Notes: generated from the letters alone by a model not told the origin. Positions 1 through 64,000 are shown, counted from the stretch's first letter. The stretch: DNA of 64,000 nucleotides from an uncultured Acidobacteriota bacterium (GCA_963796275.1 CAWCKY010000001.1:480001-544000), one strand, 5' to 3'. A program made the numbers and translations.

Positions 1-724
1 ACAACCCGACCAGGTGCGGGATGCCGAATTGGTCCCTTATTACCTTCAATTCCTTGAGTTGTGGAGCGGCGACCTTTAGGGCAGAAAGTATTTTCTTGAG
101 GCGCGAATCTCTAATCTTTGTAGAAGTGTTCTCTACACGCTGTAAAAAATCGCGACCAAACGGATCGTTCTCTATTTGCGCCGGAGAGAATCCTTGAGGA
201 TCACGTATAACCTGTGGAAGCAGATGCTGGTAATTGACGCTCTGGAAAAAAAGGACTATGGGTCGAAATTCTTTGTTGGCATTGATCTGTTCAAGCGAAG
301 TTTGGGTGAGACGAAGGATATCGGCTTTATCCGTTTGGTCCGGACGATGCAGCAATTCTCGACCGTTGTGTTCAACATGCTCTTCTTTAATTTGCGGGAT
401 TCGCTGCTTATCCTGATTGAATCTTAACCGATAGAGCCACCCATCCTCTCCAGAATCATCTTTCAATACAACCTCAATCAATATATCTGAGTGTTGACGA
501 GCTGCCAGACAACGGATAGCCGAAACTCCGCCTCGACTTTCGATAGCTTGTCGAAGTCCTCCTCCCTTGGGAAGGCAAAGATCACGCAGAAAACGAAAAA
601 TGTCGAGGAAATTCGACTTGCCAGAGGCGTTCGGCCCAATGAGAAATACCCGCCGTCTAAGCATTACATCGCCTTTCCGAAAATTCTTCCAATTTTCAAT
701 CCTCAATCTTTGGACATACAACAT
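1..724 (-). CDS. AAA_21/SMC-RecF-like ATPase (COG4637-like), 3' end outside window
   Basis: Absent from the ORF track. Manual translation from ATG 724: MLYVQRLRIENWKNFRKGDVMLRRRVFLIGPNASGKSNFLDIFRFLRD...; Walker A GPNASGKS and the typical ENWKNF N-terminus; frame open to the window edge. Confidence 0.85.
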   Translation of the reverse strand, partial: MLYVQRLRIENWKNFRKGDVMLRRRVFLIGPNASGKSNFLDIFRFLRDLCLPKGGGLRQAIESRGGVSAIRCLAARQHSDILIEVVLKDDSGEDGWLYRLRFNQDKQRIPQIKEEHVEHNGRELLHRPDQTDKADILRLTQTSLEQINANKEFRPIVLFFQSVNYQHLLPQVIRDPQGFSPAQIENDPFGRDFLQRVENTSTKIRDSRLKKILSALKVAAPQLKELKVIRDQFGIPHLVGL

Positions 725-818
725 TCTTAAGTCTACCTCACATCTTCTTTGCCGCTCTCTCCATTCATCAAGCTGTCAAAGCCTATCATTCGAAGTATAG
801 ATTAGCTCTCTTCTATTA

Positions 819-1874
819 CTATTCAGCCTGTGGTTTTAAGACCGTCTTCACATAACTGCCATTGTGCATCCCGTCGAAACATGCCTGCCAGTCTGGCAAA
901 CCCGCCACGCGACTGATGACCGGCTTCAGATTGATCTGTTCCGAGGTGAGCATCGACACCACCTGCTCCCAGTTCTGAAATGTATGGCTGAAGCTGCCCT
1001 GCAGCGTGACGGCTTTTTGCACCAGCGGATCGAGCGAAAAATTGAACGGTTGTGGCCCCCAACCCACTTTTGTGATCTGCCCTCCGGGTCTCACTATATC
1101 GAGCGCGGTCTTCAAGGCCACGGAAGCGCCCGCAGCATCGATCACAAGATGCGCGCCTGCTCCATCGCCGATACCCTGCACGAAATCAACCGGATCGGTC
1201 TCATTCAGGTTCAGCGCATGCGTAACACCCAGGTTCCGGGCGGCCGCCAGACGCGAGGCGTCTTGGTCGATTCCTGCGATGATCACAGACCCCGCGCCAT
1301 TTATCCTCGCCATCTCCGCACAGAGCATCCCGATCGGCCCCGGACCGAGCACTACAACGATATCCCCCGGCCTGATTTTGCTTTTGACGGCCACACAGTT
1401 ATAAGCGACACAACATGGTTCTGTCAGGGCCGCGCGCTCGAACGGCAAAGAGTCGGGAATATGGTGCAGGCAGCGTTCCGGCACGCGCACGAAATTGGCC
1501 ATCGCTCCGTTGATTCCGTAGCCGAATCCTTTTCGTTGCGGGCAGATATTGTATTCGCCCGCGCGACAATAGAGGCATTGGCCGCAGATCGATGCGGCGG
1601 TTTCTGAAACCACACGGTCGCCTTCTTTGAACCCGCGAACTCGGCTGCCGGTTCTCGCCACGACGCCGCCGAATTCATGTCCGAGGACGACGGGAGTGCG
1701 AACTGCCCAGCTCTGTGTGCCGTGGTACTGATGAACGTCGCTGCCGCATACGCTGACTGCCCCTACCTGCAATAAGATTTCCTCTTCGCCGATCTCGGGA
1801 ACAGGCAACTCGCGCAATTCGACAGAATGAGGTTTCAGGTCAAATTGAACTATTCCATTCATTATTTCGCTCAT
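819..1874 (-). CDS. Zn-dependent alcohol/polyol dehydrogenase (MDR family)
   Basis: VCGSDVH, GHEFGG, structural Zn cluster CGQCLYC...C, GPGPIG Rossmann motif. Confidence 0.92.
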   Translation of the reverse strand: MSEIMNGIVQFDLKPHSVELRELPVPEIGEEEILLQVGAVSVCGSDVHQYHGTQSWAVRTPVVLGHEFGGVVARTGSRVRGFKEGDRVVSETAASICGQCLYCRAGEYNICPQRKGFGYGINGAMANFVRVPERCLHHIPDSLPFERAALTEPCCVAYNCVAVKSKIRPGDIVVVLGPGPIGMLCAEMARINGAGSVIIAGIDQDASRLAAARNLGVTHALNLNETDPVDFVQGIGDGAGAHLVIDAAGASVALKTALDIVRPGGQITKVGWGPQPFNFSLDPLVQKAVTLQGSFSHTFQNWEQVVSMLTSEQINLKPVISRVAGLPDWQACFDGMHNGSYVKTVLKPQAE

Positions 1875-1878
1875 AGCT

Positions 1879-2562
1879 TCAGCTTTCTCTGATCCTCCTG
1901 GTAATTTCTATCAATAAGGCTTTCAAATCGCCTTTCGCCACGTTAAATGAATAAGCGTCGATCGCCAGCGGCGCCCCGATTACCACCAGCGGCGCACCTC
2001 GTTTCGGCATGCCGATGGCTTCTTCGATGGTGAGACCGCCGACCGCCTGTACGGGGATTCTCACGGCTTTGACTACCGCATCGAGATCATCGATCGGGGA
2101 GAGACGATTTCCGGTTCGGGCCATTATCCCGTTGCGCTCGTCAAAGCCGGTATGATGGACGATGTAATCAACCCCGAGGCCCTCCATCCACCTGCTTGCT
2201 TCGGCTTTGTCGTCGCATGCCATATTATCGCCCATCACTTTGATACCGTAATCGCGGCCGGCTTTGACCACGGCTTTGATGGTCTCTTCGTGGGCGCGCG
2301 CCATGACCACTACGTGCGTCGCTCCTGCCTTCGCCATCATCTCCGCCTCGAGGTAACCCCCGTCCATTGTTTTCAGATCGGCGACGATGGGATGATGCGG
2401 GAACTCGGCGCGCAGTGCGCGGACGCCGTTTAGTCCCTCGGCGAGGATCAACGGCGTGCCCGCTTCAAGCCAATCGACGCCGGCCTCGACCGCGATGCGC
2501 GCGGTCTCTATGGCTTCTTTCAGCTCCGTGAGATCGAGTGAGATTTGAACGATTGGGTTCAT
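1879..2562 (-). CDS. HPS/KGPDC-family (OMP decarboxylase superfamily) enzyme
   Basis: QISLD, LEAGTPLI and ADLKTMDGG motifs of the 3-hexulose-6-P synthase / 3-keto-L-gulonate-6-P decarboxylase family. Confidence 0.85.
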   Translation of the reverse strand: MNPIVQISLDLTELKEAIETARIAVEAGVDWLEAGTPLILAEGLNGVRALRAEFPHHPIVADLKTMDGGYLEAEMMAKAGATHVVVMARAHEETIKAVVKAGRDYGIKVMGDNMACDDKAEASRWMEGLGVDYIVHHTGFDERNGIMARTGNRLSPIDDLDAVVKAVRIPVQAVGGLTIEEAIGMPKRGAPLVVIGAPLAIDAYSFNVAKGDLKALLIEITRRIRES

Positions 2563-3320
2563 AGGTTACGGATTTTGATATTGCGGAACCAGACGGCGTC
2601 GCCGTGATCCTGCAGCAGAATGTGCCCCTTCGGCGCTTCGCCGAATCCCTTCGTGTTCTTGAATTTGCTCTGGGCGATGCGCTGCTTGAAATCGGCGCTG
2701 CTGCGGTCAAATTCGAGGACTTTCACTCCATTAAGCCAGTGCTCGATGCGATTTCCTCTGACGACGATGCGGGTCTCATTGAACTGGCCGATCGGCTTGA
2801 CTTTTCGTGCGTTGCCTGGCGGGATCAGATCATAGAGGGCACCGGCAGTTCGATTGCCGCCAATCCCCATCTTCGCATCGGGGTGATTCTCATCGTCGAG
2901 CACCTGATATTCAAAGCTGACTCCGGATCTGCCCGATGGCGGCATGCTCTCCGTCACGAGATACTTGATGCCGCTGTTTCCGCGAGGGCTCAATTTCCAT
3001 TCGATCTGCAATTCAAAGTCAGAGAACTGATCGACGGTAATCAGATCGCCCCCCGCCCGGCCGAGCTGGCTTTGCGCCTGAACCTTCTTGATGGCTCCCT
3101 CTTCGATGGCCCAACCTTCGGGCACCTTATCGCTGTGAAAGCCGCGCCAGCCGTTGAACGTCTTGCCGTCGAATAACAATCGCCAACCGGCGGTCTTTTC
3201 TGTGCCGGTCAGTTGATTGATGGTCGCTTTAGCGGGTGTTTGAGAGCTTCCGTTTTGGGATATTACTAAAACGGCAAGGAAAGTGACGGACATCATTGAT
3301 GGAAAAAATTTGTTTTGCAT
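2559..3320 (-). CDS. DUF1080 secreted protein (3-keto-glycoside hydrolase-like)
   Basis: LLFDGKTFNGW, GNSGIKY, EYQVLD, GHILLQDHG..VWFRNIKIR; signal peptide from ATG 3320. Confidence 0.9.
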   Translation of the reverse strand: MQNKFFPSMMSVTFLAVLVISQNGSSQTPAKATINQLTGTEKTAGWRLLFDGKTFNGWRGFHSDKVPEGWAIEEGAIKKVQAQSQLGRAGGDLITVDQFSDFELQIEWKLSPRGNSGIKYLVTESMPPSGRSGVSFEYQVLDDENHPDAKMGIGGNRTAGALYDLIPPGNARKVKPIGQFNETRIVVRGNRIEHWLNGVKVLEFDRSSADFKQRIAQSKFKNTKGFGEAPKGHILLQDHGDAVWFRNIKIRNL

Positions 3321-3338
3321 TATTTTCCTCAGAAAATA

Positions 3339-3387
3339 GACAGGATTTACAGGATCGAAGTAAATCCTGAAAAATCCTGTGAATCCC
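3339..3387. repeat. Short inverted tandem-repeat element (CAGGAT.. / ..ATCCTG)
   Basis: gacaggatttacaggat ... atcctgaaaaatcctgtgaatcc in an intergenic region. Confidence 0.55.
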
Positions 3388-3563
3388 ATCTGGATTTCAT
3401 CGTTTCAGAGCGTCTTCAAGTGAAGACACAGCTACTTGACAGTATTGTGGCGCACAGATAAATTCGCCGCGACTACTACCGATCACGAAATGTGCAGGCA
3501 TTATAAGCGCAATAATTGTTCAAGACCAGAAGCATGATCGCAAACATTATCGGAGGAAAGACT

Positions 3564-4910
3564 ATGAAACGCACTCTCGTTCTTTCACTGAGCGCCGCAA
3601 TTCTCCTGACCTCGGTGATCGTGGATATACCTGTTCTCTCGCAGATGGCGGTTCCGGGCCTGCCCACCGCTAAACCCGAAGATGTCGGTATGTCATCGGA
3701 ACGTCTGGGGCGCATTCGTACTGCGATGCAGCGTTACGTCGACCGCGGGCTCATACCCGGCACGGTAACGCTGGTCGCGCGGCGCGGACGTATTGTGCAT
3801 TTCGAGGCGATCGGTCATCGCGATGTGGAGAAGCGCGCCCCGATGACTACCGATACCATCTTTCGAATCGCCTCGATGACCAAGCCGATCGCTTCAGTCG
3901 CGTTGATGATGCTTTTCGAAGAGGGTCATTTCCTGCTCTCCGATCCAATCTCGAAATTCCTACCCGTGTTCTCAGACATGAAAGTTGCCCAGGTTGCGCC
4001 GGCGAACGAACGCATCGGAGCGCCATATAAACTCGTGCCCGCCGCGAGACCGATCACATTCAAGCATGTCCTGACTCATACGGCCGGATTCCCCAACTCT
4101 TATCGCGGATTGACGCAATCCGAGTTCGGCAAAATCTATTCGCGTAAGAATCCCAATGAAACAGTTGCTGATCTGGTAACCCGGCTGGCCCAAATGCCGC
4201 TCAACTTTCATCCGGGAGATAGTTGGGAATACGGACCCGCAACCGACGTAGCAGGCAGATTGGTCGAGGTCATTTCCGGAACGACGCTCGACGAGTTCCT
4301 GGCCAAGCGGATATTCGAACCGCTGAAGATGAAAGACACACACTTCTATCTGCCTAAGTCCAAGCTCGATCGCTTGGCTGCCAGCTATCAACCGGATGAA
4401 AATAACGGCAACAAGATCAAGCTCTTCGAGGCGCCCAATGCCGAGAGCCCGTTTGTGAAGGAACCGCAGGTCTACTTCTCGGGCGCAGGCGGCCTGGTTT
4501 CGACGGCGGGGGACTACTGGAGATTTCATCAGATGATGCTCAATGGCGGAGAGCTCGATGGCGCCAGGATCCTAGGTCGTAAAACCGTCGAGTTAATCAC
4601 GGCAAATCATACCGGCGATCTCCCACTCTGGCTGACCGGCCCAGGTTACGGTTTTGGTTTGGGCTACAGCGTTGTGAAGGACATAGGTGTAACCAGCCAG
4701 CCTGGCTCAATAGGCAACTACGGTTGGGGAGGTGCGCGCTGCACATTTTTCTGGGTAGACCCCGCAGAGGAGTTGATCGGAATACTCATGACACAGGTCC
4801 GCCCATATAATCACCTCAACATTCGCGCTGAATTTCAGGTGTTGGCCAATCAGGCGATCACCGACCATGTGAAACCGATGAATAAAAACGTCCAGACCAC
4901 GAAGCGCTGA
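3564..4910 (+). CDS. Serine hydrolase, beta-lactamase class C/esterase family, secreted
   Basis: FRIASMTK (SxxK), LLTHT-like VLTHTAG, WEYG, GWGG; RBS ggagg before ATG 3564. Confidence 0.9.
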   Translation: MKRTLVLSLSAAILLTSVIVDIPVLSQMAVPGLPTAKPEDVGMSSERLGRIRTAMQRYVDRGLIPGTVTLVARRGRIVHFEAIGHRDVEKRAPMTTDTIFRIASMTKPIASVALMMLFEEGHFLLSDPISKFLPVFSDMKVAQVAPANERIGAPYKLVPAARPITFKHVLTHTAGFPNSYRGLTQSEFGKIYSRKNPNETVADLVTRLAQMPLNFHPGDSWEYGPATDVAGRLVEVISGTTLDEFLAKRIFEPLKMKDTHFYLPKSKLDRLAASYQPDENNGNKIKLFEAPNAESPFVKEPQVYFSGAGGLVSTAGDYWRFHQMMLNGGELDGARILGRKTVELITANHTGDLPLWLTGPGYGFGLGYSVVKDIGVTSQPGSIGNYGWGGARCTFFWVDPAEELIGILMTQVRPYNHLNIRAEFQVLANQAITDHVKPMNKNVQTTKR

Positions 4911-4963
4911 TCGCAAGTTTGTTGAACTAAATATAATCAAGATATTCAAGGAGGAGAAACACT

Positions 4964-5485
4964 ATGAAGAACCCTTTTTTATTCCTGGGCCTATGTGCCG
5001 TATTTCTGCTGACTCTCTTCGTTTCCGCCGATGCTCAGACGAAGCCTGCCGGAGCGAATTTCGCCGGCACCTGGGTCCTGGATAAGGCGAAGAGCGAATT
5101 GCCACAGATGATGCAGAATCTCGACGGCGTTACCTGGGTTATCACACAAGATGACAAACAGCTCACCAGGGAGCAAAGATTTGAAGGCGGTGGCCGCGGC
5201 AGGATCGGAAATGTTCCGCTGACGTTCAAGCTCGATGGCAGCGAGACTTCTACGGACGCGCCTCAGATTTCCGGAAAGAGGATTGCCAAGTCTCAATGGC
5301 AGGGAGACGGAAAAATCCTTGAAGTGAGTGTAGTCACGACCGGCAGCTTTCAGGGCAACGATATAAAATCAACGACAACCGAGCATTGGGAATTAGCGGA
5401 AGGCGGGAAGGTACTCAAAGTCCATCAACAGATCGAAGGTACGCGCGGAAATTTCGAATCGAAGTTGTTCTTCAATAAGAAATAG
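4964..5485 (+). CDS. Secreted hypothetical beta-rich protein
   Basis: Signal peptide, NFAGTWVLDKAKS (GxW, lipocalin-like), RBS aggag. Confidence 0.75.
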   Translation: MKNPFLFLGLCAVFLLTLFVSADAQTKPAGANFAGTWVLDKAKSELPQMMQNLDGVTWVITQDDKQLTREQRFEGGGRGRIGNVPLTFKLDGSETSTDAPQISGKRIAKSQWQGDGKILEVSVVTTGSFQGNDIKSTTTEHWELAEGGKVLKVHQQIEGTRGNFESKLFFNKK

Positions 5486-5496
5486 CGCGGCGGGAA

Positions 5497-5551
5497 ACAA
5501 AAAAGGCAAATTTGCAAAAATAACAATATTTCGCATCTTTGCCTTTTTTGT
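5497..5551. terminator. Inverted repeat between convergent genes, likely bidirectional terminator
   Basis: acaaaaaaggcaaa ... tttgccttttttgt. Confidence 0.6.
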
Positions 5552-5562
5552 ATCGGAAAACC

Positions 5563-6126
5563 TCAACTCAACTTTTTCACCAATGCCTGCATCTGTTTAA
5601 ACTCAGGCGTCCCCGCATTGCACAGCTCGAAAAGGGCCGTCTCGATCGATGAAACGATGGCTCCCGCCTCCGTCATCTTTTGTATTGCCACCTCGCGGTT
5701 ATGCGCCAGCCTGGTTGAAAGCGCATCGGTCAAGAGATGCACCTGGAAACCATTCTGAATGAGATCGTGGGCCGTCTGGCTAACACAGATGTGAGCCTCG
5801 ATGCCGCATATCATAACCTGCTCGACATGACGCTCGCGCAACCTGGTGTCGAACTCCTGCACTCCGCAGGCTGAGAAAGAGAGTTTTTCAATCGGCTCCA
5901 GTCCGTCGGTGATCTGTTCGGTAATCTCTTCTACCGTATGACCGAGACCTTTGGGGTATTGTTCGGTGACTATTACCGGCAACCCGAGCAGCCGGCAAGC
6001 TTGCACCATCAATGCGACGCGCTCTGCTGTTTGAGCGAATCCCGTGATGACCGGGCGGAAGCCTTCCTGCATATCGATCACTGCCAGCGCGGCACGTTTG
6101 CGGTCGAGTAAATTTGGATGTCTCAT
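5563..6126 (-). CDS. Isochorismatase-family cysteine hydrolase (YcaC-related)
   Basis: VIDMQE, TEQYPKGLG, EKLSFS, GIEAHICV. Confidence 0.9.
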   Translation of the reverse strand: MRHPNLLDRKRAALAVIDMQEGFRPVITGFAQTAERVALMVQACRLLGLPVIVTEQYPKGLGHTVEEITEQITDGLEPIEKLSFSACGVQEFDTRLRERHVEQVMICGIEAHICVSQTAHDLIQNGFQVHLLTDALSTRLAHNREVAIQKMTEAGAIVSSIETALFELCNAGTPEFKQMQALVKKLS

Positions 6127-6127
6127 A

Positions 6128-7075
6128 TCAATCTTTTGTCGCGGGGTTGGTTGGCACTGGAGAGATAGCCGGATCGCTCGTCACCCAGGCTGTCCACCAC
6201 AGGTCTCGCAGCAGCTGCGCCCCCGCGGCCAACCTGGCAGCCGCGAATTTCTTATGTCCCGGCGCAACATTCTCTTTACTGAACTGTTCTTGCTTGTCGA
6301 GGATGTAAAGTTGTTCAACGTGAGAGTTCGAGTCGCGCAGATATCCCCAGACCTCTTCGCGCGGATTTGAGACGACCTTCGCCTTATCGTCGACAAGCGG
6401 TATCACGTCGCTCAATTTTATCTGCGCGCCAACAAATTCCTCCTCGAACCTGAAATGTATTCCGCGCTCGCGTGAAAATATCGCATAACCTTGGGGATTG
6501 GATCCGCTCCATCCGTTGAAATGTATGGTCGTATGATGAGGGTTAGCGCCATCGCTCACATAATGGCCGAGAATCCCCGCGTCGTTGACGATCCGTGCCT
6601 CTATCCACTTTCGTCTCTGCTGGTCCGTCTCTGCACGCCATAGGCGAAAATCCACGCGGATGCGTTGAAACAGTTCGAGGATGCGGTAGGGCAGGAATCC
6701 GGCCTTTGTTGGCTTCTGCCCGGCGTTGATCATCTCCGCTACAAAATCATATCGATTCACGGCTCGCGTTGCGCTCTCCGGCACGAGTTCCATATCTAGA
6801 AAGTGATCAGGAGCTGAGGCTGTGTCCATGGCCTTGTCCAGATTCGATTCCGCCTTGTCGCGCCAGCGGTCGGGTTCGATATTGAGGTATCCGAGTTGAT
6901 CGACCGATTGGCGAACGAAACCCGGCATCTCCTTCGGCAACTTCATTGCGGCGGCGCGGCCGGATATCTCGTGCCCATGTGGCCCCCAACCTCGCACGTA
7001 AGGCGATCCGGTCGCCATTATCGCAATCGCGATCAGCAGGGAAATAAAAATTCGTATCGTGCCAGCTTTTATCAT
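6128..7075 (-). CDS. S1/P1-family nuclease, secreted
   Basis: Signal peptide, then WGPHGH; PDRWRD, HFLD, GHYVSDGANPHH Zn ligands. Confidence 0.8.
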   Translation of the reverse strand: MIKAGTIRIFISLLIAIAIMATGSPYVRGWGPHGHEISGRAAAMKLPKEMPGFVRQSVDQLGYLNIEPDRWRDKAESNLDKAMDTASAPDHFLDMELVPESATRAVNRYDFVAEMINAGQKPTKAGFLPYRILELFQRIRVDFRLWRAETDQQRRKWIEARIVNDAGILGHYVSDGANPHHTTIHFNGWSGSNPQGYAIFSRERGIHFRFEEEFVGAQIKLSDVIPLVDDKAKVVSNPREEVWGYLRDSNSHVEQLYILDKQEQFSKENVAPGHKKFAAARLAAGAQLLRDLWWTAWVTSDPAISPVPTNPATKD

Positions 7076-7328
7076 CTCTGTGCCTCTGTGGTTATCTCAA
7101 GCATGTCGCATTCGTACGGATATCATTTCTATCACAATATTATAAAGATATTGAATTCGGGTATGTACGCCCTGGAGGGGCAGAAAAAGTTTGCCAGTAG
7201 TTTACGCTACCCTCAGTCGGAATCCTCCCTCCCATTTAATAGGTTGCATATAATAGTCAAAGACCGCTATTGCTGGCTACTCTCAACTATTCTTAAGGGG
7301 ACAAAGAAAGCTGAGATTGCCGAGCCCT

Positions 7329-8876
7329 TCATTTCCGTGGAGCCAGGTCGACACCGTAAAGTTTTTTACCCTCCAGGTCGTGCAAATTGACCGTCATGGC
7401 TTCGGTTCTCCCGTCGATTCTGACGGAGCCGAAAAACTGCAGCCCATCGCTTGGAGGACGGTTCTTTTTCAACCCATTCGGTACGCCGGTGAATTTCACC
7501 TGCGGTCCGAACGTATCGTCAATTTTGCCGGGATCAAAAGTGCCTGCGTTGAGCGGTCCGGCAATAAATTCCCAAAAGGGGTTAAAGTCAGTAAATTTAG
7601 CTTTGACGGGATCGTAATAATGAGCGGCACTATAATGGACATCAGCCGTCACCCACACAACATTATTGATTTTCCGCTGTTTTATGAAACGCAGCAGGTC
7701 CGCTATCTCAAGCTCGCGACCCAAAGCGGGTCCGTTACCGTTGGCGCAGTTTTCGAACCTGTCGCTGCCATCGGGCACGATAATGCCGATCGGCATACTG
7801 CTTGCCACGACCTTCCATGTAGCTTTCGACATCAATAGGCGCTGCTTGAGCCAGTTGAGTTGTCGAGCGCCCAGGAATAGAGTCTCGTCGCTCGCTGCCG
7901 CCTGATTATTTGCCGTATTCGGCCCGCGGTAGCTTCGTTCATCCAGCATCAACACATCAAGCAGCGGACCGTAGCTATATGCCCGATAGATACGTTCGGA
8001 GTCGTCGATGTTTAAACGGATCGGCAGGTAGTCGAGAAAAGCCCGCCTGGCCCGGGCCGCCAGCAGGTCAGCGCTCTTCACCGTGTAGTTGTCGTCATCG
8101 ATGATCTGACCTGGAAACCAATTGTTGCGCGTCTCGTGGTCATCCCACTGCGCAAGCACAGGCACTTCCGAGTTGAAGCGTCGCAGGTTTTCATCCATCA
8201 GGTTGTAACGGTAATTGCCGCGAAATTCATCGAGCGTTTCTGCCACTTTCGACTTTTCCGGCGTCGCGATATTCTTCCAGATTGAGCCGTCATCGAGTTT
8301 AACCTCGGCCTTTAACACTCCATCTGCATATATGGTATCCCCGGAGTGAATGAAGAAATCCGGACTGAGCCTTCGCATGGCTTCAAAGATTTTCATTCCA
8401 CCAAATTCGGGATTGATACCCCATCCTTGCCCGCAAACGTCGCCACCCCAGACAAAGGTAATCGCGCGGCGAGTTCTAGGGACGGTTCGAAAACTCCCGG
8501 TGACCGGCTCGCTGAAAACCCTGACATCGGTTAAATCCTGAAATGTCACGCGATAGTTAATCTGCTGTCCGGCAGGCAAATCGATCAGATCGACGCGCGC
8601 CGTAAAATCGCTCGGCTCGAGCGCAACCGGGCCGGTTATTCGTTGGACATTCTGGAAAGAGTCAGTCGTTGCATATTCCACGATCATCCGTGCTGGCCGA
8701 TCGCAGCGGCTCCAGATGATCGCCCGATCGGATGTCACATCGCCCGTCTGAACGCCGTAAGCGATTTTGGGTCTAGCTGAGGTGATGATCGCCGGGGAGC
8801 TATTCGGGCGCAAAGAGTGATGGATCAACCCACCGCCAGCCACCGCGGCGGTGAGTATGAATTGTCGTCTTTTCAT
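7329..8876 (-). CDS. phoD: Alkaline phosphatase D family, Tat-exported
   Basis: MKRRQFIL Tat signal; HSGDTIYAD, WDDHE, TADVHY; start overlaps the upstream stop (TAATG). Confidence 0.93.
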   Translation of the reverse strand: MKRRQFILTAAVAGGGLIHHSLRPNSSPAIITSARPKIAYGVQTGDVTSDRAIIWSRCDRPARMIVEYATTDSFQNVQRITGPVALEPSDFTARVDLIDLPAGQQINYRVTFQDLTDVRVFSEPVTGSFRTVPRTRRAITFVWGGDVCGQGWGINPEFGGMKIFEAMRRLSPDFFIHSGDTIYADGVLKAEVKLDDGSIWKNIATPEKSKVAETLDEFRGNYRYNLMDENLRRFNSEVPVLAQWDDHETRNNWFPGQIIDDDNYTVKSADLLAARARRAFLDYLPIRLNIDDSERIYRAYSYGPLLDVLMLDERSYRGPNTANNQAAASDETLFLGARQLNWLKQRLLMSKATWKVVASSMPIGIIVPDGSDRFENCANGNGPALGRELEIADLLRFIKQRKINNVVWVTADVHYSAAHYYDPVKAKFTDFNPFWEFIAGPLNAGTFDPGKIDDTFGPQVKFTGVPNGLKKNRPPSDGLQFFGSVRIDGRTEAMTVNLHDLEGKKLYGVDLAPRK

Positions 8877-9526
8877 TATCCTTTTTGCCGCTCCCAGGCT
8901 TCCACCTGTTTCTTCGAGCGGTTGAGGACAATGCGCTCCCGCTCGATTTTTGCCACCCAATCAGCCGGAACTCTCATCGGATGCTTCAGCACATAACCCC
9001 GCGTGATGATTATGCCGCTCAATCCCCAATCGGGCTCGGATAACAAAACTTCATGCACTTCACCGAGCTTATGCCCATCGCACGACTCGACATAGATGCC
9101 TCGCCGAATCGCGCTTTCAGAGGGCGCAAGCAATTGATCGGTGACTACCACACCTGGCGTATGCAGTGGGTCTCCGAAAGCATTGGCGAAAAGCGGGACG
9201 AAGTAGTTTATCCAATCCGTCGGTTTAACCTTGGATCGTGGATGTTCGACCTGCTCCTCGTCGAGCAGATCGAGCCTCACGTAATGCTGAAGCTCGAAGT
9301 TTGGCAGCGCTGCGATCTGATCATGCGATTGTTCGATTCGTACACGATCGCGATCAGACCCAAACACCCACTCGACCGGCATCAAGATGTGGCGCGCGTA
9401 AAGCGCCCGACCCTGTTTAACGACCAGGTGAGTCGCCTCGTATGACTCGCGGTCGAGAACTATACATTCGAGTCGCCCGATATCTTCTCCATAATTTTCA
9501 ACAGTTGCTCCGATATGGATATCCAT
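8876..9526 (-). CDS. Tandem PRC-barrel domain protein
   Basis: Two G..V...G..IG.V..V.L repeats typical of PRC barrels. Confidence 0.7.
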   Translation of the reverse strand: MDIHIGATVENYGEDIGRLECIVLDRESYEATHLVVKQGRALYARHILMPVEWVFGSDRDRVRIEQSHDQIAALPNFELQHYVRLDLLDEEQVEHPRSKVKPTDWINYFVPLFANAFGDPLHTPGVVVTDQLLAPSESAIRRGIYVESCDGHKLGEVHEVLLSEPDWGLSGIIITRGYVLKHPMRVPADWVAKIERERIVLNRSKKQVEAWERQKG

Positions 9527-9652
9527 AGACCCGCTCCCTTCTCAATGAGAGGAAATGGAGGGTCAAATTCAAAGAAGACACGAGGACAATGAAATGTGGA
9601 TTTCTCATTGCCTCTGTGGGCCCCCGCTCACTTCGTCTCCCAGTCTTTGCCT

Positions 9653-12319
9653 TCAATTTCCTCCACCCACTCTCCCCTTGCCTCTGTGCCTCTTTCTGTT
9701 CTCGTCCCCTTTTTCTTTCTGGTCTTTCCGTTCTTTCTCCTCTCCCTCATCTTCATCGTCGTCATCTTCGATAACTCTGACAAAAGCGCTCCGCACCGGA
9801 GCTGGCATTTGCGAATCGGCGCCGCGCACCGCTTTCCAGATGATCTCGTTGAATTCGACATCCGGCGCAGCATCTTCCTTACTGAAATCCAACTGCATAG
9901 AGCGGTCCGCGCCGGGCGCGTCCGCTTGATTCTTCTCGCTCAGATCGACGAGCGAGGGACGGTGCTTGAACGTCGCAAGGTCCGCCTTGTAGGTGAAACA
10001 ATTGTACATCGGAGTGGCCGCCGCATCGTACTGGCTCATCGGGGGCAGGCCGAGTATCAATTCCATGGTGCGCAGCATGCTCGAGGTCGTGTACATCGTC
10101 GAATCGACGATCTTTCGTTTGGTATACGGGCTGACCACGAACGCGATGGACCGATGCGCATCGACGTGATCGGAACCGTTTTGAGCATCATCTTCGAGAA
10201 CAAATATTGCCGTCTTCGCCCAGTACTTGCTGTTCGTCACAGCCTCGACCAACCGGCCGAGCGCCAGATCGTTATCGGCGACATAAGCGCGCGGAGTCGG
10301 GGCTCCCGGGCGCGTCCCCTGCGTGTGATTATTGCCGATGCGCACAATCTGAAATTGCGGTAATTTCCCGTTCTTTTCGTACTCGCGAAATTCTTCGAGC
10401 CAGCGGTCGATGCGCGTGTTATCGGTGATCGAGAGATTGTACGGCGGAAAAGTCGGGCTGAAATGACCGATTAGCGCTTCCTCGGATGTGTAGTATTCGT
10501 CGCCCGGCTTGCGATCGATCCCCTGGTCGGCTTCTCCACCGCCGCCGGCTTTGACGTCCTTGACGCCGACGAATTCACCGTAACTGCGATAGGTGATCTT
10601 GGCGGCAGCGCAATAGTCCCAGATATAACCACGCGTCGGACGCGCGATTTTCTTGCTTCCTTCGTAATCGTACGTTCGGCCCCGCCGCGAATAATTGGTC
10701 GGCCAGGTTTTTTCTACATAATCGGTCGCATAAGCGCCCATCGACCAGTTATGGCCGTCGGCCGAAACCTCGGCATCGACATAGAAGTTGTCGAGCAACA
10801 CGAATTCGCGCGCGAGCGCGTGTTGATTCGGCGTCACATCCTCCCCGAAGAGGCAGATGCTCGAATCGCCATTTCCTTCCGGCATATCTCCGAGCACCTG
10901 ATCATAAGTCCGATTCTCTTTGATCACATAGATCACGTGCTTGATAGGCGATGGATCGCCGACGCGCACCGGGATAGCGGTCTTCACGCGCGGCGCCCGC
11001 GCAGCTTTCAACAATTCGTCTGTGTATGGCGCGTTGGCATAGACGCGGCGGGTGAGTTGAGCGAGCTTGCGCTTATCAGGCAGGTCGATGAGTGAGACCG
11101 TGCCCTTCAGCAAGGCGCCGATGTATTGCGTATCTTTATCGCGCGGCTTGGTCGGTTGAGGACCTCTCGGGTTCGCCAGAGAGGCGACGCCCTTGCCATT
11201 AGCAACGAAGAGCTTCTTGCCGTCTTTGCTCAACCTGACAGAGGTCGGATACCAGCCGGTCGGGATGAAACCTTCGACCTCGCTATTGCCGCGTTTTGCG
11301 ACATCGGCGATCGCGATATTGTTGTTATCCGCATTGGCGATATAGAGCGTCTTTTCATCGGGTGAAAGCGCGAGCGCATTCGGCGTACTGCCGATCGGCG
11401 ATTTCGGATGAAGCGCCGTCGAGATGACCTCGATCTCTTTCATCTGCTCCGTATCGATAACCGAAACCGTGTTGCTGTTGGCGTTGGCGACATAGAGCGT
11501 CTTGCCGTCGCGCGTCAGTTCCAGATCGTTAGGGTGATCGCCGACCGTAATATTGGTCACTACCCGCTTCTCGGCCGTGTCGATGACCGCGATATTGCGA
11601 GCCCCCCAGTTACTGACATATGCCCGCTTGCCGTCCTCCGATATTACACAGTCGTATGGATATTCGCCGACGTCTATCTTCGTGATGATTCGTTTTGCGG
11701 TGAGATCGATCACGGCGACTTTTTTGGACAGGTTCTCCGCCGTATAGAGAATCTTACCATCTGGCGTGATAGCGATCCCGGCAGGGAAAGCGAATTCGCC
11801 TCGTCCGTCCCGGCGTGCCTGATCGCGCGCCTTTTCATCGAGCGCGTGATATTCGGTGCTGCCGAGGTTTATTTTGCCGGCTTCCGTAGCCGCGCCGGCC
11901 GTGAAATCAAAGATCAATACCTCGTTGTCATCACCGCCCGAGACGTAAAACCGGGTACCGTCGGGAGCGAACGCCAATCCGAGCCAGGACTTTTTAACTT
12001 CAATCACCTGGATGCTGCGACCCTCTGTCAAATCGAGTACGTTTATCGTCTGCGGCCCGTATCCGTTTGTCGCGACCAGGAGGTAGCGGCCGTCATTGCT
12101 CATCGCCATATTCAACGGGAGATCGCTCACCGGTATCTGCGAGCCCTCGGGCGTCAGCGTCCATCCGTTGGGGAGTAAAGTTCCTCTGGTTGTCTTTCCC
12201 GGAAGTTTGCGTGGCGCGGGTTTAGGTTTCGCTTGTGCGAGGCCGATGATGAGATTAATCGGCAGCAGCAGTGAAAGACAGAGCAACGCGACGATTGGTT
12301 TTGCGAGACGAACAGGCAT
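9653..12319 (-). CDS. YncE-type beta-propeller + phosphoesterase (phospholipase C/alkaline phosphatase superfamily) fusion
   Basis: YVTN-like repeats (YVSNWG, YVANANSN), then IKHVIYVIKENRTYDQVLG, DAEVSADGHNWS, EDDAQNGSDHVDAHRS; likely start ATG 12319 with RBS. Confidence 0.88.
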   Translation of the reverse strand: MPVRLAKPIVALLCLSLLLPINLIIGLAQAKPKPAPRKLPGKTTRGTLLPNGWTLTPEGSQIPVSDLPLNMAMSNDGRYLLVATNGYGPQTINVLDLTEGRSIQVIEVKKSWLGLAFAPDGTRFYVSGGDDNEVLIFDFTAGAATEAGKINLGSTEYHALDEKARDQARRDGRGEFAFPAGIAITPDGKILYTAENLSKKVAVIDLTAKRIITKIDVGEYPYDCVISEDGKRAYVSNWGARNIAVIDTAEKRVVTNITVGDHPNDLELTRDGKTLYVANANSNTVSVIDTEQMKEIEVISTALHPKSPIGSTPNALALSPDEKTLYIANADNNNIAIADVAKRGNSEVEGFIPTGWYPTSVRLSKDGKKLFVANGKGVASLANPRGPQPTKPRDKDTQYIGALLKGTVSLIDLPDKRKLAQLTRRVYANAPYTDELLKAARAPRVKTAIPVRVGDPSPIKHVIYVIKENRTYDQVLGDMPEGNGDSSICLFGEDVTPNQHALAREFVLLDNFYVDAEVSADGHNWSMGAYATDYVEKTWPTNYSRRGRTYDYEGSKKIARPTRGYIWDYCAAAKITYRSYGEFVGVKDVKAGGGGEADQGIDRKPGDEYYTSEEALIGHFSPTFPPYNLSITDNTRIDRWLEEFREYEKNGKLPQFQIVRIGNNHTQGTRPGAPTPRAYVADNDLALGRLVEAVTNSKYWAKTAIFVLEDDAQNGSDHVDAHRSIAFVVSPYTKRKIVDSTMYTTSSMLRTMELILGLPPMSQYDAAATPMYNCFTYKADLATFKHRPSLVDLSEKNQADAPGADRSMQLDFSKEDAAPDVEFNEIIWKAVRGADSQMPAPVRSAFVRVIEDDDDEDEGEEKERKDQKEKGDENRKRHRGKGRVGGGN

Positions 12320-12477
12320 TACTTCTCCTAAAAAAGACGCAACTGGTTGTGCAGATGTTCTATGATGGAAATGAAAAAGAGAAAGGCAACAGCGCGAGCG
12401 ATAGGAAGAGAGTCTGCACCAACGTACTATCCGGGTAGACACGCTCGCCCCGCTGAACTGCTTCCCCCTTACGACCT

Positions 12478-13350
12478 TTAGCTCAGCGTATTCAGCGATA
12501 CAAGAGCAGGCTCGGCGAGCTCATCGTCATAATGCATGCCGATAGCGGCATCGAGTTCGACAGAGAGATTGCCGATTCCCGCCGAAAGAGATTTGAAATC
12601 GAATAGCTCCGGATCGAGCAGATGTGTAGGCACAGCGTTGCCCAGGGCCGTCAACATTGATTTACGGATGTTTGGGATCTCTTTTTGCAATTCGTCGATC
12701 AGCCGTTTCACGCGTTTGCGCTTCAGATTCTCCTGCGAGCCGCACAGATCGCAGGGGATAATGGGGAATTTTTGTCCTTCCGCGAAAGCAGCGATATCCT
12801 TCTCCCAGATGTATGCCATCGGCCGGATCACCGTATTGCGTCCGTCATCAGCGCGCAATACCGGCGGCATCGCCTTCAGGGTGCCGATGTAAAACAGATT
12901 GAGCAAAAACGTCTGCAGAATATCATCGGCGTGATGTCCCAAGGCGATCTTCGTACAACCTTCCTCGACCGCAATATTGTAAAGGATGCCACGACGCAAT
13001 CGCGAGCAGACGGAGCAATAGGTCTTGCCTTCGGGAACAAGTCGTTTGACGACCGAATACGTATCTCGCTCGACGATGCGGAAGGGGATATTCAGTCCAG
13101 ACAGATAACCGGGCAGCACGTGAGCCGGAAAGCCCGGTTGCTTTTGATCGAGGTTGACCGCAAGCAATTCAAAATTGACCGGGGCCTTGCGCTGTAACGC
13201 CAGGAGCAGATTGAGCAGCGTGTAACTGTCCTTGCCTCCGCTCAAACAGACCATAATCCGGTCGCCATCTGAGATCATCCGGAAATCTTTGATGGCTTCA
13301 CCCATGCGGCGCAAAAGAATCTTTTTCAGTTGTTCGCTACTGTCGATCAT
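12478..13350 (-). CDS. ttcA: tRNA 2-thiocytidine(32) synthetase
   Basis: PP-loop [28 protein letters not shown]. Confidence 0.95.
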
Positions 13351-13385
13351 AGGAAACAAAGATTAGGCTAAGGGCTGCGGAAAGG

Positions 13386-14390
13386 TCAAACGCGAAAATG
13401 ATCGTATCCGTGAACTAATAAAGGCTTAACATCATCGTTTTTTCGCAGCAGTATGCGACTGCTGCCGTTTTCGATAATTTCTCCGATGCGCGTCAGCTTG
13501 ACATCGCAGTTTTTCGCTATTTCATACAATCGCGCTACCACATCGTTACTCGCGGTAAAGAGCAATTCGAAATCTTCACCACCATTCACGGCGAGGTCGA
13601 ATGACGATTCCGGGTCCTGAAAAATGAGGCTGACCTCTTCAGCTACCGGCAACGAATCGTAATCGATGATCGCTTCGACGCCGCTCTCCCTGCAAATATG
13701 CGCCAGATCCTGGGCCAAGCCATCGCTCACATCGATCGCCGCCCGAGCTAATCCAGCGATGGCGCGTGCGAAAGCGACGCGCGGCTCGGGCTTTAAATGA
13801 GCGCGCAGGGCATTTTGCAAAAGGCTTTCCTCATTCTCATTAACTCGCTCGCCTCGCTCAAGCAATTTCAATCCGGCAGCGGAAGCTCCAAGTTGTCCGG
13901 TGACGAAAATAGAATCGCCCGTGCGGGCGCCGCCCCGCCGCAACGCTTGGCCGGAAGGGCAGTGTCCGATCACGAATGAATCGATGGCAAGTCGATCGGG
14001 TGTAGACGACAGATCGCCGCCGATCAATGTCACGCCATGGATATCGGCTAATGCGAAGTAACCGGCGAAAAACTCCTCCCAGAAGGCTGTGGATGTGCGG
14101 CTGGGTTGGGGAATTCCGAGCGTCAGGAGTGAATAGCGCGGCGTTCCGCCCATCGCCGAAATGTCGCTCAGACTGACCGCGAGAGATTTATGGCCCAACC
14201 AGAGAGGGATCGTATATTCAAGTTTAAAATCGATTTCTTCGACCAGGAGATCGACGCTGAGCAGCGTCTCACGACCGGATTGTTCGCGCAGGATCGCCGC
14301 ATCATCGCCGATGCCAAGGATGAGGTCTGCGGAATTTCGTTTAGCAGCTTGCTCGCGGATGCGGTTGATAAACTCGAATTCACTTCGCAT
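13386..14390 (-). CDS. thiL: Thiamine-monophosphate kinase
   Basis: EFEFI, GIGDDAA, SDISAMGG, LIGGD, IDVSDGL, GGEDFELLF. Confidence 0.95.
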   Translation of the reverse strand: MRSEFEFINRIREQAAKRNSADLILGIGDDAAILREQSGRETLLSVDLLVEEIDFKLEYTIPLWLGHKSLAVSLSDISAMGGTPRYSLLTLGIPQPSRTSTAFWEEFFAGYFALADIHGVTLIGGDLSSTPDRLAIDSFVIGHCPSGQALRRGGARTGDSIFVTGQLGASAAGLKLLERGERVNENEESLLQNALRAHLKPEPRVAFARAIAGLARAAIDVSDGLAQDLAHICRESGVEAIIDYDSLPVAEEVSLIFQDPESSFDLAVNGGEDFELLFTASNDVVARLYEIAKNCDVKLTRIGEIIENGSSRILLRKNDDVKPLLVHGYDHFRV

Positions 14391-14400
14391 GGTCAAGAAA

Positions 14401-14506
14401 GTTTTCAGTTTTCAGTTTTCAGTTTTTAGTTTTCAGATCGCTGTCCATGGCTGCATCTCTAAATTGATGTAACTCAGACTGTGGGCGGCGAACTGAAAAC
14501 TGAAAA
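14401..14506. repeat. Heptamer-flanked miniature element (TTTTCAG)n...(CTGAAAA)n, copy A
   Basis: Tandem TTTTCAG units, a core, then CTGAAAA units; the reverse complement matches copy B at 16398-16504. Confidence 0.75.
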
Positions 14507-14740
14507 TAACCGCTCAGCCTCTTCGCCGCATTTAGCGGGCGGTTGATTTAAGAGATGTGAATAAGATATCTGAACCTTGGACAGCGAACTGAAAACTGTA
14601 GTAACCGCTCAGTCTCTTCGCCGCGTAAGCGACGGTTGAATTAAGAGATGTGAACCAATAAAGATATCTGAACCTTGGACAGCGAACTGAAATCTGTAGT
14701 AACCGCTCAGCCTCTTCGCCGCGTAAGCGGCGGTTGATTG
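14488..14740. repeat. ~97 bp tandem repeat, about 2.6 copies
   Basis: Unit gcgaactgaaaactgtagtaaccgctcagcctcttcgccgcgtaagcggcggttga..ttaagagatgtgaa..agatatctgaaccttggaca starting near 14488, 14584 and 14682. Confidence 0.85.
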
Positions 14741-14758
14741 TAGCCGTGGGTTTTAACC

Positions 14759-16156
14759 CACTGGTATCTACACAAGTTTTTGCGTTTGGTTGCAAAGAGT
14801 TATCGCAATCAAACCTACCGAAAGAATATGCTCTTTGAATGTTTCTCCTCAAACCTCCATTTGACCCCCGTTTGCAAAGACGGTATGAGAGGCTGGTGAA
14901 TGAACATCTCCATACAAGCGAGAATCAAGCTGCTGGATCGCGTGCGCTGCCGAGCGTTAATGAAGCGTTTGCCAGCACGCAAGCGGCCTGGCGATTTTAT
15001 GCCAACCCCAATGTGAGGCTGACGGGGCTGGTCGAACCGTTGGTAGAACAAGCTCGGCGGGAGATGCCGCTTGTCTGTCGACGGTATGGACTGGCGATCC
15101 ACGACTGGTCTGATCTGCGCTACGGAACGCACACGAGCAAGAATGATCGGAAAAAAATCGGCAGCGACTTGGGCTACAAACTGGCGACCACCTTGCTGCT
15201 GAGCGACCAGAGCGGGGCGCCGATAGCGCCGATCAGCCTTGGGCTGTGGGCCAATGATGGATGGCACACAACGCTTGATGAAGAGAGGCACAGAGATTGG
15301 TCGCCCCTGGGATTGGTGAGCCAGACAATGCGGGCTTCGCAGAAGCAAAAACTGTCGTTGCCGCTGGTCCACATCATTGATCGGGAAGGCGACTCGATCT
15401 TTCACTATCGTCAATGGAATAGTGAAGGCCATCTGTTTGAAGTACGTGCCAACGGGGAACAGAGAGTTGTTTGGCAGGAGCGGACACAACCGTTGAGCCA
15501 GGTCGCAGCACAGGTCGCCTTGCGCGCTAGCCAAGCGGTAGAGATTTCGGCCAATCTCATTGGGCAACTGTTTGTGGGCGAAACCAGCATCGTCATTGAT
15601 CGTCCGGCCTTTCCCCGCGCGCGCGACGGGGGCAAGCGTCAATGGATCAAAGGTGAGCCGCTCGAACTGCGCTTGATTGTCTGTCAACTGCGCTTGCCCG
15701 ATGAAACGATTGCGGCTGAATGGTACTTGCTCAGTAACGTGCCGGCTGGCATCAGCGCTGAGCAACTGGCCGAATGGTACTACTGGCGCTGGAGAATTGA
15801 ATCTTACTTCAAGTTGCTTAAAAGTCATGGTTTCCAAGTCGACCAGTGGCAGCAGGAAACTGCTGAGGCGATTGCCAAACGTTTGTTGGTGGCGGCCATG
15901 GCTTGTGTCGTAGTCTGGCACATCCAACGCGCAACGGATCCGCAGACGGTCACCCTGCGCAATTTCTCTTGGTCCGATTGAGCGGTCGACAAGTTCGGCG
16001 TGGGCAACCCACTGCACCAGCATTGTTGGCTGGGTTTTGGAGTTTCTTGTCGACACTTGAATTGCTCGAACATTATGACCTCAATGACCTTAAACAGATG
16101 GCCCGGCTCATTGTGCCAGGCTATTCCTAACCGTCGGAAATGTGTAGATACCAGTG
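14759..16156 (+). mobile_element. IS4-family, IS50/Tn5-like insertion sequence (~1.4 kb)
   Basis: Terminal IR CACTGGTATCTACACA (16 bp); left 19-mer ends in ACACAAGT like the IS50 outside end; 10 bp direct repeat GGTTTTAACC at 14749-14758 and 16157-16166. The exact boundary is ambiguous because the target is palindromic. Confidence 0.9.
14839..16130 (+). CDS. IS4/Tn5-family transposase, frameshifted near 15965
   Basis: AAWRFYAN, AIHDWS, HIIDREGD, WYYWRWRIESYFKLLKS (YREK motif); C-terminus LLVRLSGRQ...LLAGFW continues in another frame to 16130. Confidence 0.88.
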
Positions 16157-16331
16157 GGTTTTAACCCACGGTGGGGGTAGATTTTTTTCACGTCGCGTCA
16201 GCGACGGTTGAATTCAGGCGTCGCTAACGCGACGCGGAACATCTTTCAAGCCTTCCGTGGGTTAAAACCCACGGCTATAATCAACCGCCGCTAACGCGGC
16301 GAGAGGCTGAGCAGTTGCAAATGAAAAACTC

Positions 16332-16397
16332 CAGTTTTACCGCCGCGCACAGCTTGACCCGTCTTGATAAAGCTCTCAGCCATGCGCTGTATATCGG
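16332..16397 (-). repeat. Degenerate duplicate of the last ~80 nt of the M16 gene
   Basis: Matches 16517-16595 with a ~12 nt internal deletion. Confidence 0.85.
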
Positions 16398-16504
16398 ACA
16401 GTTTTCAGTTTTTAGTTCGCTATCAACCGTCTAAGTTGCATCAATTTAAGAGACGTGAATAAGATATCTGAACCGTGTACAGCGAACTGAAAACTGAAAA
16501 CTGT
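16398..16504. repeat. Heptamer-flanked miniature element, copy B
   Basis: 24 bp terminal IR acagttttcagtttttagttcgct / agcgaactgaaaactgaaaactgt (23/24 match). Confidence 0.8.
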
Positions 16505-16515
16505 TTTTGGGTGAA

Positions 16516-19497
16516 TCAGTTTTTACCGCCGCGCACTACGCCGCGACCGGCTTGACCCGTCTTGATAAAGCTCTCAGCCATGCGCTGAATATCGGCCTTT
16601 TTTACAGCTCGAATGGCGTCCGGCTGGGTTTCAATCTCTGTCGCCTTACGCCCGAAGATGACTGCTTTCGCATATTCCAGCGAACGTTCGGGATGCGATT
16701 GCAATGCGATGGCATAACGGCCGATCGCTGCGTTTCGCCCTTCCTCAAATTCATCATCGGAAGGAGGAGCCGCCGCCAGCCGCTGCAATCCCGCGATCGC
16801 CGCCTCGCGCGCCCGCCCCTCGCTCTCAGGTAACGTCGCGAAGCTAAGGTAGAATGCGCCCGATGCCAGCCTCTGCTCCAACTCGACTTTGACCGCGTCG
16901 GTCAAACCCAGTTTGTCGCGAATCTCGTCGACCAGTTTCCCCGATGTTGTCAACTGCGCCAGCATCTCCGCGGCATAGAGGTCATTCGATGCCGTTGCTG
17001 CGCCGCCTTGCTGCGCGGGCACTCGAAACCCAATTGCTTGCGCAGTCAATCGATTCCCCCGCTGTTCGGCCTGCTCCTCCGGCGGAGCGGGAGAGATCGG
17101 CAGGTTGACTTTGAGCGATTTATCGAGTTCGCTGCGTCTCAGCCGTTCGGAGAATACCCTCGATACGAGGGCCGAGCCGTCCGTATCCCCGACCAGCGTT
17201 ATGAGCGGATACTGTTTTTTGATAGTTTTGCTATGCCAATCCTCCAACTTTTCATCGGTGGCGGTTTTGACCACTTGCGGCAGACCGTATCGGGGCAGAC
17301 CGTATGGATGGCCCGGATAGAGCGAAAGCCACATCAACTCCAGCGCGCGCGCATCCTCATCGTCCCGCTGCCGATTTTGATCCGCCAGTTGTAATATGCG
17401 TTCCTTCGCTATTTCTTCTTTGTCGAAGAATGGACTATCGACGATCTCCAACAGTAATTTGACGGCGTTCTCGGCATTCCGCGAGAGGACATCGAGCGTA
17501 AAACCGAAATAGTCGGGCTCGTTAACGATGTGTAGCTTGCCACCATAGCTTTCGATTTCGAGCGCGATCAGATCGGCCTTGCGCGCCGTCGTGCTTTTGA
17601 GCATCGAGCGCAGCATCAATTCCGTCATCCCGCTGGTCGACTGGTCTTCGATCAATCGTCCGCCCTGGAAGAGCATGCTCACCGTAAGCGTGGGTTGAGC
17701 TTTGTCCTCGCGCACATAAACGCGCGGGCCGCGCAATACCGAGAAATCTTTGATAGGCAAAGGCACCGAAGCGATGATGATGTTCTGACCTTCCGTCGAC
17801 GGCGCGCGCTCTGCGCCCTGCGTGAAAGTCTTGAGCGCAACGGCAGGCTTGATCTCCTCCGGCTTGATCGGCTGTACTGCGCCGGCGGCGAACGTCGTGA
17901 GCAATTCGGCAAACTTCTCAGGCGTAAAGGTGCGGGCTTGCGCATTGCGCGGCTCGTATTCGACAACCGTCGTATTTGCGAGCGTCAGATAGTTCGCTGC
18001 CGCCGCTTGAATATCCTGGGCGGTTACAGCCCCATAGCGTGATAGGCTGGAGTCGAAGAAGCGGTAGTCGCCGAGCTGCGCCTCACATTTCGCCAGCGTC
18101 TCCGTCTCCTTTTCATATTGTAAGATCGTTTCGTAATAACTCTTCTCCAACATAGCGCGGGCGCGTTCCAGTTCGCCATCTCCTATCAGTTCGCGGCGGA
18201 ACCGTTCGATCTCCCGGAAATATTCGGCTTCGGCGCGATCTATGCGATCGGGATCGACGCGCAACTGAACAACGAGCATTCCTGCGCCCGGCAGTACTAT
18301 GAATTCGGCACCTGTCTCGATCGCAACGCTCGATTTGTCGCGCGACGCCAATCCTTCGCGCAATCCCTGCCATAGGCGCGAGCTGTTTCCCAGACCCAGG
18401 ACGGCCGCCATCATCCGCATCGTCGCCAGCTCTTTCAGGCCATCTTTATCCGCCTTGAATGCGGGCGTGCGATAACCTATGGTGATGTAACTCTGACTGA
18501 GATCGGCCCGCTCATTGGCGTAGCGCAGTTTGTCTTGCTGAGGCTCCTCGGGATTGGGCGAATACGTATCTTGCGCCGCAGAAGGGGCGAGGGCTGTTTC
18601 ACCAGGCTTCGCCGTGCGAGCGGCCGCCCGCGAGGCGGACTGCGCAGGTGCCGCCTTTGTCGTAGGCGCCGATGTCTTGAACGATCCGAAATGCAATTGA
18701 ACCTGCCCCAGAGCCTTGATCGAGAAGATATCTCCGATGACGGTGACGATCGTATTACCCGGTTGATAGAAGGTTTGATAGAAAGTTTGCAGTTGATCGG
18801 GGGTCACCGACGCAAGCATCGATTCGGATACGCTGCCGCCGCGGTTCAACCGATTTGTAGTAAATGCCGTCGCATAAAGTTTTTCGACCGCGGTCGATTC
18901 GGACCGGTCCCTTCTGCTCTCAATGATCACCAATTGCGCGGTCCTCTTCAGGTCGCTCGGGTTGAACGCAGGCCGTTGAATGAGATCGGCCAGCAGTTCA
19001 ATGATCGCCTGATAGCTCTCGGCCGGGGCGATGATGTTGAAAGAAGTGTGATTATATGAAACCTGCGAAGTGAGGACCCCGCCGAGCCGCGCGACCTCTT
19101 TCTCGACCGCTGTTCCCGATCGTTTAGCCGTTCCGTTCAAGATCATTTGACGGGCGAGCTGCGCCATGCCCGCCTTTTCGTCGGACTCATTGACCGTCCC
19201 CGTCTTGACCGTGACATTCACCGAAACGAGCGGCGATGAATGGCGTTCGCGGATGATCGTGGTTAAGCCGTTCTTCAGGATAAACCGCGATGTCGATCCA
19301 TCGAGGTCCTGCTTGACCAGCTTACCGCCCTCCGGAATTCCGAGCACTGTCGTACCAGGCGCGTTGGGTTTAGTGGTGGGCTTAGGCTGCGGCGGCGAGG
19401 TAGACGGTCGACCGCGGCCGCTTTGCCCGAATGTGTTGATGGTAGACAACGAGATCAATATGAAAATGAAGGCTGTGTACTTGATCCTGCGATACAT
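16516..19497 (-). CDS. M16 (pitrilysin/insulinase) family protein, four-domain, lacking HxxEH
   Basis: LKNGLTTII...VKTGTVNE, FYQPGN..V.VIGD, HPYG; the zinc motif position reads GMAQLARQM; signal peptide. Confidence 0.85.
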   Translation of the reverse strand: MYRRIKYTAFIFILISLSTINTFGQSGRGRPSTSPPQPKPTTKPNAPGTTVLGIPEGGKLVKQDLDGSTSRFILKNGLTTIIRERHSSPLVSVNVTVKTGTVNESDEKAGMAQLARQMILNGTAKRSGTAVEKEVARLGGVLTSQVSYNHTSFNIIAPAESYQAIIELLADLIQRPAFNPSDLKRTAQLVIIESRRDRSESTAVEKLYATAFTTNRLNRGGSVSESMLASVTPDQLQTFYQTFYQPGNTIVTVIGDIFSIKALGQVQLHFGSFKTSAPTTKAAPAQSASRAAARTAKPGETALAPSAAQDTYSPNPEEPQQDKLRYANERADLSQSYITIGYRTPAFKADKDGLKELATMRMMAAVLGLGNSSRLWQGLREGLASRDKSSVAIETGAEFIVLPGAGMLVVQLRVDPDRIDRAEAEYFREIERFRRELIGDGELERARAMLEKSYYETILQYEKETETLAKCEAQLGDYRFFDSSLSRYGAVTAQDIQAAAANYLTLANTTVVEYEPRNAQARTFTPEKFAELLTTFAAGAVQPIKPEEIKPAVALKTFTQGAERAPSTEGQNIIIASVPLPIKDFSVLRGPRVYVREDKAQPTLTVSMLFQGGRLIEDQSTSGMTELMLRSMLKSTTARKADLIALEIESYGGKLHIVNEPDYFGFTLDVLSRNAENAVKLLLEIVDSPFFDKEEIAKERILQLADQNRQRDDEDARALELMWLSLYPGHPYGLPRYGLPQVVKTATDEKLEDWHSKTIKKQYPLITLVGDTDGSALVSRVFSERLRRSELDKSLKVNLPISPAPPEEQAEQRGNRLTAQAIGFRVPAQQGGAATASNDLYAAEMLAQLTTSGKLVDEIRDKLGLTDAVKVELEQRLASGAFYLSFATLPESEGRAREAAIAGLQRLAAAPPSDDEFEEGRNAAIGRYAIALQSHPERSLEYAKAVIFGRKATEIETQPDAIRAVKKADIQRMAESFIKTGQAGRGVVRGGKN

Positions 19498-19746
19498 CTC
19501 TGATCCCTCTTATAGTTGAATTTTTCATGTAAAACTTTAGCACGAAAAAAGCTAAATACAACAGGCACAGGATGCAATGCCATGAGGGAAAAGCGCCGTA
19601 CATCGTATTAGTAAGTTTTACCAATCGACAAATTAGGGGGCGGAGCCTTTTTGATTAGGCGGCGAACCGAATTCTTATGGAACTCAAGGCTGCGCCATCC
19701 TGTGATTCGCTGTGTTAAGCTAAATTCCGGTGAGTCAATCGGAGTT

Positions 19747-20161
19747 CTAAGAACCGGAGAAGGCAATTATGGGGTAAAACCACCAACATTCACACGATGA
19801 CAGAGAATCCGAGGAAACGCCCGCGGTTGCCGCCCCGTTCTCCCAAATATTCTTTGCGGCGTATCCCTTATCAATCTGTTTCACATCGCTGAACTGAAAT
19901 GTGTAGGAGGTCTTCCGGTCGACCTCGGCGACGTCAAAATCGCGAACGCAAATGCGTTGCACAAAACCGTGATATTTTTTCCCATTTTTTAGGACAACTG
20001 TGATATTTTCCCTGACACCTAATTTGTTGATTTTCGTTTTACCTTCCCGAGTTGCGGATCCGAAGTCTTCTGGACTTGGATACTATCGGCTCCCAGATAG
20101 TCCGGAAGCAGGGCGGTTAATTCGAAAGCATAACTAATGGGTTCATACGCTTTTTATACAT
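19747..20161 (-). pseudogene. Degraded small secreted protein gene
   Basis: RBS aggagg + ATG 20161 (MYKKRMNPLVML); after at least 2 frameshifts reads ...QLGKVKTKINKLGVRENITVVLKNGKKYHGFVQRI...FQFSDVKQI. Confidence 0.55.
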
Positions 20162-20410
20162 CTCACAATTCCTCCTGATAGAAAGCTCAGATCGGTCTTT
20201 ATCGAAGTTGAAGGCAAAAAGGATGTCGGCAGCACACCGTAACTCGGCGTAAGTAAAGAGAGGATTTACTAGAATTATAGCGATGAATGCGGATCGAAAA
20301 ACCAGTTTACTGTCAGGATTTTCCGGCATTGAACGATCACTACAAAAATAACCGCAGATCCCTTAGCTAAGTCCTTTATTTGCTTTTCAACTTACCACTG
20401 GCTGGCTATA

Positions 20411-23050
20411 ATGGGCGTTTTAGTGGAACCGTCCCTAAAAACTATTTTGATCAAAACGAGGTATCACCACAATATGACTCTGTCCGTCCTTGGCATCTAT
20501 GTTGTTGTGTCTCTTTTCACTATCTGTCTCAAGAGAAAATTATCAGAAACGGTTTTTCGAGTTCGTCGAGCGGCGATCACGACTGCGGCAAGTTTGTTAC
20601 TTTTAGCCCTGGGTTCTTCAGCCGCGCTAGCGCAAACGCAAGCTGAAGGAGCTCCGCACACGCCGGGAGGCGAAGCCAATCTGAAACTGCCTGATCTATC
20701 GCAGGTCGAGTTTTTGGGTGGCACCAATGGGCACTCGCTGCTGCTGATTGGTTTTATCGTCTCGTTCCTGGGCGTAATCTTCGGGTTCGTCATTTTCACG
20801 CAGTTGCGTAAACTGCCCGTGCACCAGTCGATGCGCGAAATCTCGGAGTTGATCTACGAGACCTGCAAAACTTATCTGATTACTCAGGGTAAATTCCTGA
20901 TACTTCTCGAAATATTCATCGCAGTAATCATAATGCTCTATTTCGGCTTCCTGCTGGCCTTCCCAATCTACAAAGTGGGAATAATTCTGGTCTTCAGTAT
21001 GGTCGGGATTCTCGGCAGTTATGGAGTGGCGTGGTTCGGCATCCGCGTCAACACTTATGCCAATTCACGGACGGCATTCGCCAGTCTGGAGGGCCGGCCC
21101 TATCCGCTCTACTCGATACCACTGCGAGCCGGGATGAGCATCGGGATGATGCTCATCAGCATCGAGCTGATGATAATGCTCTTTATCCTGCTGGTCGTGC
21201 CGGGCGATTATGCCGGCCCCTGCTTCATCGGATTTGCCATCGGCGAATCGCTCGGTGCCGCGGCGCTGCGCATCGCGGGGGGCATCTTCACGAAGATCGC
21301 GGATATCGGCTCGGACCTCATGAAGATCGTCTTCGGGATAAAAGAAGACGATGCGCGCAACCCGGGGGTGATTGCGGACTGCACGGGCGACAACGCGGGC
21401 GATTCGGTCGGACCGAGCGCCGATGGCTTCGAGACCTACGGTGTGACGGGCGTTGCTCTCATATCGTTTATCCTGCTCGCCGTCCAGGATACGACCGTGC
21501 AAGTGCAGTTGCTCGTTTGGATCTTCGCGATGCGCATTTTGATGGTCGTCGCATCGGCCGGGTCGTATCTGTTAAACGAGGCATTCACCAAGGCGAAATA
21601 TGGTCGAGCGAGGGATATGAATTTTGAGCGACCGTTAACGAACCTGGTCATCATTACATCGGCCATCTCTATCATTTTGACCTTCGTCGCATCGAATCTG
21701 ATGATACCCAGCCTCGGCGGCAACACCGATCTCTGGTGGCAGCTCTCGATCATCATTTCGTGCGGCACCGCCGCCGGCGCGATCATCCCCGAAATGGTCA
21801 AAGTCTTCACCTCGGTCGAATCGCGCCACGTCAGCGAAGTCGTCACCTCATCGAGAGAAGGCGGCTCATCGCTCAACATCCTGTCGGGCTTTGTTGCCGG
21901 TAACTTTTCTTCATTCTGGCTGGGCATGGGTATCGTCGGTCTGATGTCGATCGCATTTGCGTTCAGCACGCAGGGGCTGCAACTTTTGATGCCCGCCCCC
22001 GCGGTCTTCGCTTTCGGGTTGGTGGCATTCGGTTTTTTGGGAATGGGGCCGGTGACGATCGCCGTCGACTCTTACGGTCCGGTCACCGACAACGCGCAAT
22101 CGGTGTATGAGCTCTCACTGATCGAGAACATCCCCAATGTAAGGGCCGAGCTTCAAAACGAACACGGATTTACGGTGGACTTCGAGCGCGCCAAGCATTT
22201 GTTGGAAGAGAACGACGGCGCGGGGAACACTTTCAAAGCCACCGCGAAACCAGTTCTGATCGGCACCGCTGTTGTAGGCGCGACGACGATGATCTTTTCG
22301 ATCATCATGGCTCTGACTCAGGGTCTGACGCTCTACCTGGACAAACTCTCGCTGCTGCATGCGCCGTTTGTCCTCGGACTTATCACCGGTGGAGCGATCA
22401 TTTACTGGTTCACGGGCGCATCGACGCAGGCCGTTACGACGGGTGCATACCGCGCGGTGGAATTCATTAAAGCGAACATCAGGCTGGAAGGTGTCGAGAA
22501 GGCGTCGGTCGAAGACAGCAAGAAGGTGGTCGAAATCTGCACACAATATGCGCAGAAGGGAATGTTCAACATCTTCCTGACGATCTTCTTCATAACGCTG
22601 GCTTTCGCCTTCGTCGATCCGTTCTTTTTCATCGGCTACCTGATTTCTATTGCGATCTTCGGGTTATATCAGGCGATCTTCATGGCGAACGCGGGAGGCG
22701 CCTGGGACAACGCGAAGAAAGTCGTCGAAGTCGATCTCAAGGCGAAAGGGACGGCGCTGCATGCAGCGACGGTCGTCGGCGATACGGTCGGCGATCCCTT
22801 CAAGGACACCTCGTCGGTAGCGCTGAACCCTGTCATCAAGTTCACTACCCTCTTCGGATTGCTGGCGGTAGAACTGGCCGTCAGTCTGAAGAACCAGCAG
22901 GGTTCGGAGTTCGGCCATATTATGGCTGCGATCTTCTTGCTGATCGCGCTCTTCTTCGTCCATCGTTCGTTCTATGGAATGCGGATCGGCATGGAGAAGC
23001 ACACAGGCGGCGAAATCAAAGAGGTGGTCGATCCGGTATCGCGGCGGTAA
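20411..23050 (+). CDS. hppA: Membrane-bound ion-translocating pyrophosphatase (start uncertain)
   Basis: GGIFTKIADIGSDL, EDDARNPGVIADCTGDNAGD, YGPVTDNA, GGAWDNAKK, GDTVGDPFKDTS. Confidence 0.95.
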   Translation: MGVLVEPSLKTILIKTRYHHNMTLSVLGIYVVVSLFTICLKRKLSETVFRVRRAAITTAASLLLLALGSSAALAQTQAEGAPHTPGGEANLKLPDLSQVEFLGGTNGHSLLLIGFIVSFLGVIFGFVIFTQLRKLPVHQSMREISELIYETCKTYLITQGKFLILLEIFIAVIIMLYFGFLLAFPIYKVGIILVFSMVGILGSYGVAWFGIRVNTYANSRTAFASLEGRPYPLYSIPLRAGMSIGMMLISIELMIMLFILLVVPGDYAGPCFIGFAIGESLGAAALRIAGGIFTKIADIGSDLMKIVFGIKEDDARNPGVIADCTGDNAGDSVGPSADGFETYGVTGVALISFILLAVQDTTVQVQLLVWIFAMRILMVVASAGSYLLNEAFTKAKYGRARDMNFERPLTNLVIITSAISIILTFVASNLMIPSLGGNTDLWWQLSIIISCGTAAGAIIPEMVKVFTSVESRHVSEVVTSSREGGSSLNILSGFVAGNFSSFWLGMGIVGLMSIAFAFSTQGLQLLMPAPAVFAFGLVAFGFLGMGPVTIAVDSYGPVTDNAQSVYELSLIENIPNVRAELQNEHGFTVDFERAKHLLEENDGAGNTFKATAKPVLIGTAVVGATTMIFSIIMALTQGLTLYLDKLSLLHAPFVLGLITGGAIIYWFTGASTQAVTTGAYRAVEFIKANIRLEGVEKASVEDSKKVVEICTQYAQKGMFNIFLTIFFITLAFAFVDPFFFIGYLISIAIFGLYQAIFMANAGGAWDNAKKVVEVDLKAKGTALHAATVVGDTVGDPFKDTSSVALNPVIKFTTLFGLLAVELAVSLKNQQGSEFGHIMAAIFLLIALFFVHRSFYGMRIGMEKHTGGEIKEVVDPVSRR

Positions 23051-23120
23051 GCGATTGATTTCAGGTCATTAAAAAAGAGATCTGACAAGAACGATCTCAT
23101 TGAAGCGCTGACTGAGCGCC

Positions 23121-23157
23121 AAATAGCCAGGGGCGGAGCGAAAGCCCCTGGCTATTT
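23121..23157. terminator. Bidirectional intrinsic terminator
   Basis: aaatagccaggggc-loop-gcccctggctattt between convergent genes. Confidence 0.8.
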
Positions 23158-23180
23158 CTATTTAGACTGCGAACGATAGA

Positions 23181-23825
23181 TCACTTTACTGGCAGCACAT
23201 AGAAAACCACCGCGCAGTAATGGCAGATGCTTCCAACTATAACGAAGACGTGCCAGATGGCGTGACTGAAAGGCAGCCTCTCCCATGCATAAAAAACCAG
23301 CCCGGTCATATACGCAACGCCGCCGCTCGCAATTAAAATCAGGCAGCCGAGCGGGATTGAGCTGATAATCGGCTTCGCCGCGATTACTGCCAACCAACCG
23401 ATAATCAGATAGAGCGCCATCGAGACAGCCTTGTATCGATTGACGAAAGCGATCTTGAAGGCGATGCCGAAGAGCGATAGGCTCCAGACAAGGGCCAGGA
23501 GAGTCCAACCCCAAAATCCGCGCAGGTTAATCAACGTAAATGGCGTGTAGGTTCCGGCAATCACCAGATAGATTGCCGTGTGATCGAAGAGTTTGAAAAT
23601 ATGCTTGATGCGCGGATTTTGCACCCCGTGATAGAGCGTGGAAGCCGCATAGACCATAACCAGTGTCGCGCCGTATATGCTGCAGCCGATGAAGTGCAAT
23701 TTGTCGCCTTTGTTCCAGGCGAGAAAAATCAACACCCCCAAACCCGCCAAACTCAGTACAAGCCCAATCCCGTGAGTGAAACTGTTGGCAATTTCCTCAA
23801 TGAGCAACTTCCTTTCATTTTGCAT
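23181..23825 (-). CDS. Hemolysin III / PAQR family membrane protein (TrhA/YqfA-like)
   Basis: EEIANSFTHG, STLYH, DHTAIYLVIAGTYTP, HAIWHVFV. Confidence 0.93.
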   Translation of the reverse strand: MQNERKLLIEEIANSFTHGIGLVLSLAGLGVLIFLAWNKGDKLHFIGCSIYGATLVMVYAASTLYHGVQNPRIKHIFKLFDHTAIYLVIAGTYTPFTLINLRGFWGWTLLALVWSLSLFGIAFKIAFVNRYKAVSMALYLIIGWLAVIAAKPIISSIPLGCLILIASGGVAYMTGLVFYAWERLPFSHAIWHVFVIVGSICHYCAVVFYVLPVK

Positions 23826-24115
23826 TGGTTCTACTACCTCAATGGTGTGTTACGGACGGGGGTTTGGATGAAATTATAACGGTTTTAACGAGATCACCAA
23901 CAAATTTCTTTTAAATTCGCTTTAATTATCGAATTAACTGCCTGGTAATTGGTTCTAAGGATGGCTTGTTTTATAAAGATCACCGCTTTAGACTCGCCAA
24001 GTCTGCCGGAGTGTATTGAACCAGCTGGTAGATTTCGATATCCTCGAGTCACAAACAATAATTTCGATCTGCATAAGTATAAGAGGACATTAAGTCCAAG
24101 AAGGAGACTTCAAGT

Positions 24116-24952
24116 ATGGTAAATAGTATTGTGCGGGTGGCAGGCAACCTGCTCGTTTCGTTGGTCTTAACCGTAGTGATGGTGTCGGCGAGTTTCTCGC
24201 AAGCTTCGCAATCCTCGCCATCATCCCCATCGTCGTCATCGACGTCATCGGCCCAACCCCCCAAGACTTCGGAATCGCATCCTGTTGAAGGATCGTATAG
24301 TGTCACCGCGGTCAGCGCCGAGCTCGGGACAATAAACTTCCTGATGGCGCTCAAGCGCAATGGCGAGAAGTGGACTGGCGAGATCAAGGATTCACCCACT
24401 CCTCTGACTCTTTCCACAGTCACGGTGGACGATAGCAACAAGGTCGCAATCGTCGCTGATGCTGGTGGGACAGCGGTGAACATCAATGGAAAGCTGGCTG
24501 GCGGCAAGATCACGGGTGAATGGGCCGCGGGCGATATAAAAGGGACATGGACGGCGGAGAAGAAGGCGGATTTGAAGCCGGGTGAAAGTGCTGTGGCATC
24601 GGCTTCCGGCACGGGCAGCTATACGTCCAGCAGTAGCGCTCCGGCAGCCGCGGGGCTTGAAGGAACATACGATGCGAAAGTCATTGCCGATGGCCAGGGA
24701 GAACTGACATTCACGCTCCTGATCAAACGCGATGGAGAGCAACTCGTGACTGAAGTCGAGGGCGCAGGTGATCTTAGTATTACCGGAATCTCCGTGAAAG
24801 ACCCGGATGAAGTAAAACTGACCGCAATGTATCAGGGACAAGGTCCGATCCCATTGAACGGCAAGCGCACTGGCGACGAACTGGGAGGTAAATGGGCAGC
24901 GGGTCCCTTCTCGGGCACGTGGTCGGCAAAGAAGAAAAGTAGCCAGAAGTGA
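24116..24952 (+). CDS. Secreted protein with two repeated beta-barrel-like domains
   Basis: Signal peptide, Ser-rich linkers, duplicated EG(S/T)Y...KR.GE...NGK..G....G.WAAG...GTW.A.KK. Confidence 0.8.
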   Translation: MVNSIVRVAGNLLVSLVLTVVMVSASFSQASQSSPSSPSSSSTSSAQPPKTSESHPVEGSYSVTAVSAELGTINFLMALKRNGEKWTGEIKDSPTPLTLSTVTVDDSNKVAIVADAGGTAVNINGKLAGGKITGEWAAGDIKGTWTAEKKADLKPGESAVASASGTGSYTSSSSAPAAAGLEGTYDAKVIADGQGELTFTLLIKRDGEQLVTEVEGAGDLSITGISVKDPDEVKLTAMYQGQGPIPLNGKRTGDELGGKWAAGPFSGTWSAKKKSSQK

Positions 24953-24984
24953 TTCGCCTGGTCAGCAGGCGAGATTTTAGGAAA

Positions 24985-25047
24985 ACAAAAAGGCAAAGTA
25001 GCAAACAGGGACAAAATATTTTTCGTCCCTTTTGCTATTTTTTTTTG
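24985..25047. repeat. Imperfect inverted repeat related to 5497-5551
   Basis: acaaaaaggcaaagtagcaaacaggga ... tcccttttgctatttttttttg between convergent genes. Confidence 0.5.
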
Positions 25048-25060
25048 CTCTTCTGATCTC

Positions 25061-25855
25061 TCACCAACCGGTAGAGAATAGCCGCAACGCCGCATTCGGA
25101 TCACACTTCTGATATTTATTGTAAGCAGCCGCAGCGCGTTTCCTGACGCTCTCTCCGTTCTCCTTCAGTATCCATCCATCGACCGCCGCTTTGAGGACAT
25201 AAGCCTCGGGCGCCATCAGCCCTGTCGTCCACAAAAGGGGATTGGCGCCAGTTTCACGGAGTGGTTTGGCAAAATAGTTTTTGCTGGCGCAGTCGAGAAT
25301 CACGGCATCACGATTTTTCATATCTGATCTTTTGGGATAGGCATCGAGCGAGAAATCCATGAGTCCATCGTGCCCGACATATGCGATCAAATCCGCGCCG
25401 CCCCCGATCTGCAACGCAAGCTTACGCGCGCCCGCCTGGACTGAAAGCGACTCTGAGTTTCGCCCCGCGGTGAAGGCTAAAAAATCTACCGTACACTTTT
25501 TGATCTCCCGCCCGCGATATGCATCAGCGACCAGGTAGAGATCTTTGCTCTGGTGTTTGAAGACCAGCCGTTCGAGGAGTTCAGGTTTCGGCCTCGGAAT
25601 CTCCGCAATCAGATTCCACTCATCAGATTTTTTGAAGAAGGTTTTGACGCCGTAGGCGGCCCCCCAATAGAGGTTGTTGGCGGGATCGTCGCCATTGCCG
25701 ATCCGCGGGGGAACAGGAACGATGCCTTGATATTTGTTATCGCACAATGCCACGAGAACGTGAATCATTCCGGAAGAAAAACGGTCGGCCGTATGAGAAA
25801 GAGAGAGAGGATTAACCACAAACATCACATAAATGACGAAGTACAAAAACCGCAT
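25061..25855 (-). CDS. Conserved-looking secreted hypothetical protein, possible caspase/gingipain-like fold
   Basis: N-terminal hydrophobic segment; AYVGHDG and VILDCAS motifs; start uncertain (25855 or 25900). Confidence 0.7.
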   Translation of the reverse strand: MRFLYFVIYVMFVVNPLSLSHTADRFSSGMIHVLVALCDNKYQGIVPVPPRIGNGDDPANNLYWGAAYGVKTFFKKSDEWNLIAEIPRPKPELLERLVFKHQSKDLYLVADAYRGREIKKCTVDFLAFTAGRNSESLSVQAGARKLALQIGGGADLIAYVGHDGLMDFSLDAYPKRSDMKNRDAVILDCASKNYFAKPLRETGANPLLWTTGLMAPEAYVLKAAVDGWILKENGESVRKRAAAAYNKYQKCDPNAALRLFSTGW

Positions 25856-25905
25856 AAGAAGACGTATATTTTTTGTGCCTTTTGTTATTTTTGCGGTCAT
25901 TGTGA

Positions 25906-26562
25906 TTAATTTCCGGTTCTCAGATTGAGGTCCCTTTCTACTTCCGTTTTAAATTTTATCGGAAGCTGTTCCGGCGTAATAATAAGCGCTATCACCGATT
26001 CATATAGCGCTTTGTAAAACCATGTACGAAACTTAACCGCTTCGAGGATGGAAATTATCGCTGCCGTAAAGCATACGAGGCTGAATATCGCATACCTCCA
26101 AAGATATCCATTGCTGATAAATTCAATTGCGAAAATTACGGTGAAGAATAGCGCCCCCATGCTCGCCCCTCTGAGCATAATGCTCATGACATTGAAGCGC
26201 TCGACATCGTAAGCCATTTCCAGGTTGTGTCGCTTGATGTAGGAGAGCGGTATACTCCAGGGCATCTCCTTTGATTGTACTTCAATGCCGGAATATCTTT
26301 TATTCCACTCCATCATTGTCTTTTCGTGAAGCCGGGTTTTCGGATTGAAAAATCTATACCAATATTTGTTGGCGATTGGATCGATAATGAAGCCGGCAAT
26401 GTACGAGAAGATCGCGAAAAGCGGGAGTTCGATGGTGGATATGCTGGTAAATGTGAAGGCGTAGATTTGATAACGTCGAAGAATATAGAACAGAGCGCCC
26501 AGGAAAATTCCACCGGGAATCGTGCGAGCGAAAAAGTCATATAACCCTATTTTAATACCCAT
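25906..26562 (-). CDS. Hypothetical membrane protein (~4 TM)
   Basis: 218 aa ORF, YDFFARTIPG start, hydrophobic segments, AT-richer than neighbours. Confidence 0.7.
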   Translation of the reverse strand: MGIKIGLYDFFARTIPGGIFLGALFYILRRYQIYAFTFTSISTIELPLFAIFSYIAGFIIDPIANKYWYRFFNPKTRLHEKTMMEWNKRYSGIEVQSKEMPWSIPLSYIKRHNLEMAYDVERFNVMSIMLRGASMGALFFTVIFAIEFISNGYLWRYAIFSLVCFTAAIISILEAVKFRTWFYKALYESVIALIITPEQLPIKFKTEVERDLNLRTGN

Positions 26563-26820
26563 CTTCTTGCTCTCTTCGATTTTGAAGTCCTCGGCGGATA
26601 GCGAGGAGTTTCATATGATGTGTTTACTCACGAGGTGGCGAGTAAATCACAAAAGAGCGGGCCTTGCCAATGACTGAGGGAAAAAGCTGAGGATAGATAA
26701 TAGATAACGGATGGCGGAACATTTGGAGTGTGTGGGTGTTCGCGATAAGGAACGCAACACTAAAGGCTCCGCCATCCTCATACGTGCTTATTCACCTGAA
26801 ACCGCAGTGCCGATCGGATG

Positions 26821-27042
26821 TCATCGCACAGAGCTTCGATGAAGACTGACGATCTGCCAACCGCCTCGCCGTTTAAGGCAAAGGATCGTATAGCGGTATT
26901 GCTTCTTTTTTTCTTTGCCTTCTTCCTGGTAGAAGGATTTGCCGGCGAATGTGGCGACCATCGAATTGCCTTCACCATTGAGACTCAGATCGTCTATTTC
27001 GCTCCGATCGATCTTGAGATTGTTATAGCTGACCTCGGCGAT
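26821..27042 (-). pseudogene. Orphan C-terminal half of an NTF2/DUF4440 domain (third unit of the array)
   Basis: IAEV...EIDDLSLNGEGNSMVATF...KRRGGWQIVSLH, homologous to the C-termini at 27179 and 29588; no 5' portion. Confidence 0.8.
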
Positions 27043-27178
27043 GGGGGGAGATTTTGTGCAAAGACGCAAAGAGATTGATTTTTGTGCTTTGCGTCTTTGC
27101 GGTTGTGCCTATGCATCAGATAAATGTTCCACTGAAAAACGCTCTGGGGATTCTCCAATTTTGCCGCACTGTAGCCCC

Positions 27179-28925
27179 CTAGCGCATGAGGCTTACATGA
27201 GAAGCAATCCATAGCCAGCTGCCTTGCCGTTTGACGAGGTTGTCGGTATAGCGTAATCGCACTATCTTCTCTTGGCCGTCCTCCTCGTAGTAGGCTGTCC
27301 CAATAAAGGTGGCAACCATCGAATTGCCTTCTCCCTTGAGACGAAGATCGTCTATTTCAAATTTTGTGATCTTCATCCTTGGATGTTTAATTTCGGCGAT
27401 CACCTCCCCTTTGGATTGGACCTCACCGGATACACCGATCCCCTGGTAATCATCGGCCATCGTACGTTCAATGAACGCTATATCGCGTCTGAAATAAGCG
27501 TCAACGCTCTCATTAATCAGCGCCTTCACTTTATTGGTATCACTCTGGTCTCCCTGTAGCATCTCAGCAGCAGCGGCAGCGACATTCAAATACTGCGGCG
27601 TGGGCTTGGGATTGGGATTGGGTGTGGGCTCGGGATTGGGTATGGGCTTGGGATTGGGCGTCGATGGCGCGAGCGGATCCTGGTCGTTCCTGTCTTTCCC
27701 GGAATCATGCCCGAGCATGTTCGGCAGTGAGACCGTTTGCGCTTTTACGGCAGGCGAGGCAGTTCGATATCTCCTTTTTTTGAATAGAGGCCGACAGATT
27801 GGCGCTCTTCACTATTGCGGCTGTCTCGTTGAGCCCCCGTTGCAACTGTTGCGCAGTGGCCGGGCGATCAGGAACCAGCAATCCCGCCAGCGTGAGTATC
27901 AACACCGCCGGCAAAATCAAATAACGCCATCCTCGTGCGAGCACCCGCACTCGATTCGTATTCAGAACCATCTCGATTCTCCTTTCCAGAGCTTGTTTTG
28001 AAGTGAAGAAAGCCGGTTGGCGCAAACTGTCCGATGCCAGATCATCCAGCTTGCCTTTGACGCTCCGCTCGGCAGCTTTCACCAGGCTTTCCGCATACGT
28101 GGCCGCGTCGGCTCCGTTATTGATCACGCGGTCATCACAGGCCATCTCTCTCTCCAGACAAAACTGCCGGCAGGCGTAGCGCACCAACGGGTGAAAAAAG
28201 AAGGTGACCTTCAGGATCAGGGGTAGCAAATTTGTCAAATGATCGAACCTTGCCACATGCGCCAGTTCGTGCGCGATCATCCCCTCGCGCTCTTCCACCG
28301 ATGTCCATTCCGCCAGGTCCTCCGGCAACAGAATCACCGGATGCCGGATTCCGATCAGCACCGGTGAACGCACATCGGCTGAGAGGCTGAGTGAAACAGA
28401 CTGAGGAATCTCCAATGTAACCCCCAACTCCTCCGGCGTTGTTGTAGAGGCATGCCTGCTCGCTCTGAGCAACCGCCGGAGGCCGCGCACACTGCTAAGC
28501 AAAACAATCAAAGCTCCCGCAAACCATAAGCAAAATGCTCCTGGCAATATGTTAGACGCCCAGTCTATTTTCGGTGCCGCGCTTACCTCCGCCTTGTAGC
28601 CCGCCACAGGGAACCTCATCTCAGCAGCCGGAACGATCACCATGCGCGGCAACTCGGCAGCATAGCTCAATACCGTGCCCTTCCACCGCTGCTCTTGCGG
28701 TAGCGTCGATTTCGGCAACAAGGACGGCCACAATGGCAGAGTGAGGATCGCCAGCATCCCGATCAACCAGATCTGCTGGCGTAACGACGGCGTCTTCACA
28801 CGAAATAACTTCAACCCCGCCCACACGCACACCAACAGCACCAGCGCCTGCCAACTCCACACCAACAAATACAAAGCCGCCTGATCTGCGAACCTCACCA
28901 GAGACTCAATTATTGGATTCATCAT
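27179..28925 (-). CDS. BlaR1-type M56 peptidase + Pro-rich linker + NTF2/DUF4440 domain (copy 2), frameshift in A7 run at 27775-27781
   Basis: IAHELAH, REMACDD, LERRI; removing one base from the A7 run joins the two ORFs; PNPKP-repeat linker. Confidence 0.88.
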
Positions 28926-29329
28926 TTGCCTCCTTTGGCTGTTTGACTCTGCTTGGATGCTGCTCGCGCCGCGATCTTCGTACGCACTTCCCGCAGATCT
29001 TGTTCCGTCAGATCGCCCGTCTCCACCAAATGCAAGACTAGCGATGCGGCCGATCCGTCGAAGACCTGCTTGATCAGGTGCCCCAACACCCGACTGCGCG
29101 ATTTGTCCGGCTGCTGGCACGCCCGATAGACATGGGCCTTGCCCTGCACCCTATGCACCAGATGGCCCTTGCGCTCCAGCACCCGGATGATCGTCAGCAC
29201 ACTGTTGTAATGTCGATCCCCCGGCAGCCGCTCCTGTAATTCCCGGGCAGTCGCCTCGCCCATCTCCCAGATCACTCGCATGATCTCCAGCTCTTTGTCG
29301 GTAAAGGTTTCCGTCGGTGTCTGCGGCAT
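28922..29329 (-). CDS. BlaI/MecI/CopY family repressor (copy 2)
   Basis: ELEIMRVIW, YNSVLTIIRVLERKG, FDGSAASLVLHLV; ATGA overlap with the M56 gene. Confidence 0.93.
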   Translation of the reverse strand: MPQTPTETFTDKELEIMRVIWEMGEATARELQERLPGDRHYNSVLTIIRVLERKGHLVHRVQGKAHVYRACQQPDKSRSRVLGHLIKQVFDGSAASLVLHLVETGDLTEQDLREVRTKIAARAASKQSQTAKGGK

Positions 29330-29345
29330 CTTTACTCCTCAATCT

Positions 29346-29416
29346 ATCAACGTATCCGTCCATTGAAATAAACCATATAGACTCTCTCATATAGTCGTCA
29401 AAGCACTCTAAGTTGA
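29346..29416 (-). promoter_or_regulatory. Promoter and putative BlaI-type operators of unit 2
   Basis: tCAAC-gtatccgtcc-ATTGa and tCAA-agcactctaag-TTGa around TTGACG (-35, 29396-29401 on minus). Confidence 0.6.
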
Positions 29417-29587
29417 TCAGTTAAGCAATGAGCTCGGGTCGATTGGCACGTTTGACGAGATGAGATTGAGCGCAAAGACGCATATGTTGCTCTTTAATTT
29501 TCGTTTTTGCACTCTGTGCTGTTGCATCAGATATATGGTTCCTATGAAAAAAGTTCTAGGAATTCCCACAAATTCCCGTGTCGAGGA

Positions 29588-31297
29588 TTAGTGTTTAAGG
29601 CTCTGATGCCACCCAACGATTTGCCAACCGCCCTGCCTTTTGAGGAAGTTGACGGTCGTGCGGTATTGCACGATTTTCTCTTTTCCACCATCCTCGAAAT
29701 AGTACGTGTGGAGGAAAGTGGCTATCATCGAACTGTCGTCACCCTTTAGACGAAGATCGTCCATGTCAAACTTCGTGATCTTTACCTTGAGATGTTTAAT
29801 TTCGGCGATGTCCTCGCCTTTCGATGAAACCTCACCATTATTGCCTATCCCCTGATAATCATCGGCCAATACGCGTTCAAAGAAATCTATATCGCGCCTG
29901 AGCAGGGCTTCATTGCACTCTCGCAACAGCGCCATCACTATATTCTTATCATTCGTATCTTCCTGTCGCATCTTCCTGACAATACCAGAGTCATTCAAAG
30001 ACTTCGGCGAGGGTTTTGGCGGCGGCATACCTCCTGGCACACCTCCCGGTACACCGGTTGCCACCGGACTTTTCGGCGGTGGTGGTGGTGGCGGCGGCGG
30101 TTCGTCGCCCTTCCGGTTTTTGCGGGAAGCCTGCCGCAATAACAACTTCGGTTGACCACTTGCATCCTCGGGCGCCTTTTGCAACGACGCTGCTCTGTTG
30201 TCGAGCTGCTTTTGCAACTGTTGAGCAGTCGTTGGTTTGCTATTGACCAGTACCCCAGCCAACGCGATGATCAACAGCGCCGGCAGAATCAAATATCGCC
30301 ATCCTCGCGCCAGCACCCGTACTCGTTTTGTGTTCAATACCATCTCGATCCTCCTCTCTAGAGCTTGTTTTGAAGTGAAGAAAGCCGGCTGATGCAAACT
30401 GTACGACGCCACATCTTCGAGCTTTCCTTTGACGCTCCGTTCCGCCGCTTTCACCAGGCTTTCCGCATACATCGCCGCGTCAGCCCCACGATCAATCACC
30501 CTGTCATCACACGCAATCTCTCGCTCCAGACAGAACTGCCGGCAGGCGTAACGCGCCAGCGAATGAAAAAAGAAGATCACGTTCAGCGCGATAGGAACCA
30601 AATTCGTCATATGATCGAGCCTCGCCACATGCGCCAGTTCGTGCGCGATCATCGCCTCCCGCTCTTCTACCGATGTCCATTCGGCGAGGTCCTGCGGCAA
30701 CAGAATCACCGGATGCCGGATACCGATCAGCACCGGTGAACGCACTTCTGCAGACAGTTTGAGTGAAACAGCGCGAGGAAGCCCCAGAGCGATGCCCAAC
30801 TCCTCCGCCGTTGTTTGAGCCGCATGCTTGCTTGCTCTGCGCAACCGCGTGTAACCGCGCGCGCTACGAAGCAAGGTAATTAAGGCTCCCGCAATCCATA
30901 AACAAAATGCAGCAGGCAGTACTCTAGACAGCCAGTGTTTTTTCGGCGGCACGGTCCCGGCTATGTGCTCCGTTACAGGAGGGTTCCCGGCGTCTGAAGC
31001 GGGAATGATGACAAGGCGCGGCAACTCCGTCGCATAACTCAAGGCTGTCCCCTTCCACGGCCGCTCTTGCGCCAGGGTCGATTTCGGGATCAAGCGCGGT
31101 AAGAGCGGTAGTGTGAGAACCGCCAGCAGACTGATCAGCCAGATATGCTGGCGCAACGACGGCGTCTTCACCCGAAACAACGCCAACCCAACCCACACGC
31201 ATACCAACAGCACCAGCGCTTGCCAACTCCATACCAGCAGTTCCAACCCCGCCTGATTAGCGAACCTCATCAGAGGATCAATTAATGGGTTCATCAT
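29588..31297 (-). CDS. BlaR1-type M56 peptidase + poly-Pro linker + NTF2/DUF4440 domain (copy 1, intact)
   Basis: IAHELAH, REIACDD, P10 linker, RRDIDFFERVLADDY...WQIVGWHQS. Confidence 0.92.
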   Translation of the reverse strand: MMNPLIDPLMRFANQAGLELLVWSWQALVLLVCVWVGLALFRVKTPSLRQHIWLISLLAVLTLPLLPRLIPKSTLAQERPWKGTALSYATELPRLVIIPASDAGNPPVTEHIAGTVPPKKHWLSRVLPAAFCLWIAGALITLLRSARGYTRLRRASKHAAQTTAEELGIALGLPRAVSLKLSAEVRSPVLIGIRHPVILLPQDLAEWTSVEEREAMIAHELAHVARLDHMTNLVPIALNVIFFFHSLARYACRQFCLEREIACDDRVIDRGADAAMYAESLVKAAERSVKGKLEDVASYSLHQPAFFTSKQALERRIEMVLNTKRVRVLARGWRYLILPALLIIALAGVLVNSKPTTAQQLQKQLDNRAASLQKAPEDASGQPKLLLRQASRKNRKGDEPPPPPPPPPKSPVATGVPGGVPGGMPPPKPSPKSLNDSGIVRKMRQEDTNDKNIVMALLRECNEALLRRDIDFFERVLADDYQGIGNNGEVSSKGEDIAEIKHLKVKITKFDMDDLRLKGDDSSMIATFLHTYYFEDGGKEKIVQYRTTVNFLKRQGGWQIVGWHQSLKH

Positions 31298-31701
31298 TTG
31301 CCTCCATTGGCTGCTTGACCCTTCTTGGACGAAGTTCGCGCCGCGATCTTCGTACGCACTTCCCGCAAATCGTCTTCGGTCAGATCTCCCGTCTCCACAA
31401 GATGCAAAACCAGTGATGCGGCCGATCCCCCGAAGACCTGCTTGATCAGGTGCCCCAACACACGGCCCCGCGATTTGTCCGGCTGCTGGCGCGCCCGGTA
31501 GACGTGAGCCTTGCCCTGCGCCCGGTGCGTCAGATGCCCCTTGCGCTCCAGCACCCTGATGATCGTCAGCACGCTGTTGTAATGGCGCTCACCCGACAGC
31601 CGCTCCTGAATCTCCCGCGCCGTCGCCTCGCCCATCTCCCAGATCACCTGCATGATCTCCAGCTCCTTGTCAGTGAAAGTTTTTGTCGGCGTCCGTGGCA
31701 T
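31294..31701 (-). CDS. BlaI/MecI/CopY family repressor (copy 1)
   Basis: Near-identical to copy 2; RBS ggagg; ATGA overlap with the M56 gene. Confidence 0.93.
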   Translation of the reverse strand: MPRTPTKTFTDKELEIMQVIWEMGEATAREIQERLSGERHYNSVLTIIRVLERKGHLTHRAQGKAHVYRARQQPDKSRGRVLGHLIKQVFGGSAASLVLHLVETGDLTEDDLREVRTKIAARTSSKKGQAANGGK

Positions 31702-31726
31702 CTTTCCTCCTCCTTATTTAATTAAC

Positions 31727-31795
31727 CAACGTATTTATCCGTTGATGCGGACTATAATGAGTTCGCATGCGATTGTCAACGTATTTTTTAGTTGA
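31727..31795 (-). promoter_or_regulatory. Sigma70 promoter bracketed by two CAAC-N10-GTTG operators
   Basis: Minus-strand TTGACA (31774-31779) -17 bp- TATAGT (31751-31756); CAACgtatttatccGTTG 31727-31744 and TCAACgtattttttaGTTGA 31776-31795. Confidence 0.75.
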
Positions 31796-32073
31796 TTAAT
31801 TCAAGAGACGTTGGCACCGCAGTCAACCGTGGTCAGTGGAGGAGCAGGTACAGACTCACTCTCCAAAACGTACCCAACCCGGGCCGTTCAGCTTATCTAT
31901 AGACTGGGAATTTTGGACGGGTGTTTTTACTGGGCCGGTTCTTCTGCAATTCTTCCAATGCGAACTGGACTGCGCGTTCGAGTGTGCATCCCGCCCCGCT
32001 CGCCAATCGGCCGGGCGTTCTCGGATAGTTTCAATTGTTTGGGCATCGAGCAGAAAACACGCGGCGCGGAAGG

Positions 32074-33273
32074 TTAAGGCCGTTTGGCAGGTGGCTCAAC
32101 GCTTATTTGAGTCTGGGCCTTGATCCATAAAACAGGCTGGCGTATGAAGAAATTGCGAACCACCTCTTCGACCGCCGAATCGGCTTTCAAGGTCTTCCAC
32201 AATTCGATGTAATCCCTTTTGTTATACTCCTCTCCTGCAAAGAGCACGCTGCAGTGGCGCATCGGCCATTCCTGGTCGTACATCACGTCGGGCTTGAGCG
32301 GCCAACTTTTTTTGTCGCGGACGTAGGGCGTCATAAACGCCATCGCTTTCCTCATTCCGCGTCCATCAGGAAGCTCGAACGTCCACAGATTGTCATCCGG
32401 CGTCGATAGAATCCGGCAGATCGTCGCCATCGCATCGAGGTTGAAGAGCGCGTAACCATAGGGCTTGGTGCGCCGCATCTCCTGCGGGAAGCTGCCATCT
32501 GCAGCCATCTGATTCGGCACGAGAACCTTTCTAAATCGATCGCGTGAATAGTCGATCAATTCACGATTTCCGGTCAGGCGTGCGAATGCGGCCACCTGCA
32601 TCACCCAGCAGGTGCCGTGGTTGTTTTTCGCCTCTCGTTCATCGATCCCGTACTGATGCGTCGTCATCCAGGTGAGGTATTCAGCGAACCATTGCTTGAT
32701 CCCTGTCAATTCAGCTTTCGACAAAGCATTCGAGCCTTGGAGTAGTTCGATTGCGCGCGCTACCTCGACCAGATGAATCGTGTCGATGATGCCGATGCCG
32801 CGACCCGTCACACGCCCCTTGATAGCCTGAGCGAATTTCAGGTGCGGAGTCATCCGCGTCTCCTCGTTCAAAAACCAGGAGCGCAGATGCTCGGCGGCGT
32901 GTGCGGCATAACGTTTATCCCCGGTCAGCTTCCATCCCGCAACCAGCGCCGGAACCAGGACGCTCAACCGCATCAGGTAGCGGCGGTGATCGGTGAAGTT
33001 ATCTGGATTGGTCATCCCGTCGCGCTGGATGTAGGGCCCATCGGGATTCTGCGGATCAGGCCACCAGTAATCTCCCTCTGAGAAGAAATCGTGCCGCCCA
33101 CCGGCGCTGCGCGGGCTGCTGGAAGCCAAAATCGTGAGCGGCGCCTCAGTCAGATATTGATTCGCAGCCTTAACCACTCGGTCACGGTCAAATCTCGCCA
33201 GGTCGATTTTCTGCATCGCAGCCGAACCTACTGGTAAGAGAAACGCAACGCCTAACAATAGTGAACGAATCAT
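32074..33273 (-). CDS. Alginate_lyase-family polysaccharide lyase (PL38-like)
   Basis: HDFFSEGDYWWPDP..GPYIQRDGMTNP, GIIDT, NNHGTCW, E..RTKPYGYALFNL; signal peptide. Confidence 0.85.
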   Translation of the reverse strand: MIRSLLLGVAFLLPVGSAAMQKIDLARFDRDRVVKAANQYLTEAPLTILASSSPRSAGGRHDFFSEGDYWWPDPQNPDGPYIQRDGMTNPDNFTDHRRYLMRLSVLVPALVAGWKLTGDKRYAAHAAEHLRSWFLNEETRMTPHLKFAQAIKGRVTGRGIGIIDTIHLVEVARAIELLQGSNALSKAELTGIKQWFAEYLTWMTTHQYGIDEREAKNNHGTCWVMQVAAFARLTGNRELIDYSRDRFRKVLVPNQMAADGSFPQEMRRTKPYGYALFNLDAMATICRILSTPDDNLWTFELPDGRGMRKAMAFMTPYVRDKKSWPLKPDVMYDQEWPMRHCSVLFAGEEYNKRDYIELWKTLKADSAVEEVVRNFFIRQPVLWIKAQTQISVEPPAKRP

Positions 33274-33290
33274 ACGTCTCCTCAGTAAAT

Positions 33291-33370
33291 AGTTTTCAGT
33301 TTTCAGTTTTCAGTTTTCAGCAATCATTTGTCTCGATCGCTAACTAAAAACTAAAAACTGAAAACTGAAA
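33291..33370. repeat. Inverted heptamer tandem repeats (TTTTCAG)4 ... (CTRAAAA)n
   Basis: agttttcagttttcagttttcagttttcag ... ctaaaaactaaaaactgaaaactgaaa between two operon genes. Confidence 0.8.
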
Positions 33371-33383
33371 TATATGAATCTGA

Positions 33384-34646
33384 TTAAACCGAATCGCTCT
33401 TCGCCTGCGGTGAGGGCATCTCCTCTTCCGTCGGGCCGTCCTTCCATTGACGAGCCCAGGCCGGCAGCGAATCCTCGGGATAAGGCGTCACCCGGTGCGG
33501 CGTGATGTGCCGTCGCAGCGTCTTTAAAGCCTTGTCGAGCGCCTCGACGAAGAAATACTCGCCGAACATGACGGCTTCGTGCACGCCCAGGTTTTTATGG
33601 ATGTGATATACGCCGCCGTTCAAAACGCCCTCAAAGCCCTCTGTCAGACTGCCCAGATATTTTTCGGAGAGGGTGCGCAAAGAAGTCAACGCGAAATCGC
33701 GATAAGCGCGCGCTCTGGCGGTGTCAGGGGCGACGGTGGCCAGGTCAAGCAATCCTGAAGCCGCGATGGCGCACGCGGAAGTGTCCACCTGTGTGCGGGC
33801 GAGTGGCCCGGTCTCCGGCGCATCGTAATCCCACCAAGTTACGCCGTCCCTTGGTGTATTCTCCAGGTAATAGCCGGCATTGAGCATCGCCGTTTCCAGA
33901 TACTCGGCCCGCCCGGTCTGCAAATAAGAGCGTGTGAAACCGTATAGTGACCAGGCCAGTCCGCGGCTCCAGCACGAATCGCCGCGATATCCCTGATGCG
34001 TCGACTGTCTCAAACATTGCCCCGTTTCAGTATCGAAGATCGCCTCGTGCGACGTAGAACCGTCGGCGCGTACCAATGTGCGCCGTGTCGTCAGACAGTG
34101 TTTATGCGCAATATCGAGCAGCCGCTCGTCGCCTGTTTTGATGCCCGCATAGAAGATCGTCCCGACGTTCATCATGATGTCTATGAAGAGCGAGGCTGGT
34201 TCGACGAACGAACGCAGATACTGCCCCTTCTCCATAAAGCGCATCGCCATCGTTTTGCCGGCCTGAGTCAGCACTGGCTCTATGCGTTCGGTTTTGCCGC
34301 CTGAATTCAGCCAGCGCAGATAGGTCGAAAAGAAGAGAAACCCGAGATCGTGAACTGCCCGATCGTATTGTCGCTCTTCCAGCGGTGTGGCGTATGCGGC
34401 CGCCTTGTCGATCCAGAAGCTTTCGCCCGTCGCTTCAGCGAAGATGAACATCATCCCGGGATAAAACCCGTCGCACCAGTGCGTCCAGCGTTTGCGGTCC
34501 TGACCGAATCGACCCGCGACTGTGTACATCGGGTAGTAATCGGATGGATATTTCTCCAGCAGCGATTTCACCTGACTTTGTGCGAAATCGAAGGCAGTCT
34601 GCAGCGTAACGCGGAGCGCCTCCTGTTCCGGCATCGAATTTGGCAT
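33384..34646 (-). CDS. GH88 unsaturated glucuronyl hydrolase
   Basis: W..GFYPG, HDLGF, IDIMMN, THQG....[23 protein letters not shown]. Confidence 0.9.
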
Positions 34647-34689
34647 TTAAGTTTTCCTCCTATTACCAACTATTACTGATCTCGAATGT

Positions 34690-34979
34690 TTTATCGTCCC
34701 ATAATCAACAATTACCGCCGTAGCGTCCGCAAAGGTAGTGCGTTCCTCGCGATAGATTTTTTATCCAGGAACTCGTGCCCGGTCATCTCCGCCAGGGCCA
34801 GCCTCTCGTGCAATGCCGCCATCTGGCGGATCAATCCCAGATTCTTATCCAACTCGCTATTGAGATCTACCACCTGCGGCAGGCCGCCATTCAAAAGTCC
34901 ATAAAGTATGTTTTTGCATATCGGCGGTCCGGTACGGCGTGATAATAGCGTCATGATAGACCAGGTTGAAGAGCGGCAC
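34690..34979 (-). pseudogene. C-terminal relic of a DUF5696/GH129-like glycoside hydrolase
   Basis: Across 2 frameshifts: VPLFNLVYHDAIITPY / ILYGLLNGG...HERLALAEMTGHEFLD / ERTTFADATAVIVD; family call is from recalled motifs. Confidence 0.6.
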
Positions 34980-35143
34980 GGTGCACATTAGGCGGGTCCC
35001 GAGCGGCGAATAGATTTTCGAGTAGGGAAACCGTCCAATCGCAGAGGCTTCAGTGCCGACGCCCCCCGGATTATTGCGTGTCCAATTCTAACAAAGCGTA
35101 CGAGCGTTGATCGCGTCAGAGCGCGTGACCGGATGCCGACAAC

Positions 35144-35949
35144 TCATTTGCAAACAAGCAGCCTGGCCGAACGCGGCGGCATATCTGCGATCTTCATGCT
35201 GCCTTCGTGACGGCCCAGGTCTTCACCATTCCAGAAATCTGTGACCTTACAGGCTCGGGGCAGAGGGAATGAAATCGTTTGCGGTTCATCGCCAGCGCCA
35301 ATCTATCCAACAGCTCTGCGCGGTCATGGCCTGAGCGAAAGGTGAACTCTTCCAACTCCCAGACCTCGCCCGGTTTCAGTTCCATATCTTCGGTGTCAAC
35401 TACGACTTGCAGTGAGTACGGGCGCAGGTAGAACTGCCCCGCGAAGCGGCGACATGAAGTGAAGGCCAACAGCTGGTTGCCTCCTTCGGGTGCCGCCAGC
35501 GTCATCAAACCGTAAAAGACCTGCGCACCTTGCGGCTGGGGCATCTTATAGTGCTTGGCGTCAGTGTAATTGCCCAGATCGATCGGTTTCCCCGTGACGC
35601 CGCCCGTCTGGCTCAACATCTGGAAGCCTTCGCCATAGAGGCTGGTGGTTGGCGGTAGATCGAGCTTTAGATCGAAGAGCACGACTTCTTTAATCCGCAT
35701 CGCGTCCTTACCGCGATTGATCAACCGGGTGCGGCAGAGTGGCCCGCGCCATTGCCTGATCAATTGTATCTGTTTGATGTCATCGTCTCCGGCCGGCACT
35801 ACGGCGCCGGGTGCGGATGTGAAGGAACGCCGATCTAGACTCTTAATTTTTCCCGCCTGTGCCAGACCGATGTCGGGCATTGCCGCGATCAACGGCGCGG
35901 CCAATGTGAGGTTAAGGACTTCGCGGCGCGTCATTTTTCTGGTTTTCAT
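35144..35949 (-). pseudogene. Tat-exported alpha-galactosidase-like gene (GH36-like) with internal deletion
   Basis: MTRREVL Tat signal and N-domain (YGEGFQMLSQTGG) joined near 35280 to an out-of-frame C-terminus VTDFWNGEDLG...MPPRSARLLVCK*; catalytic barrel missing. Confidence 0.7.
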
Positions 35950-36110
35950 TTGAATTGAATTCTTTCTCCAAACTTCGGTCGCGGCTCTCCATGAATCAAG
36001 GAGCGTTAGGGCAAACTTCCGCGGTTGTGAGTGGGCGACGAATGACCGGCGCGGTCGAGCAGCGGTCTCGACCGGCAATTGAAAACTGAAAACCGAAAAC
36101 TTTCATCATT

Positions 36111-38808
36111 TCAGTCTTTATGGCTCCCTTGACTCTTCGGCACCGAAACAGTGACCGTTCTGGTGCTCGCGTTACCGTATGCATCGCGGCTTTCAACTGT
36201 GATCGTGTAGATCCGGCCTTTTCCATTACCCAGGCGTTCAGCCCTAAGATTGAGAGTTAGTTTGCCGGTTATCTCCCAATCAAGTGCAGTTTTGCGGTCA
36301 TTAACGCCCATTACCGGCTCGTTGCTCGTAACCGAAACTATATGCGTTGCCGGTGCAGGGATCTGCGGCATCATTTATTTGGGGAGTCAACGAGACAGGA
36401 ACCATCTTATGGTTTGGCGGCCAGAGTATATCCGGCGACGCAGTTAGGCTTTGGAATACAGGCGCAGTCGTGTCTCGCACCGTAACCCGGAAGCTGGCCG
36501 CCGCTTCGTTACCCTGAAAATCCCTGGCGGTAGCGGTAACCGCGGTGGAACCGATAGCAAAGGTGCTTCCCGATGGATGGCTGAGGGTGAGAGCAACCGG
36601 TCCATCTTTGTTGTCCGTCGCGCTCGCCTCGAAGGCCACGGCAGCGCCGTTTGGCCCGGTCGCTTCGACCGTCAGATCGCCCGGAATTACAATCCCCGGC
36701 GCCGTGACATCTTGGACGAGCGAGAACCGGTCCGCCGCGATCCCAAACGAACCGGCCGCGGGATTCTTGCCGATCACAGTCAACCTGATAATGTGATCGC
36801 CTGGAGTGCTGAACCTCACGGTACCGAAGTTACTCTCAGGGAAGATGCTCGTTCCGGTGCGGAACTGATCCTGCGGCGTACCGATGACTACACCATCGAC
36901 GCTCAAAGTATGGATGCCGCGGTTGGGATGAGTCTTGTACTTCAATACCACATCGTAAGTTCCAGCGGCGACGTCGCTCAGCGTATACTCGATCCAGTCG
37001 CCAACCGCTCCCATCGGAAACGCTATCCATTGCCCGTTGCTGGCATTCGCATCGTTCTCGATGACTCTAGGTGGACCGGAGGTCGCGAGCGGGATGGCTT
37101 CCGCCTCGTAATGGAGGCCGGGCGGAAGCGGCGTTGGCGTGGGTGCGGGCGTTGGCGTCGGCAGCGGGCGAGGCGGACTCGGCAGAGATGGCATGGATGT
37201 ATATCCGATATTCGCCAGAGCCGCATCACCGAGGCGGTCGCGGAGCTGCTGTAGATAGAGGCTGCTGGGGAGCACCGGGGTGCCGAACAGCTCGAACTCG
37301 CCGTCGCCCTGTCTCCTGTGAGCCTGGCTGCCAATCGCCCAGTTGCGCGCGCCCGGCGGGCTTGCGACGCGATGCGTATCGCCTACGATATTCCAGAAGA
37401 GTTGGTAAGCTCCCGACCATCCGTGGCCGCTGCCTGAATTGCCGCGGTTGTACGTACCGATGATCTGCCCCCCATTGAAGCTTTCGTGACGGATGAGATC
37501 GAAGAGCGATCCGGTCGCCCACCGGTGGTGCGGCCCCAGCTCAGAGAACGACTGCTCGCCGCGGCTGTCGAGGAAGACGTTCGGCCCCGGTGTGTTGCTG
37601 CCGGTGACATAGTCGTGCCGGCCGGTCTTCGCGTTGCAGCGCATTACCAGCACGAATGAGCAGTCATCGAGGCTGAACGGGTAACGACGGCCCCCGGTAA
37701 TCTGCGACTTATGATCCAGTGAAGAGCTGTCCTGTACCGTAACGTATTTCGCTCCGGAGCCCACAAGCACCGTTCCTTGCTCAAAATAGACCGATGTCGC
37801 ATGGCGAACCCATGCGTTTTCTACGTTGGCGAGCGAGATCATCCGGACGGCATGATTCTCATCGGTATCAGAAACGAAATCCGATTCGGACCGCAGTTGC
37901 TCGATACCGCAATTCGCGATCCGGCCCGGAAACTGGTACTTCGCGACGTATCCTCCGCCGAACTCTGCCTGAATTGCCTCAACCACCGGAGCATCGATGG
38001 TGAGCTGATTGCCGCTGACCGCCGTGACTCTGCGCTCGTAGCGCATGATGCGGGAGTTCGGAGTCCAATGATCCGCCGAGATGCATGTCGAACCGTTCAC
38101 GTCGGTCGTGTCGTAGACAGTCCCCACAGTAGAGCAAGCGTCCATGCCGACGAAATCGATCCATTCCTGATTGGGCGTGCGGACGAGCAGGATGTCGTCG
38201 CCCGCGCTAAATCCGGCGGCGTCCGCAACGGTGATGATATGTGTGCCGACCGGCAGGTAAGTATCGGTGATCGTCTTACTGGTTCCGGCCACTTCGGCGC
38301 GATTGCCCACACCCGCAATTTCAATAACTGTGCGGCGGGCCGTGCCTGTGGCCTTTATGATAGAACCATCGGTTCCATCCCCCTCTCCACGCAAGATCAC
38401 TCCGCTCGCGCTGATCCTGACCGTTCCCCCAACCTCGTAAGTTCCAGATTTGAGCAGGATCGCGCCGCGAAAGCCGCGCGAGTCAGGTGTGAGAGCGCTG
38501 ACTTCATCTATGGCGGCCTGGATATTGGGGCCGTCATCACCATCGATAGGGGTTACCGTCTTCACAACTGAAACGTCGGGCAGCGTAACGCCGCCGCCGC
38601 CGTAGCCGGCATTGGAGAAGTCCGGGATCGTGTCTCCGTTAGGGTAGGGGATATAGACCAGCCTGCCATCGACCCCCAGATAAACATGCTGACTCTGAGG
38701 CGCCTGCCCCCTGGAAACACCAAGTGCAAATAGAATCCCCAGAGAGATACAAAATCCCAGGGTTACCAGTGGTTTTCTTGATTTGAGCAAAGCTGTGCAA
38801 GAGCTCAT
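36111..38808 (-). CDS. Secreted beta-helix (pectin-lyase fold) enzyme + CBM-like + HYR + LWPPNHK domain; frameshift near 36359
   Basis: IPDFSNAGY, IQAAID, ILRGEG; PT linker; YEAE CBM start; HYR DVTAP...VTVRDTTAP; one extra C (GATCCCT) splits off the C-terminus. Confidence 0.8.
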
Positions 38809-39091
38809 GGCATTCCTTTCATGTAAGAAGCAGACGAGAACTCTCATCCCGATTGTCGGGGTAATATCCCATCCCATCCTATTTCTTCTATTTGTGACTA
38901 CTTATGAGGGTACTTCCGTCAAAGTTTAGAAACATATCAAAACTAGATTTACAGAAGCGATTGTAAAGCTGATAAGTTCGATTTGAAGCCTTGAAATGGC
39001 TTCAAGGAACTTTTTAAAACGCTATCGGCATGTCTGATCACGCCGGGTTCTTAGCGAACAAGATCGTGTGAGAACGTCATCAGAATATAGT

Positions 39092-39286
39092 TCAGAATCT
39101 GATTCGCATCACCACCGGAATGACCGCGCCGGCAGGATCGGTCACTGCGCCGGTTATCACACCTGACCTTATCTCCCCGAATGCCGGGTTGCTCAGGATC
39201 AGCGCAAGCCCAAGGCATTCCCCCAAAATTATTGTTTCGGCCTTTATCACAGGTTTAACTACCGACATATCCATACCCCGATCCAT
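39092..39286 (-). pseudogene. N-terminal stub of a TonB-dependent receptor-like gene
   Basis: Signal peptide + SGVITGAVTDPAGAVIP, then abrupt end. Confidence 0.6.
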
Positions 39287-39920
39287 TCAATTTCCGGCGC
39301 CCAGATCGAGCCGAATAACCGAAGCCAAATCGCTCGGAGCCCTCTCCGGAAGCTGCAAAACCAATTTTCCATCCGCCTGTGTGAACTTCAGCCCTCTGCG
39401 TTGCGGGTCGGATAGCAGATAGGCTTTCATGACCTTATCCTTCATGCCTTCCACCGAGAACTCTTTCGTCCAGGTGAAGAGGTGGATGTATATCCGGCCG
39501 GGCTTGGCCGTCGCGCGCCATTCTTTCGCCTGTTCGAAGACCGGCTGTCCGCGCTGATCTTTGTTCGTCTCGCTCGCTTTACCGAATTCCGCTCCGAATG
39601 GAGTCGGTCTTGCGCCGTAGATCGCCTCGCCATTCACCTTCAGCCATTGCCCGACCTTGCGCAGGATATCCACGCTTGGCTGCGGAATGACGCCTTCGGC
39701 AGTGGGACCGACGTTGAGCAGGTAATTTCCGCCCTTGCTCACAATGTCAACGAGTTTAAATACGATCTCTGCTGGCGGTTTCCAGTCTTGGTCGTAGCTC
39801 TTATAGCCCCACGTATGGTTGATCGTCGCCGGCACTTCCCAGACGCCGGGGACGACCTGATCGGGGATGCGGTTGTCGCCCGTCGAACGGTAGTCACCCT
39901 TGCCGCCGAGACGGCCGCTG
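39287..39920 (-). pseudogene. C-terminal part of a GH29 alpha-L-fucosidase
   Basis: GRLGGKGDYRSTGDN...WEVPATINHTWGY, LVDIVSKGGNYLLNVGP..EG, WLKVNGEAIYG; N-terminus lost. Confidence 0.85.
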
Positions 39921-42135
39921 TGCCGATCGGCGGCATGCCGGTGGTGCAGTATGGGCGATAGAGCACCGGCGCATTGGCGGGATTGAAGAGCGCCGGATCG
40001 AAGTTCGAGGCATCATCAAGACGCTGACGCCACTGTGAATACCAGCCCATTCGCAATCCGAAGTTCAGACTGACCCGCGCGTTCACTTTCCACTGGTCCT
40101 GTACATACCATTGCGCGAGCATCCTCTCGAGGTCCGTATGGGGACGGGCAGATGACTCGGAATAACCCCTGAAACTGCCGATGAGAGCGTTCGCATATGG
40201 ATGGCCTGTATTTCCGAGGGCGGCGGAGTAATTGCCGTCGTTGCTGCTGAAGTTGAATGTCCCGGACCAGTTGCCTCCCGGAGCCTCACCATTCCGCAGA
40301 CGCTCGATATAGACGCCCATCTTGTAATTGTGATTGCCTCGATTGATCGTGAGATTATTTGAGATCGACGGGAGGACATAATCCTCACCGACCTCACCCC
40401 AGCGATCGAGCCAGTTAATATTGGCTACCGTCGTGTTGGAAAAGCCGCCCCAACCGGTAGCTCGCGGGATCGTGCCGAGCGTATTGTTGCCGGGAAATAG
40501 TTGGGGTGCTGTGTAGTTCAGCGTGCTCCTGGCGAGACGCTCTACCTCGCCATCGGACGGAATGAAACCTTCTGAACTATGACGCAAGCCGACCGATACT
40601 TCGTTGACAACAGTCGGGCTGAAAATCCGTACCCAGTTGAACACTACGCCATCATCCTGGTACAGGTAATGCGAGTTGATCCCCCACCTATTATTGCCCC
40701 CGCCTGGCCATCCGGAAGTGTCGAACCCCTCATTATCTGATGTCCACGTCGATAGATTCACGTAGAAACTGTTTTTCTCCGTAGGTTTGAAATCAACGCG
40801 CATGACCTGGCTCAATTTCGGCACGTCAACGCTCTTCTGAACAACATAATTGTAGAAGTCCCCGGTCGCGATGCGGCCGTTCAGTGCATTTGGTAAAGGG
40901 AAGAAATTCAGCAGCGCCACACCGCTCTGATTCAACCGGTCGCGCGGAATTATATTTAAGCCCTGCGGGTTGTCCGGAGTCGCGCGCGAAGGATCGCGAA
41001 AACACGCCGTCTGATCGGTTGAAGTGCAATTTCCCGACAAAAGAGGATCGCGCACGAAAGCTTTGTTTGGGACCCCGCTCGAAGAAAGCGATCTAAATGA
41101 CTGCGAGAAATCGCCCTGTCGCTCACGTTCAGTGGGCACCGTCACAAATTTGGCGCTCTGTGGTGTAATCGTGTGAGGGCGCTCCAGTGAATAGAAGAAG
41201 AAGAGATGCTTCTTCTCTCTGTTGGGATACAGCAACGGCACGCGGACCGGCCCGCCGAAGTTGAAGCCCCAGATGTTATGCCGGTAGAGTCCCCTGGGCA
41301 GACCCACTTTATTATTGAAAAACTCATTGGCATTGAGCGCTTCATTGCGGAGGAAGTAGTAACCACTGCCGTTATAATCCTGCTTACCGCTCTTGGTGAC
41401 TATATTGATGTGAGCGCCGCCCTGGTTACCATACTCTGCCGCATAGTTATTGCGCAGAACCTTGACCTCTTCGACAGCGTCCTGGTTGATGGTCAGGCTC
41501 AACTTGTTGGAACCGCTCACGTCGTTGCCCATCAAGCCATTGACCGAAGCGATATTGGATCGCCCGCGTTGTCCCGAGACGTTGGGCAGATCGGTGCCGA
41601 AGCCTTCACCCACGGATTCGACGTCATCTACATAGGAGACTCCGGGTAGCAAACGCAAGAGAGAAGTGACGTCGCGCCCTTTCGTCGAGATCAGGCTGAT
41701 CTGATCGGAGGTCAGTCGCGCTGTAAGATCGCTGCCCTCCTTCTCAATCACAGCGCCTTCCGCCACCGTGGTGACTACTTCACTCACCTGGCCTACCTCC
41801 ATTATCAGCTTGCCCAACGCTAGATGTTCATTGGCGCTCAGGATGGTGTTCTTGCGCTCGAACCCGCGAAACCCCGAGGCATCTATTCTGATCGTATAAA
41901 CGCCTGGTTGCATTGCCGGTAGGCTGAAATCGCCCACCTCATTGGTAGTGGAAGTGCGCACGCTCCCATTTCGCTCGTCGAGGACCTTGACCCTGGCTCC
42001 GGTTATGACCTTGTCCGCTGCATCGAAGACCGTGCCTGTTATCGTTCCCGTGACCGTCTGGGCGAAAGAGAGAGTGAAAGTGATCAGCGTGCATATCAAC
42101 ACGCACAGAATGAAACGTAGTCTGTTGCTAGACAT
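39921..42135 (-). pseudogene. Oar-type TonB-dependent receptor, 3'-truncated
   Basis: CarboxypepD_reg N-terminus, DAVEEVKV..NYAAEYG, RNEALNANEFF, YVQDQWKV..LNFGLR, then fused to fucosidase DNA. Confidence 0.85.
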
Positions 42136-42372
42136 GGGAGATCTCCAATTGAAGCCGGTTCTTGCATTGAATTGAGTAGACCTTTCCCGGACGTCATAAA
42201 ACGTGGGTGAAAGGCTGTTTTGCCCGAAATTATTGAGGAGTGTGCGGAATTCAGAAGCGGGGATTCACCACAAAAAAAAGCATGACAGGGAAGCAGCAGA
42301 TGTCGCTTTATGTCCTTTGATCTCTTTATCTGATCTGTGTGGTGAACTTAGTCCCGATTCACGCACTATTTT

Positions 42373-45300
42373 TCAAAAACTAAATCTCAGCCCGAATTGC
42401 AACTGCCTGGGGGCCGTGCCGCTGGCCAGGTTCGTCACCCTCCCGACATTGGGAGCGATTTGAGTCGCATTAGTATTGATGGTGAGGTTCGTTGGGGCAT
42501 CGTAGTTTTGGACATTGAACACATTGAACGCTTCGAAGCGCAATTGCAGGTTCCACCCTTCGCGCACCGGGAAGCTCTTGAACATCGAGAAATCCATATT
42601 GAAGGCGCGCGGTCCTCTGAACACATTGCGGCCCAGGTTTCCGAAGGTCCCGGTGGGGATAGCGAATGCGCACGCATTGAACCAACTGCTGGAAGTGCGC
42701 ACCTCATCGGCGGCGCGCCCGCCCTGTGAAACCGTTCTCTGGCAATTCGGGTCGGGGTTCGCGGCTACCGGGCCCGCCACAAACGGATCAGCGATCAAGT
42801 TAGGGCGAAGGTAGTTGCCCGGAGGATTCGGTGCGCTCCCACGCAGGTTCGCGAGGTCACCCGCAACCTGCAGAGTGTATGGCTGTCCCGATCGTGCCTG
42901 CAGGATGTAGTTCGCCTGCCAGTTGCCCAGAATCCATGAAGCCGGACCGCTCTGCAGCCATCGCTTCCCTCGCCCCGCCGGAAGCTCATAGACCGTGGCC
43001 CACGAGAAGAAGTGTGTGATGTCGTATGACGATACGCCCCGGGCTGTGCTCTGATCATAGAAGTTTTGAATGGTCGACCCTCCGCCCAGACCGTTTTCAA
43101 CGTTGAAATAGCCGCTGCTCACGTCGGTCGATTTACTCCAGGTATAGGAGACTAACGTCTGCAAGCCGTCCGCAAATCGCCGCTGGAACCTTGTCTGTAA
43201 TGCGTTGTAATTGGAATAGCCCGTGCTCAAAGTGTAATTGATGTTCGCATTCACCCATGGCATCGGCCGCAAAGCGTCTACCGAGTCATTGAACGCCGCA
43301 GTGCAGGCGGCATCGCCTGCCGCGCAGGGATTCCTCGAAGCCTGCCGCGCGGTATTGGCGAAACCGGAATAAGGCAGCCTTCCGTTCTTGCTTCCGACGT
43401 ATGCAGCTGATACCACCGTAGTCGGCGTCAGCTCACGCTGAAACTCGAGATGCCACTGCTGTGAGTAACCATCCTTGTAATTGGGATCATCGCCGAACGT
43501 ATTGAATGGAGACCATGGATCGGTCGTCGGCAATGGGTTGGCAAATCCCTGGCCCTGCAGTTGAATGATGTTGGACGGCGTGCCGTTCACGAAGGCGGCA
43601 GGAGTATTCGCCGCTCCCCCAAAAGCAGTCGCGTCAGGCCATACCGCCAGCTCCAGATCGTTCTGCGCGTATTGGCTGCTGCGCGGGGACTGCATCCCAG
43701 TAGAGCCCGTAGCCCGCCCGCAGGACCGTCCTCGGATTGATCGCCCACGCCAGACCAATGCGCGGCCCCCAGTTGTCCTTCACTGGTTGAGGCGCGAAGA
43801 ATTCTTTGCCCGCAACTACCACGTTGTTGAAGTGAGGATCCGTCAGAAATGCATCCGGGATGCAGGGAGCCTGACCAGCCGCGCTGCACAGCGGCGGCAT
43901 CTCCCGCGCCCCGATAATCCAGCGCTGATTCGGCAGATCGAGCGCGTTCCAGAGCCGCCCATCCAGCGTTTTCGGCTGGGTCAGGTAATCGTAGCGCAAG
44001 CCCAAACTCAGCGTCACGTTGGACCTCACCTTCCATTCGTCCTGCAAATACGCCGCCCACGCGGCATACTTGAATTGGACCGGACCGCCGTGTTCGATCG
44101 GCAATTGAGCCTGAAAGTCATTGGGCAGACCCAGCAGGGCAGAGGCCAGCGACAAGCCCGTCGGAGTCGAGGTTCCCGGGTTGCGAGTCTGTTCGTCACT
44201 GAAGTTGTAACGCTGAAAGGTATTCAACTGGATGCGCTTGGCCTCAATGTACCAGAAACCAGTCTTGATGTTGTGCCGGCCTTTCAGCCAGATCAGGTTC
44301 GGCGTGATGCTCCAGTTCGGGTTCCCGCGTGGCGCAGCGCCGCGCACGCCGAAATCGTTATTGCCGCCGTTGGTCCAGTTCGCCGTATGAGTCGCACCAG
44401 CAAACCACCGTATTTGTCGATGTCGCCGAAACCGAGTTGCTTCATAGGCTCTATCCCCGCTTCGTGCTGATTCGACTGGCCGGAGTCCTCGCCCGGCCTG
44501 CCGGCATATCCTGCGCGCACATCGAGGATGTGTCTCGGACTGAAACTGTGCGTCCAGCCGCCGCCGTAATTCCTGCCCGCCGAACTGCCCCCGGTCGATC
44601 CGGCCTGTCCGATCGGATTGATCACCGTCACCCGGTGCTCGGTATAGCGGAAGAAGATATTGTCGGCATCGTTGAAGCGGTGATCGACTCTCACCTGAAA
44701 ACTATTCGAGTCGTTGGTCGTCGGCCGCGTTTGAACGAAGTTGTTTGTTGCATCCCCCGTAAAATTGGGGGTTGCCGAGTAGGCCTGGAAGAACTGCTGC
44801 ATCGGCGCGAAGATCAGCTCCTGCGGAAGCTTGTTGCAGGGAATCCCGAGGGCCTGGTCTTGCTGCCTCTGCGCATTCACCGGCAGCGGATTCCCCACCG
44901 CATCGCACCTGAAACGGTCACGGGTGAACGAAGCACCAACCCGCCTGGTGGAATATGGATTGTAAATGTCCCGGCGAATGCTCGAATTGGTGAAGTCTCC
45001 AGCTATCTCGGCGGCCGTCGGCACATAGGACAGGTTCAGGCTGGGCTGACTGTAGCGCCATCCGTCATAGCCGGCGGAGAAGAATGTTCGGTTCTTGACG
45101 ATCGGGCCGCTTACGACTGCGCCGAACTGGTTCTGGCGGAACGGCACGGGGCTGTCCGGCACAAGCTGGCCGAGTCGGCACCTCGCCGATGTACAGACAT
45201 CGAGGCCATTCCGCGCGTCGAACGCGTCGTTGCGCACATACTCGAAGGCCGCGCCGTGTATGCCATTGCCCCCGGACTTCGAGACCATGTTCATGATGCC

Positions 45301-46041
45301 GCCGGTGGCGCCGCCGAATTCGGACTTGGCGTCATGACCGACGACTTTGAACTCCTGAACCAGGTCGATGTTCGGAATTACGATGTATGTGGGCCCGCGG
45401 ATATTGGTGTTGATGATGCCGTCGAAAAAGTAGAGCTTCGAGCGGTTCTGCTGGCCGTGGAATGAAGGATCGGAAAAACCCGATCCGGGAATCCCGATAT
45501 TCCCCTCGACCCCGCCTACGTTTCTATTCTGTGAAGTGGAGACCGGAGTCACCCCGGGCGTGAGCGTCAGGAGCTGCGTGAAGTTCCTGCCATTCAGCGG
45601 CAGGTCCTGGACTACCCGCTCCTGAATCACGGTGCCCAGCTCGGACGAAGATTGCTGCACCAGCTCTCCCTCCGATGACACTTCCACAGTCTGGTTAACA
45701 TCGCCTACTGCCAACGGAACATTGCGTGTTACTGTCTGGTTGACCCCGACATCGAAATTAGGTACCTGTGCAGTTTTGAACCCCTGGGCTTCGACCCTGA
45801 GCACATACGTCCCGGGCCTGACATTGACGAGCGTAAAGAAGCCGCTCTCATTGGTTACCACCTGCGTTTCGATCTGTGTCGCCTGATTGACCAGTTTTAC
45901 GACCGCAGCCGGGACTCCCGCTCCCGCCTGATCGGCGACTGTTCCATTGACCTCGCCCGTAGCTGTCTGCGCGAAGCACTCCAACCCCCATCCAATAAGC
46001 GCTACCAACATCAATGACGATATCGCTCTCAATAGAATCAT
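42373..46041 (-). CDS. Oar-type TonB-dependent receptor, two single-base frameshifts (~44390, ~43683)
   Basis: DLPLNGRNF, RNDAFDARN, YLQDEWKV, FGNLGRN, RFEAFNVFN, PRQLQFGLRFSF end; three ORFs join colinearly. Confidence 0.88.
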
Positions 46042-46159
46042 AATTCCACCTTTGACTCTCCCCAGCCGATTCTCAATACACCTCTACCAACGCCCCATCC
46101 ACAGTTCCCAGCTAACTTCGATAATCGCTTTACCGGCCTTTCCACCGGCCTCACAGATC

Positions 46160-46370
46160 GATTGGTAATACCAATCATGCTTGCTAAATTCGGCTTATAC
46201 TACCAATCTCACTTCGTGTCAAGATACATCTTCACAAATCCAGCTTCACCATGCAGCAAAGTGGTTGCCAGATCTGAATAGCGCGCCTAGGAGCGATTGA
46301 CAGTAAATTCGGGAGCGTGCTAAAACCATTGGATGATAATGGCTTAATATAGCTGATTGGTAAGACCATT
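46160..46370. promoter_or_regulatory. Divergent sigma70 promoters with two FadR/GntR-type operators
   Basis: GATTGGTAATACCAATC (46160-46176) and GATTGGTAAGACCATT (46355-46370); TTGACA 46217-46222 (-) with TATAAG; TTGACA 46297-46302 (+) with TGcTAAAAC. Confidence 0.75.
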
Positions 46371-46451
46371 CAAGCCTGCCGGGATGTTAAAGGTACATCT
46401 TGATGTGCGAATTCGCTTCCTGGTTGAACGGAAAACTTAATGGAATAAAAG

Positions 46452-47816
46452 ATGAAAATCACCGAAATCGTCCCCCTTGATTTGCGCTTCCCTACGTCTC
46501 GATCGCGAGCGGGGTCAGATGCAATGAATCCCGATCCCGATTACTCGGCCGCTTACGTAATTCTGCGAACCGACAGTCCGCAGGGTTTGGAGGGCCATGG
46601 CCTGACATTCACCATCGGACGTGGCAATGAGTTGTGTGTCGCAGCGATCAAGGCGTTAGCGCCGCTCATATTGGGCCAGCGGCTAGAGGAGCTGGCTGCT
46701 GATCCGGGGGCATTTTGGAGCCGTCTGACGGGAGACAGCCAGTTGCGCTGGATCGGTCCGGAGAAAGGCGTCATTCACCTGGCGACGGCAGCGGTTGTCA
46801 ATGCGGTCTGGGATCTGTACGCCAAATCGGAGGGGAAACCGCTCTGGAAGCTTCTGGTAGACATGCCGCCGGAGCAGCTTGTTTCAGCGATCCCATTCGA
46901 GTATCTGGAGGATGCCATCACCCCCCAGGAAGCGCTCGATTTACTGCAGCGCAATGGGCCGGCGCGTTCCGTGCGCGAAGCCGAGCTCATCAGACGCGGC
47001 TTCCCCGCATATATCACTTCAGCCGGATGGATGGGCTATTCGGACGATCGGGTTCGCAGCCTTTTGTACGATGCTCTTGCGCAGGGATGGACGCATTTCA
47101 AGATGAAAGTGGGTCGCAATCTACAAGAAGACTGCCGGCGCGCCGCCCTCATTCGTGAGGTGATCGGCTGGGATCGAAAATTGATGATGGACGCCAATCA
47201 GGTCTGGAATGTGCCGCAGGCGATCGCGTACATGAGCGAGCTGAAACGATACGCGCCTCATTGGATCGAGGAGCCGACCAGCCCGGATGACGTGCTCGGG
47301 CATGCAGCCATCGCGAGAGCCATAGCCCCGATCGGCGTGGCGACCGGGGAGCACTGCCACAACCGCATAATGTTCAAACAGTTCCTGCAGGCAAATGCCA
47401 TGAGCTTCTGTCAGATCGACAGTTGCCGCCTGGGCGGAGTCAATGAGGCGCTGGCCGTTATCTTGCTGGCGGCGAAGTTCGGCGTTCCGATCTGCCCGCA
47501 CGCGGGAGGAGTCGGGCTATGCGAGTATGTGCAGCACCTTTCGATCTTTGATTACATCTGCGTGAGCGCATCGCTTGAGGCGCGGATGCTCGAGTACGTC
47601 GATCATCTACACGAGCACTTCATCGATCCGGTGGTGATTCGCGACGGCAATTACCTGGTGCCGCAGGCCCCCGGTTACAGCATCACAATGAAACCGGAAT
47701 CGCTCGACTATTACGAATTCCCCAACGGAGGGGCCTGGGCAGAGCAAGGTGTCGATGGGAAGGCCAGACATCCTGGGCTTGAGTCTATTGCACAGGACCT
47801 GGAGAGATTTGTCTGA
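46452..47816 (+). CDS. fucD: L-fuconate dehydratase (enolase superfamily)
   Basis: GSDAMNPDPDYS, FTIGRGN, QLRWIGPEKGVIHLA, KMKVG, MDANQ, IEEPTSPDD, PHAGGVGLCE. Confidence 0.92.
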   Translation: MKITEIVPLDLRFPTSRSRAGSDAMNPDPDYSAAYVILRTDSPQGLEGHGLTFTIGRGNELCVAAIKALAPLILGQRLEELAADPGAFWSRLTGDSQLRWIGPEKGVIHLATAAVVNAVWDLYAKSEGKPLWKLLVDMPPEQLVSAIPFEYLEDAITPQEALDLLQRNGPARSVREAELIRRGFPAYITSAGWMGYSDDRVRSLLYDALAQGWTHFKMKVGRNLQEDCRRAALIREVIGWDRKLMMDANQVWNVPQAIAYMSELKRYAPHWIEEPTSPDDVLGHAAIARAIAPIGVATGEHCHNRIMFKQFLQANAMSFCQIDSCRLGGVNEALAVILLAAKFGVPICPHAGGVGLCEYVQHLSIFDYICVSASLEARMLEYVDHLHEHFIDPVVIRDGNYLVPQAPGYSITMKPESLDYYEFPNGGAWAEQGVDGKARHPGLESIAQDLERFV

Positions 47817-48059
47817 GACAATTACAGCATGTTCAAAATGCACCTCAGCTGATATATCGCATTTTGTTCCTTATAACCCTCGTTCTAATTGCTCATTCTT
47901 AAACTATTTGTACAATTAAAACCTGGGATGGTCATCGATTCTGAGAGCCTTTCAACATTCCAGTGTCAATAGTAATATCAGAAAGGAAGAGAACTGAGTG
48001 GTGAACAGATTTTGCAGTCGCTCTATAGCCACTGACACCACCGAACGCTTGATTCGGAA

Positions 48060-48749
48060 ATGAAGTTATTATGCATTTGGGTCATCGTGTTGATGCTCCC
48101 CTTCCGTTTTCCGCACGCTCAGGCACAGACGCCGTTGCTGCCCCCCCGCGAGGATCGGCAATTTTGGGGTGAGACTCAGATCACCAAGCCGCTAACAGAC
48201 GATAAAGACCTTATCATTATCGGTGTACTGCGCTTCGGGCGCGAAGTGCATCGTCCGGTCGATGAACGCATCGGTGGCGGCGTCGCATTCAAGATGAATA
48301 AGTATGTGACGCTGATGCCGACCTATTTGTATGTAGATCAACAACCGTTTGAAGGAAGTCGCATCAGGGAACACCGCCTGATTTTCAATTTAACCGGGAA
48401 AATAGGGCTGGGCAACTTCACCTTCACTGATCGCAATCTGCTCGAACGCCGTGTGCGCCACGGGACCCCGGATTTCACAGTATATCGAAATCGATTGCAG
48501 GTCGATCATCCGGCACGCATCGGCACATTCCAGTTCAAGCCATTTCTGGCAGGCGAGATTTTCCATTCTACCCAAGCTGGGGCCGATGGTTCGCAGGGAT
48601 GGTTCCGAAAGCGTTATTCGGCAGGAATCATGAGACAGTTCAGCAAGCGCTTCAACGCAGAGGTTTTCTATCTTTATCAGCAAGATAGTATCAGTCGCCC
48701 GGGCAATATACACGCCGTTGGAACGCTCTTCCGCGTTTACCTTAATTGA
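48060..48749 (+). CDS. DUF2490 outer-membrane beta-barrel protein
   Basis: Signal peptide, EHR...DRNLLERR...YRNRL...EIF pattern. Confidence 0.8.
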   Translation: MKLLCIWVIVLMLPFRFPHAQAQTPLLPPREDRQFWGETQITKPLTDDKDLIIIGVLRFGREVHRPVDERIGGGVAFKMNKYVTLMPTYLYVDQQPFEGSRIREHRLIFNLTGKIGLGNFTFTDRNLLERRVRHGTPDFTVYRNRLQVDHPARIGTFQFKPFLAGEIFHSTQAGADGSQGWFRKRYSAGIMRQFSKRFNAEVFYLYQQDSISRPGNIHAVGTLFRVYLN

Positions 48750-48906
48750 AATGCAATCTTGCCGCGCTCTGACAAGTTAAATCTAGAATAAACGGCAATT
48801 GGCAAAGGAGCCGTATGTCCCCAATAAAGGACAGATGGCCGAATGATATCTTGATCTGGTGGATATCGGTGAAGATGCAACCACGTCATCCCGCGTAGGG
48901 GCAGAG

Positions 48907-49368
48907 CTATGTGTACCTGTGTAAGGCGAGCACCTCAATATCATCGCCATTCCGCACCATTCCGCCCTTCACAATTATCCCGAGTTGCCCGCAGTGGCCG
49001 TAGAGCTTTTTAGGCAGCCGATTATCGATCTTCGTTATATTGCGGCACGGCTTGCGCGCCTCGACGATCTCTATCACTGTTTCTCCAACCCGGAGCTGCG
49101 CGCCTGGTTGGAGCGAGTCGAGCGGGATGGCTTCCGTCAATAAATTGGTGCTCAGCTCCTCTGGAGCAATTATGAAACCTTCCGATTCCATTTGGCGCAT
49201 GACTTCTATCGAGAAGAGGCTCACCTGCCGTTCGGGATCGCGCCCGGCGTGGCTGTCTCCCTTCAAGCCGTGGCCAGCGATAAGCTCGGCTGAATCGACG
49301 AATCTCTTCTTTTCGCCTTTCTGGTCGCCAATGTAGATGCCTTTGACTTTTCCATCAAGAGATTTCAT
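48907..49368 (-). CDS. MOSC domain protein
   Basis: [30 protein letters not shown]. Confidence 0.88.
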
Positions 49369-49369
49369 T

Positions 49370-51487
49370 TCAATAATCTGCAAGCCCCTCGATCGCTTTC
49401 AACACATCGCTGACCTGCGGCAATGTGGCATCTTCAACATCGGGCGCGTATGAGACGAAGCAATCGAGAGCGCCGACGCGCCTGACCGGCGCATCGAGAT
49501 ATTCGAACAATTCATTGGCGATGCGCGCCGCGATCTCCGCACCATAGCCCCACGAGATCGAATCTTCGTGAACAACCACCACCCGGCTGGTCTTTTTCAC
49601 GCTCTTCTCGATCGCATTCCAGTCATACGGACTGAGGCTGCGCAGATCGATCACTTCGGCATCGATGCCTTCCTCAGCCGCTTGTTTGGCGGCAACCAGC
49701 GAGCGGTGCACGAGCGCCCCGTAGGTGACGATCGTCAGGTCCGTTCCCTCACGGACGACCTTCGCTTTACCGAAGGGAATCATAAAATCGTCGCCCGGAT
49801 AACGGCTCTTATTATAAGCCTGGCGATAGAGATGTTTATGCTCTAAAAACAGGACCGGGTCATCGCACCGGATCGCCGTCCTCAGCAGGCCGTTGGCGTC
49901 GAGCGCGGTGGCAGGCATAACGACGCGCCAGCCCGGAATCGAGGTGAACGTCGCGACGCCCGATTGGCTGTGATAGATGGCTCCGCCTCTCAGATACCCG
50001 CCGACCGGAACGCGCACGACCATCGGGCATTTCCAACTGTTGTTCGAACGCCAGCGAAGCAACGCCACTTCATTGCGGAGCTGCATAAAAGCCGGCCAGA
50101 TGTAATCGAAGAACTGGATCTCGGTCACCGGTTTCAATCCGCGTGCCCCCATCCCAAGTGCCCGGCCGATGATGCTCGCCTCGGCGAGCGGCGTGTTATA
50201 GACGCGATCACTCCCGAATTCGCGCTGCAGGTTGGCGGTCACCTTAAAGACGCCCCCTTTGCCTTTCACGCGGTCGAGATATTCAGTTCGGCTCACGTCA
50301 GCCACATCTTCGCCCAGCACGACGATGCGCGGCTCGCGCGCCATCTCCTCGTGAAGGCAGCGGTTGATCAGATCAACCATAGTGCCTTCGTTTCCGCTCA
50401 ATACTGCCTGGTCTTCCGTATCGAAGGCGGAAGATGTCGGATCGATGTCGGGCGAATATATATATAGGGTCGCCGATTCTCTGGACGGTTGCGGAATAGC
50501 CATGGCGCGGTCTGCCGCTTCGTTGATCTCCTGTTCGGCATCGTTCCTCACCTTTTCCAGCCCCTCCTGAGTGATGATGCCTTCGCTGACCAGGAACTCG
50601 CCCAACTTCTTGATCGGGTCGCGCGCCGCATCTCTCTCTCGCTCTTCTGCAGGCCGGTATAGTTTTTCGTCATCCGATTGCGAATGAGAATAAGGTCGAA
50701 TGACGTGAGCGTGGATAAGTGCGGGACCGCGGCGCGCCCGACAGTATTCGAATGCTCTCTTCATCGCCTCATAACTCTCGAGCAGGTCTGTGCCGTCGCA
50801 TTCCTCAAGATAAAGATCGGGGAAGCCTCTGACGAGTTGCGAGATGCTTCCGCCAGCCGTCTGTACCTCGACCGGGACCGAAATGGCATAACCGTTGTCT
50901 TCGATGAGATAGAGAAGCGGCAGTTTGAGTAGGCAGGCGGCATTGAGCGATTCGAAGAATTCGCCCTCGCTCGTCGCTCCGTCCCCCGCTGAAACGTAGA
51001 CAACCTCATCCTCCTTGAATCGCGAGGCGCGGTCTTCGATCTCCTTTATCAGCGAATAACGGTAGCCGGCCTCAGCCGTGCCGACGGCCTGCAGGAACTG
51101 CGTGCCCGTGCAGGAAGAGCGCGAGACTATATGGAGTTCCGGAGAGCTCCAGTGCGAGGGCATCTGGCGCGAACCCGAAAGAGGGTCGTCTTTGGCCGCA
51201 ACGGCCCCGAGCAGATGATCATAAGGTGTCATGCCCAATTGCAGTGTAAGTGCGCGGTCCCGATAGTACCCGTAGAACCAATCGTAACCAGGCCGTAAAA
51301 CCAGACCTGCCGCCACTACAACAGCTTCGTGCCCCGCACCGTTGATCTGAAAATATGTGCGGTTCTGACGCTTGAGTAGAAGTTCCTTGTCATCAAGCCT
51401 GCGCGAGGTGTACATCGTGCGGTATGCCTTGATGAGAGTCGCCGGGGCGAGCGTATATCGGTGTGCAAGCGATAGTTCAGATACCAT
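49370..51487 (-). CDS. Fused E1 alpha/beta 2-oxoacid (probably branched-chain) dehydrogenase
   Basis: GAGHEA, YYRD, TPP motif GDGATSEG...[26 protein letters not shown]. Confidence 0.93.
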
Positions 51488-51680
51488 GTTTCCTGTGTCT
51501 CCTTAAGCTGGCCTATAGACTCGTATTCTGTGGCCCCGTCCTGCATGGGGAAAGGTTAAGTCTCTAATGCCTCCGTATTATCTTGAGCGGTGGATACTCA
51601 AGTCTATACAAGCGCGGCAATATTGTGCAAGCCACTGTGGTATTGCAATAATTTGCCAATTGGTATTACAAAATCACTAT

Positions 51681-51971
51681 ATGAAATTGAATGAAACTCA
51701 AATTAATCAATCTCTATCTCAAATTGGAGAATGGCGTCGCGACGGAAATATGCTGGTTCGCGATTTCAAATTCGAGAACTTCAAACGTGCGATCGATTTC
51801 GTCAATCGTATCGCGGATGAGGCTGAAGCGTTGGACCATCACCCCGATATTTTACTTCACGGGTGGAACAACGTTCGCCTGAGCGTGACGACGCACAGCG
51901 AAGGCGGGTTAACGGAGAAGGATTTCGACCTGGCAACCAGAATCAACCGTGTGCCGATGGCGAATTCATAA
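51681..51971 (+). CDS. phhB: Pterin-4-alpha-carbinolamine dehydratase
   Basis: DHHPDI...TTHSEGGLTEKDF. Confidence 0.92.
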   Translation: MKLNETQINQSLSQIGEWRRDGNMLVRDFKFENFKRAIDFVNRIADEAEALDHHPDILLHGWNNVRLSVTTHSEGGLTEKDFDLATRINRVPMANS

Positions 51972-52022
51972 CTCCGCAATCCACCAACCGCGGTTGACAG
52001 TGCACCAATTGATAGGAATGAC

Positions 52023-52577
52023 ATGCAAGAGACGTTGAATCCGCTCAGTGTACTTAGTGCGATGATCACGCCGGCAGTCTTGATATCAGCGTGCGGGACG
52101 CTGGTATTTTCGACCTCGACCAGGCTCTCCCGCGTCGTCGATCGGGTGCGCGAGCTGGGTCGAATTATCGAAAGCCTCTCTGCCTCTGATAAGCCGGAAT
52201 TTATCGAAGAGCGTCTATCCGAGATAGAGCGGCAATTGGTGATCAATACGCGTCGCAGCGGTTACATTCAACACGCTCTCACGAGTTTTTATATCTCGCT
52301 CGGCCTTCTGGTAGCATCGACGGTTGCCATCGCATTCGTCTCACTGCTCCGCTTTTCAATGTGGTTTCCCAATATTCTGGGAATTATGGGGACGATAACC
52401 CTTTTCTATGGGTGCATCGCGCTAATCGCTGAAGCCCACCTGGCGCTGCGCTCGGTCCGGTCGGAGATGCAATTCACGATTATGCTGAACAATAAATACC
52501 GGCAACATCGACTCATAAGAAATCCAGGAAATGCCGAGAGCGCAGAGGCCGGGCAGAGTGGGACTGGTAGGACTTAG
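52023..52577 (+). CDS. DUF2721 membrane protein
   Basis: MITPAVLISACG...RLSRVVDRVR. Confidence 0.8.
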   Translation: MQETLNPLSVLSAMITPAVLISACGTLVFSTSTRLSRVVDRVRELGRIIESLSASDKPEFIEERLSEIERQLVINTRRSGYIQHALTSFYISLGLLVASTVAIAFVSLLRFSMWFPNILGIMGTITLFYGCIALIAEAHLALRSVRSEMQFTIMLNNKYRQHRLIRNPGNAESAEAGQSGTGRT

Positions 52578-52769
52578 CGTGACCACTAAGACCATTCTAT
52601 GATGTTGAACGGGATATGGAGTTTTTCAAGTTTTCCCTTTATCGACTGAGTCTTGAAAATCATCGAGCCTGACAGTTTCCCGAGGAGTTGTCTATGCCGG
52701 GGCGCCAATGCTATCTTATTCCTTAACGTAGCATGTCATCATTATCATATTTATTATGAAAGGTAAGTC

Positions 52770-53706
52770 ATGGAGCTCATCACGCCCGCCGAATCGGCGG
52801 CGGCGCATTCAACGGGAGTCGCGGCGGAGCTATCCTCCAAAAGGCTAGGCTTCGGCGAAAGACTGTCCGCATATCTCGATCTAACGAAACCTCGAATCAC
52901 ATTTCTAGTAGTCCTCTCCGCATTGGCAGGTTTTGCGTTGGGTTCTCCGTCATCGCTCGATTGGCAGGTGTTCGCTCATACGGCATTCGGAATCGCCTTG
53001 CTCTCGAGCGGCATCGGAACGCTCAATCAATATATGGAGAGGCGGCTGGACTCATTGATGCAGCGCACGAAGAGCCGGCCGTTGCCGATGGGGAAATTGC
53101 CGCACAGACACGCATTATGGTTTGGCATCGCGATTTCGGTTTATGCGGAAATTCACCTCGCCTGGTTCGTCAACGCGATGACCGCCGTCCTGGGACTGGT
53201 CGCGCTCACGAGTTATCTTTTTCTCTATACCCCGCTCAAAACTCGCACGCACTGGTGCACCTTCGTCGGGGCGTTCCCCGGGGCGCTCCCGCCCCTGCTC
53301 GGATGGGCGGCCGCACGTAATGGGCTTGGCATTGAGGCCCTGGTATTGTTCGGGATAATGTTTCTCTGGCAATTTCCCCATTTCCATGCGATCGTCCATG
53401 ATGTACCGGGATGATTACGCGCGCGCTGGCATCCGTATGCTCCCGGTCGTCGAGCCCGACGGAAGATCGACTGCGCGGCAGATCGCCGGTTACACGCTCG
53501 CTCTGGTATTCGTGAGTTTGTTGCCCGCTTATTTCAACTTTTCCGGCTGGATGTATCTGGCAGGAGCGATCGTTCTCGGTGCGGCATTTCTCTATGTCAG
53601 CCTGATAACCGCGCGGAAGATGACGTATGATCATTCCAGGCTATTGCTCAAGGCGTCGGTATTGTACTTGCCCTTATTGCTGGGATTGATGGTTATGAAC
53701 CGATAA
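52770..53706 (+). CDS. cyoE: Protoheme IX farnesyltransferase (heme o synthase), frameshift near 53394
   Basis: LTKPRI, D.LMQRTKSRPL, YTPLK, WQFPHF, then YRDDYARAGIRMLP in the next frame. Confidence 0.92.
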
Positions 53707-53725
53707 TTTTTCTTTACCGTTAAGT

Positions 53726-54568
53726 TTATCCGGCTGGCTCTGTGAGGTCGCGATATCCGCCGCTGTGCCACTCGTCGAGTTCTTTCGCACGCAAAATCGG
53801 GAACGGATGTGTGCGATATGTCGTCAGTAAAACCTTATATGCCTTATTTAGAAGGGAAAAGTCCGCGTCCTCATATGCGCGGATCTGTTTGATGAATTCT
53901 GTCCGATCCATCTCCGCATAAAGTCTGCTCGCGCCGCCCGCTAGTTTCATAAAAGTGCGGATGCAGGGGTCCAGGTCTTGGATGCAGAGTAATCCCGCGC
54001 GATCTCCGGTCAGTTCCGCTTTGCGATACCAGTCGAGCAAAGCGATGACCAGACTTTGACCGAGGAGCGAACCTATTCCTAATGTCGCTTGCCCGATGAG
54101 GGCGATGATTTCGGCAATGTTGCGTGCTATGACCGTGTAGAGAACGTGACCTGCTTTTATATGGCCGAGTTCATGCCCGATCACGAAAAATCGCTCTTCA
54201 TCATCGAGCATATCGACCAATCCTGATGTCAGCGTGATGAATGGACGCGTATGGCCGTAAGTGAAGGCATTGGGAACGGGATCGACGGCAATATAGAGTT
54301 CGGGCTCTTCGATGTTAAGTATTTTGCATCCCCAGCCAAGACTACGATAAAGCCGGGGGAATTGCCGCTCCGTCACACGTACGTTCGACGCAGTGTTGTT
54401 GAGGTAAAAAATACGCTCAAGCCCATACTCCATGATCTTGCTGACCACCAGATCTATGCCGGGTACGGACTTGAGCGTCTCCGTAGCGCTTGCATCCCAG
54501 GGATGCTGAAAATCTTTCGCCTCCAGGTTCGCAAAGGTACGAAGCCGCTTCTTTTTCGTTTCGCTCAT
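53726..54568 (-). CDS. M48-family zinc metallopeptidase
   Basis: PNAFTYG, GHELGH, AELTGDRAG, THP. Confidence 0.9.
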   Translation of the reverse strand: MSETKKKRLRTFANLEAKDFQHPWDASATETLKSVPGIDLVVSKIMEYGLERIFYLNNTASNVRVTERQFPRLYRSLGWGCKILNIEEPELYIAVDPVPNAFTYGHTRPFITLTSGLVDMLDDEERFFVIGHELGHIKAGHVLYTVIARNIAEIIALIGQATLGIGSLLGQSLVIALLDWYRKAELTGDRAGLLCIQDLDPCIRTFMKLAGGASRLYAEMDRTEFIKQIRAYEDADFSLLNKAYKVLLTTYRTHPFPILRAKELDEWHSGGYRDLTEPAG

Positions 54569-54619
54569 GGGCCAACCTCGGGCCGTAACTTATCACGAGC
54601 GATATAAAAGCGAAAGACG

Positions 54620-55777
54620 TCAACCCCTGCGATTCTTATCTAATTCGTGGATCTCTGAATCGTACCCTGAAGGGCGTGGTGAGGAAGTAATCACTCGGAA
54701 TGCCGGTGAAGCGTCTGTTCCGGATGACGCCAGATAATCGCCTCGCGCCGGGACGATTACCTGTTGCTCCCGTTGCTCTCTTTGATTGGGTTTCTCGCCC
54801 CCCTGTTTCTGAAAGCCATCCTGCTTCGGGGGCTCGCCCTTCTTGGCCCCGCCTTTGAACTGAAATTCGAAGAGGTCGGGTCGATTGAAATGACCGGTCA
54901 CATCGAGCGTCAAGCTCTCTTCGCGGATGCGCTCGAGATTGATGCGGGCGAGGATGATAACCTCAGAGCCAAACGCCGGACCTGCGACGTAGAGACCTTC
55001 CGGACCGACCACTCCGCTTCCCCCGTTGAGTATATATTCATCATCGTCACCTGGAATGTTGACGAAGGAATCCAACTCTTTGGGAAGATCGCCGCGGCGC
55101 ATGATGCCGCCGGCGGAGACGACGAAGCAGCGGCCTTCAAATGCATAATGTCGGCTGGCGATCTGGTGCATCTCCTTCACAGATGGCCATAGAGCGATGT
55201 GTATGTCCTCGCCGGACATGTGAAGCTTCTGCCGTACAAGCGGCATCCAGTGCTCCCAGCAGATCAACCCGCCTATTCGGCCAACCGGCGTCTCGACAAC
55301 CCGCAGCCCGCTCCCGTCACCCTGCCCCCAGATCAGCCGTTCATTGAATGTCGGGACTAGTTTGCGATGGATGTTGAGGAGATTGCCTTTCGGCCCGAAC
55401 GTAAGAATGGTGTTGTAAAGTGTGCCGCGGCCCGCTCCCTCGCCGACGTGTTCCTGAACCCCCACGACGAGAGTCAAATTGTATTTCCGGGCTGCTTCGC
55501 CCAACGCCTCTGTTACCCGGCTGGGCACAACAACGCTGTTTTCAAGCAACTGAGCGTACAGCCGCTTCATCGGCAGATAATCCCAGATTGCGACATCGCG
55601 GCAGGTATCGAGCCATGCCGGATAGCCGGGAAGCCAGCATTCAGGAAAGACCACGAGCTGTGCCCGCCGCTTCGCTGCCTCAGCTATTAATTCCAGCGCG
55701 CGAGCCAGACTTCTTTCAAGGTTCAAATAAATCGGCGCCGCTTGTACAGCAGCGACCACGACTACGGATGGAGGCAT
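54620..55777 (-). CDS. Nitrilase (carbon-nitrogen hydrolase)
   Basis: FPE..LPGYP, HRKLVPT..ER..WG.GDG, ICWEH (E-K-C triad). Confidence 0.9.
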
Positions 55778-56469
55778 AATCTTTCTCCTCGCCTTTGTTG
55801 TGACTGCGTCATAATTTTATGACGTCTTAGGGGCGACGTCGTTAGGGGGGCTTCGTGATCAGAATGACCACGATTGGAGAAGGAAGCCGGTTTGTTCGAA
55901 ATATTTTGCCGTAATTTGAAACCGACTGGGGCAATTCTAAACGGCGGGGCTCCAATTCAATACCATTCCTCAACAAATTTCGCAACCGTTAAATTCTTGT
56001 ACATTTATAAGGAATATCCATCAATGAGCTGGCGCACCAAATCGTCAGTTCTTCCGTACCGATTGGTATGAGCATTTAGCGTATTGGCTGAAACCGGGAA
56101 TTCGATATTGACGCCTGGCGGCTATAAGTTGTGTGATATCTATATGTTGTGGGATGGAGTGGGTAGCCCGGGGCGACTGGCATAGTGATTGTTTCTGTCT
56201 ATTACGGATTCGATGAAGGTAAAGACTAAGGTTCTTTGATATCGGCGCGCTGAGGAGAGCAAGGGGGTATTTCGGAGCCACAGATCGCCTGTGAGTCTTT
56301 GAATTTCTCCGAAGCGCGTCCGTGCTTTTTCCCGGCAACTGCTCGCAGGTTGCACAGGGGAAGTAAGCGCCGCGCGTCAAACGTAAAGGGGGCTGAAAGG
56401 ATTCTTTCAGCGTTTTGGCGTGCGGCGCTTTTTAGTTTTAAAAGCTTTCACACGGAAAGCCGCTAAGCT

Positions 56470-56988
56470 TTACGTGATTTCTCTTATTTTCCGGCAAAGC
56501 AACTTGAATAAAAACGGGTATTGATTTTTATCATCCGCAGCATGATAAATGCTATCACGCACTTCCCATTTCGATTCATCCCACTCAGGAAAGAAAACAT
56601 TGGCGCTGGCCTCCGCCTCAACCAAAGTTAAATACAAACGATCAGCACGACTGAGCGCCTGCGCGTAAATCTCGGCTCCTCCGCAAATGAAGACCTCGGA
56701 CTCGCCTCTCGACCTCGCCAACTCGAGCGCTTCTTCGACTGAATGAGCGATAGAGGAACTTTCAGAATCATCGGGTCCCTGATAGTTTTCATTGCGTGTG
56801 ACGATGATGGTTCGCCTGCCAGGGAGAGGTTTTCCTATCGATTCAAAAGTTTTGCGCCCGACGATGATATGATGGCCCAGCGTCAATTCGCGAAATTTCC
56901 TGAGATCGGCAGACAGGCGCCAGGGAAGCCTGTTATCAATTCCGATACCGCGATTGACATCCATTGCCGCGATCAACGAGACGATCAC
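56470..56988 (-). CDS. folA: Dihydrofolate reductase
   Basis: GTG start overlapping the thyA stop; [31 protein letters not shown]. Confidence 0.95.
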
Positions 56989-57779
56989 ACTGACACCTCG
57001 GCCTTGATGTGGGGGTGGAATCGGTAGTTGACCAACTCGAAATCTTCGAACCTGAACTCGAATATATTTTTTATCGACGGATTTAGCTTCATTTGCGGCA
57101 AGGGGTATGGTTCGCGGGAAAGCTGTAGCCGGGCGGCATCGATATGGTTCAGATAAAGATGCGCATCGCCGAACGTGTGAATAAACTCTCCGAACTTCAG
57201 ATCGCAGACCGACGCCATCATCATAGTCAGTAGAGAAAAAGAAGCGATATTGAATGGAACGCCGAGAAGGATGTCGGCAGATCTTTGATAGAGCTGGCAG
57301 GATAGTTTGCCCTGCGAGACATAAAACTGCGCCAGAACGTGGCATGGTTGAAGCGCCATCTGGTCGAGCTCGCCGACGTTCCAGGCGCTGAAAATTATCC
57401 TCCGCGAACTCGGATTGTTTCTGATCTGATCGATAACCTGGCTGATCTGATCGATCGAACGGCCGTCGGACGTGTGCCAAGATCTCCACTGAGCGCCATA
57501 GACCGGTCCTAGGTCGCCGTGCTGGTCCGCCCATTCATTCCAGATCGTCACGCCGTGATCGTTTAAATATTTGACGTTGGTGTCGCCGCGCAGAAACCAG
57601 AGCAGTTCGTAGATAATTGACTTGATGTGCAGTTTTTTGGTCGTGACGAGCGGGAATCCCTCGTTTAAATCGAAGCGCGTTTGATAACCGAAGACCGAGA
57701 TAGTCCCGGTCCCGGTCCGGTCCTCTTTCTTGACCCCGTTCTCAAGCACGAACTTCATCAGATCCAGGTACTGCTTCAT
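56985..57779 (-). CDS. thyA: Thymidylate synthase
   Basis: 264 aa; DRTGTGT, GPVYG.QWR, PCH, YQRSAD..LGVPFN. Confidence 0.97.
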
Positions 57780-57966
57780 TTTCTCCCTTTTTCTCCCTTC
57801 CTCGAAAGGTTGACGGTAGCACATCTCTCGGATAAAGTTCTAGATGCATATAGCTGGAAAGCATCTTCTATGGCTTTCCGTAACACGATCTTATCGAACT
57901 GTGATTCCCCATTCTCGAGTCATTAGCTTAATCACTCAGACAGAATCGGTACATAGTAAAAAATTG

Positions 57967-60114
57967 ATGACCACAGAAACTGTTGATCATGTTCTGCCTA
58001 CCCGGATCAGCCGTCTGAAAGCGCTGGCTTATAACCTATGGTGGAGCTGGCACCCGGGTGCAAATTGGATATTCCAGCACCTCGATAAAACGCTCTGGGA
58101 ATTGACCCACCATAATCCGGTCGAATTTCTACAGAAGATCGCGCCCGCCAAGCTTGAGGCGGCGGCCTTCGATCCCGCGTTTTTGCGTCATTACGATGGC
58201 GTGGTGCTCACGTTCGATAAGTGTCTTTCAGCGAAGGATACATGGTTTGCTGAAAAATATCCCCAACTGACCGGGCACACGATCGCTTATTTTTCGGCTG
58301 AATTCGGTTTACATACGTCGCTGCCTATATATTCCGGCGGCCTGGGCATACTGGCCGGAGATCATTGCAAAGAGGCGAGCGATATCGGGTTACCTTTGAT
58401 GGGGGTAGGATTCGTATATCCGCAGGGTTATTTTCAACAGCGCATCACATCCGAGGGGCGACAGGAGGCTGTCTATGAAAAGTTCGATTATCGCGCCGCA
58501 CCGATCGAGCCGGTAATTACACGCGAAAGTGAAGGGGGGCTGTTAGCCCTTAATCTGAGCGACCGCGTGATCTATGTCGCTGTCTGGCGCGTGCGCTTAG
58601 GCCCGATCTCCCTTTTTCTCATGGATACCGATGTTGAGGAGAACGAGCCGTGGGATCGCGAGCTGTCCGCTCGGTTGTACGGCGGCGATCAGGAGACGCG
58701 CATCAGGCAGGAGATGGTTCTCGGTATCGGCGGCGTCCGGATGCTCGAGCGCCTCGGAGTCAATCCCTCGGTTTTTCATGCGAACGAAGGTCATGCGGCT
58801 TTTCTCATGCTCGAGCGGATCCGAGGGCTGGTGCAGAGCGGGTTGTGCTTCGAGGAGGCGGTCGAGCGCGTGCGGGCCACGACCATCTTCACCACACACA
58901 CGCCGGTGCCTGCCGGCCACGATGCATTCCCCTTTCAGCTCGTCGAAAAACACTTCGCCAGTTATTGGGATTCTTTGGGATTGGACCGCGAAAAATTTCT
59001 GTCGCTGGGCGAATATACCGATGGAAACGGCGGGGTGAATTTCAATATGACGGCGCTTGCTCTGAGGTTATCTGGGATGCGCAACGCGGTCAGCCAATTG
59101 CACGGAAGGGTTTCGCGCGCGATGTGGCATTCGCTGTGGCCCGAACTGACTGAAGATGAAGTGCCGATCACCTCGGTGACCAACGGTGTTCATACACCTA
59201 CCTGGATTGCGCCGGAGATGGACCGGCTCTATTCCAAATATCTGGGTCGCGACTGGCGCAACCATCACGATGACCCGACGCTCTGGGAGCGCGTTTACGA
59301 TATTCCCGACGAAGAGCTGTGGAATATTCATCTGAAGCTCAAGTACAGGCTGTTGAACTTCATGCGTGAGCGGGCACGCCGGGACTGGATTAGCGAGGGT
59401 GCCGGCCCGATTCGGATCTTGACGGCGGGGCCGTTGCTCAATCCCGATGCTCTCACCATCTGTTTCGCGCGTCGATTTGCAACTTACAAACGCGCGATGT
59501 TGATCCTCCGTAATCTCGACCGGCTGAAACGAATCCTTCACGACGAATGGCGGCCGGTGCAGATAATCTTCGCCGGCAAAGCGCACCCGGCAGACGCTCC
59601 CGGCCGCAACCTGATAAGCGAGATCAACCAGCTCGCGCGCGACCACAATCTGGGAGGGCGCATAGTCTTCGTCGAAAATTATGATATTCACGTTGCTAGA
59701 TATCTGGTTCGCGGCGTAGACGTCTGGCTGAACAATCCCCGTCCTCCGCTCGAAGCCAGCGGAACGAGCGGTCAGAAGGCCGCACTTAACGGAGTTCCGC
59801 ACATGAGCGTCCTCGACGGATGGTGGTACGAAGGCTACAAGGGAACCAATGGATGGGCTATCGATCCCGGTGCGCCTGAAGGTTTGAACGATGAGGAGCG
59901 CGATGCAGCCGATGCCGAAACTCTCTATCGCATGCTCGAAGGAGAGGTAGTTCCGCTCTACTTCGAGAGGGACAGCGATGGAGTTCCCCGACGCTGGGTT
60001 CATCTGATTAAAGAAACTATCCGTACATCAGCGCCCGTCTTCAGCGCGCGGCGTATGGTAAAAGAGTATACCGAGAGAATGTACGTTCCCGCGATGGTCA
60101 ACAGTACGCGATAG
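57967..60114 (+). CDS. glgP: Alpha-glucan (glycogen) phosphorylase
   Basis: AYFSAEFG..YSGGLG, NEGH, TNGVH, ARRFATYKR, EASGTSGQK (PLP Lys). Confidence 0.95.
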   Translation: MTTETVDHVLPTRISRLKALAYNLWWSWHPGANWIFQHLDKTLWELTHHNPVEFLQKIAPAKLEAAAFDPAFLRHYDGVVLTFDKCLSAKDTWFAEKYPQLTGHTIAYFSAEFGLHTSLPIYSGGLGILAGDHCKEASDIGLPLMGVGFVYPQGYFQQRITSEGRQEAVYEKFDYRAAPIEPVITRESEGGLLALNLSDRVIYVAVWRVRLGPISLFLMDTDVEENEPWDRELSARLYGGDQETRIRQEMVLGIGGVRMLERLGVNPSVFHANEGHAAFLMLERIRGLVQSGLCFEEAVERVRATTIFTTHTPVPAGHDAFPFQLVEKHFASYWDSLGLDREKFLSLGEYTDGNGGVNFNMTALALRLSGMRNAVSQLHGRVSRAMWHSLWPELTEDEVPITSVTNGVHTPTWIAPEMDRLYSKYLGRDWRNHHDDPTLWERVYDIPDEELWNIHLKLKYRLLNFMRERARRDWISEGAGPIRILTAGPLLNPDALTICFARRFATYKRAMLILRNLDRLKRILHDEWRPVQIIFAGKAHPADAPGRNLISEINQLARDHNLGGRIVFVENYDIHVARYLVRGVDVWLNNPRPPLEASGTSGQKAALNGVPHMSVLDGWWYEGYKGTNGWAIDPGAPEGLNDEERDAADAETLYRMLEGEVVPLYFERDSDGVPRRWVHLIKETIRTSAPVFSARRMVKEYTERMYVPAMVNSTR

Positions 60115-60189
60115 CGAAAAGGCGGCGGGACGAGATCACCATAAATCCCACAATATACAATATCAAAGAACTTTGTTTCCACATTACTA

Positions 60190-61388
60190 GTACTTTGGCA
60201 ACTATGTGATTTGACACGCGGATCACCATTCCCAGAGCATGGGAAAATGAAAAAACGGCACGTCAAATTAAAAGCAAAAGACCGGGACTATCTGGAGTCC
60301 CTGATCTCCAAGGGGAAATTACCGGCCAAAACTTTCAAGCGAGCCACGGGCTTGCTCGAACTTGATCGCGGCAAGACACTCGAAGCGGTAGCCGAAACCC
60401 TCGGCGTCAGCCGAGTGACGGTCATGGCCTGGCGTGATAAGTACAAAGAGCAAGGCCTCAAGTGCCTGGAAGATGCCCCGCGGTCGGGACGTCCGCCGGA
60501 GATCGACGGCAAGTTGCGAGCGAAGATCACAGCCTTGGCCTGCAGCGAAGCGCCCGAAGGGCATGTGCGTTGGACTTTGCGGTTGTTGGCCGATAAGGTG
60601 GTCGAGATGGGTTATTGCGAAGAGATATCCAAGACCCATATTGGCAACATCCTGAAAAAAACGAACTGAAACCGCACCTCAACAAGACTTGGTGTCTTGG
60701 TAAGATCGACGCGAAGTTTCTCGCGCAAATGGAGGAGATTCTCCGGTTGTATGCGCTGGCCTATGATCCAAACTACCCGGTGGTCTGCTTCGACGAGCGC
60801 CCGTGCTTCTTGATCGGGGAGGAGGTTGAACCGCTGGCGATGCAAAGCGGCCAAGTCCGCAAAGAGCATTACGCTTATCAGAAGAACGGATCGTGTGCAG
60901 TGCTAGCTGCCATCGAACCACTGACCGGGCAAAGACTCGCGCAGGTCTCTTGGCAACGTACTAAGAAAGAGTTCACGCAGTTCGCTCAGAGACTGGCAGC
61001 AGCATATCCGGAGGCCAAAAAGATTCGACTCGTGCTGGACAATTTAAACACCCACCACGCCGGTTCCTTCTATCAAAACTTGCCGGCGGCGGAGGCCTTT
61101 GCGCTGGCGCAACGTTTCGAGTTTCACTATACGCCCAAGTCTGCCAGTTGGCTCAACATGATCGAGTGTGAATTCTCGGCGGTGGCGCGTCAGTGTTTAA
61201 ACCGGCGCATCCCGACTATTAAGCAACTGGAGAGAGATGTCTCGGCGATTATCAAAGAACGTAACGAAAAGAAGATCAAAATCAACTGGCAATTTTCGAT
61301 CGAGTCTGCGAGAAACAAATTGAATCGTCATTATCAGAACGTTTTGCCCGATAATTCAAGATATCTGAAGACTTAGTTGCCAAAGTAC
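60190..61388 (+). mobile_element. IS630-family insertion sequence, 1199 bp
   Basis: Perfect 15 bp IR GTACTTTGGCAACTA / TAGTTGCCAAAGTAC; TA duplicated in a CTAG target (60188-60189, 61389-61390). Confidence 0.93.
60247..61376 (+). CDS. IS630 transposase (OrfA HTH + OrfB DDE joined by -1 frameshift)
   Basis: PRSGRPP, WTLRLLA; A7 run 60655-60661; FDE, VLDNLNTH, SWLNMIE. Confidence 0.9.
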
Positions 61389-61594
61389 TAGGCTGCATTG
61401 AGGGTAATGATGAACCCCAGATTTGTGCACCAATTCTACTGGGGCGGATTTTAATATATGAATGAGATCGGATGAGATTCTGCGTAACACTTGAGCAGGC
61501 TGCCTGGAGATGCCCCCCCCCCATTGAAGAATACGTCATCCCGGTATTGCCAGGGGCTGTATGCACCTTAAATTTATTTTGCTGTTGAATATGA

Positions 61595-61629
61595 TAAGGG
61601 CGAGTTAGTTTCGAACTAACTCGCCCTTA
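61595..61629. terminator. Intrinsic terminator hairpin
   Basis: taagggcgagttagtt-tcg-aactaactcgccctta (16 bp stem). Confidence 0.8.
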
Positions 61630-61660
61630 ATAATCAAACCAGATTCAGGTAACACCGCGA

Positions 61661-62050
61661 TTAGTGAACTTCGGTGATGCTTTCGACTTCAACTATGTCG
61701 CCTTTTAACTTGCCGACAACTTTGAACTTCGCGCCCGTTTCCTTGGAAGCATTCCCAAGAGTGGCTATCGCGAGTTCACTACCTTTTGCGTCAAACGCGT
61801 GGAACTTGCCACCTGAGTAGATGCCGAGACCGCTATTTTTGCAGCCATCTTTATTGACAGCACAGCCATTCTTTCCCGAGTGCCCATTGGCAGCAGACTC
61901 ACCACCTTTAACCACGTTGGCAGAGCAGGCCTTATCTACTATCCAACCCTCTTCCGAGAACGCCTTGGCTTGCCCCTGTGCTGAAGCCGCGACGGCCATG
62001 CTCACAGCAACCACAAGCGCAAACAATGGATAGAACAGTTTCTTAGTCAT
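61661..62050 (-). CDS. Small secreted Cys-containing hypothetical protein
   Basis: Signal peptide; G.IVD..C...H...CA....C...G. Confidence 0.75.
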   Translation of the reverse strand: MTKKLFYPLFALVVAVSMAVAASAQGQAKAFSEEGWIVDKACSANVVKGGESAANGHSGKNGCAVNKDGCKNSGLGIYSGGKFHAFDAKGSELAIATLGNASKETGAKFKVVGKLKGDIVEVESITEVH

Positions 62051-62249
62051 CTATTTCATCCTTTCTTTAACTATTAGTTAACCTATTTCTTAAATGCTTA
62101 ATGCTCTAAGAGAACCCTTGCTTTTTTGTTATCGTTCGGTATTTTTAATCGCGATTTATTTTTTTTAATCACGACAGGGCTTTATGGGGGAAAATCGGAA
62201 TAATCAATGCGCGCTAGAATAGCTCCCGAGCTTATTAAAAGCAAGTATA

Positions 62250-62510
62250 TTACAACGCCCTCGGGCTACGATATTGCTCGTAGCGTCGTGTCGGCTCGTA
62301 TTTATTAGCTGCAAGTACAGGGTCTTTCTTAGGCGGACCTTCTAGGCGGATGATCTCGATCGCTTCCTGATAGACCCGCTCGAGATTTTCCGGCTGAAAA
62401 CCGTTCAGACGACAGGCGCGAATATGCGCCCGAACGATCTGTTCGACGGCTTCCCTACCAGTCTCATCCAATTCCTGGAGCGCACGTAGGGCATGTGAAG
62501 ATAGCTTCAT
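62250..62510 (-). CDS. Hypothetical helical protein
   Basis: 86 aa ORF with RBS aaagga in an otherwise AT-rich intergenic region. Confidence 0.65.
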   Translation of the reverse strand: MKLSSHALRALQELDETGREAVEQIVRAHIRACRLNGFQPENLERVYQEAIEIIRLEGPPKKDPVLAANKYEPTRRYEQYRSPRAL

Positions 62511-62770
62511 ACAGGATACCAGTCCTTTCGCGTAGTTTTACGTAATTTTTATGACTTAATTCCTTTGCTTCTTAGAACTTCAAGGAAGGAACCGCGGGCA
62601 GTGTAACACAGATTTATCGACTGTCTACCAAAAATTTTTTATCGGATGCCCCCTTTTTTACTATATGCAGAATACATAGTTTATCTGTATAAAACGCAGG
62701 TTCAGCGGGTTTTCACCTATGTTAAAATGGCGGTCCTAAGGTTAAAACCCGGATATTGAACAAGCAAAAT

Positions 62771-63586
62771 ATGTTAATTGCCGCTTCAACTTACCTCAAT
62801 TCCGCCCCTCTAGTTTATAGTTTTGGATCTAGCAGGCTGAAGAATTGTTACTCCTTCATTGGCGATGCCGCACCATCTCGCTGCTCGGCGATGCTCGAGA
62901 CACGGGAATGCGAAATAGCTCTCATCCCGGTAATTGAATATCAACGGATTCCCAACCTGAGAATTATTCCGGGGATTGCGGTGGCATCTAAAAATCGGGT
63001 GCGCAGCGTGCTCCTGGTTGCGCGCCGGCCGCTCGACGAAGTGCGAACTGTGGCGCTAGACTCTTCGTCACGTACCTCACAGACTCTGGTGAAGATTCTT
63101 TTCTCTCGACGCTATGGCCGGCTGCCGGATTTCATCCAGCGAACGCCGGATGATGCGCAATTATGCCGGAACATGCTTGAATCCAACGACGCAGCCCTGG
63201 TGATCGGAGATCCGGCAATGCGCCTCGGGGCTTCAGCGCGGGAGTTCGGTCTGCGGATATATGATCTGGCTGATGAATGGCGAGCAATGACCGGGCTGCC
63301 TTTCGTCTTCGCCGTCTGGGCGGTGCGTCAGGATGTACTGGAAATTGCACCCGATATCGTGACCGATCTGATAGCGGCGAAGGTCGAGGGAATTGAAAAT
63401 ATTGAAAATATTGCTTCCCGCTATGCCACGGAGATAGGTCTTCCGCAGCAGGATCTGCTCTCTTACCTGCGCGAGAATGTCAATTATGATCTCGATGAAG
63501 AAAATCTCGCCGGGTTACGACAGTATTTCGTTTTCGCAGAAGAATGTGGCCTGATTACCCAGGCGCGTGAGTTACTTTTTGCATAA
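62771..63586 (+). CDS. mqnA: Chorismate dehydratase (futalosine menaquinone pathway)
   Basis: YLNSAPL, VRSVLL, SSRTS, LVIGD.A, DLADEW..TGLPFVFAVW. Confidence 0.92.
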   Translation: MLIAASTYLNSAPLVYSFGSSRLKNCYSFIGDAAPSRCSAMLETRECEIALIPVIEYQRIPNLRIIPGIAVASKNRVRSVLLVARRPLDEVRTVALDSSSRTSQTLVKILFSRRYGRLPDFIQRTPDDAQLCRNMLESNDAALVIGDPAMRLGASAREFGLRIYDLADEWRAMTGLPFVFAVWAVRQDVLEIAPDIVTDLIAAKVEGIENIENIASRYATEIGLPQQDLLSYLRENVNYDLDEENLAGLRQYFVFAEECGLITQARELLFA

Positions 63587-63598
63587 TTATCCCTGAGT

Positions 63599-64000
63599 AT
63601 GCCTATTACACCGATTACAGCGCTTGCCGGCGGCGTTGGCGCGTCCAAGCTTCTCGAAGGGCTGAGCCGCGCAATCTCTCCGGAGGATATTTCGATCGTC
63701 GTTAACACGGGTGATGATATAGAGCTTTTCGGGTTATATATCGCTCCCGATATCGACATCGTGACTTATACCCTGGCCGGACTTGTTAATCCCGCAACAG
63801 GTTGGGGGATACTCGATGATTCGTTTAACTGTCTAGATCTCTTGCTTCGGTATAGCGGCGATGAGCGATGGTTCAACCTCGGCGACCGCGACCTTGCCAC
63901 CCACATCTTTCGCACGCAGAAGATGCGTGAGGGACAAAAGTTGTCGCAAATTGCCGAGACTGTGAGAACGGCAATGGGCGTTAAATCACGCATCATTCCG
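63599..64000 (+). CDS. cofD: 2-phospho-L-lactate transferase (CofD/FbiA), partial
   Basis: Absent from the ORF track. ALAGGVGASK, VNTGDD, PDID.VTYTLAG, GWG, WFNLGDRDLATH.FRT. Confidence 0.9.
   Translation, partial: MPITPITALAGGVGASKLLEGLSRAISPEDISIVVNTGDDIELFGLYIAPDIDIVTYTLAGLVNPATGWGILDDSFNCLDLLLRYSGDERWFNLGDRDLATHIFRTQKMREGQKLSQIAETVRTAMGVKSRIIP

Follow-up and report, generated by a model that had tools for sequence, protein, structure and literature searches.

Organization of the array

The window, by which we mean the whole stretch of 64,000 nucleotides from an uncultured Acidobacteriota bacterium that was analyzed, contains an array whose genes are all encoded on the minus strand. The array consists of two units of 2.37-2.41 kb (termed A and B), followed by a 77-codon NTF2 remnant (termed unit 3). 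Each full unit encodes a BlaI repressor and an M56 protease which is extended by a proline-rich linker and an NTF2-like domain. Gene calls, the spacing of the direct repeats (2372 nt across BlaI/M56, 2409 nt across NTF2) and Pfam searches bear out the original prediction of two units of approximately 2.4 kb plus an orphan third NTF2 piece. The matches to PF03965, PF05569 and PF14534/PF13474 all exceed the cut-offs, and PF03965, PF05569 and PF14534 are found in both units A and B. In unit A the stop codon of blaI overlaps the start of the M56 gene, and the orphan NTF2 C-terminal piece lies at 26821-27069 (minus strand). The DNA that the units had been claimed to share at their 3' ends is present as well: it covers approximately 100 nt past each stop codon, is 72% identical, and folds as a 12-14 bp hairpin in units A and B. 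Of the linker contrast that had been described, ten prolines versus PNPKP, the PNPKP-type repeats of unit B are found as claimed, but the run in unit A comprises nine prolines. The features downstream of the promoters are as follows:

31294-31701, minus strand: BlaI-type repressor of unit A, 135 aa (PF03965, 99.6 bits; aligns to MecI/BlaI structures)
29588-31297, minus strand: M56/linker/NTF2 gene of unit A, 569 aa (gene call and Pfam)
30239-31297, minus strand: M56 transducer/protease core of unit A, aa 1-353 (PF05569, 122.9 bits; BlaR1 8exp profile match; AlphaFold2/Foldseek; hydropathy)
30629-30643, minus strand: HELAH of unit A, aa 219-223
30503-30526, minus strand: EREIACDD of unit A, aa 258-265
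29960-30238, minus strand: predicted extracytoplasmic linker of unit A, aa 354-446 (disordered at 378-428 in the model)
30074-30100, minus strand: run of nine prolines in unit A
29588-29959, minus strand: NTF2-like domain of unit A, aa 447-569 plus stop codon, sensor type 1 (PF14534, 47.8 bits; AlphaFold2; Foldseek; tree)
29468-29514, minus strand: hairpin in the shared DNA 3' of unit A
28922-29329, minus strand: BlaI-type repressor of unit B, 135 aa (PF03965, 93.8 bits)
27705-28925, minus strand: M56 core and start of the linker of unit B, 406 aa as assembled (Pfam, 121 bits)
28257-28271, minus strand: HELAH of unit B
27747-27761, minus strand: CLACR of unit B (CLACH in the orthologue P0017)
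27707-27719, minus strand: frame break of unit B, 13 nt (tblastn frames -3 and -1)
27179-27718, minus strand: reading frame for linker and NTF2 of unit B (PF14534, 56.6 bits; tree)
27596-27658, minus strand: PNPKP-type linker repeats of unit B
27182-27550, minus strand: NTF2-like domain of unit B, sensor type 2
27058-27100, minus strand: 14-bp hairpin in the shared DNA 3' of unit B
27048-27057, minus strand: approximate deletion junction of unit 3 (inter-unit spacer similarity stops here; P0012 homology from 27054)
26821-27054, minus strand: unit 3 remnant, the last 77 codons of a type-3 NTF2 plus stop codon (tblastn; tree)

Repressor and protease are of the BlaI/BlaR1 type

The repressors of both units carry the Penicillinase_R winged-helix domain followed by C-terminal dimerization helices, and residues 8-117 of the unit A protein align with the structures of MecI (1okr, E-value 1.2e-9) and BlaI (1sd4). 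The scissile pair of BlaI is given as Asn101-Phe102 (PMC9834060); the aligned residues in the array are His-Leu and lie within a conserved SLVL-x-x helix.

The M56 proteins of units A and B score 122.9 and 121 bits for Peptidase_M56 (cut-off 31). The family profile matches S. aureus BlaR1 (8exp, E-value 7e-8) with the HEXXH motif aligned, and no variation is seen at H, E, H, E and D of the HEXXH...ExxxD zinc site across 74 aligned sequences. In the AlphaFold2 model of the full-length unit A protein (pLDDT 81.5) the M56 core and the NTF2-like domain are confidently predicted and linker residues 378-428 are disordered; Foldseek matched this model to BlaR1 (8exs/8ext) with an E-value of about 4e-5. 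Hydropathy analysis of the unit A protein indicates four membrane helices (approximately at residues 20-38, 52-70, 125-143 and 335-353), with which the AlphaFold2 helices agree, and a re-entrant-like stretch at residues 230-248. Moreover, the loops on the protease side of the helices are rich in K/R. For BlaR1 an N-out/C-out topology, with the sensor outside, has been described (PMC9834060). By homology to BlaR1, the NTF2-like domain, which follows the last membrane helix, is predicted to be extracytoplasmic, that is, periplasmic: there are genes for at least 65 outer-membrane barrel proteins in the genome, which indicates that the cell has a periplasm. A transpeptidase or beta-lactamase-type domain is absent from the M56 protein, whose C-terminus is a DUF4440/SnoaL_3 domain of NTF2-like fold. 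The proposed BlaI/BlaR1-type module with an NTF2-like domain in the position of the penicillin-binding sensor is thus supported.

The NTF2-like domain is probably dimeric

Both NTF2-like domains exceed the PF14534 cut-off of 25.2. The unit A domain is modeled by AlphaFold2 with a pLDDT of 91.9 and matched by Foldseek, with TM-scores of 0.84-0.91, to solved NTF2-like proteins (2r4i, 3ksp, 3fsd) and to CaMKII hubs. The CaMKII hub, which is among these best fold matches, is also the best sequence-level match for the C-terminal half of the domain (E-value 2.5e-4). A homodimer model of the domain obtained a score of 0.79, compared to a best score of 0.00 in three controls, with a partner pLDDT of 89 and 100% contact agreement across runs. 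The mark applied to this score was reached by 20 out of 30 solved homodimers and by one out of 23 single-chain proteins, counts which apply only approximately here since an alignment of our own was used, and the pass may reflect likeness to solved NTF2-like dimers. The modeling suggests that the domain is probably dimeric. The invariant residues R546, T548 and H564 sit in the modeled interface.

The CaMKII hub has a pocket that binds small molecules through arginines (PMC11400628). The equivalent positions in unit A are L529, V549 and Q565, as assigned via a remote alignment to the hub (53 columns, E-value 0.003). All three differ between the sensor types (L/I/V, V/D/I and Q/V/R), with no variation inside any one type at the positions of V549 and Q565. 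L529 and V549 are outside the listed modeled interface and Q565 is within it. An attempt to deduce from strand alternation alone which way residues face was dropped as unreliable in favor of the hub alignment and the residues listed for the modeled interface. The idea that the variable residues map to the NTF2 cavity holds in part: three pocket-equivalent positions do differ by type, but the differences are not enriched at any surface.

Two conserved boxes flank a near-consensus promoter

Upstream of the unit A blaI gene there is a promoter-like site flanked by two operator-like boxes, and a weaker site precedes unit B:

31777-31796, minus strand: operator-like box 1, ATCAACTAAAAAATACGTTG, overlapping the -35 hexamer (conserved in related loci)
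31751-31779, minus strand: promoter-like site of unit A, TTGACA, 17-nt spacer, TATAGT, 11/12 consensus positions
31727-31746, minus strand: operator-like box 2, ATCAACGGATAAATACGTTG, 4 nt downstream of the -10 hexamer (conserved in related loci)
29347-29401, minus strand: weaker promoter-like site of unit B, TTGACG, 18-nt spacer, TATGGT, 9/12 consensus positions
29347-29366, minus strand: single degenerate box of unit B

The candidate boxes are 20 bp long, with the core CAACG-N8-CGTTG, and are kept in three distant kinds of locus. Box 1 is identical in the related locus L025 and has one change in L017/L018; box 2 is kept in L005, L025 and, in inverted orientation, L017/L018. The spacer DNA between the boxes, unlike the boxes themselves, differs between these loci. 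In the 9.46-Mb genome, boxes 1 and 2 are the only two sites within one mismatch of the box consensus, and a search with the dyad and the 20-bp box found no further operator site at this level. One site (C2:719446) has two mismatches, which is about what is expected by chance. The conservation of both boxes in distant loci, their position around a near-consensus promoter and the lack of conservation in the DNA between them therefore back the claimed autoregulation and make it very probable that the module is autoregulated via these putative operators.

Unit B has a frame break and unit 3 is a remnant

Unit B does not encode its M56 and NTF2 parts in one reading frame, a point which the original prediction had overlooked. 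The 13 nt at 27707-27719 take the place of 40 codons in the orthologue P0017, with the switch to the other frame complete at 27706. A stretch of 36 residues which in the orthologue bears the second CxxCH motif is missing from unit B, and in the first CxxCH motif of unit B R replaces H. Slippage at the A8 run (approximately 27775-27782) was considered as the cause of the frame change and rejected, since the M56 frame is homologous to P0017 until 27720. The assembly also has frame breaks in gyrB, rpoB, rpoC and one copy of tuf. The 1-nt break of unit B may therefore be an assembly error and is weak evidence for decay, and in such an assembly split or broken genes should not be read as biology without reads. 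We consider the odds about even that unit B is intact, with an error in the assembly, or that it was broken recently. The terminal branch of its NTF2 domain has a length of 0.064, which is within the range of its orthologues (0-0.12).

The unit 3 remnant is 88% identical to P0012 and 82% to P0010 in tblastn, with P0012 residues 706-782 beginning at 27054, and it falls into the type-3 clade (SH-aLRT 100). It has K at a position where the family has a near-invariant T. Judging from this homology, the rest of the third unit was lost through a deletion of more than 2 kb, which removed the blaI gene and the first approximately 705 codons of the M56 gene. Two soil-metagenome runs (shares 0.13 and 0.10) yielded eight contig pieces of 151-281 nt, none of which extends across 27707-27719 or 27048-27057.

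The units are ancient paralogues with a mosaic history

The BlaI proteins and M56 cores of the two units had been described as nearly identical. They are not: BlaI is 86.7% identical at the amino acid and 86.2% at the nucleotide level, and residues 1-365 of the M56 protein are 74.2% and 78.4% identical, respectively. The NTF2-like domains, with 59% amino acid identity, are the most diverged part, and the longest identical run between units A and B is 32 nt. Pairwise dN/dS is 0.36 for NTF2 (dS 0.81) and 0.13-0.29 for BlaI/M56 (0.17 for the blaI pair). A value above 1 was found for none of the parts.

The NTF2 differences were also said to be clustered. Between units A and B, however, they affect 14 out of 33 helix, 24 out of 66 strand and 13 out of 24 coil positions, and 12 out of 31 positions in the modeled interface compared to 39 out of 92 elsewhere (Fisher p 0.83). 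They are thus evenly spread, the outcome which had been set beforehand as speaking against the prediction. In the NTF2 tree, finally, the three domains of the array fall into three orthologue clades (SH-aLRT 96, 99 and 100) together with proteins of other organisms, found in soil metagenomes, to which their best identities are 81%, 93% and 83%. With dN/dS below 1 and even substitutions, this speaks against the proposed scenario of duplication and diversification. Since each domain sits in its own orthologue clade, the units represent ancient paralogue types, each of which is conserved, and the comparison indicates that the copies of the array are old versions, each conserved on its own, and not a family that has only recently begun to diversify.

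In the tree of the M56 cores the sensor types are intermingled, and for each of the three types a clade is rejected by AU tests (p 0.004, 0.010 and 0.009). The cores do not track the NTF2 types, which points to exchange or homogenization of the BlaI/M56 halves by recombination. Moreover, the stretch between the membrane and the NTF2-like domain appears to gain and lose modules, namely HEAT repeats and CxxCH motifs, the latter occurring in type-2 and type-3 orthologues. Covariation of extracellular loop 1 with the sensor type, which BlaR1 might lead one to expect, was considered and rejected: by eye, the loop appears to follow the M56 core.

Relatives and neighboring genes

M56 combined with DUF4440 occurs in 51 out of 114 matches, and at least 50 other database clusters have the same architecture, none of which has been studied so far. 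A metagenome scan with the unit A protein recovered 74 loci, all with relatives of at most 49% identity; in the scan of the genome contigs no relatives were found. The database proteins with this architecture include ones of 59-80% identity, and two proteins from contigs of equal length hint at an intact three-unit array elsewhere. A run of at least five prolines is present in 43 of 52 family members, and units are consecutive in nine of 13 informative metagenome loci. The arrays L014/L033 hold a degenerate M56 gene. In L015 and L022 the M56-NTF2 genes have no blaI within the 3.7-3.9 kb upstream. Other M56 proteins bear TonB_C or other non-enzymatic C-terminal domains.

The genes flanking the array encode an alginate-lyase-family protein, a GH88-family protein and proteins without Pfam match. 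The statement that no beta-lactamase is adjacent holds for the neighboring genes, among which there is neither a regulated beta-lactamase nor a PBP2a gene; the nearest PF00144-family gene, at 3516-4910, is about 22 kb away. Across 11 related loci, no conserved neighbor gene was found that could be a candidate output. Our literature search found no paper that combines DUF4440 with peptidase M56 and none on a BlaR1/M56/NTF2 architecture.

Discussion

We think it fairly likely that the locus is a tandem array of autoregulated BlaI/BlaR1-type signaling modules that are ancient paralogues and belong to an unstudied subfamily, with derepression by proteolysis as the presumed mechanism. Each unit encodes a winged-helix BlaI repressor and a four-helix membrane zinc protease whose M56 HEXXH...ExxxD site would face the cytoplasm. 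Past the last helix, the chain continues as a long, mostly disordered linker with a rigid polyproline run and ends in the NTF2-like domain. BlaI dimers bound to the two boxes, one at the -35 hexamer and one just past the -10 hexamer, would shut the operon off. A signal at the periplasmic NTF2 dimer, most likely a small molecule in the cone-shaped pocket whose lining differs by sensor type, would be relayed across the membrane, upon which the M56 protease would cut BlaI and derepress the array. Unit A is intact, and unit 3 is reduced by deletion to its 77-codon stump.

Some observations count against this explanation. His-Leu stands at the aligned scissile pair, neither an output gene nor a further operator site was found, and L015/L022 have M56-NTF2 genes without blaI. 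Moreover, the substitutions between the units are enriched at no surface and the mapping of the pocket is remote.

The locus might instead be a recently duplicated sensor whose NTF2 pocket diversifies by positive selection for new ligands, with the NTF2 domain possibly released as an effector. This would suit the low identity of the C-terminal domain (59% compared to 74-87% for the other parts) and the three hub-pocket-equivalent positions that differ between types. However, each NTF2 type has orthologues elsewhere with 81-93% identity, dN/dS and dS of the domain speak for an old and constrained divergence, and the substitutions are even, with no identical run between the units above 32 nt. 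No observation of the analysis indicates that the domain is released or acts as an effector. The orthologue clades in particular largely refute recent diversification, which we regard as very improbable. The array could also be a decaying relic that no longer signals, in which unit B is truly frameshifted and unit 3 deleted. The features that fit are the differing frames of unit B, its missing 36-residue stretch with the second CxxCH, its R for H, its degenerate promoter boxes, the stump of unit 3 with K at the near-invariant T, and the degenerate M56 gene in L014/L033. Yet unit A is intact together with its promoter and its two boxes, and so are both blaI genes with their low dN/dS of 0.17. 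The unit B NTF2 branch is of ordinary length, and the breaks in gyrB, rpoB, rpoC and tuf weaken a 1-nt break as evidence, so that we doubt that the array is a relic.

Somewhat less unlikely, though still not what we expect, is that the NTF2-like domain serves as a dimerization or docking module on a periplasm-spanning polyproline spacer, similar to the C-terminal domain of TonB. The signal would then be received elsewhere, through extracellular loop 1, through the HEAT/CxxCH modules of paralogues or through a partner near the outer membrane. It agrees with such a role that the invariant polar residues R546, T548 and H564 are in the modeled interface and not at pocket positions, that the CaMKII oligomerization hub is among the top matches in both sequence and fold, that TonB_C or other non-enzymatic domains end other M56 proteins, and that the spacer is found in 43 of 52 members. 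What it leaves to be accounted for is that the three types have long been kept separate despite a shared interface, which calls for a type-specific function, and that the pocket-equivalent positions are those fixed differently in each type; furthermore, many NTF2-like dimers are described as also binding ligands (PMC3924330). Finally, in an extension of the signaling array that we rate as improbable, the locus would be a modular, combinatorial periplasmic sensor, with interchangeable BlaI+M56 halves, one shared operator, at least three fixed head types, optional HEAT or c-type-haem (CxxCH) modules and pairing of heads across units. Such pairing would be possible because the modeled dimer interface does not vary between the types.

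The array resembles BlaI/BlaR1 and MecI/MecR1 of S. aureus in that a BlaI-family gene overlaps the gene of an M56 membrane zinc protease with HEXXH...ExxxD, four membrane helices and a C-terminal domain on the outside (here inferred), and in that two operator sites (here putative) lie on the module's own promoter. BlaR1 is described as working as a dimer (PMC9834060), and for the array a dimer is modeled for the outside domain. In contrast to the penicillin-binding (SXXK) sensor of BlaR1/MecR1, the array has an NTF2-like domain preceded by a linker of approximately 90 residues that contains a polyproline run. Whereas bla and mec control a beta-lactamase or PBP2a gene, none is nearby here, and the Asn-Phe cleavage pair of BlaI is replaced by His-Leu. 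Unlike the staphylococcal system, the array is in a host with two membranes and consists of tandem paralogous units with different sensors. Atypical BlaIR systems, described for M. tuberculosis (Rv1846c/Rv1845c), M. abscessus and P. aeruginosa (PvmSR), combine M56 with a BlaI-type regulator and are presented as unrelated to beta-lactam resistance (10.64898/2026.08.03.742534). In these the outside domain is simply absent, whereas in the array it is replaced by a different, well-folded domain of several conserved types. Eberhardt et al. (2013) described extracytoplasmic NTF2-like domains (DUF3828, DUF3887 and DUF4878) and proposed that non-catalytic ligand binding regulates the linked domain (PMC3924330). 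As in the array, an NTF2-like cone is located outside on a membrane protein with a signaling or hydrolase part. The families differ from the DUF4440/SnoaL_3 of the array, however, and that paper ties M56 only to DUF4352 and to no NTF2-like domain (PMC3924330). The CaMKII hub and its bacterial homologues (1hkx, 5ig3, 3h51, 3ksp) share the NTF2-like fold, and the hub oligomerizes and has a small-molecule pocket (PMC11400628). Its three pocket arginines correspond to L/I/V, V/D/I and Q/V/R in the array, and the hub forms a 12-14-mer ring, whereas for the array there is a dimer, in the model only.

BlaI/BlaR1 is the textbook case of signaling by regulated proteolysis, but to our knowledge this understanding extends only to the sensing of beta-lactams by Gram-positive pathogens, while environmental genomes abound in M56/BlaI pairs that respond to other signals. 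The disagreement of the sensor tree with the transducer tree makes the array a tidy example of how two-part sensors evolve through the exchange of parts. If the array were such a combinatorial sensor, a single promoter would allow cells that have two or three units to read signals in combination. The subfamily may offer a tractable handle on what non-beta-lactam M56/BlaI pairs sense, since it provides a small, confidently folded and probably dimeric outside domain with a putative pocket and several conserved types, a clean promoter with two putative operator boxes that could be used as a reporter, and natural variants in which the modules between membrane and sensor are swapped.

A repeated BlaI and M56-NTF2 array

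The array consists of units A and B, which are tandem repeats of a BlaI gene and a gene for an M56 protease, linker and NTF2 domain, and of an orphan NTF2 remnant (unit 3):

31294-31701, minus strand: unit A BlaI-type repressor of 135 aa (Pfam Penicillinase_R), whose stop overlaps the start of the 569-aa gene
29588-31297, minus strand: unit A 569-aa gene (Pfam Peptidase_M56 and an NTF2-like C-terminus)
28922-29329, minus strand: unit B blaI (Pfam Penicillinase_R)
Starting at 28925, minus strand: unit B M56 gene (Pfam Peptidase_M56)
26821-27069, minus strand: orphan piece, the C-terminal half of an NTF2-like domain only (Pfam)

Unit B has the same layout as unit A, 2372-2409 nt downstream, and all three C-terminal pieces match DUF4440/SnoaL_3/CaMKII_AD. 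These Pfam matches in both units and the orphan show that the array proposed in the original prediction is real and far beyond chance. BlaI and the M56 core were, however, said to be nearly identical between the units, which is not the case: their amino-acid identities are 86.7% and 74.2%, respectively (just 53.8% in the first outside loop), and the longest identical run is 32 nt. The NTF2 domains are 59.2% identical and the linkers not alignable. The array here is one intact unit (A), one of uncertain integrity (B) and one stump (unit 3).

The stump corresponds to residues 706-782 of the related protein P0012 at 88% identity (27054-26824). The spacer shared between units reaches ~27057 and then directly enters the coding remnant. 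Since the spacer runs straight into the remnant, and homology begins at P0012 residue 706, blaI and the first ~705 M56 codons of unit 3 (>2 kb) have been deleted. The stump has K at a position where 89% of the family has T, and its NTF2 forms the longest terminal branch in its clade.

The M56 frame of unit B ends at 27705, and linker and NTF2 are in a different frame. Residues 1-345 of its orthologue P0017 align to 28757-27720 in one frame and residues 386-548 to 27706-27182 in the other; the 40 codons between them correspond to 13 nt in unit B, i.e. a 108-nt length difference and one nucleotide. An assembly artefact and a recent real break are equally probable explanations of the one-nucleotide break. 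In the source genome, the single-copy gyrB (C6:471685-474873, locus L085) is split by a frame change, the rpoB-rpoC stretch (C6:1265800-1274700) is broken into open frames of 130-370 codons, and one tuf copy (C6:1279772-1280243) is cut by a frame change. Indel errors therefore occur in this assembly, but in patches, since four of four class-I aminoacyl-tRNA synthetase genes and the 65 barrel genes with the highest scores are whole. Two further genes in the window are split:

52770-53706, plus strand: UbiA-family prenyltransferase divided between two overlapping frames (profile positions 1-160 in one, 163-237 in the other)
42373-46041, minus strand: TonB-type outer-membrane barrel gene (CarboxypepD_reg and OMP_b-brl_4) in three different frames

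The former is due to a frameshift or to an assembly error, and split genes in this assembly call for read-level confirmation. Regardless of the cause of its frame break, unit B has lost the second CxxCH motif of P0017, and at the first site it has CLACR in place of CLACH.

Old sensor types on probably recombining transducers

A search of a 5.8-billion-protein collection returned 114 matches, 51 of which, counting the window's own protein, combine M56 and DUF4440. When 55 NTF2 domains are placed in a tree (SH-aLRT support), unit A clusters with P0002-P0006 (96; top identity 81%), unit B with P0008, P0017 and P0025 (99; 93%), and the orphan with P0009-P0012 and P0016 (100; 83%). These three separate clades indicate that the window's domains are orthologues of three types found in other organisms (types 1, 2 and 3, respectively). 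The stretch between membrane and NTF2 is a proline-rich linker alone in type 1, HEAT repeats (P0008, P0025) or two CxxCH motifs (P0017) in type 2, and HEAT repeats plus one CxxCH in type 3. The P0017 pair is ~29 residues apart and accompanied by several extra histidines; each of P0009-P0012 and P0016 has one CxxCH.

The type names come from the NTF2 tree and were given before the M56 tree (24 cores) was built; in the latter, the types are intermixed. P0009 (type 3) is sister to P0006 (type 1; longest contig 116,869 for both), P0008 (type 2) is sister to P0005 (type 1; support 99/97), and P0016 (type 3) joins P0014/15 (100/98). AU tests on this tree reject each type as a clade (type 3, p = 0.004; type 1, 0.010; type 2, 0.009). 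The simplest reading of these trees is that the BlaI/M56 halves of adjacent units were exchanged or homogenised by recombination, with the sensor heads kept distinct; within the source genome, no recent conversion tract between units is visible.

The DIVERSIFYING question was addressed for the array by Nei-Gojobori dN/dS between units A and B and by the placement of the NTF2 differences. The ratio is 0.17 for BlaI, 0.29 for M56 (protease core 0.13) and 0.36 for NTF2; dS reaches 0.81 in NTF2, compared with 0.45-0.62 in the N-terminal parts. The supposed clusters of differences in the NTF2 beta-strands turned out to be short stretches beside invariant residues, with no hot spots: differences are evenly distributed over helix (14/33), strand (24/66) and coil (13/24). 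Duplication followed by diversification, as originally predicted, gives way to a history in which old sensor types appear, from the sequence comparisons, to be carried on recombining transducers.

Fold and topology of the sensor

The family profile matches BlaR1, the staphylococcal penicillin sensor (8exp; E 7e-8), with HEXXH aligned, and the zinc-site residues are invariant in 74/74 sequences. The full-length model (pLDDT 81.5) is confident in the M56 core and the NTF2 domain and shows residues 378-428 as disordered; Foldseek matches the core to BlaR1 and the C-terminal end to NTF2-like proteins. One study describes BlaR1 as N-out/C-out (PMC9834060), and by homology everything after helix 4 would lie outside the cytoplasmic membrane, a compartment that is the periplasm, given the many outer-membrane barrels in the genome. 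A proline run (>=5) lies ~25 residues ahead of NTF2 in 43/52 family members; type-3 proteins have CxxCH instead.

The NTF2 domain model (pLDDT 91.9) has as top fold matches uncharacterised bacterial NTF2-like proteins (2r4i, 3fsd, 3ksp, 3h51) and CaMKII hub domains. The homodimer model scores 0.79 (best of three controls 0.00). In calibration, 20 of 30 proteins with a solved homodimer structure and 1 of 23 with a single-chain structure reached this mark, counts that are only a rough guide since the run used a custom alignment; the score may also reflect likeness to solved NTF2-like dimers. Contacts agree 100% among runs, with a partner pLDDT of 89. The modelled interface includes the family-invariant R546, T548 and H564 (unit A numbering), and the conserved face looks like a dimer contact. 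Ligand-binding residues of the CaMKII hub, listed as Arg433, Thr435, Arg453 and Arg469 (PMC11400628), align in a gap-free but remote HMMER alignment to L529, T531, V549 and Q565. T531 is near-invariant in the family; the others are, in types 1/2/3, L/I/V at 529 (type-3 consensus weak, V in 0.4 of rows), V/D/I at 549 and Q/V/R at 565, the last two fixed within every type. What stands of the predicted NTF2 pocket is that, by this remote alignment, type-specific residues would fall where the related hub binds small molecules; the rest of the idea does not stand.

Promoter and operator boxes

Unit A is preceded by TTGACA-17-TATAGT. Of two 20-bp boxes, the first overlaps the -35 hexamer and the second begins 4 nt past the -10 hexamer. 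Both precede blaI in the same places in related loci L025 and L017/L018 (second inverted) and, more loosely, L005, and the DNA between them is unrelated across these loci; the pair is a phylogenetic footprint. In a scan of the whole 9.46-Mb genome that allowed one mismatch to the box consensus, unit A's two sites were the only matches, so that no further regulatory target emerged. Because the boxes are conserved in distant loci and unique in the genome, the autoregulation originally predicted is well supported through these predicted operators. At unit B, the promoter-like site is weaker and the boxes are degenerate. Internal units in L013 and L020 begin ~20 nt after the preceding gene, which indicates that arrays can be operon-transcribed. 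A conserved hairpin (14 bp perfect/12 bp), with no U-run following, lies ~80 nt past each unit's stop, possibly as terminator, processing site or stabiliser:

27058-27100, minus strand: hairpin after unit B
29468-29514, minus strand: hairpin after unit A

Distribution, neighbours and meaning of the family

Among 13 metagenome loci with an NTF2 match or >=2 M56 matches, nine contain consecutive units (L012, L013, L014, L015, L019, L020, L022, L026, L033). Together with a half-deleted M56 gene in L014/L033, this shows arrays and unit loss to be typical of the family. L015 (3921-7999) and L022 (3773-6243) have two consecutive M56 genes, the first with an NTF2 domain, and no blaI within 3.7-3.9 kb upstream; thus, the repressor is not always encoded adjacent to the protease. 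In 40 related genomes, the closest M56 matches have 43-51% identity (G001, G004, G021); the G004 match (L004: M56 51%, NTF2 49%) belongs to a genome marked as unpublished, which supports no other claim.

Neighbour genes vary among related loci. Directly downstream of the array, two same-strand genes without Pfam match and with lower G+C (25061-26562, minus strand; 0.43-0.49) encode a membrane protein of 218 aa with multiple helices and a 279-aa protein whose N-terminus carries a hydrophobic stretch, and could be co-transcribed with it. Elsewhere in the window, the barrel gene at 39739-42135, next to that at 42373-46041, stops at profile position 414/838; after it come the final 68 residues of an alpha-L-fucosidase domain (39287-39835). 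An IS630-like transposase is spread over two overlapping frames (60211-61376, plus strand; HTH_32/HTH_29, then DDE_3). A PF00144 gene (beta-lactamase/serine hydrolase family; 3516-4910, plus strand) is ~22 kb from the array, and no link was seen.

A full-text search of a limited collection turned up no publication on an M56-DUF4440 fusion. A preprint mentions that 'atypical' BlaIR systems lacking the sensor are under study (10.64898/2026.08.03.742534), and another source proposes extracytoplasmic NTF2-like domains as ligand sensors (PMC3924330). Judged by homology and conservation, the array represents a real family of very probably self-regulated BlaR1-like modules whose outside domain is of a new kind. 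The CxxCH motifs of P0017, P0009-P0012 and P0016 look like c-type haem attachment sites; if they bind c-type haem, these relatives would be candidate redox or haem sensors.
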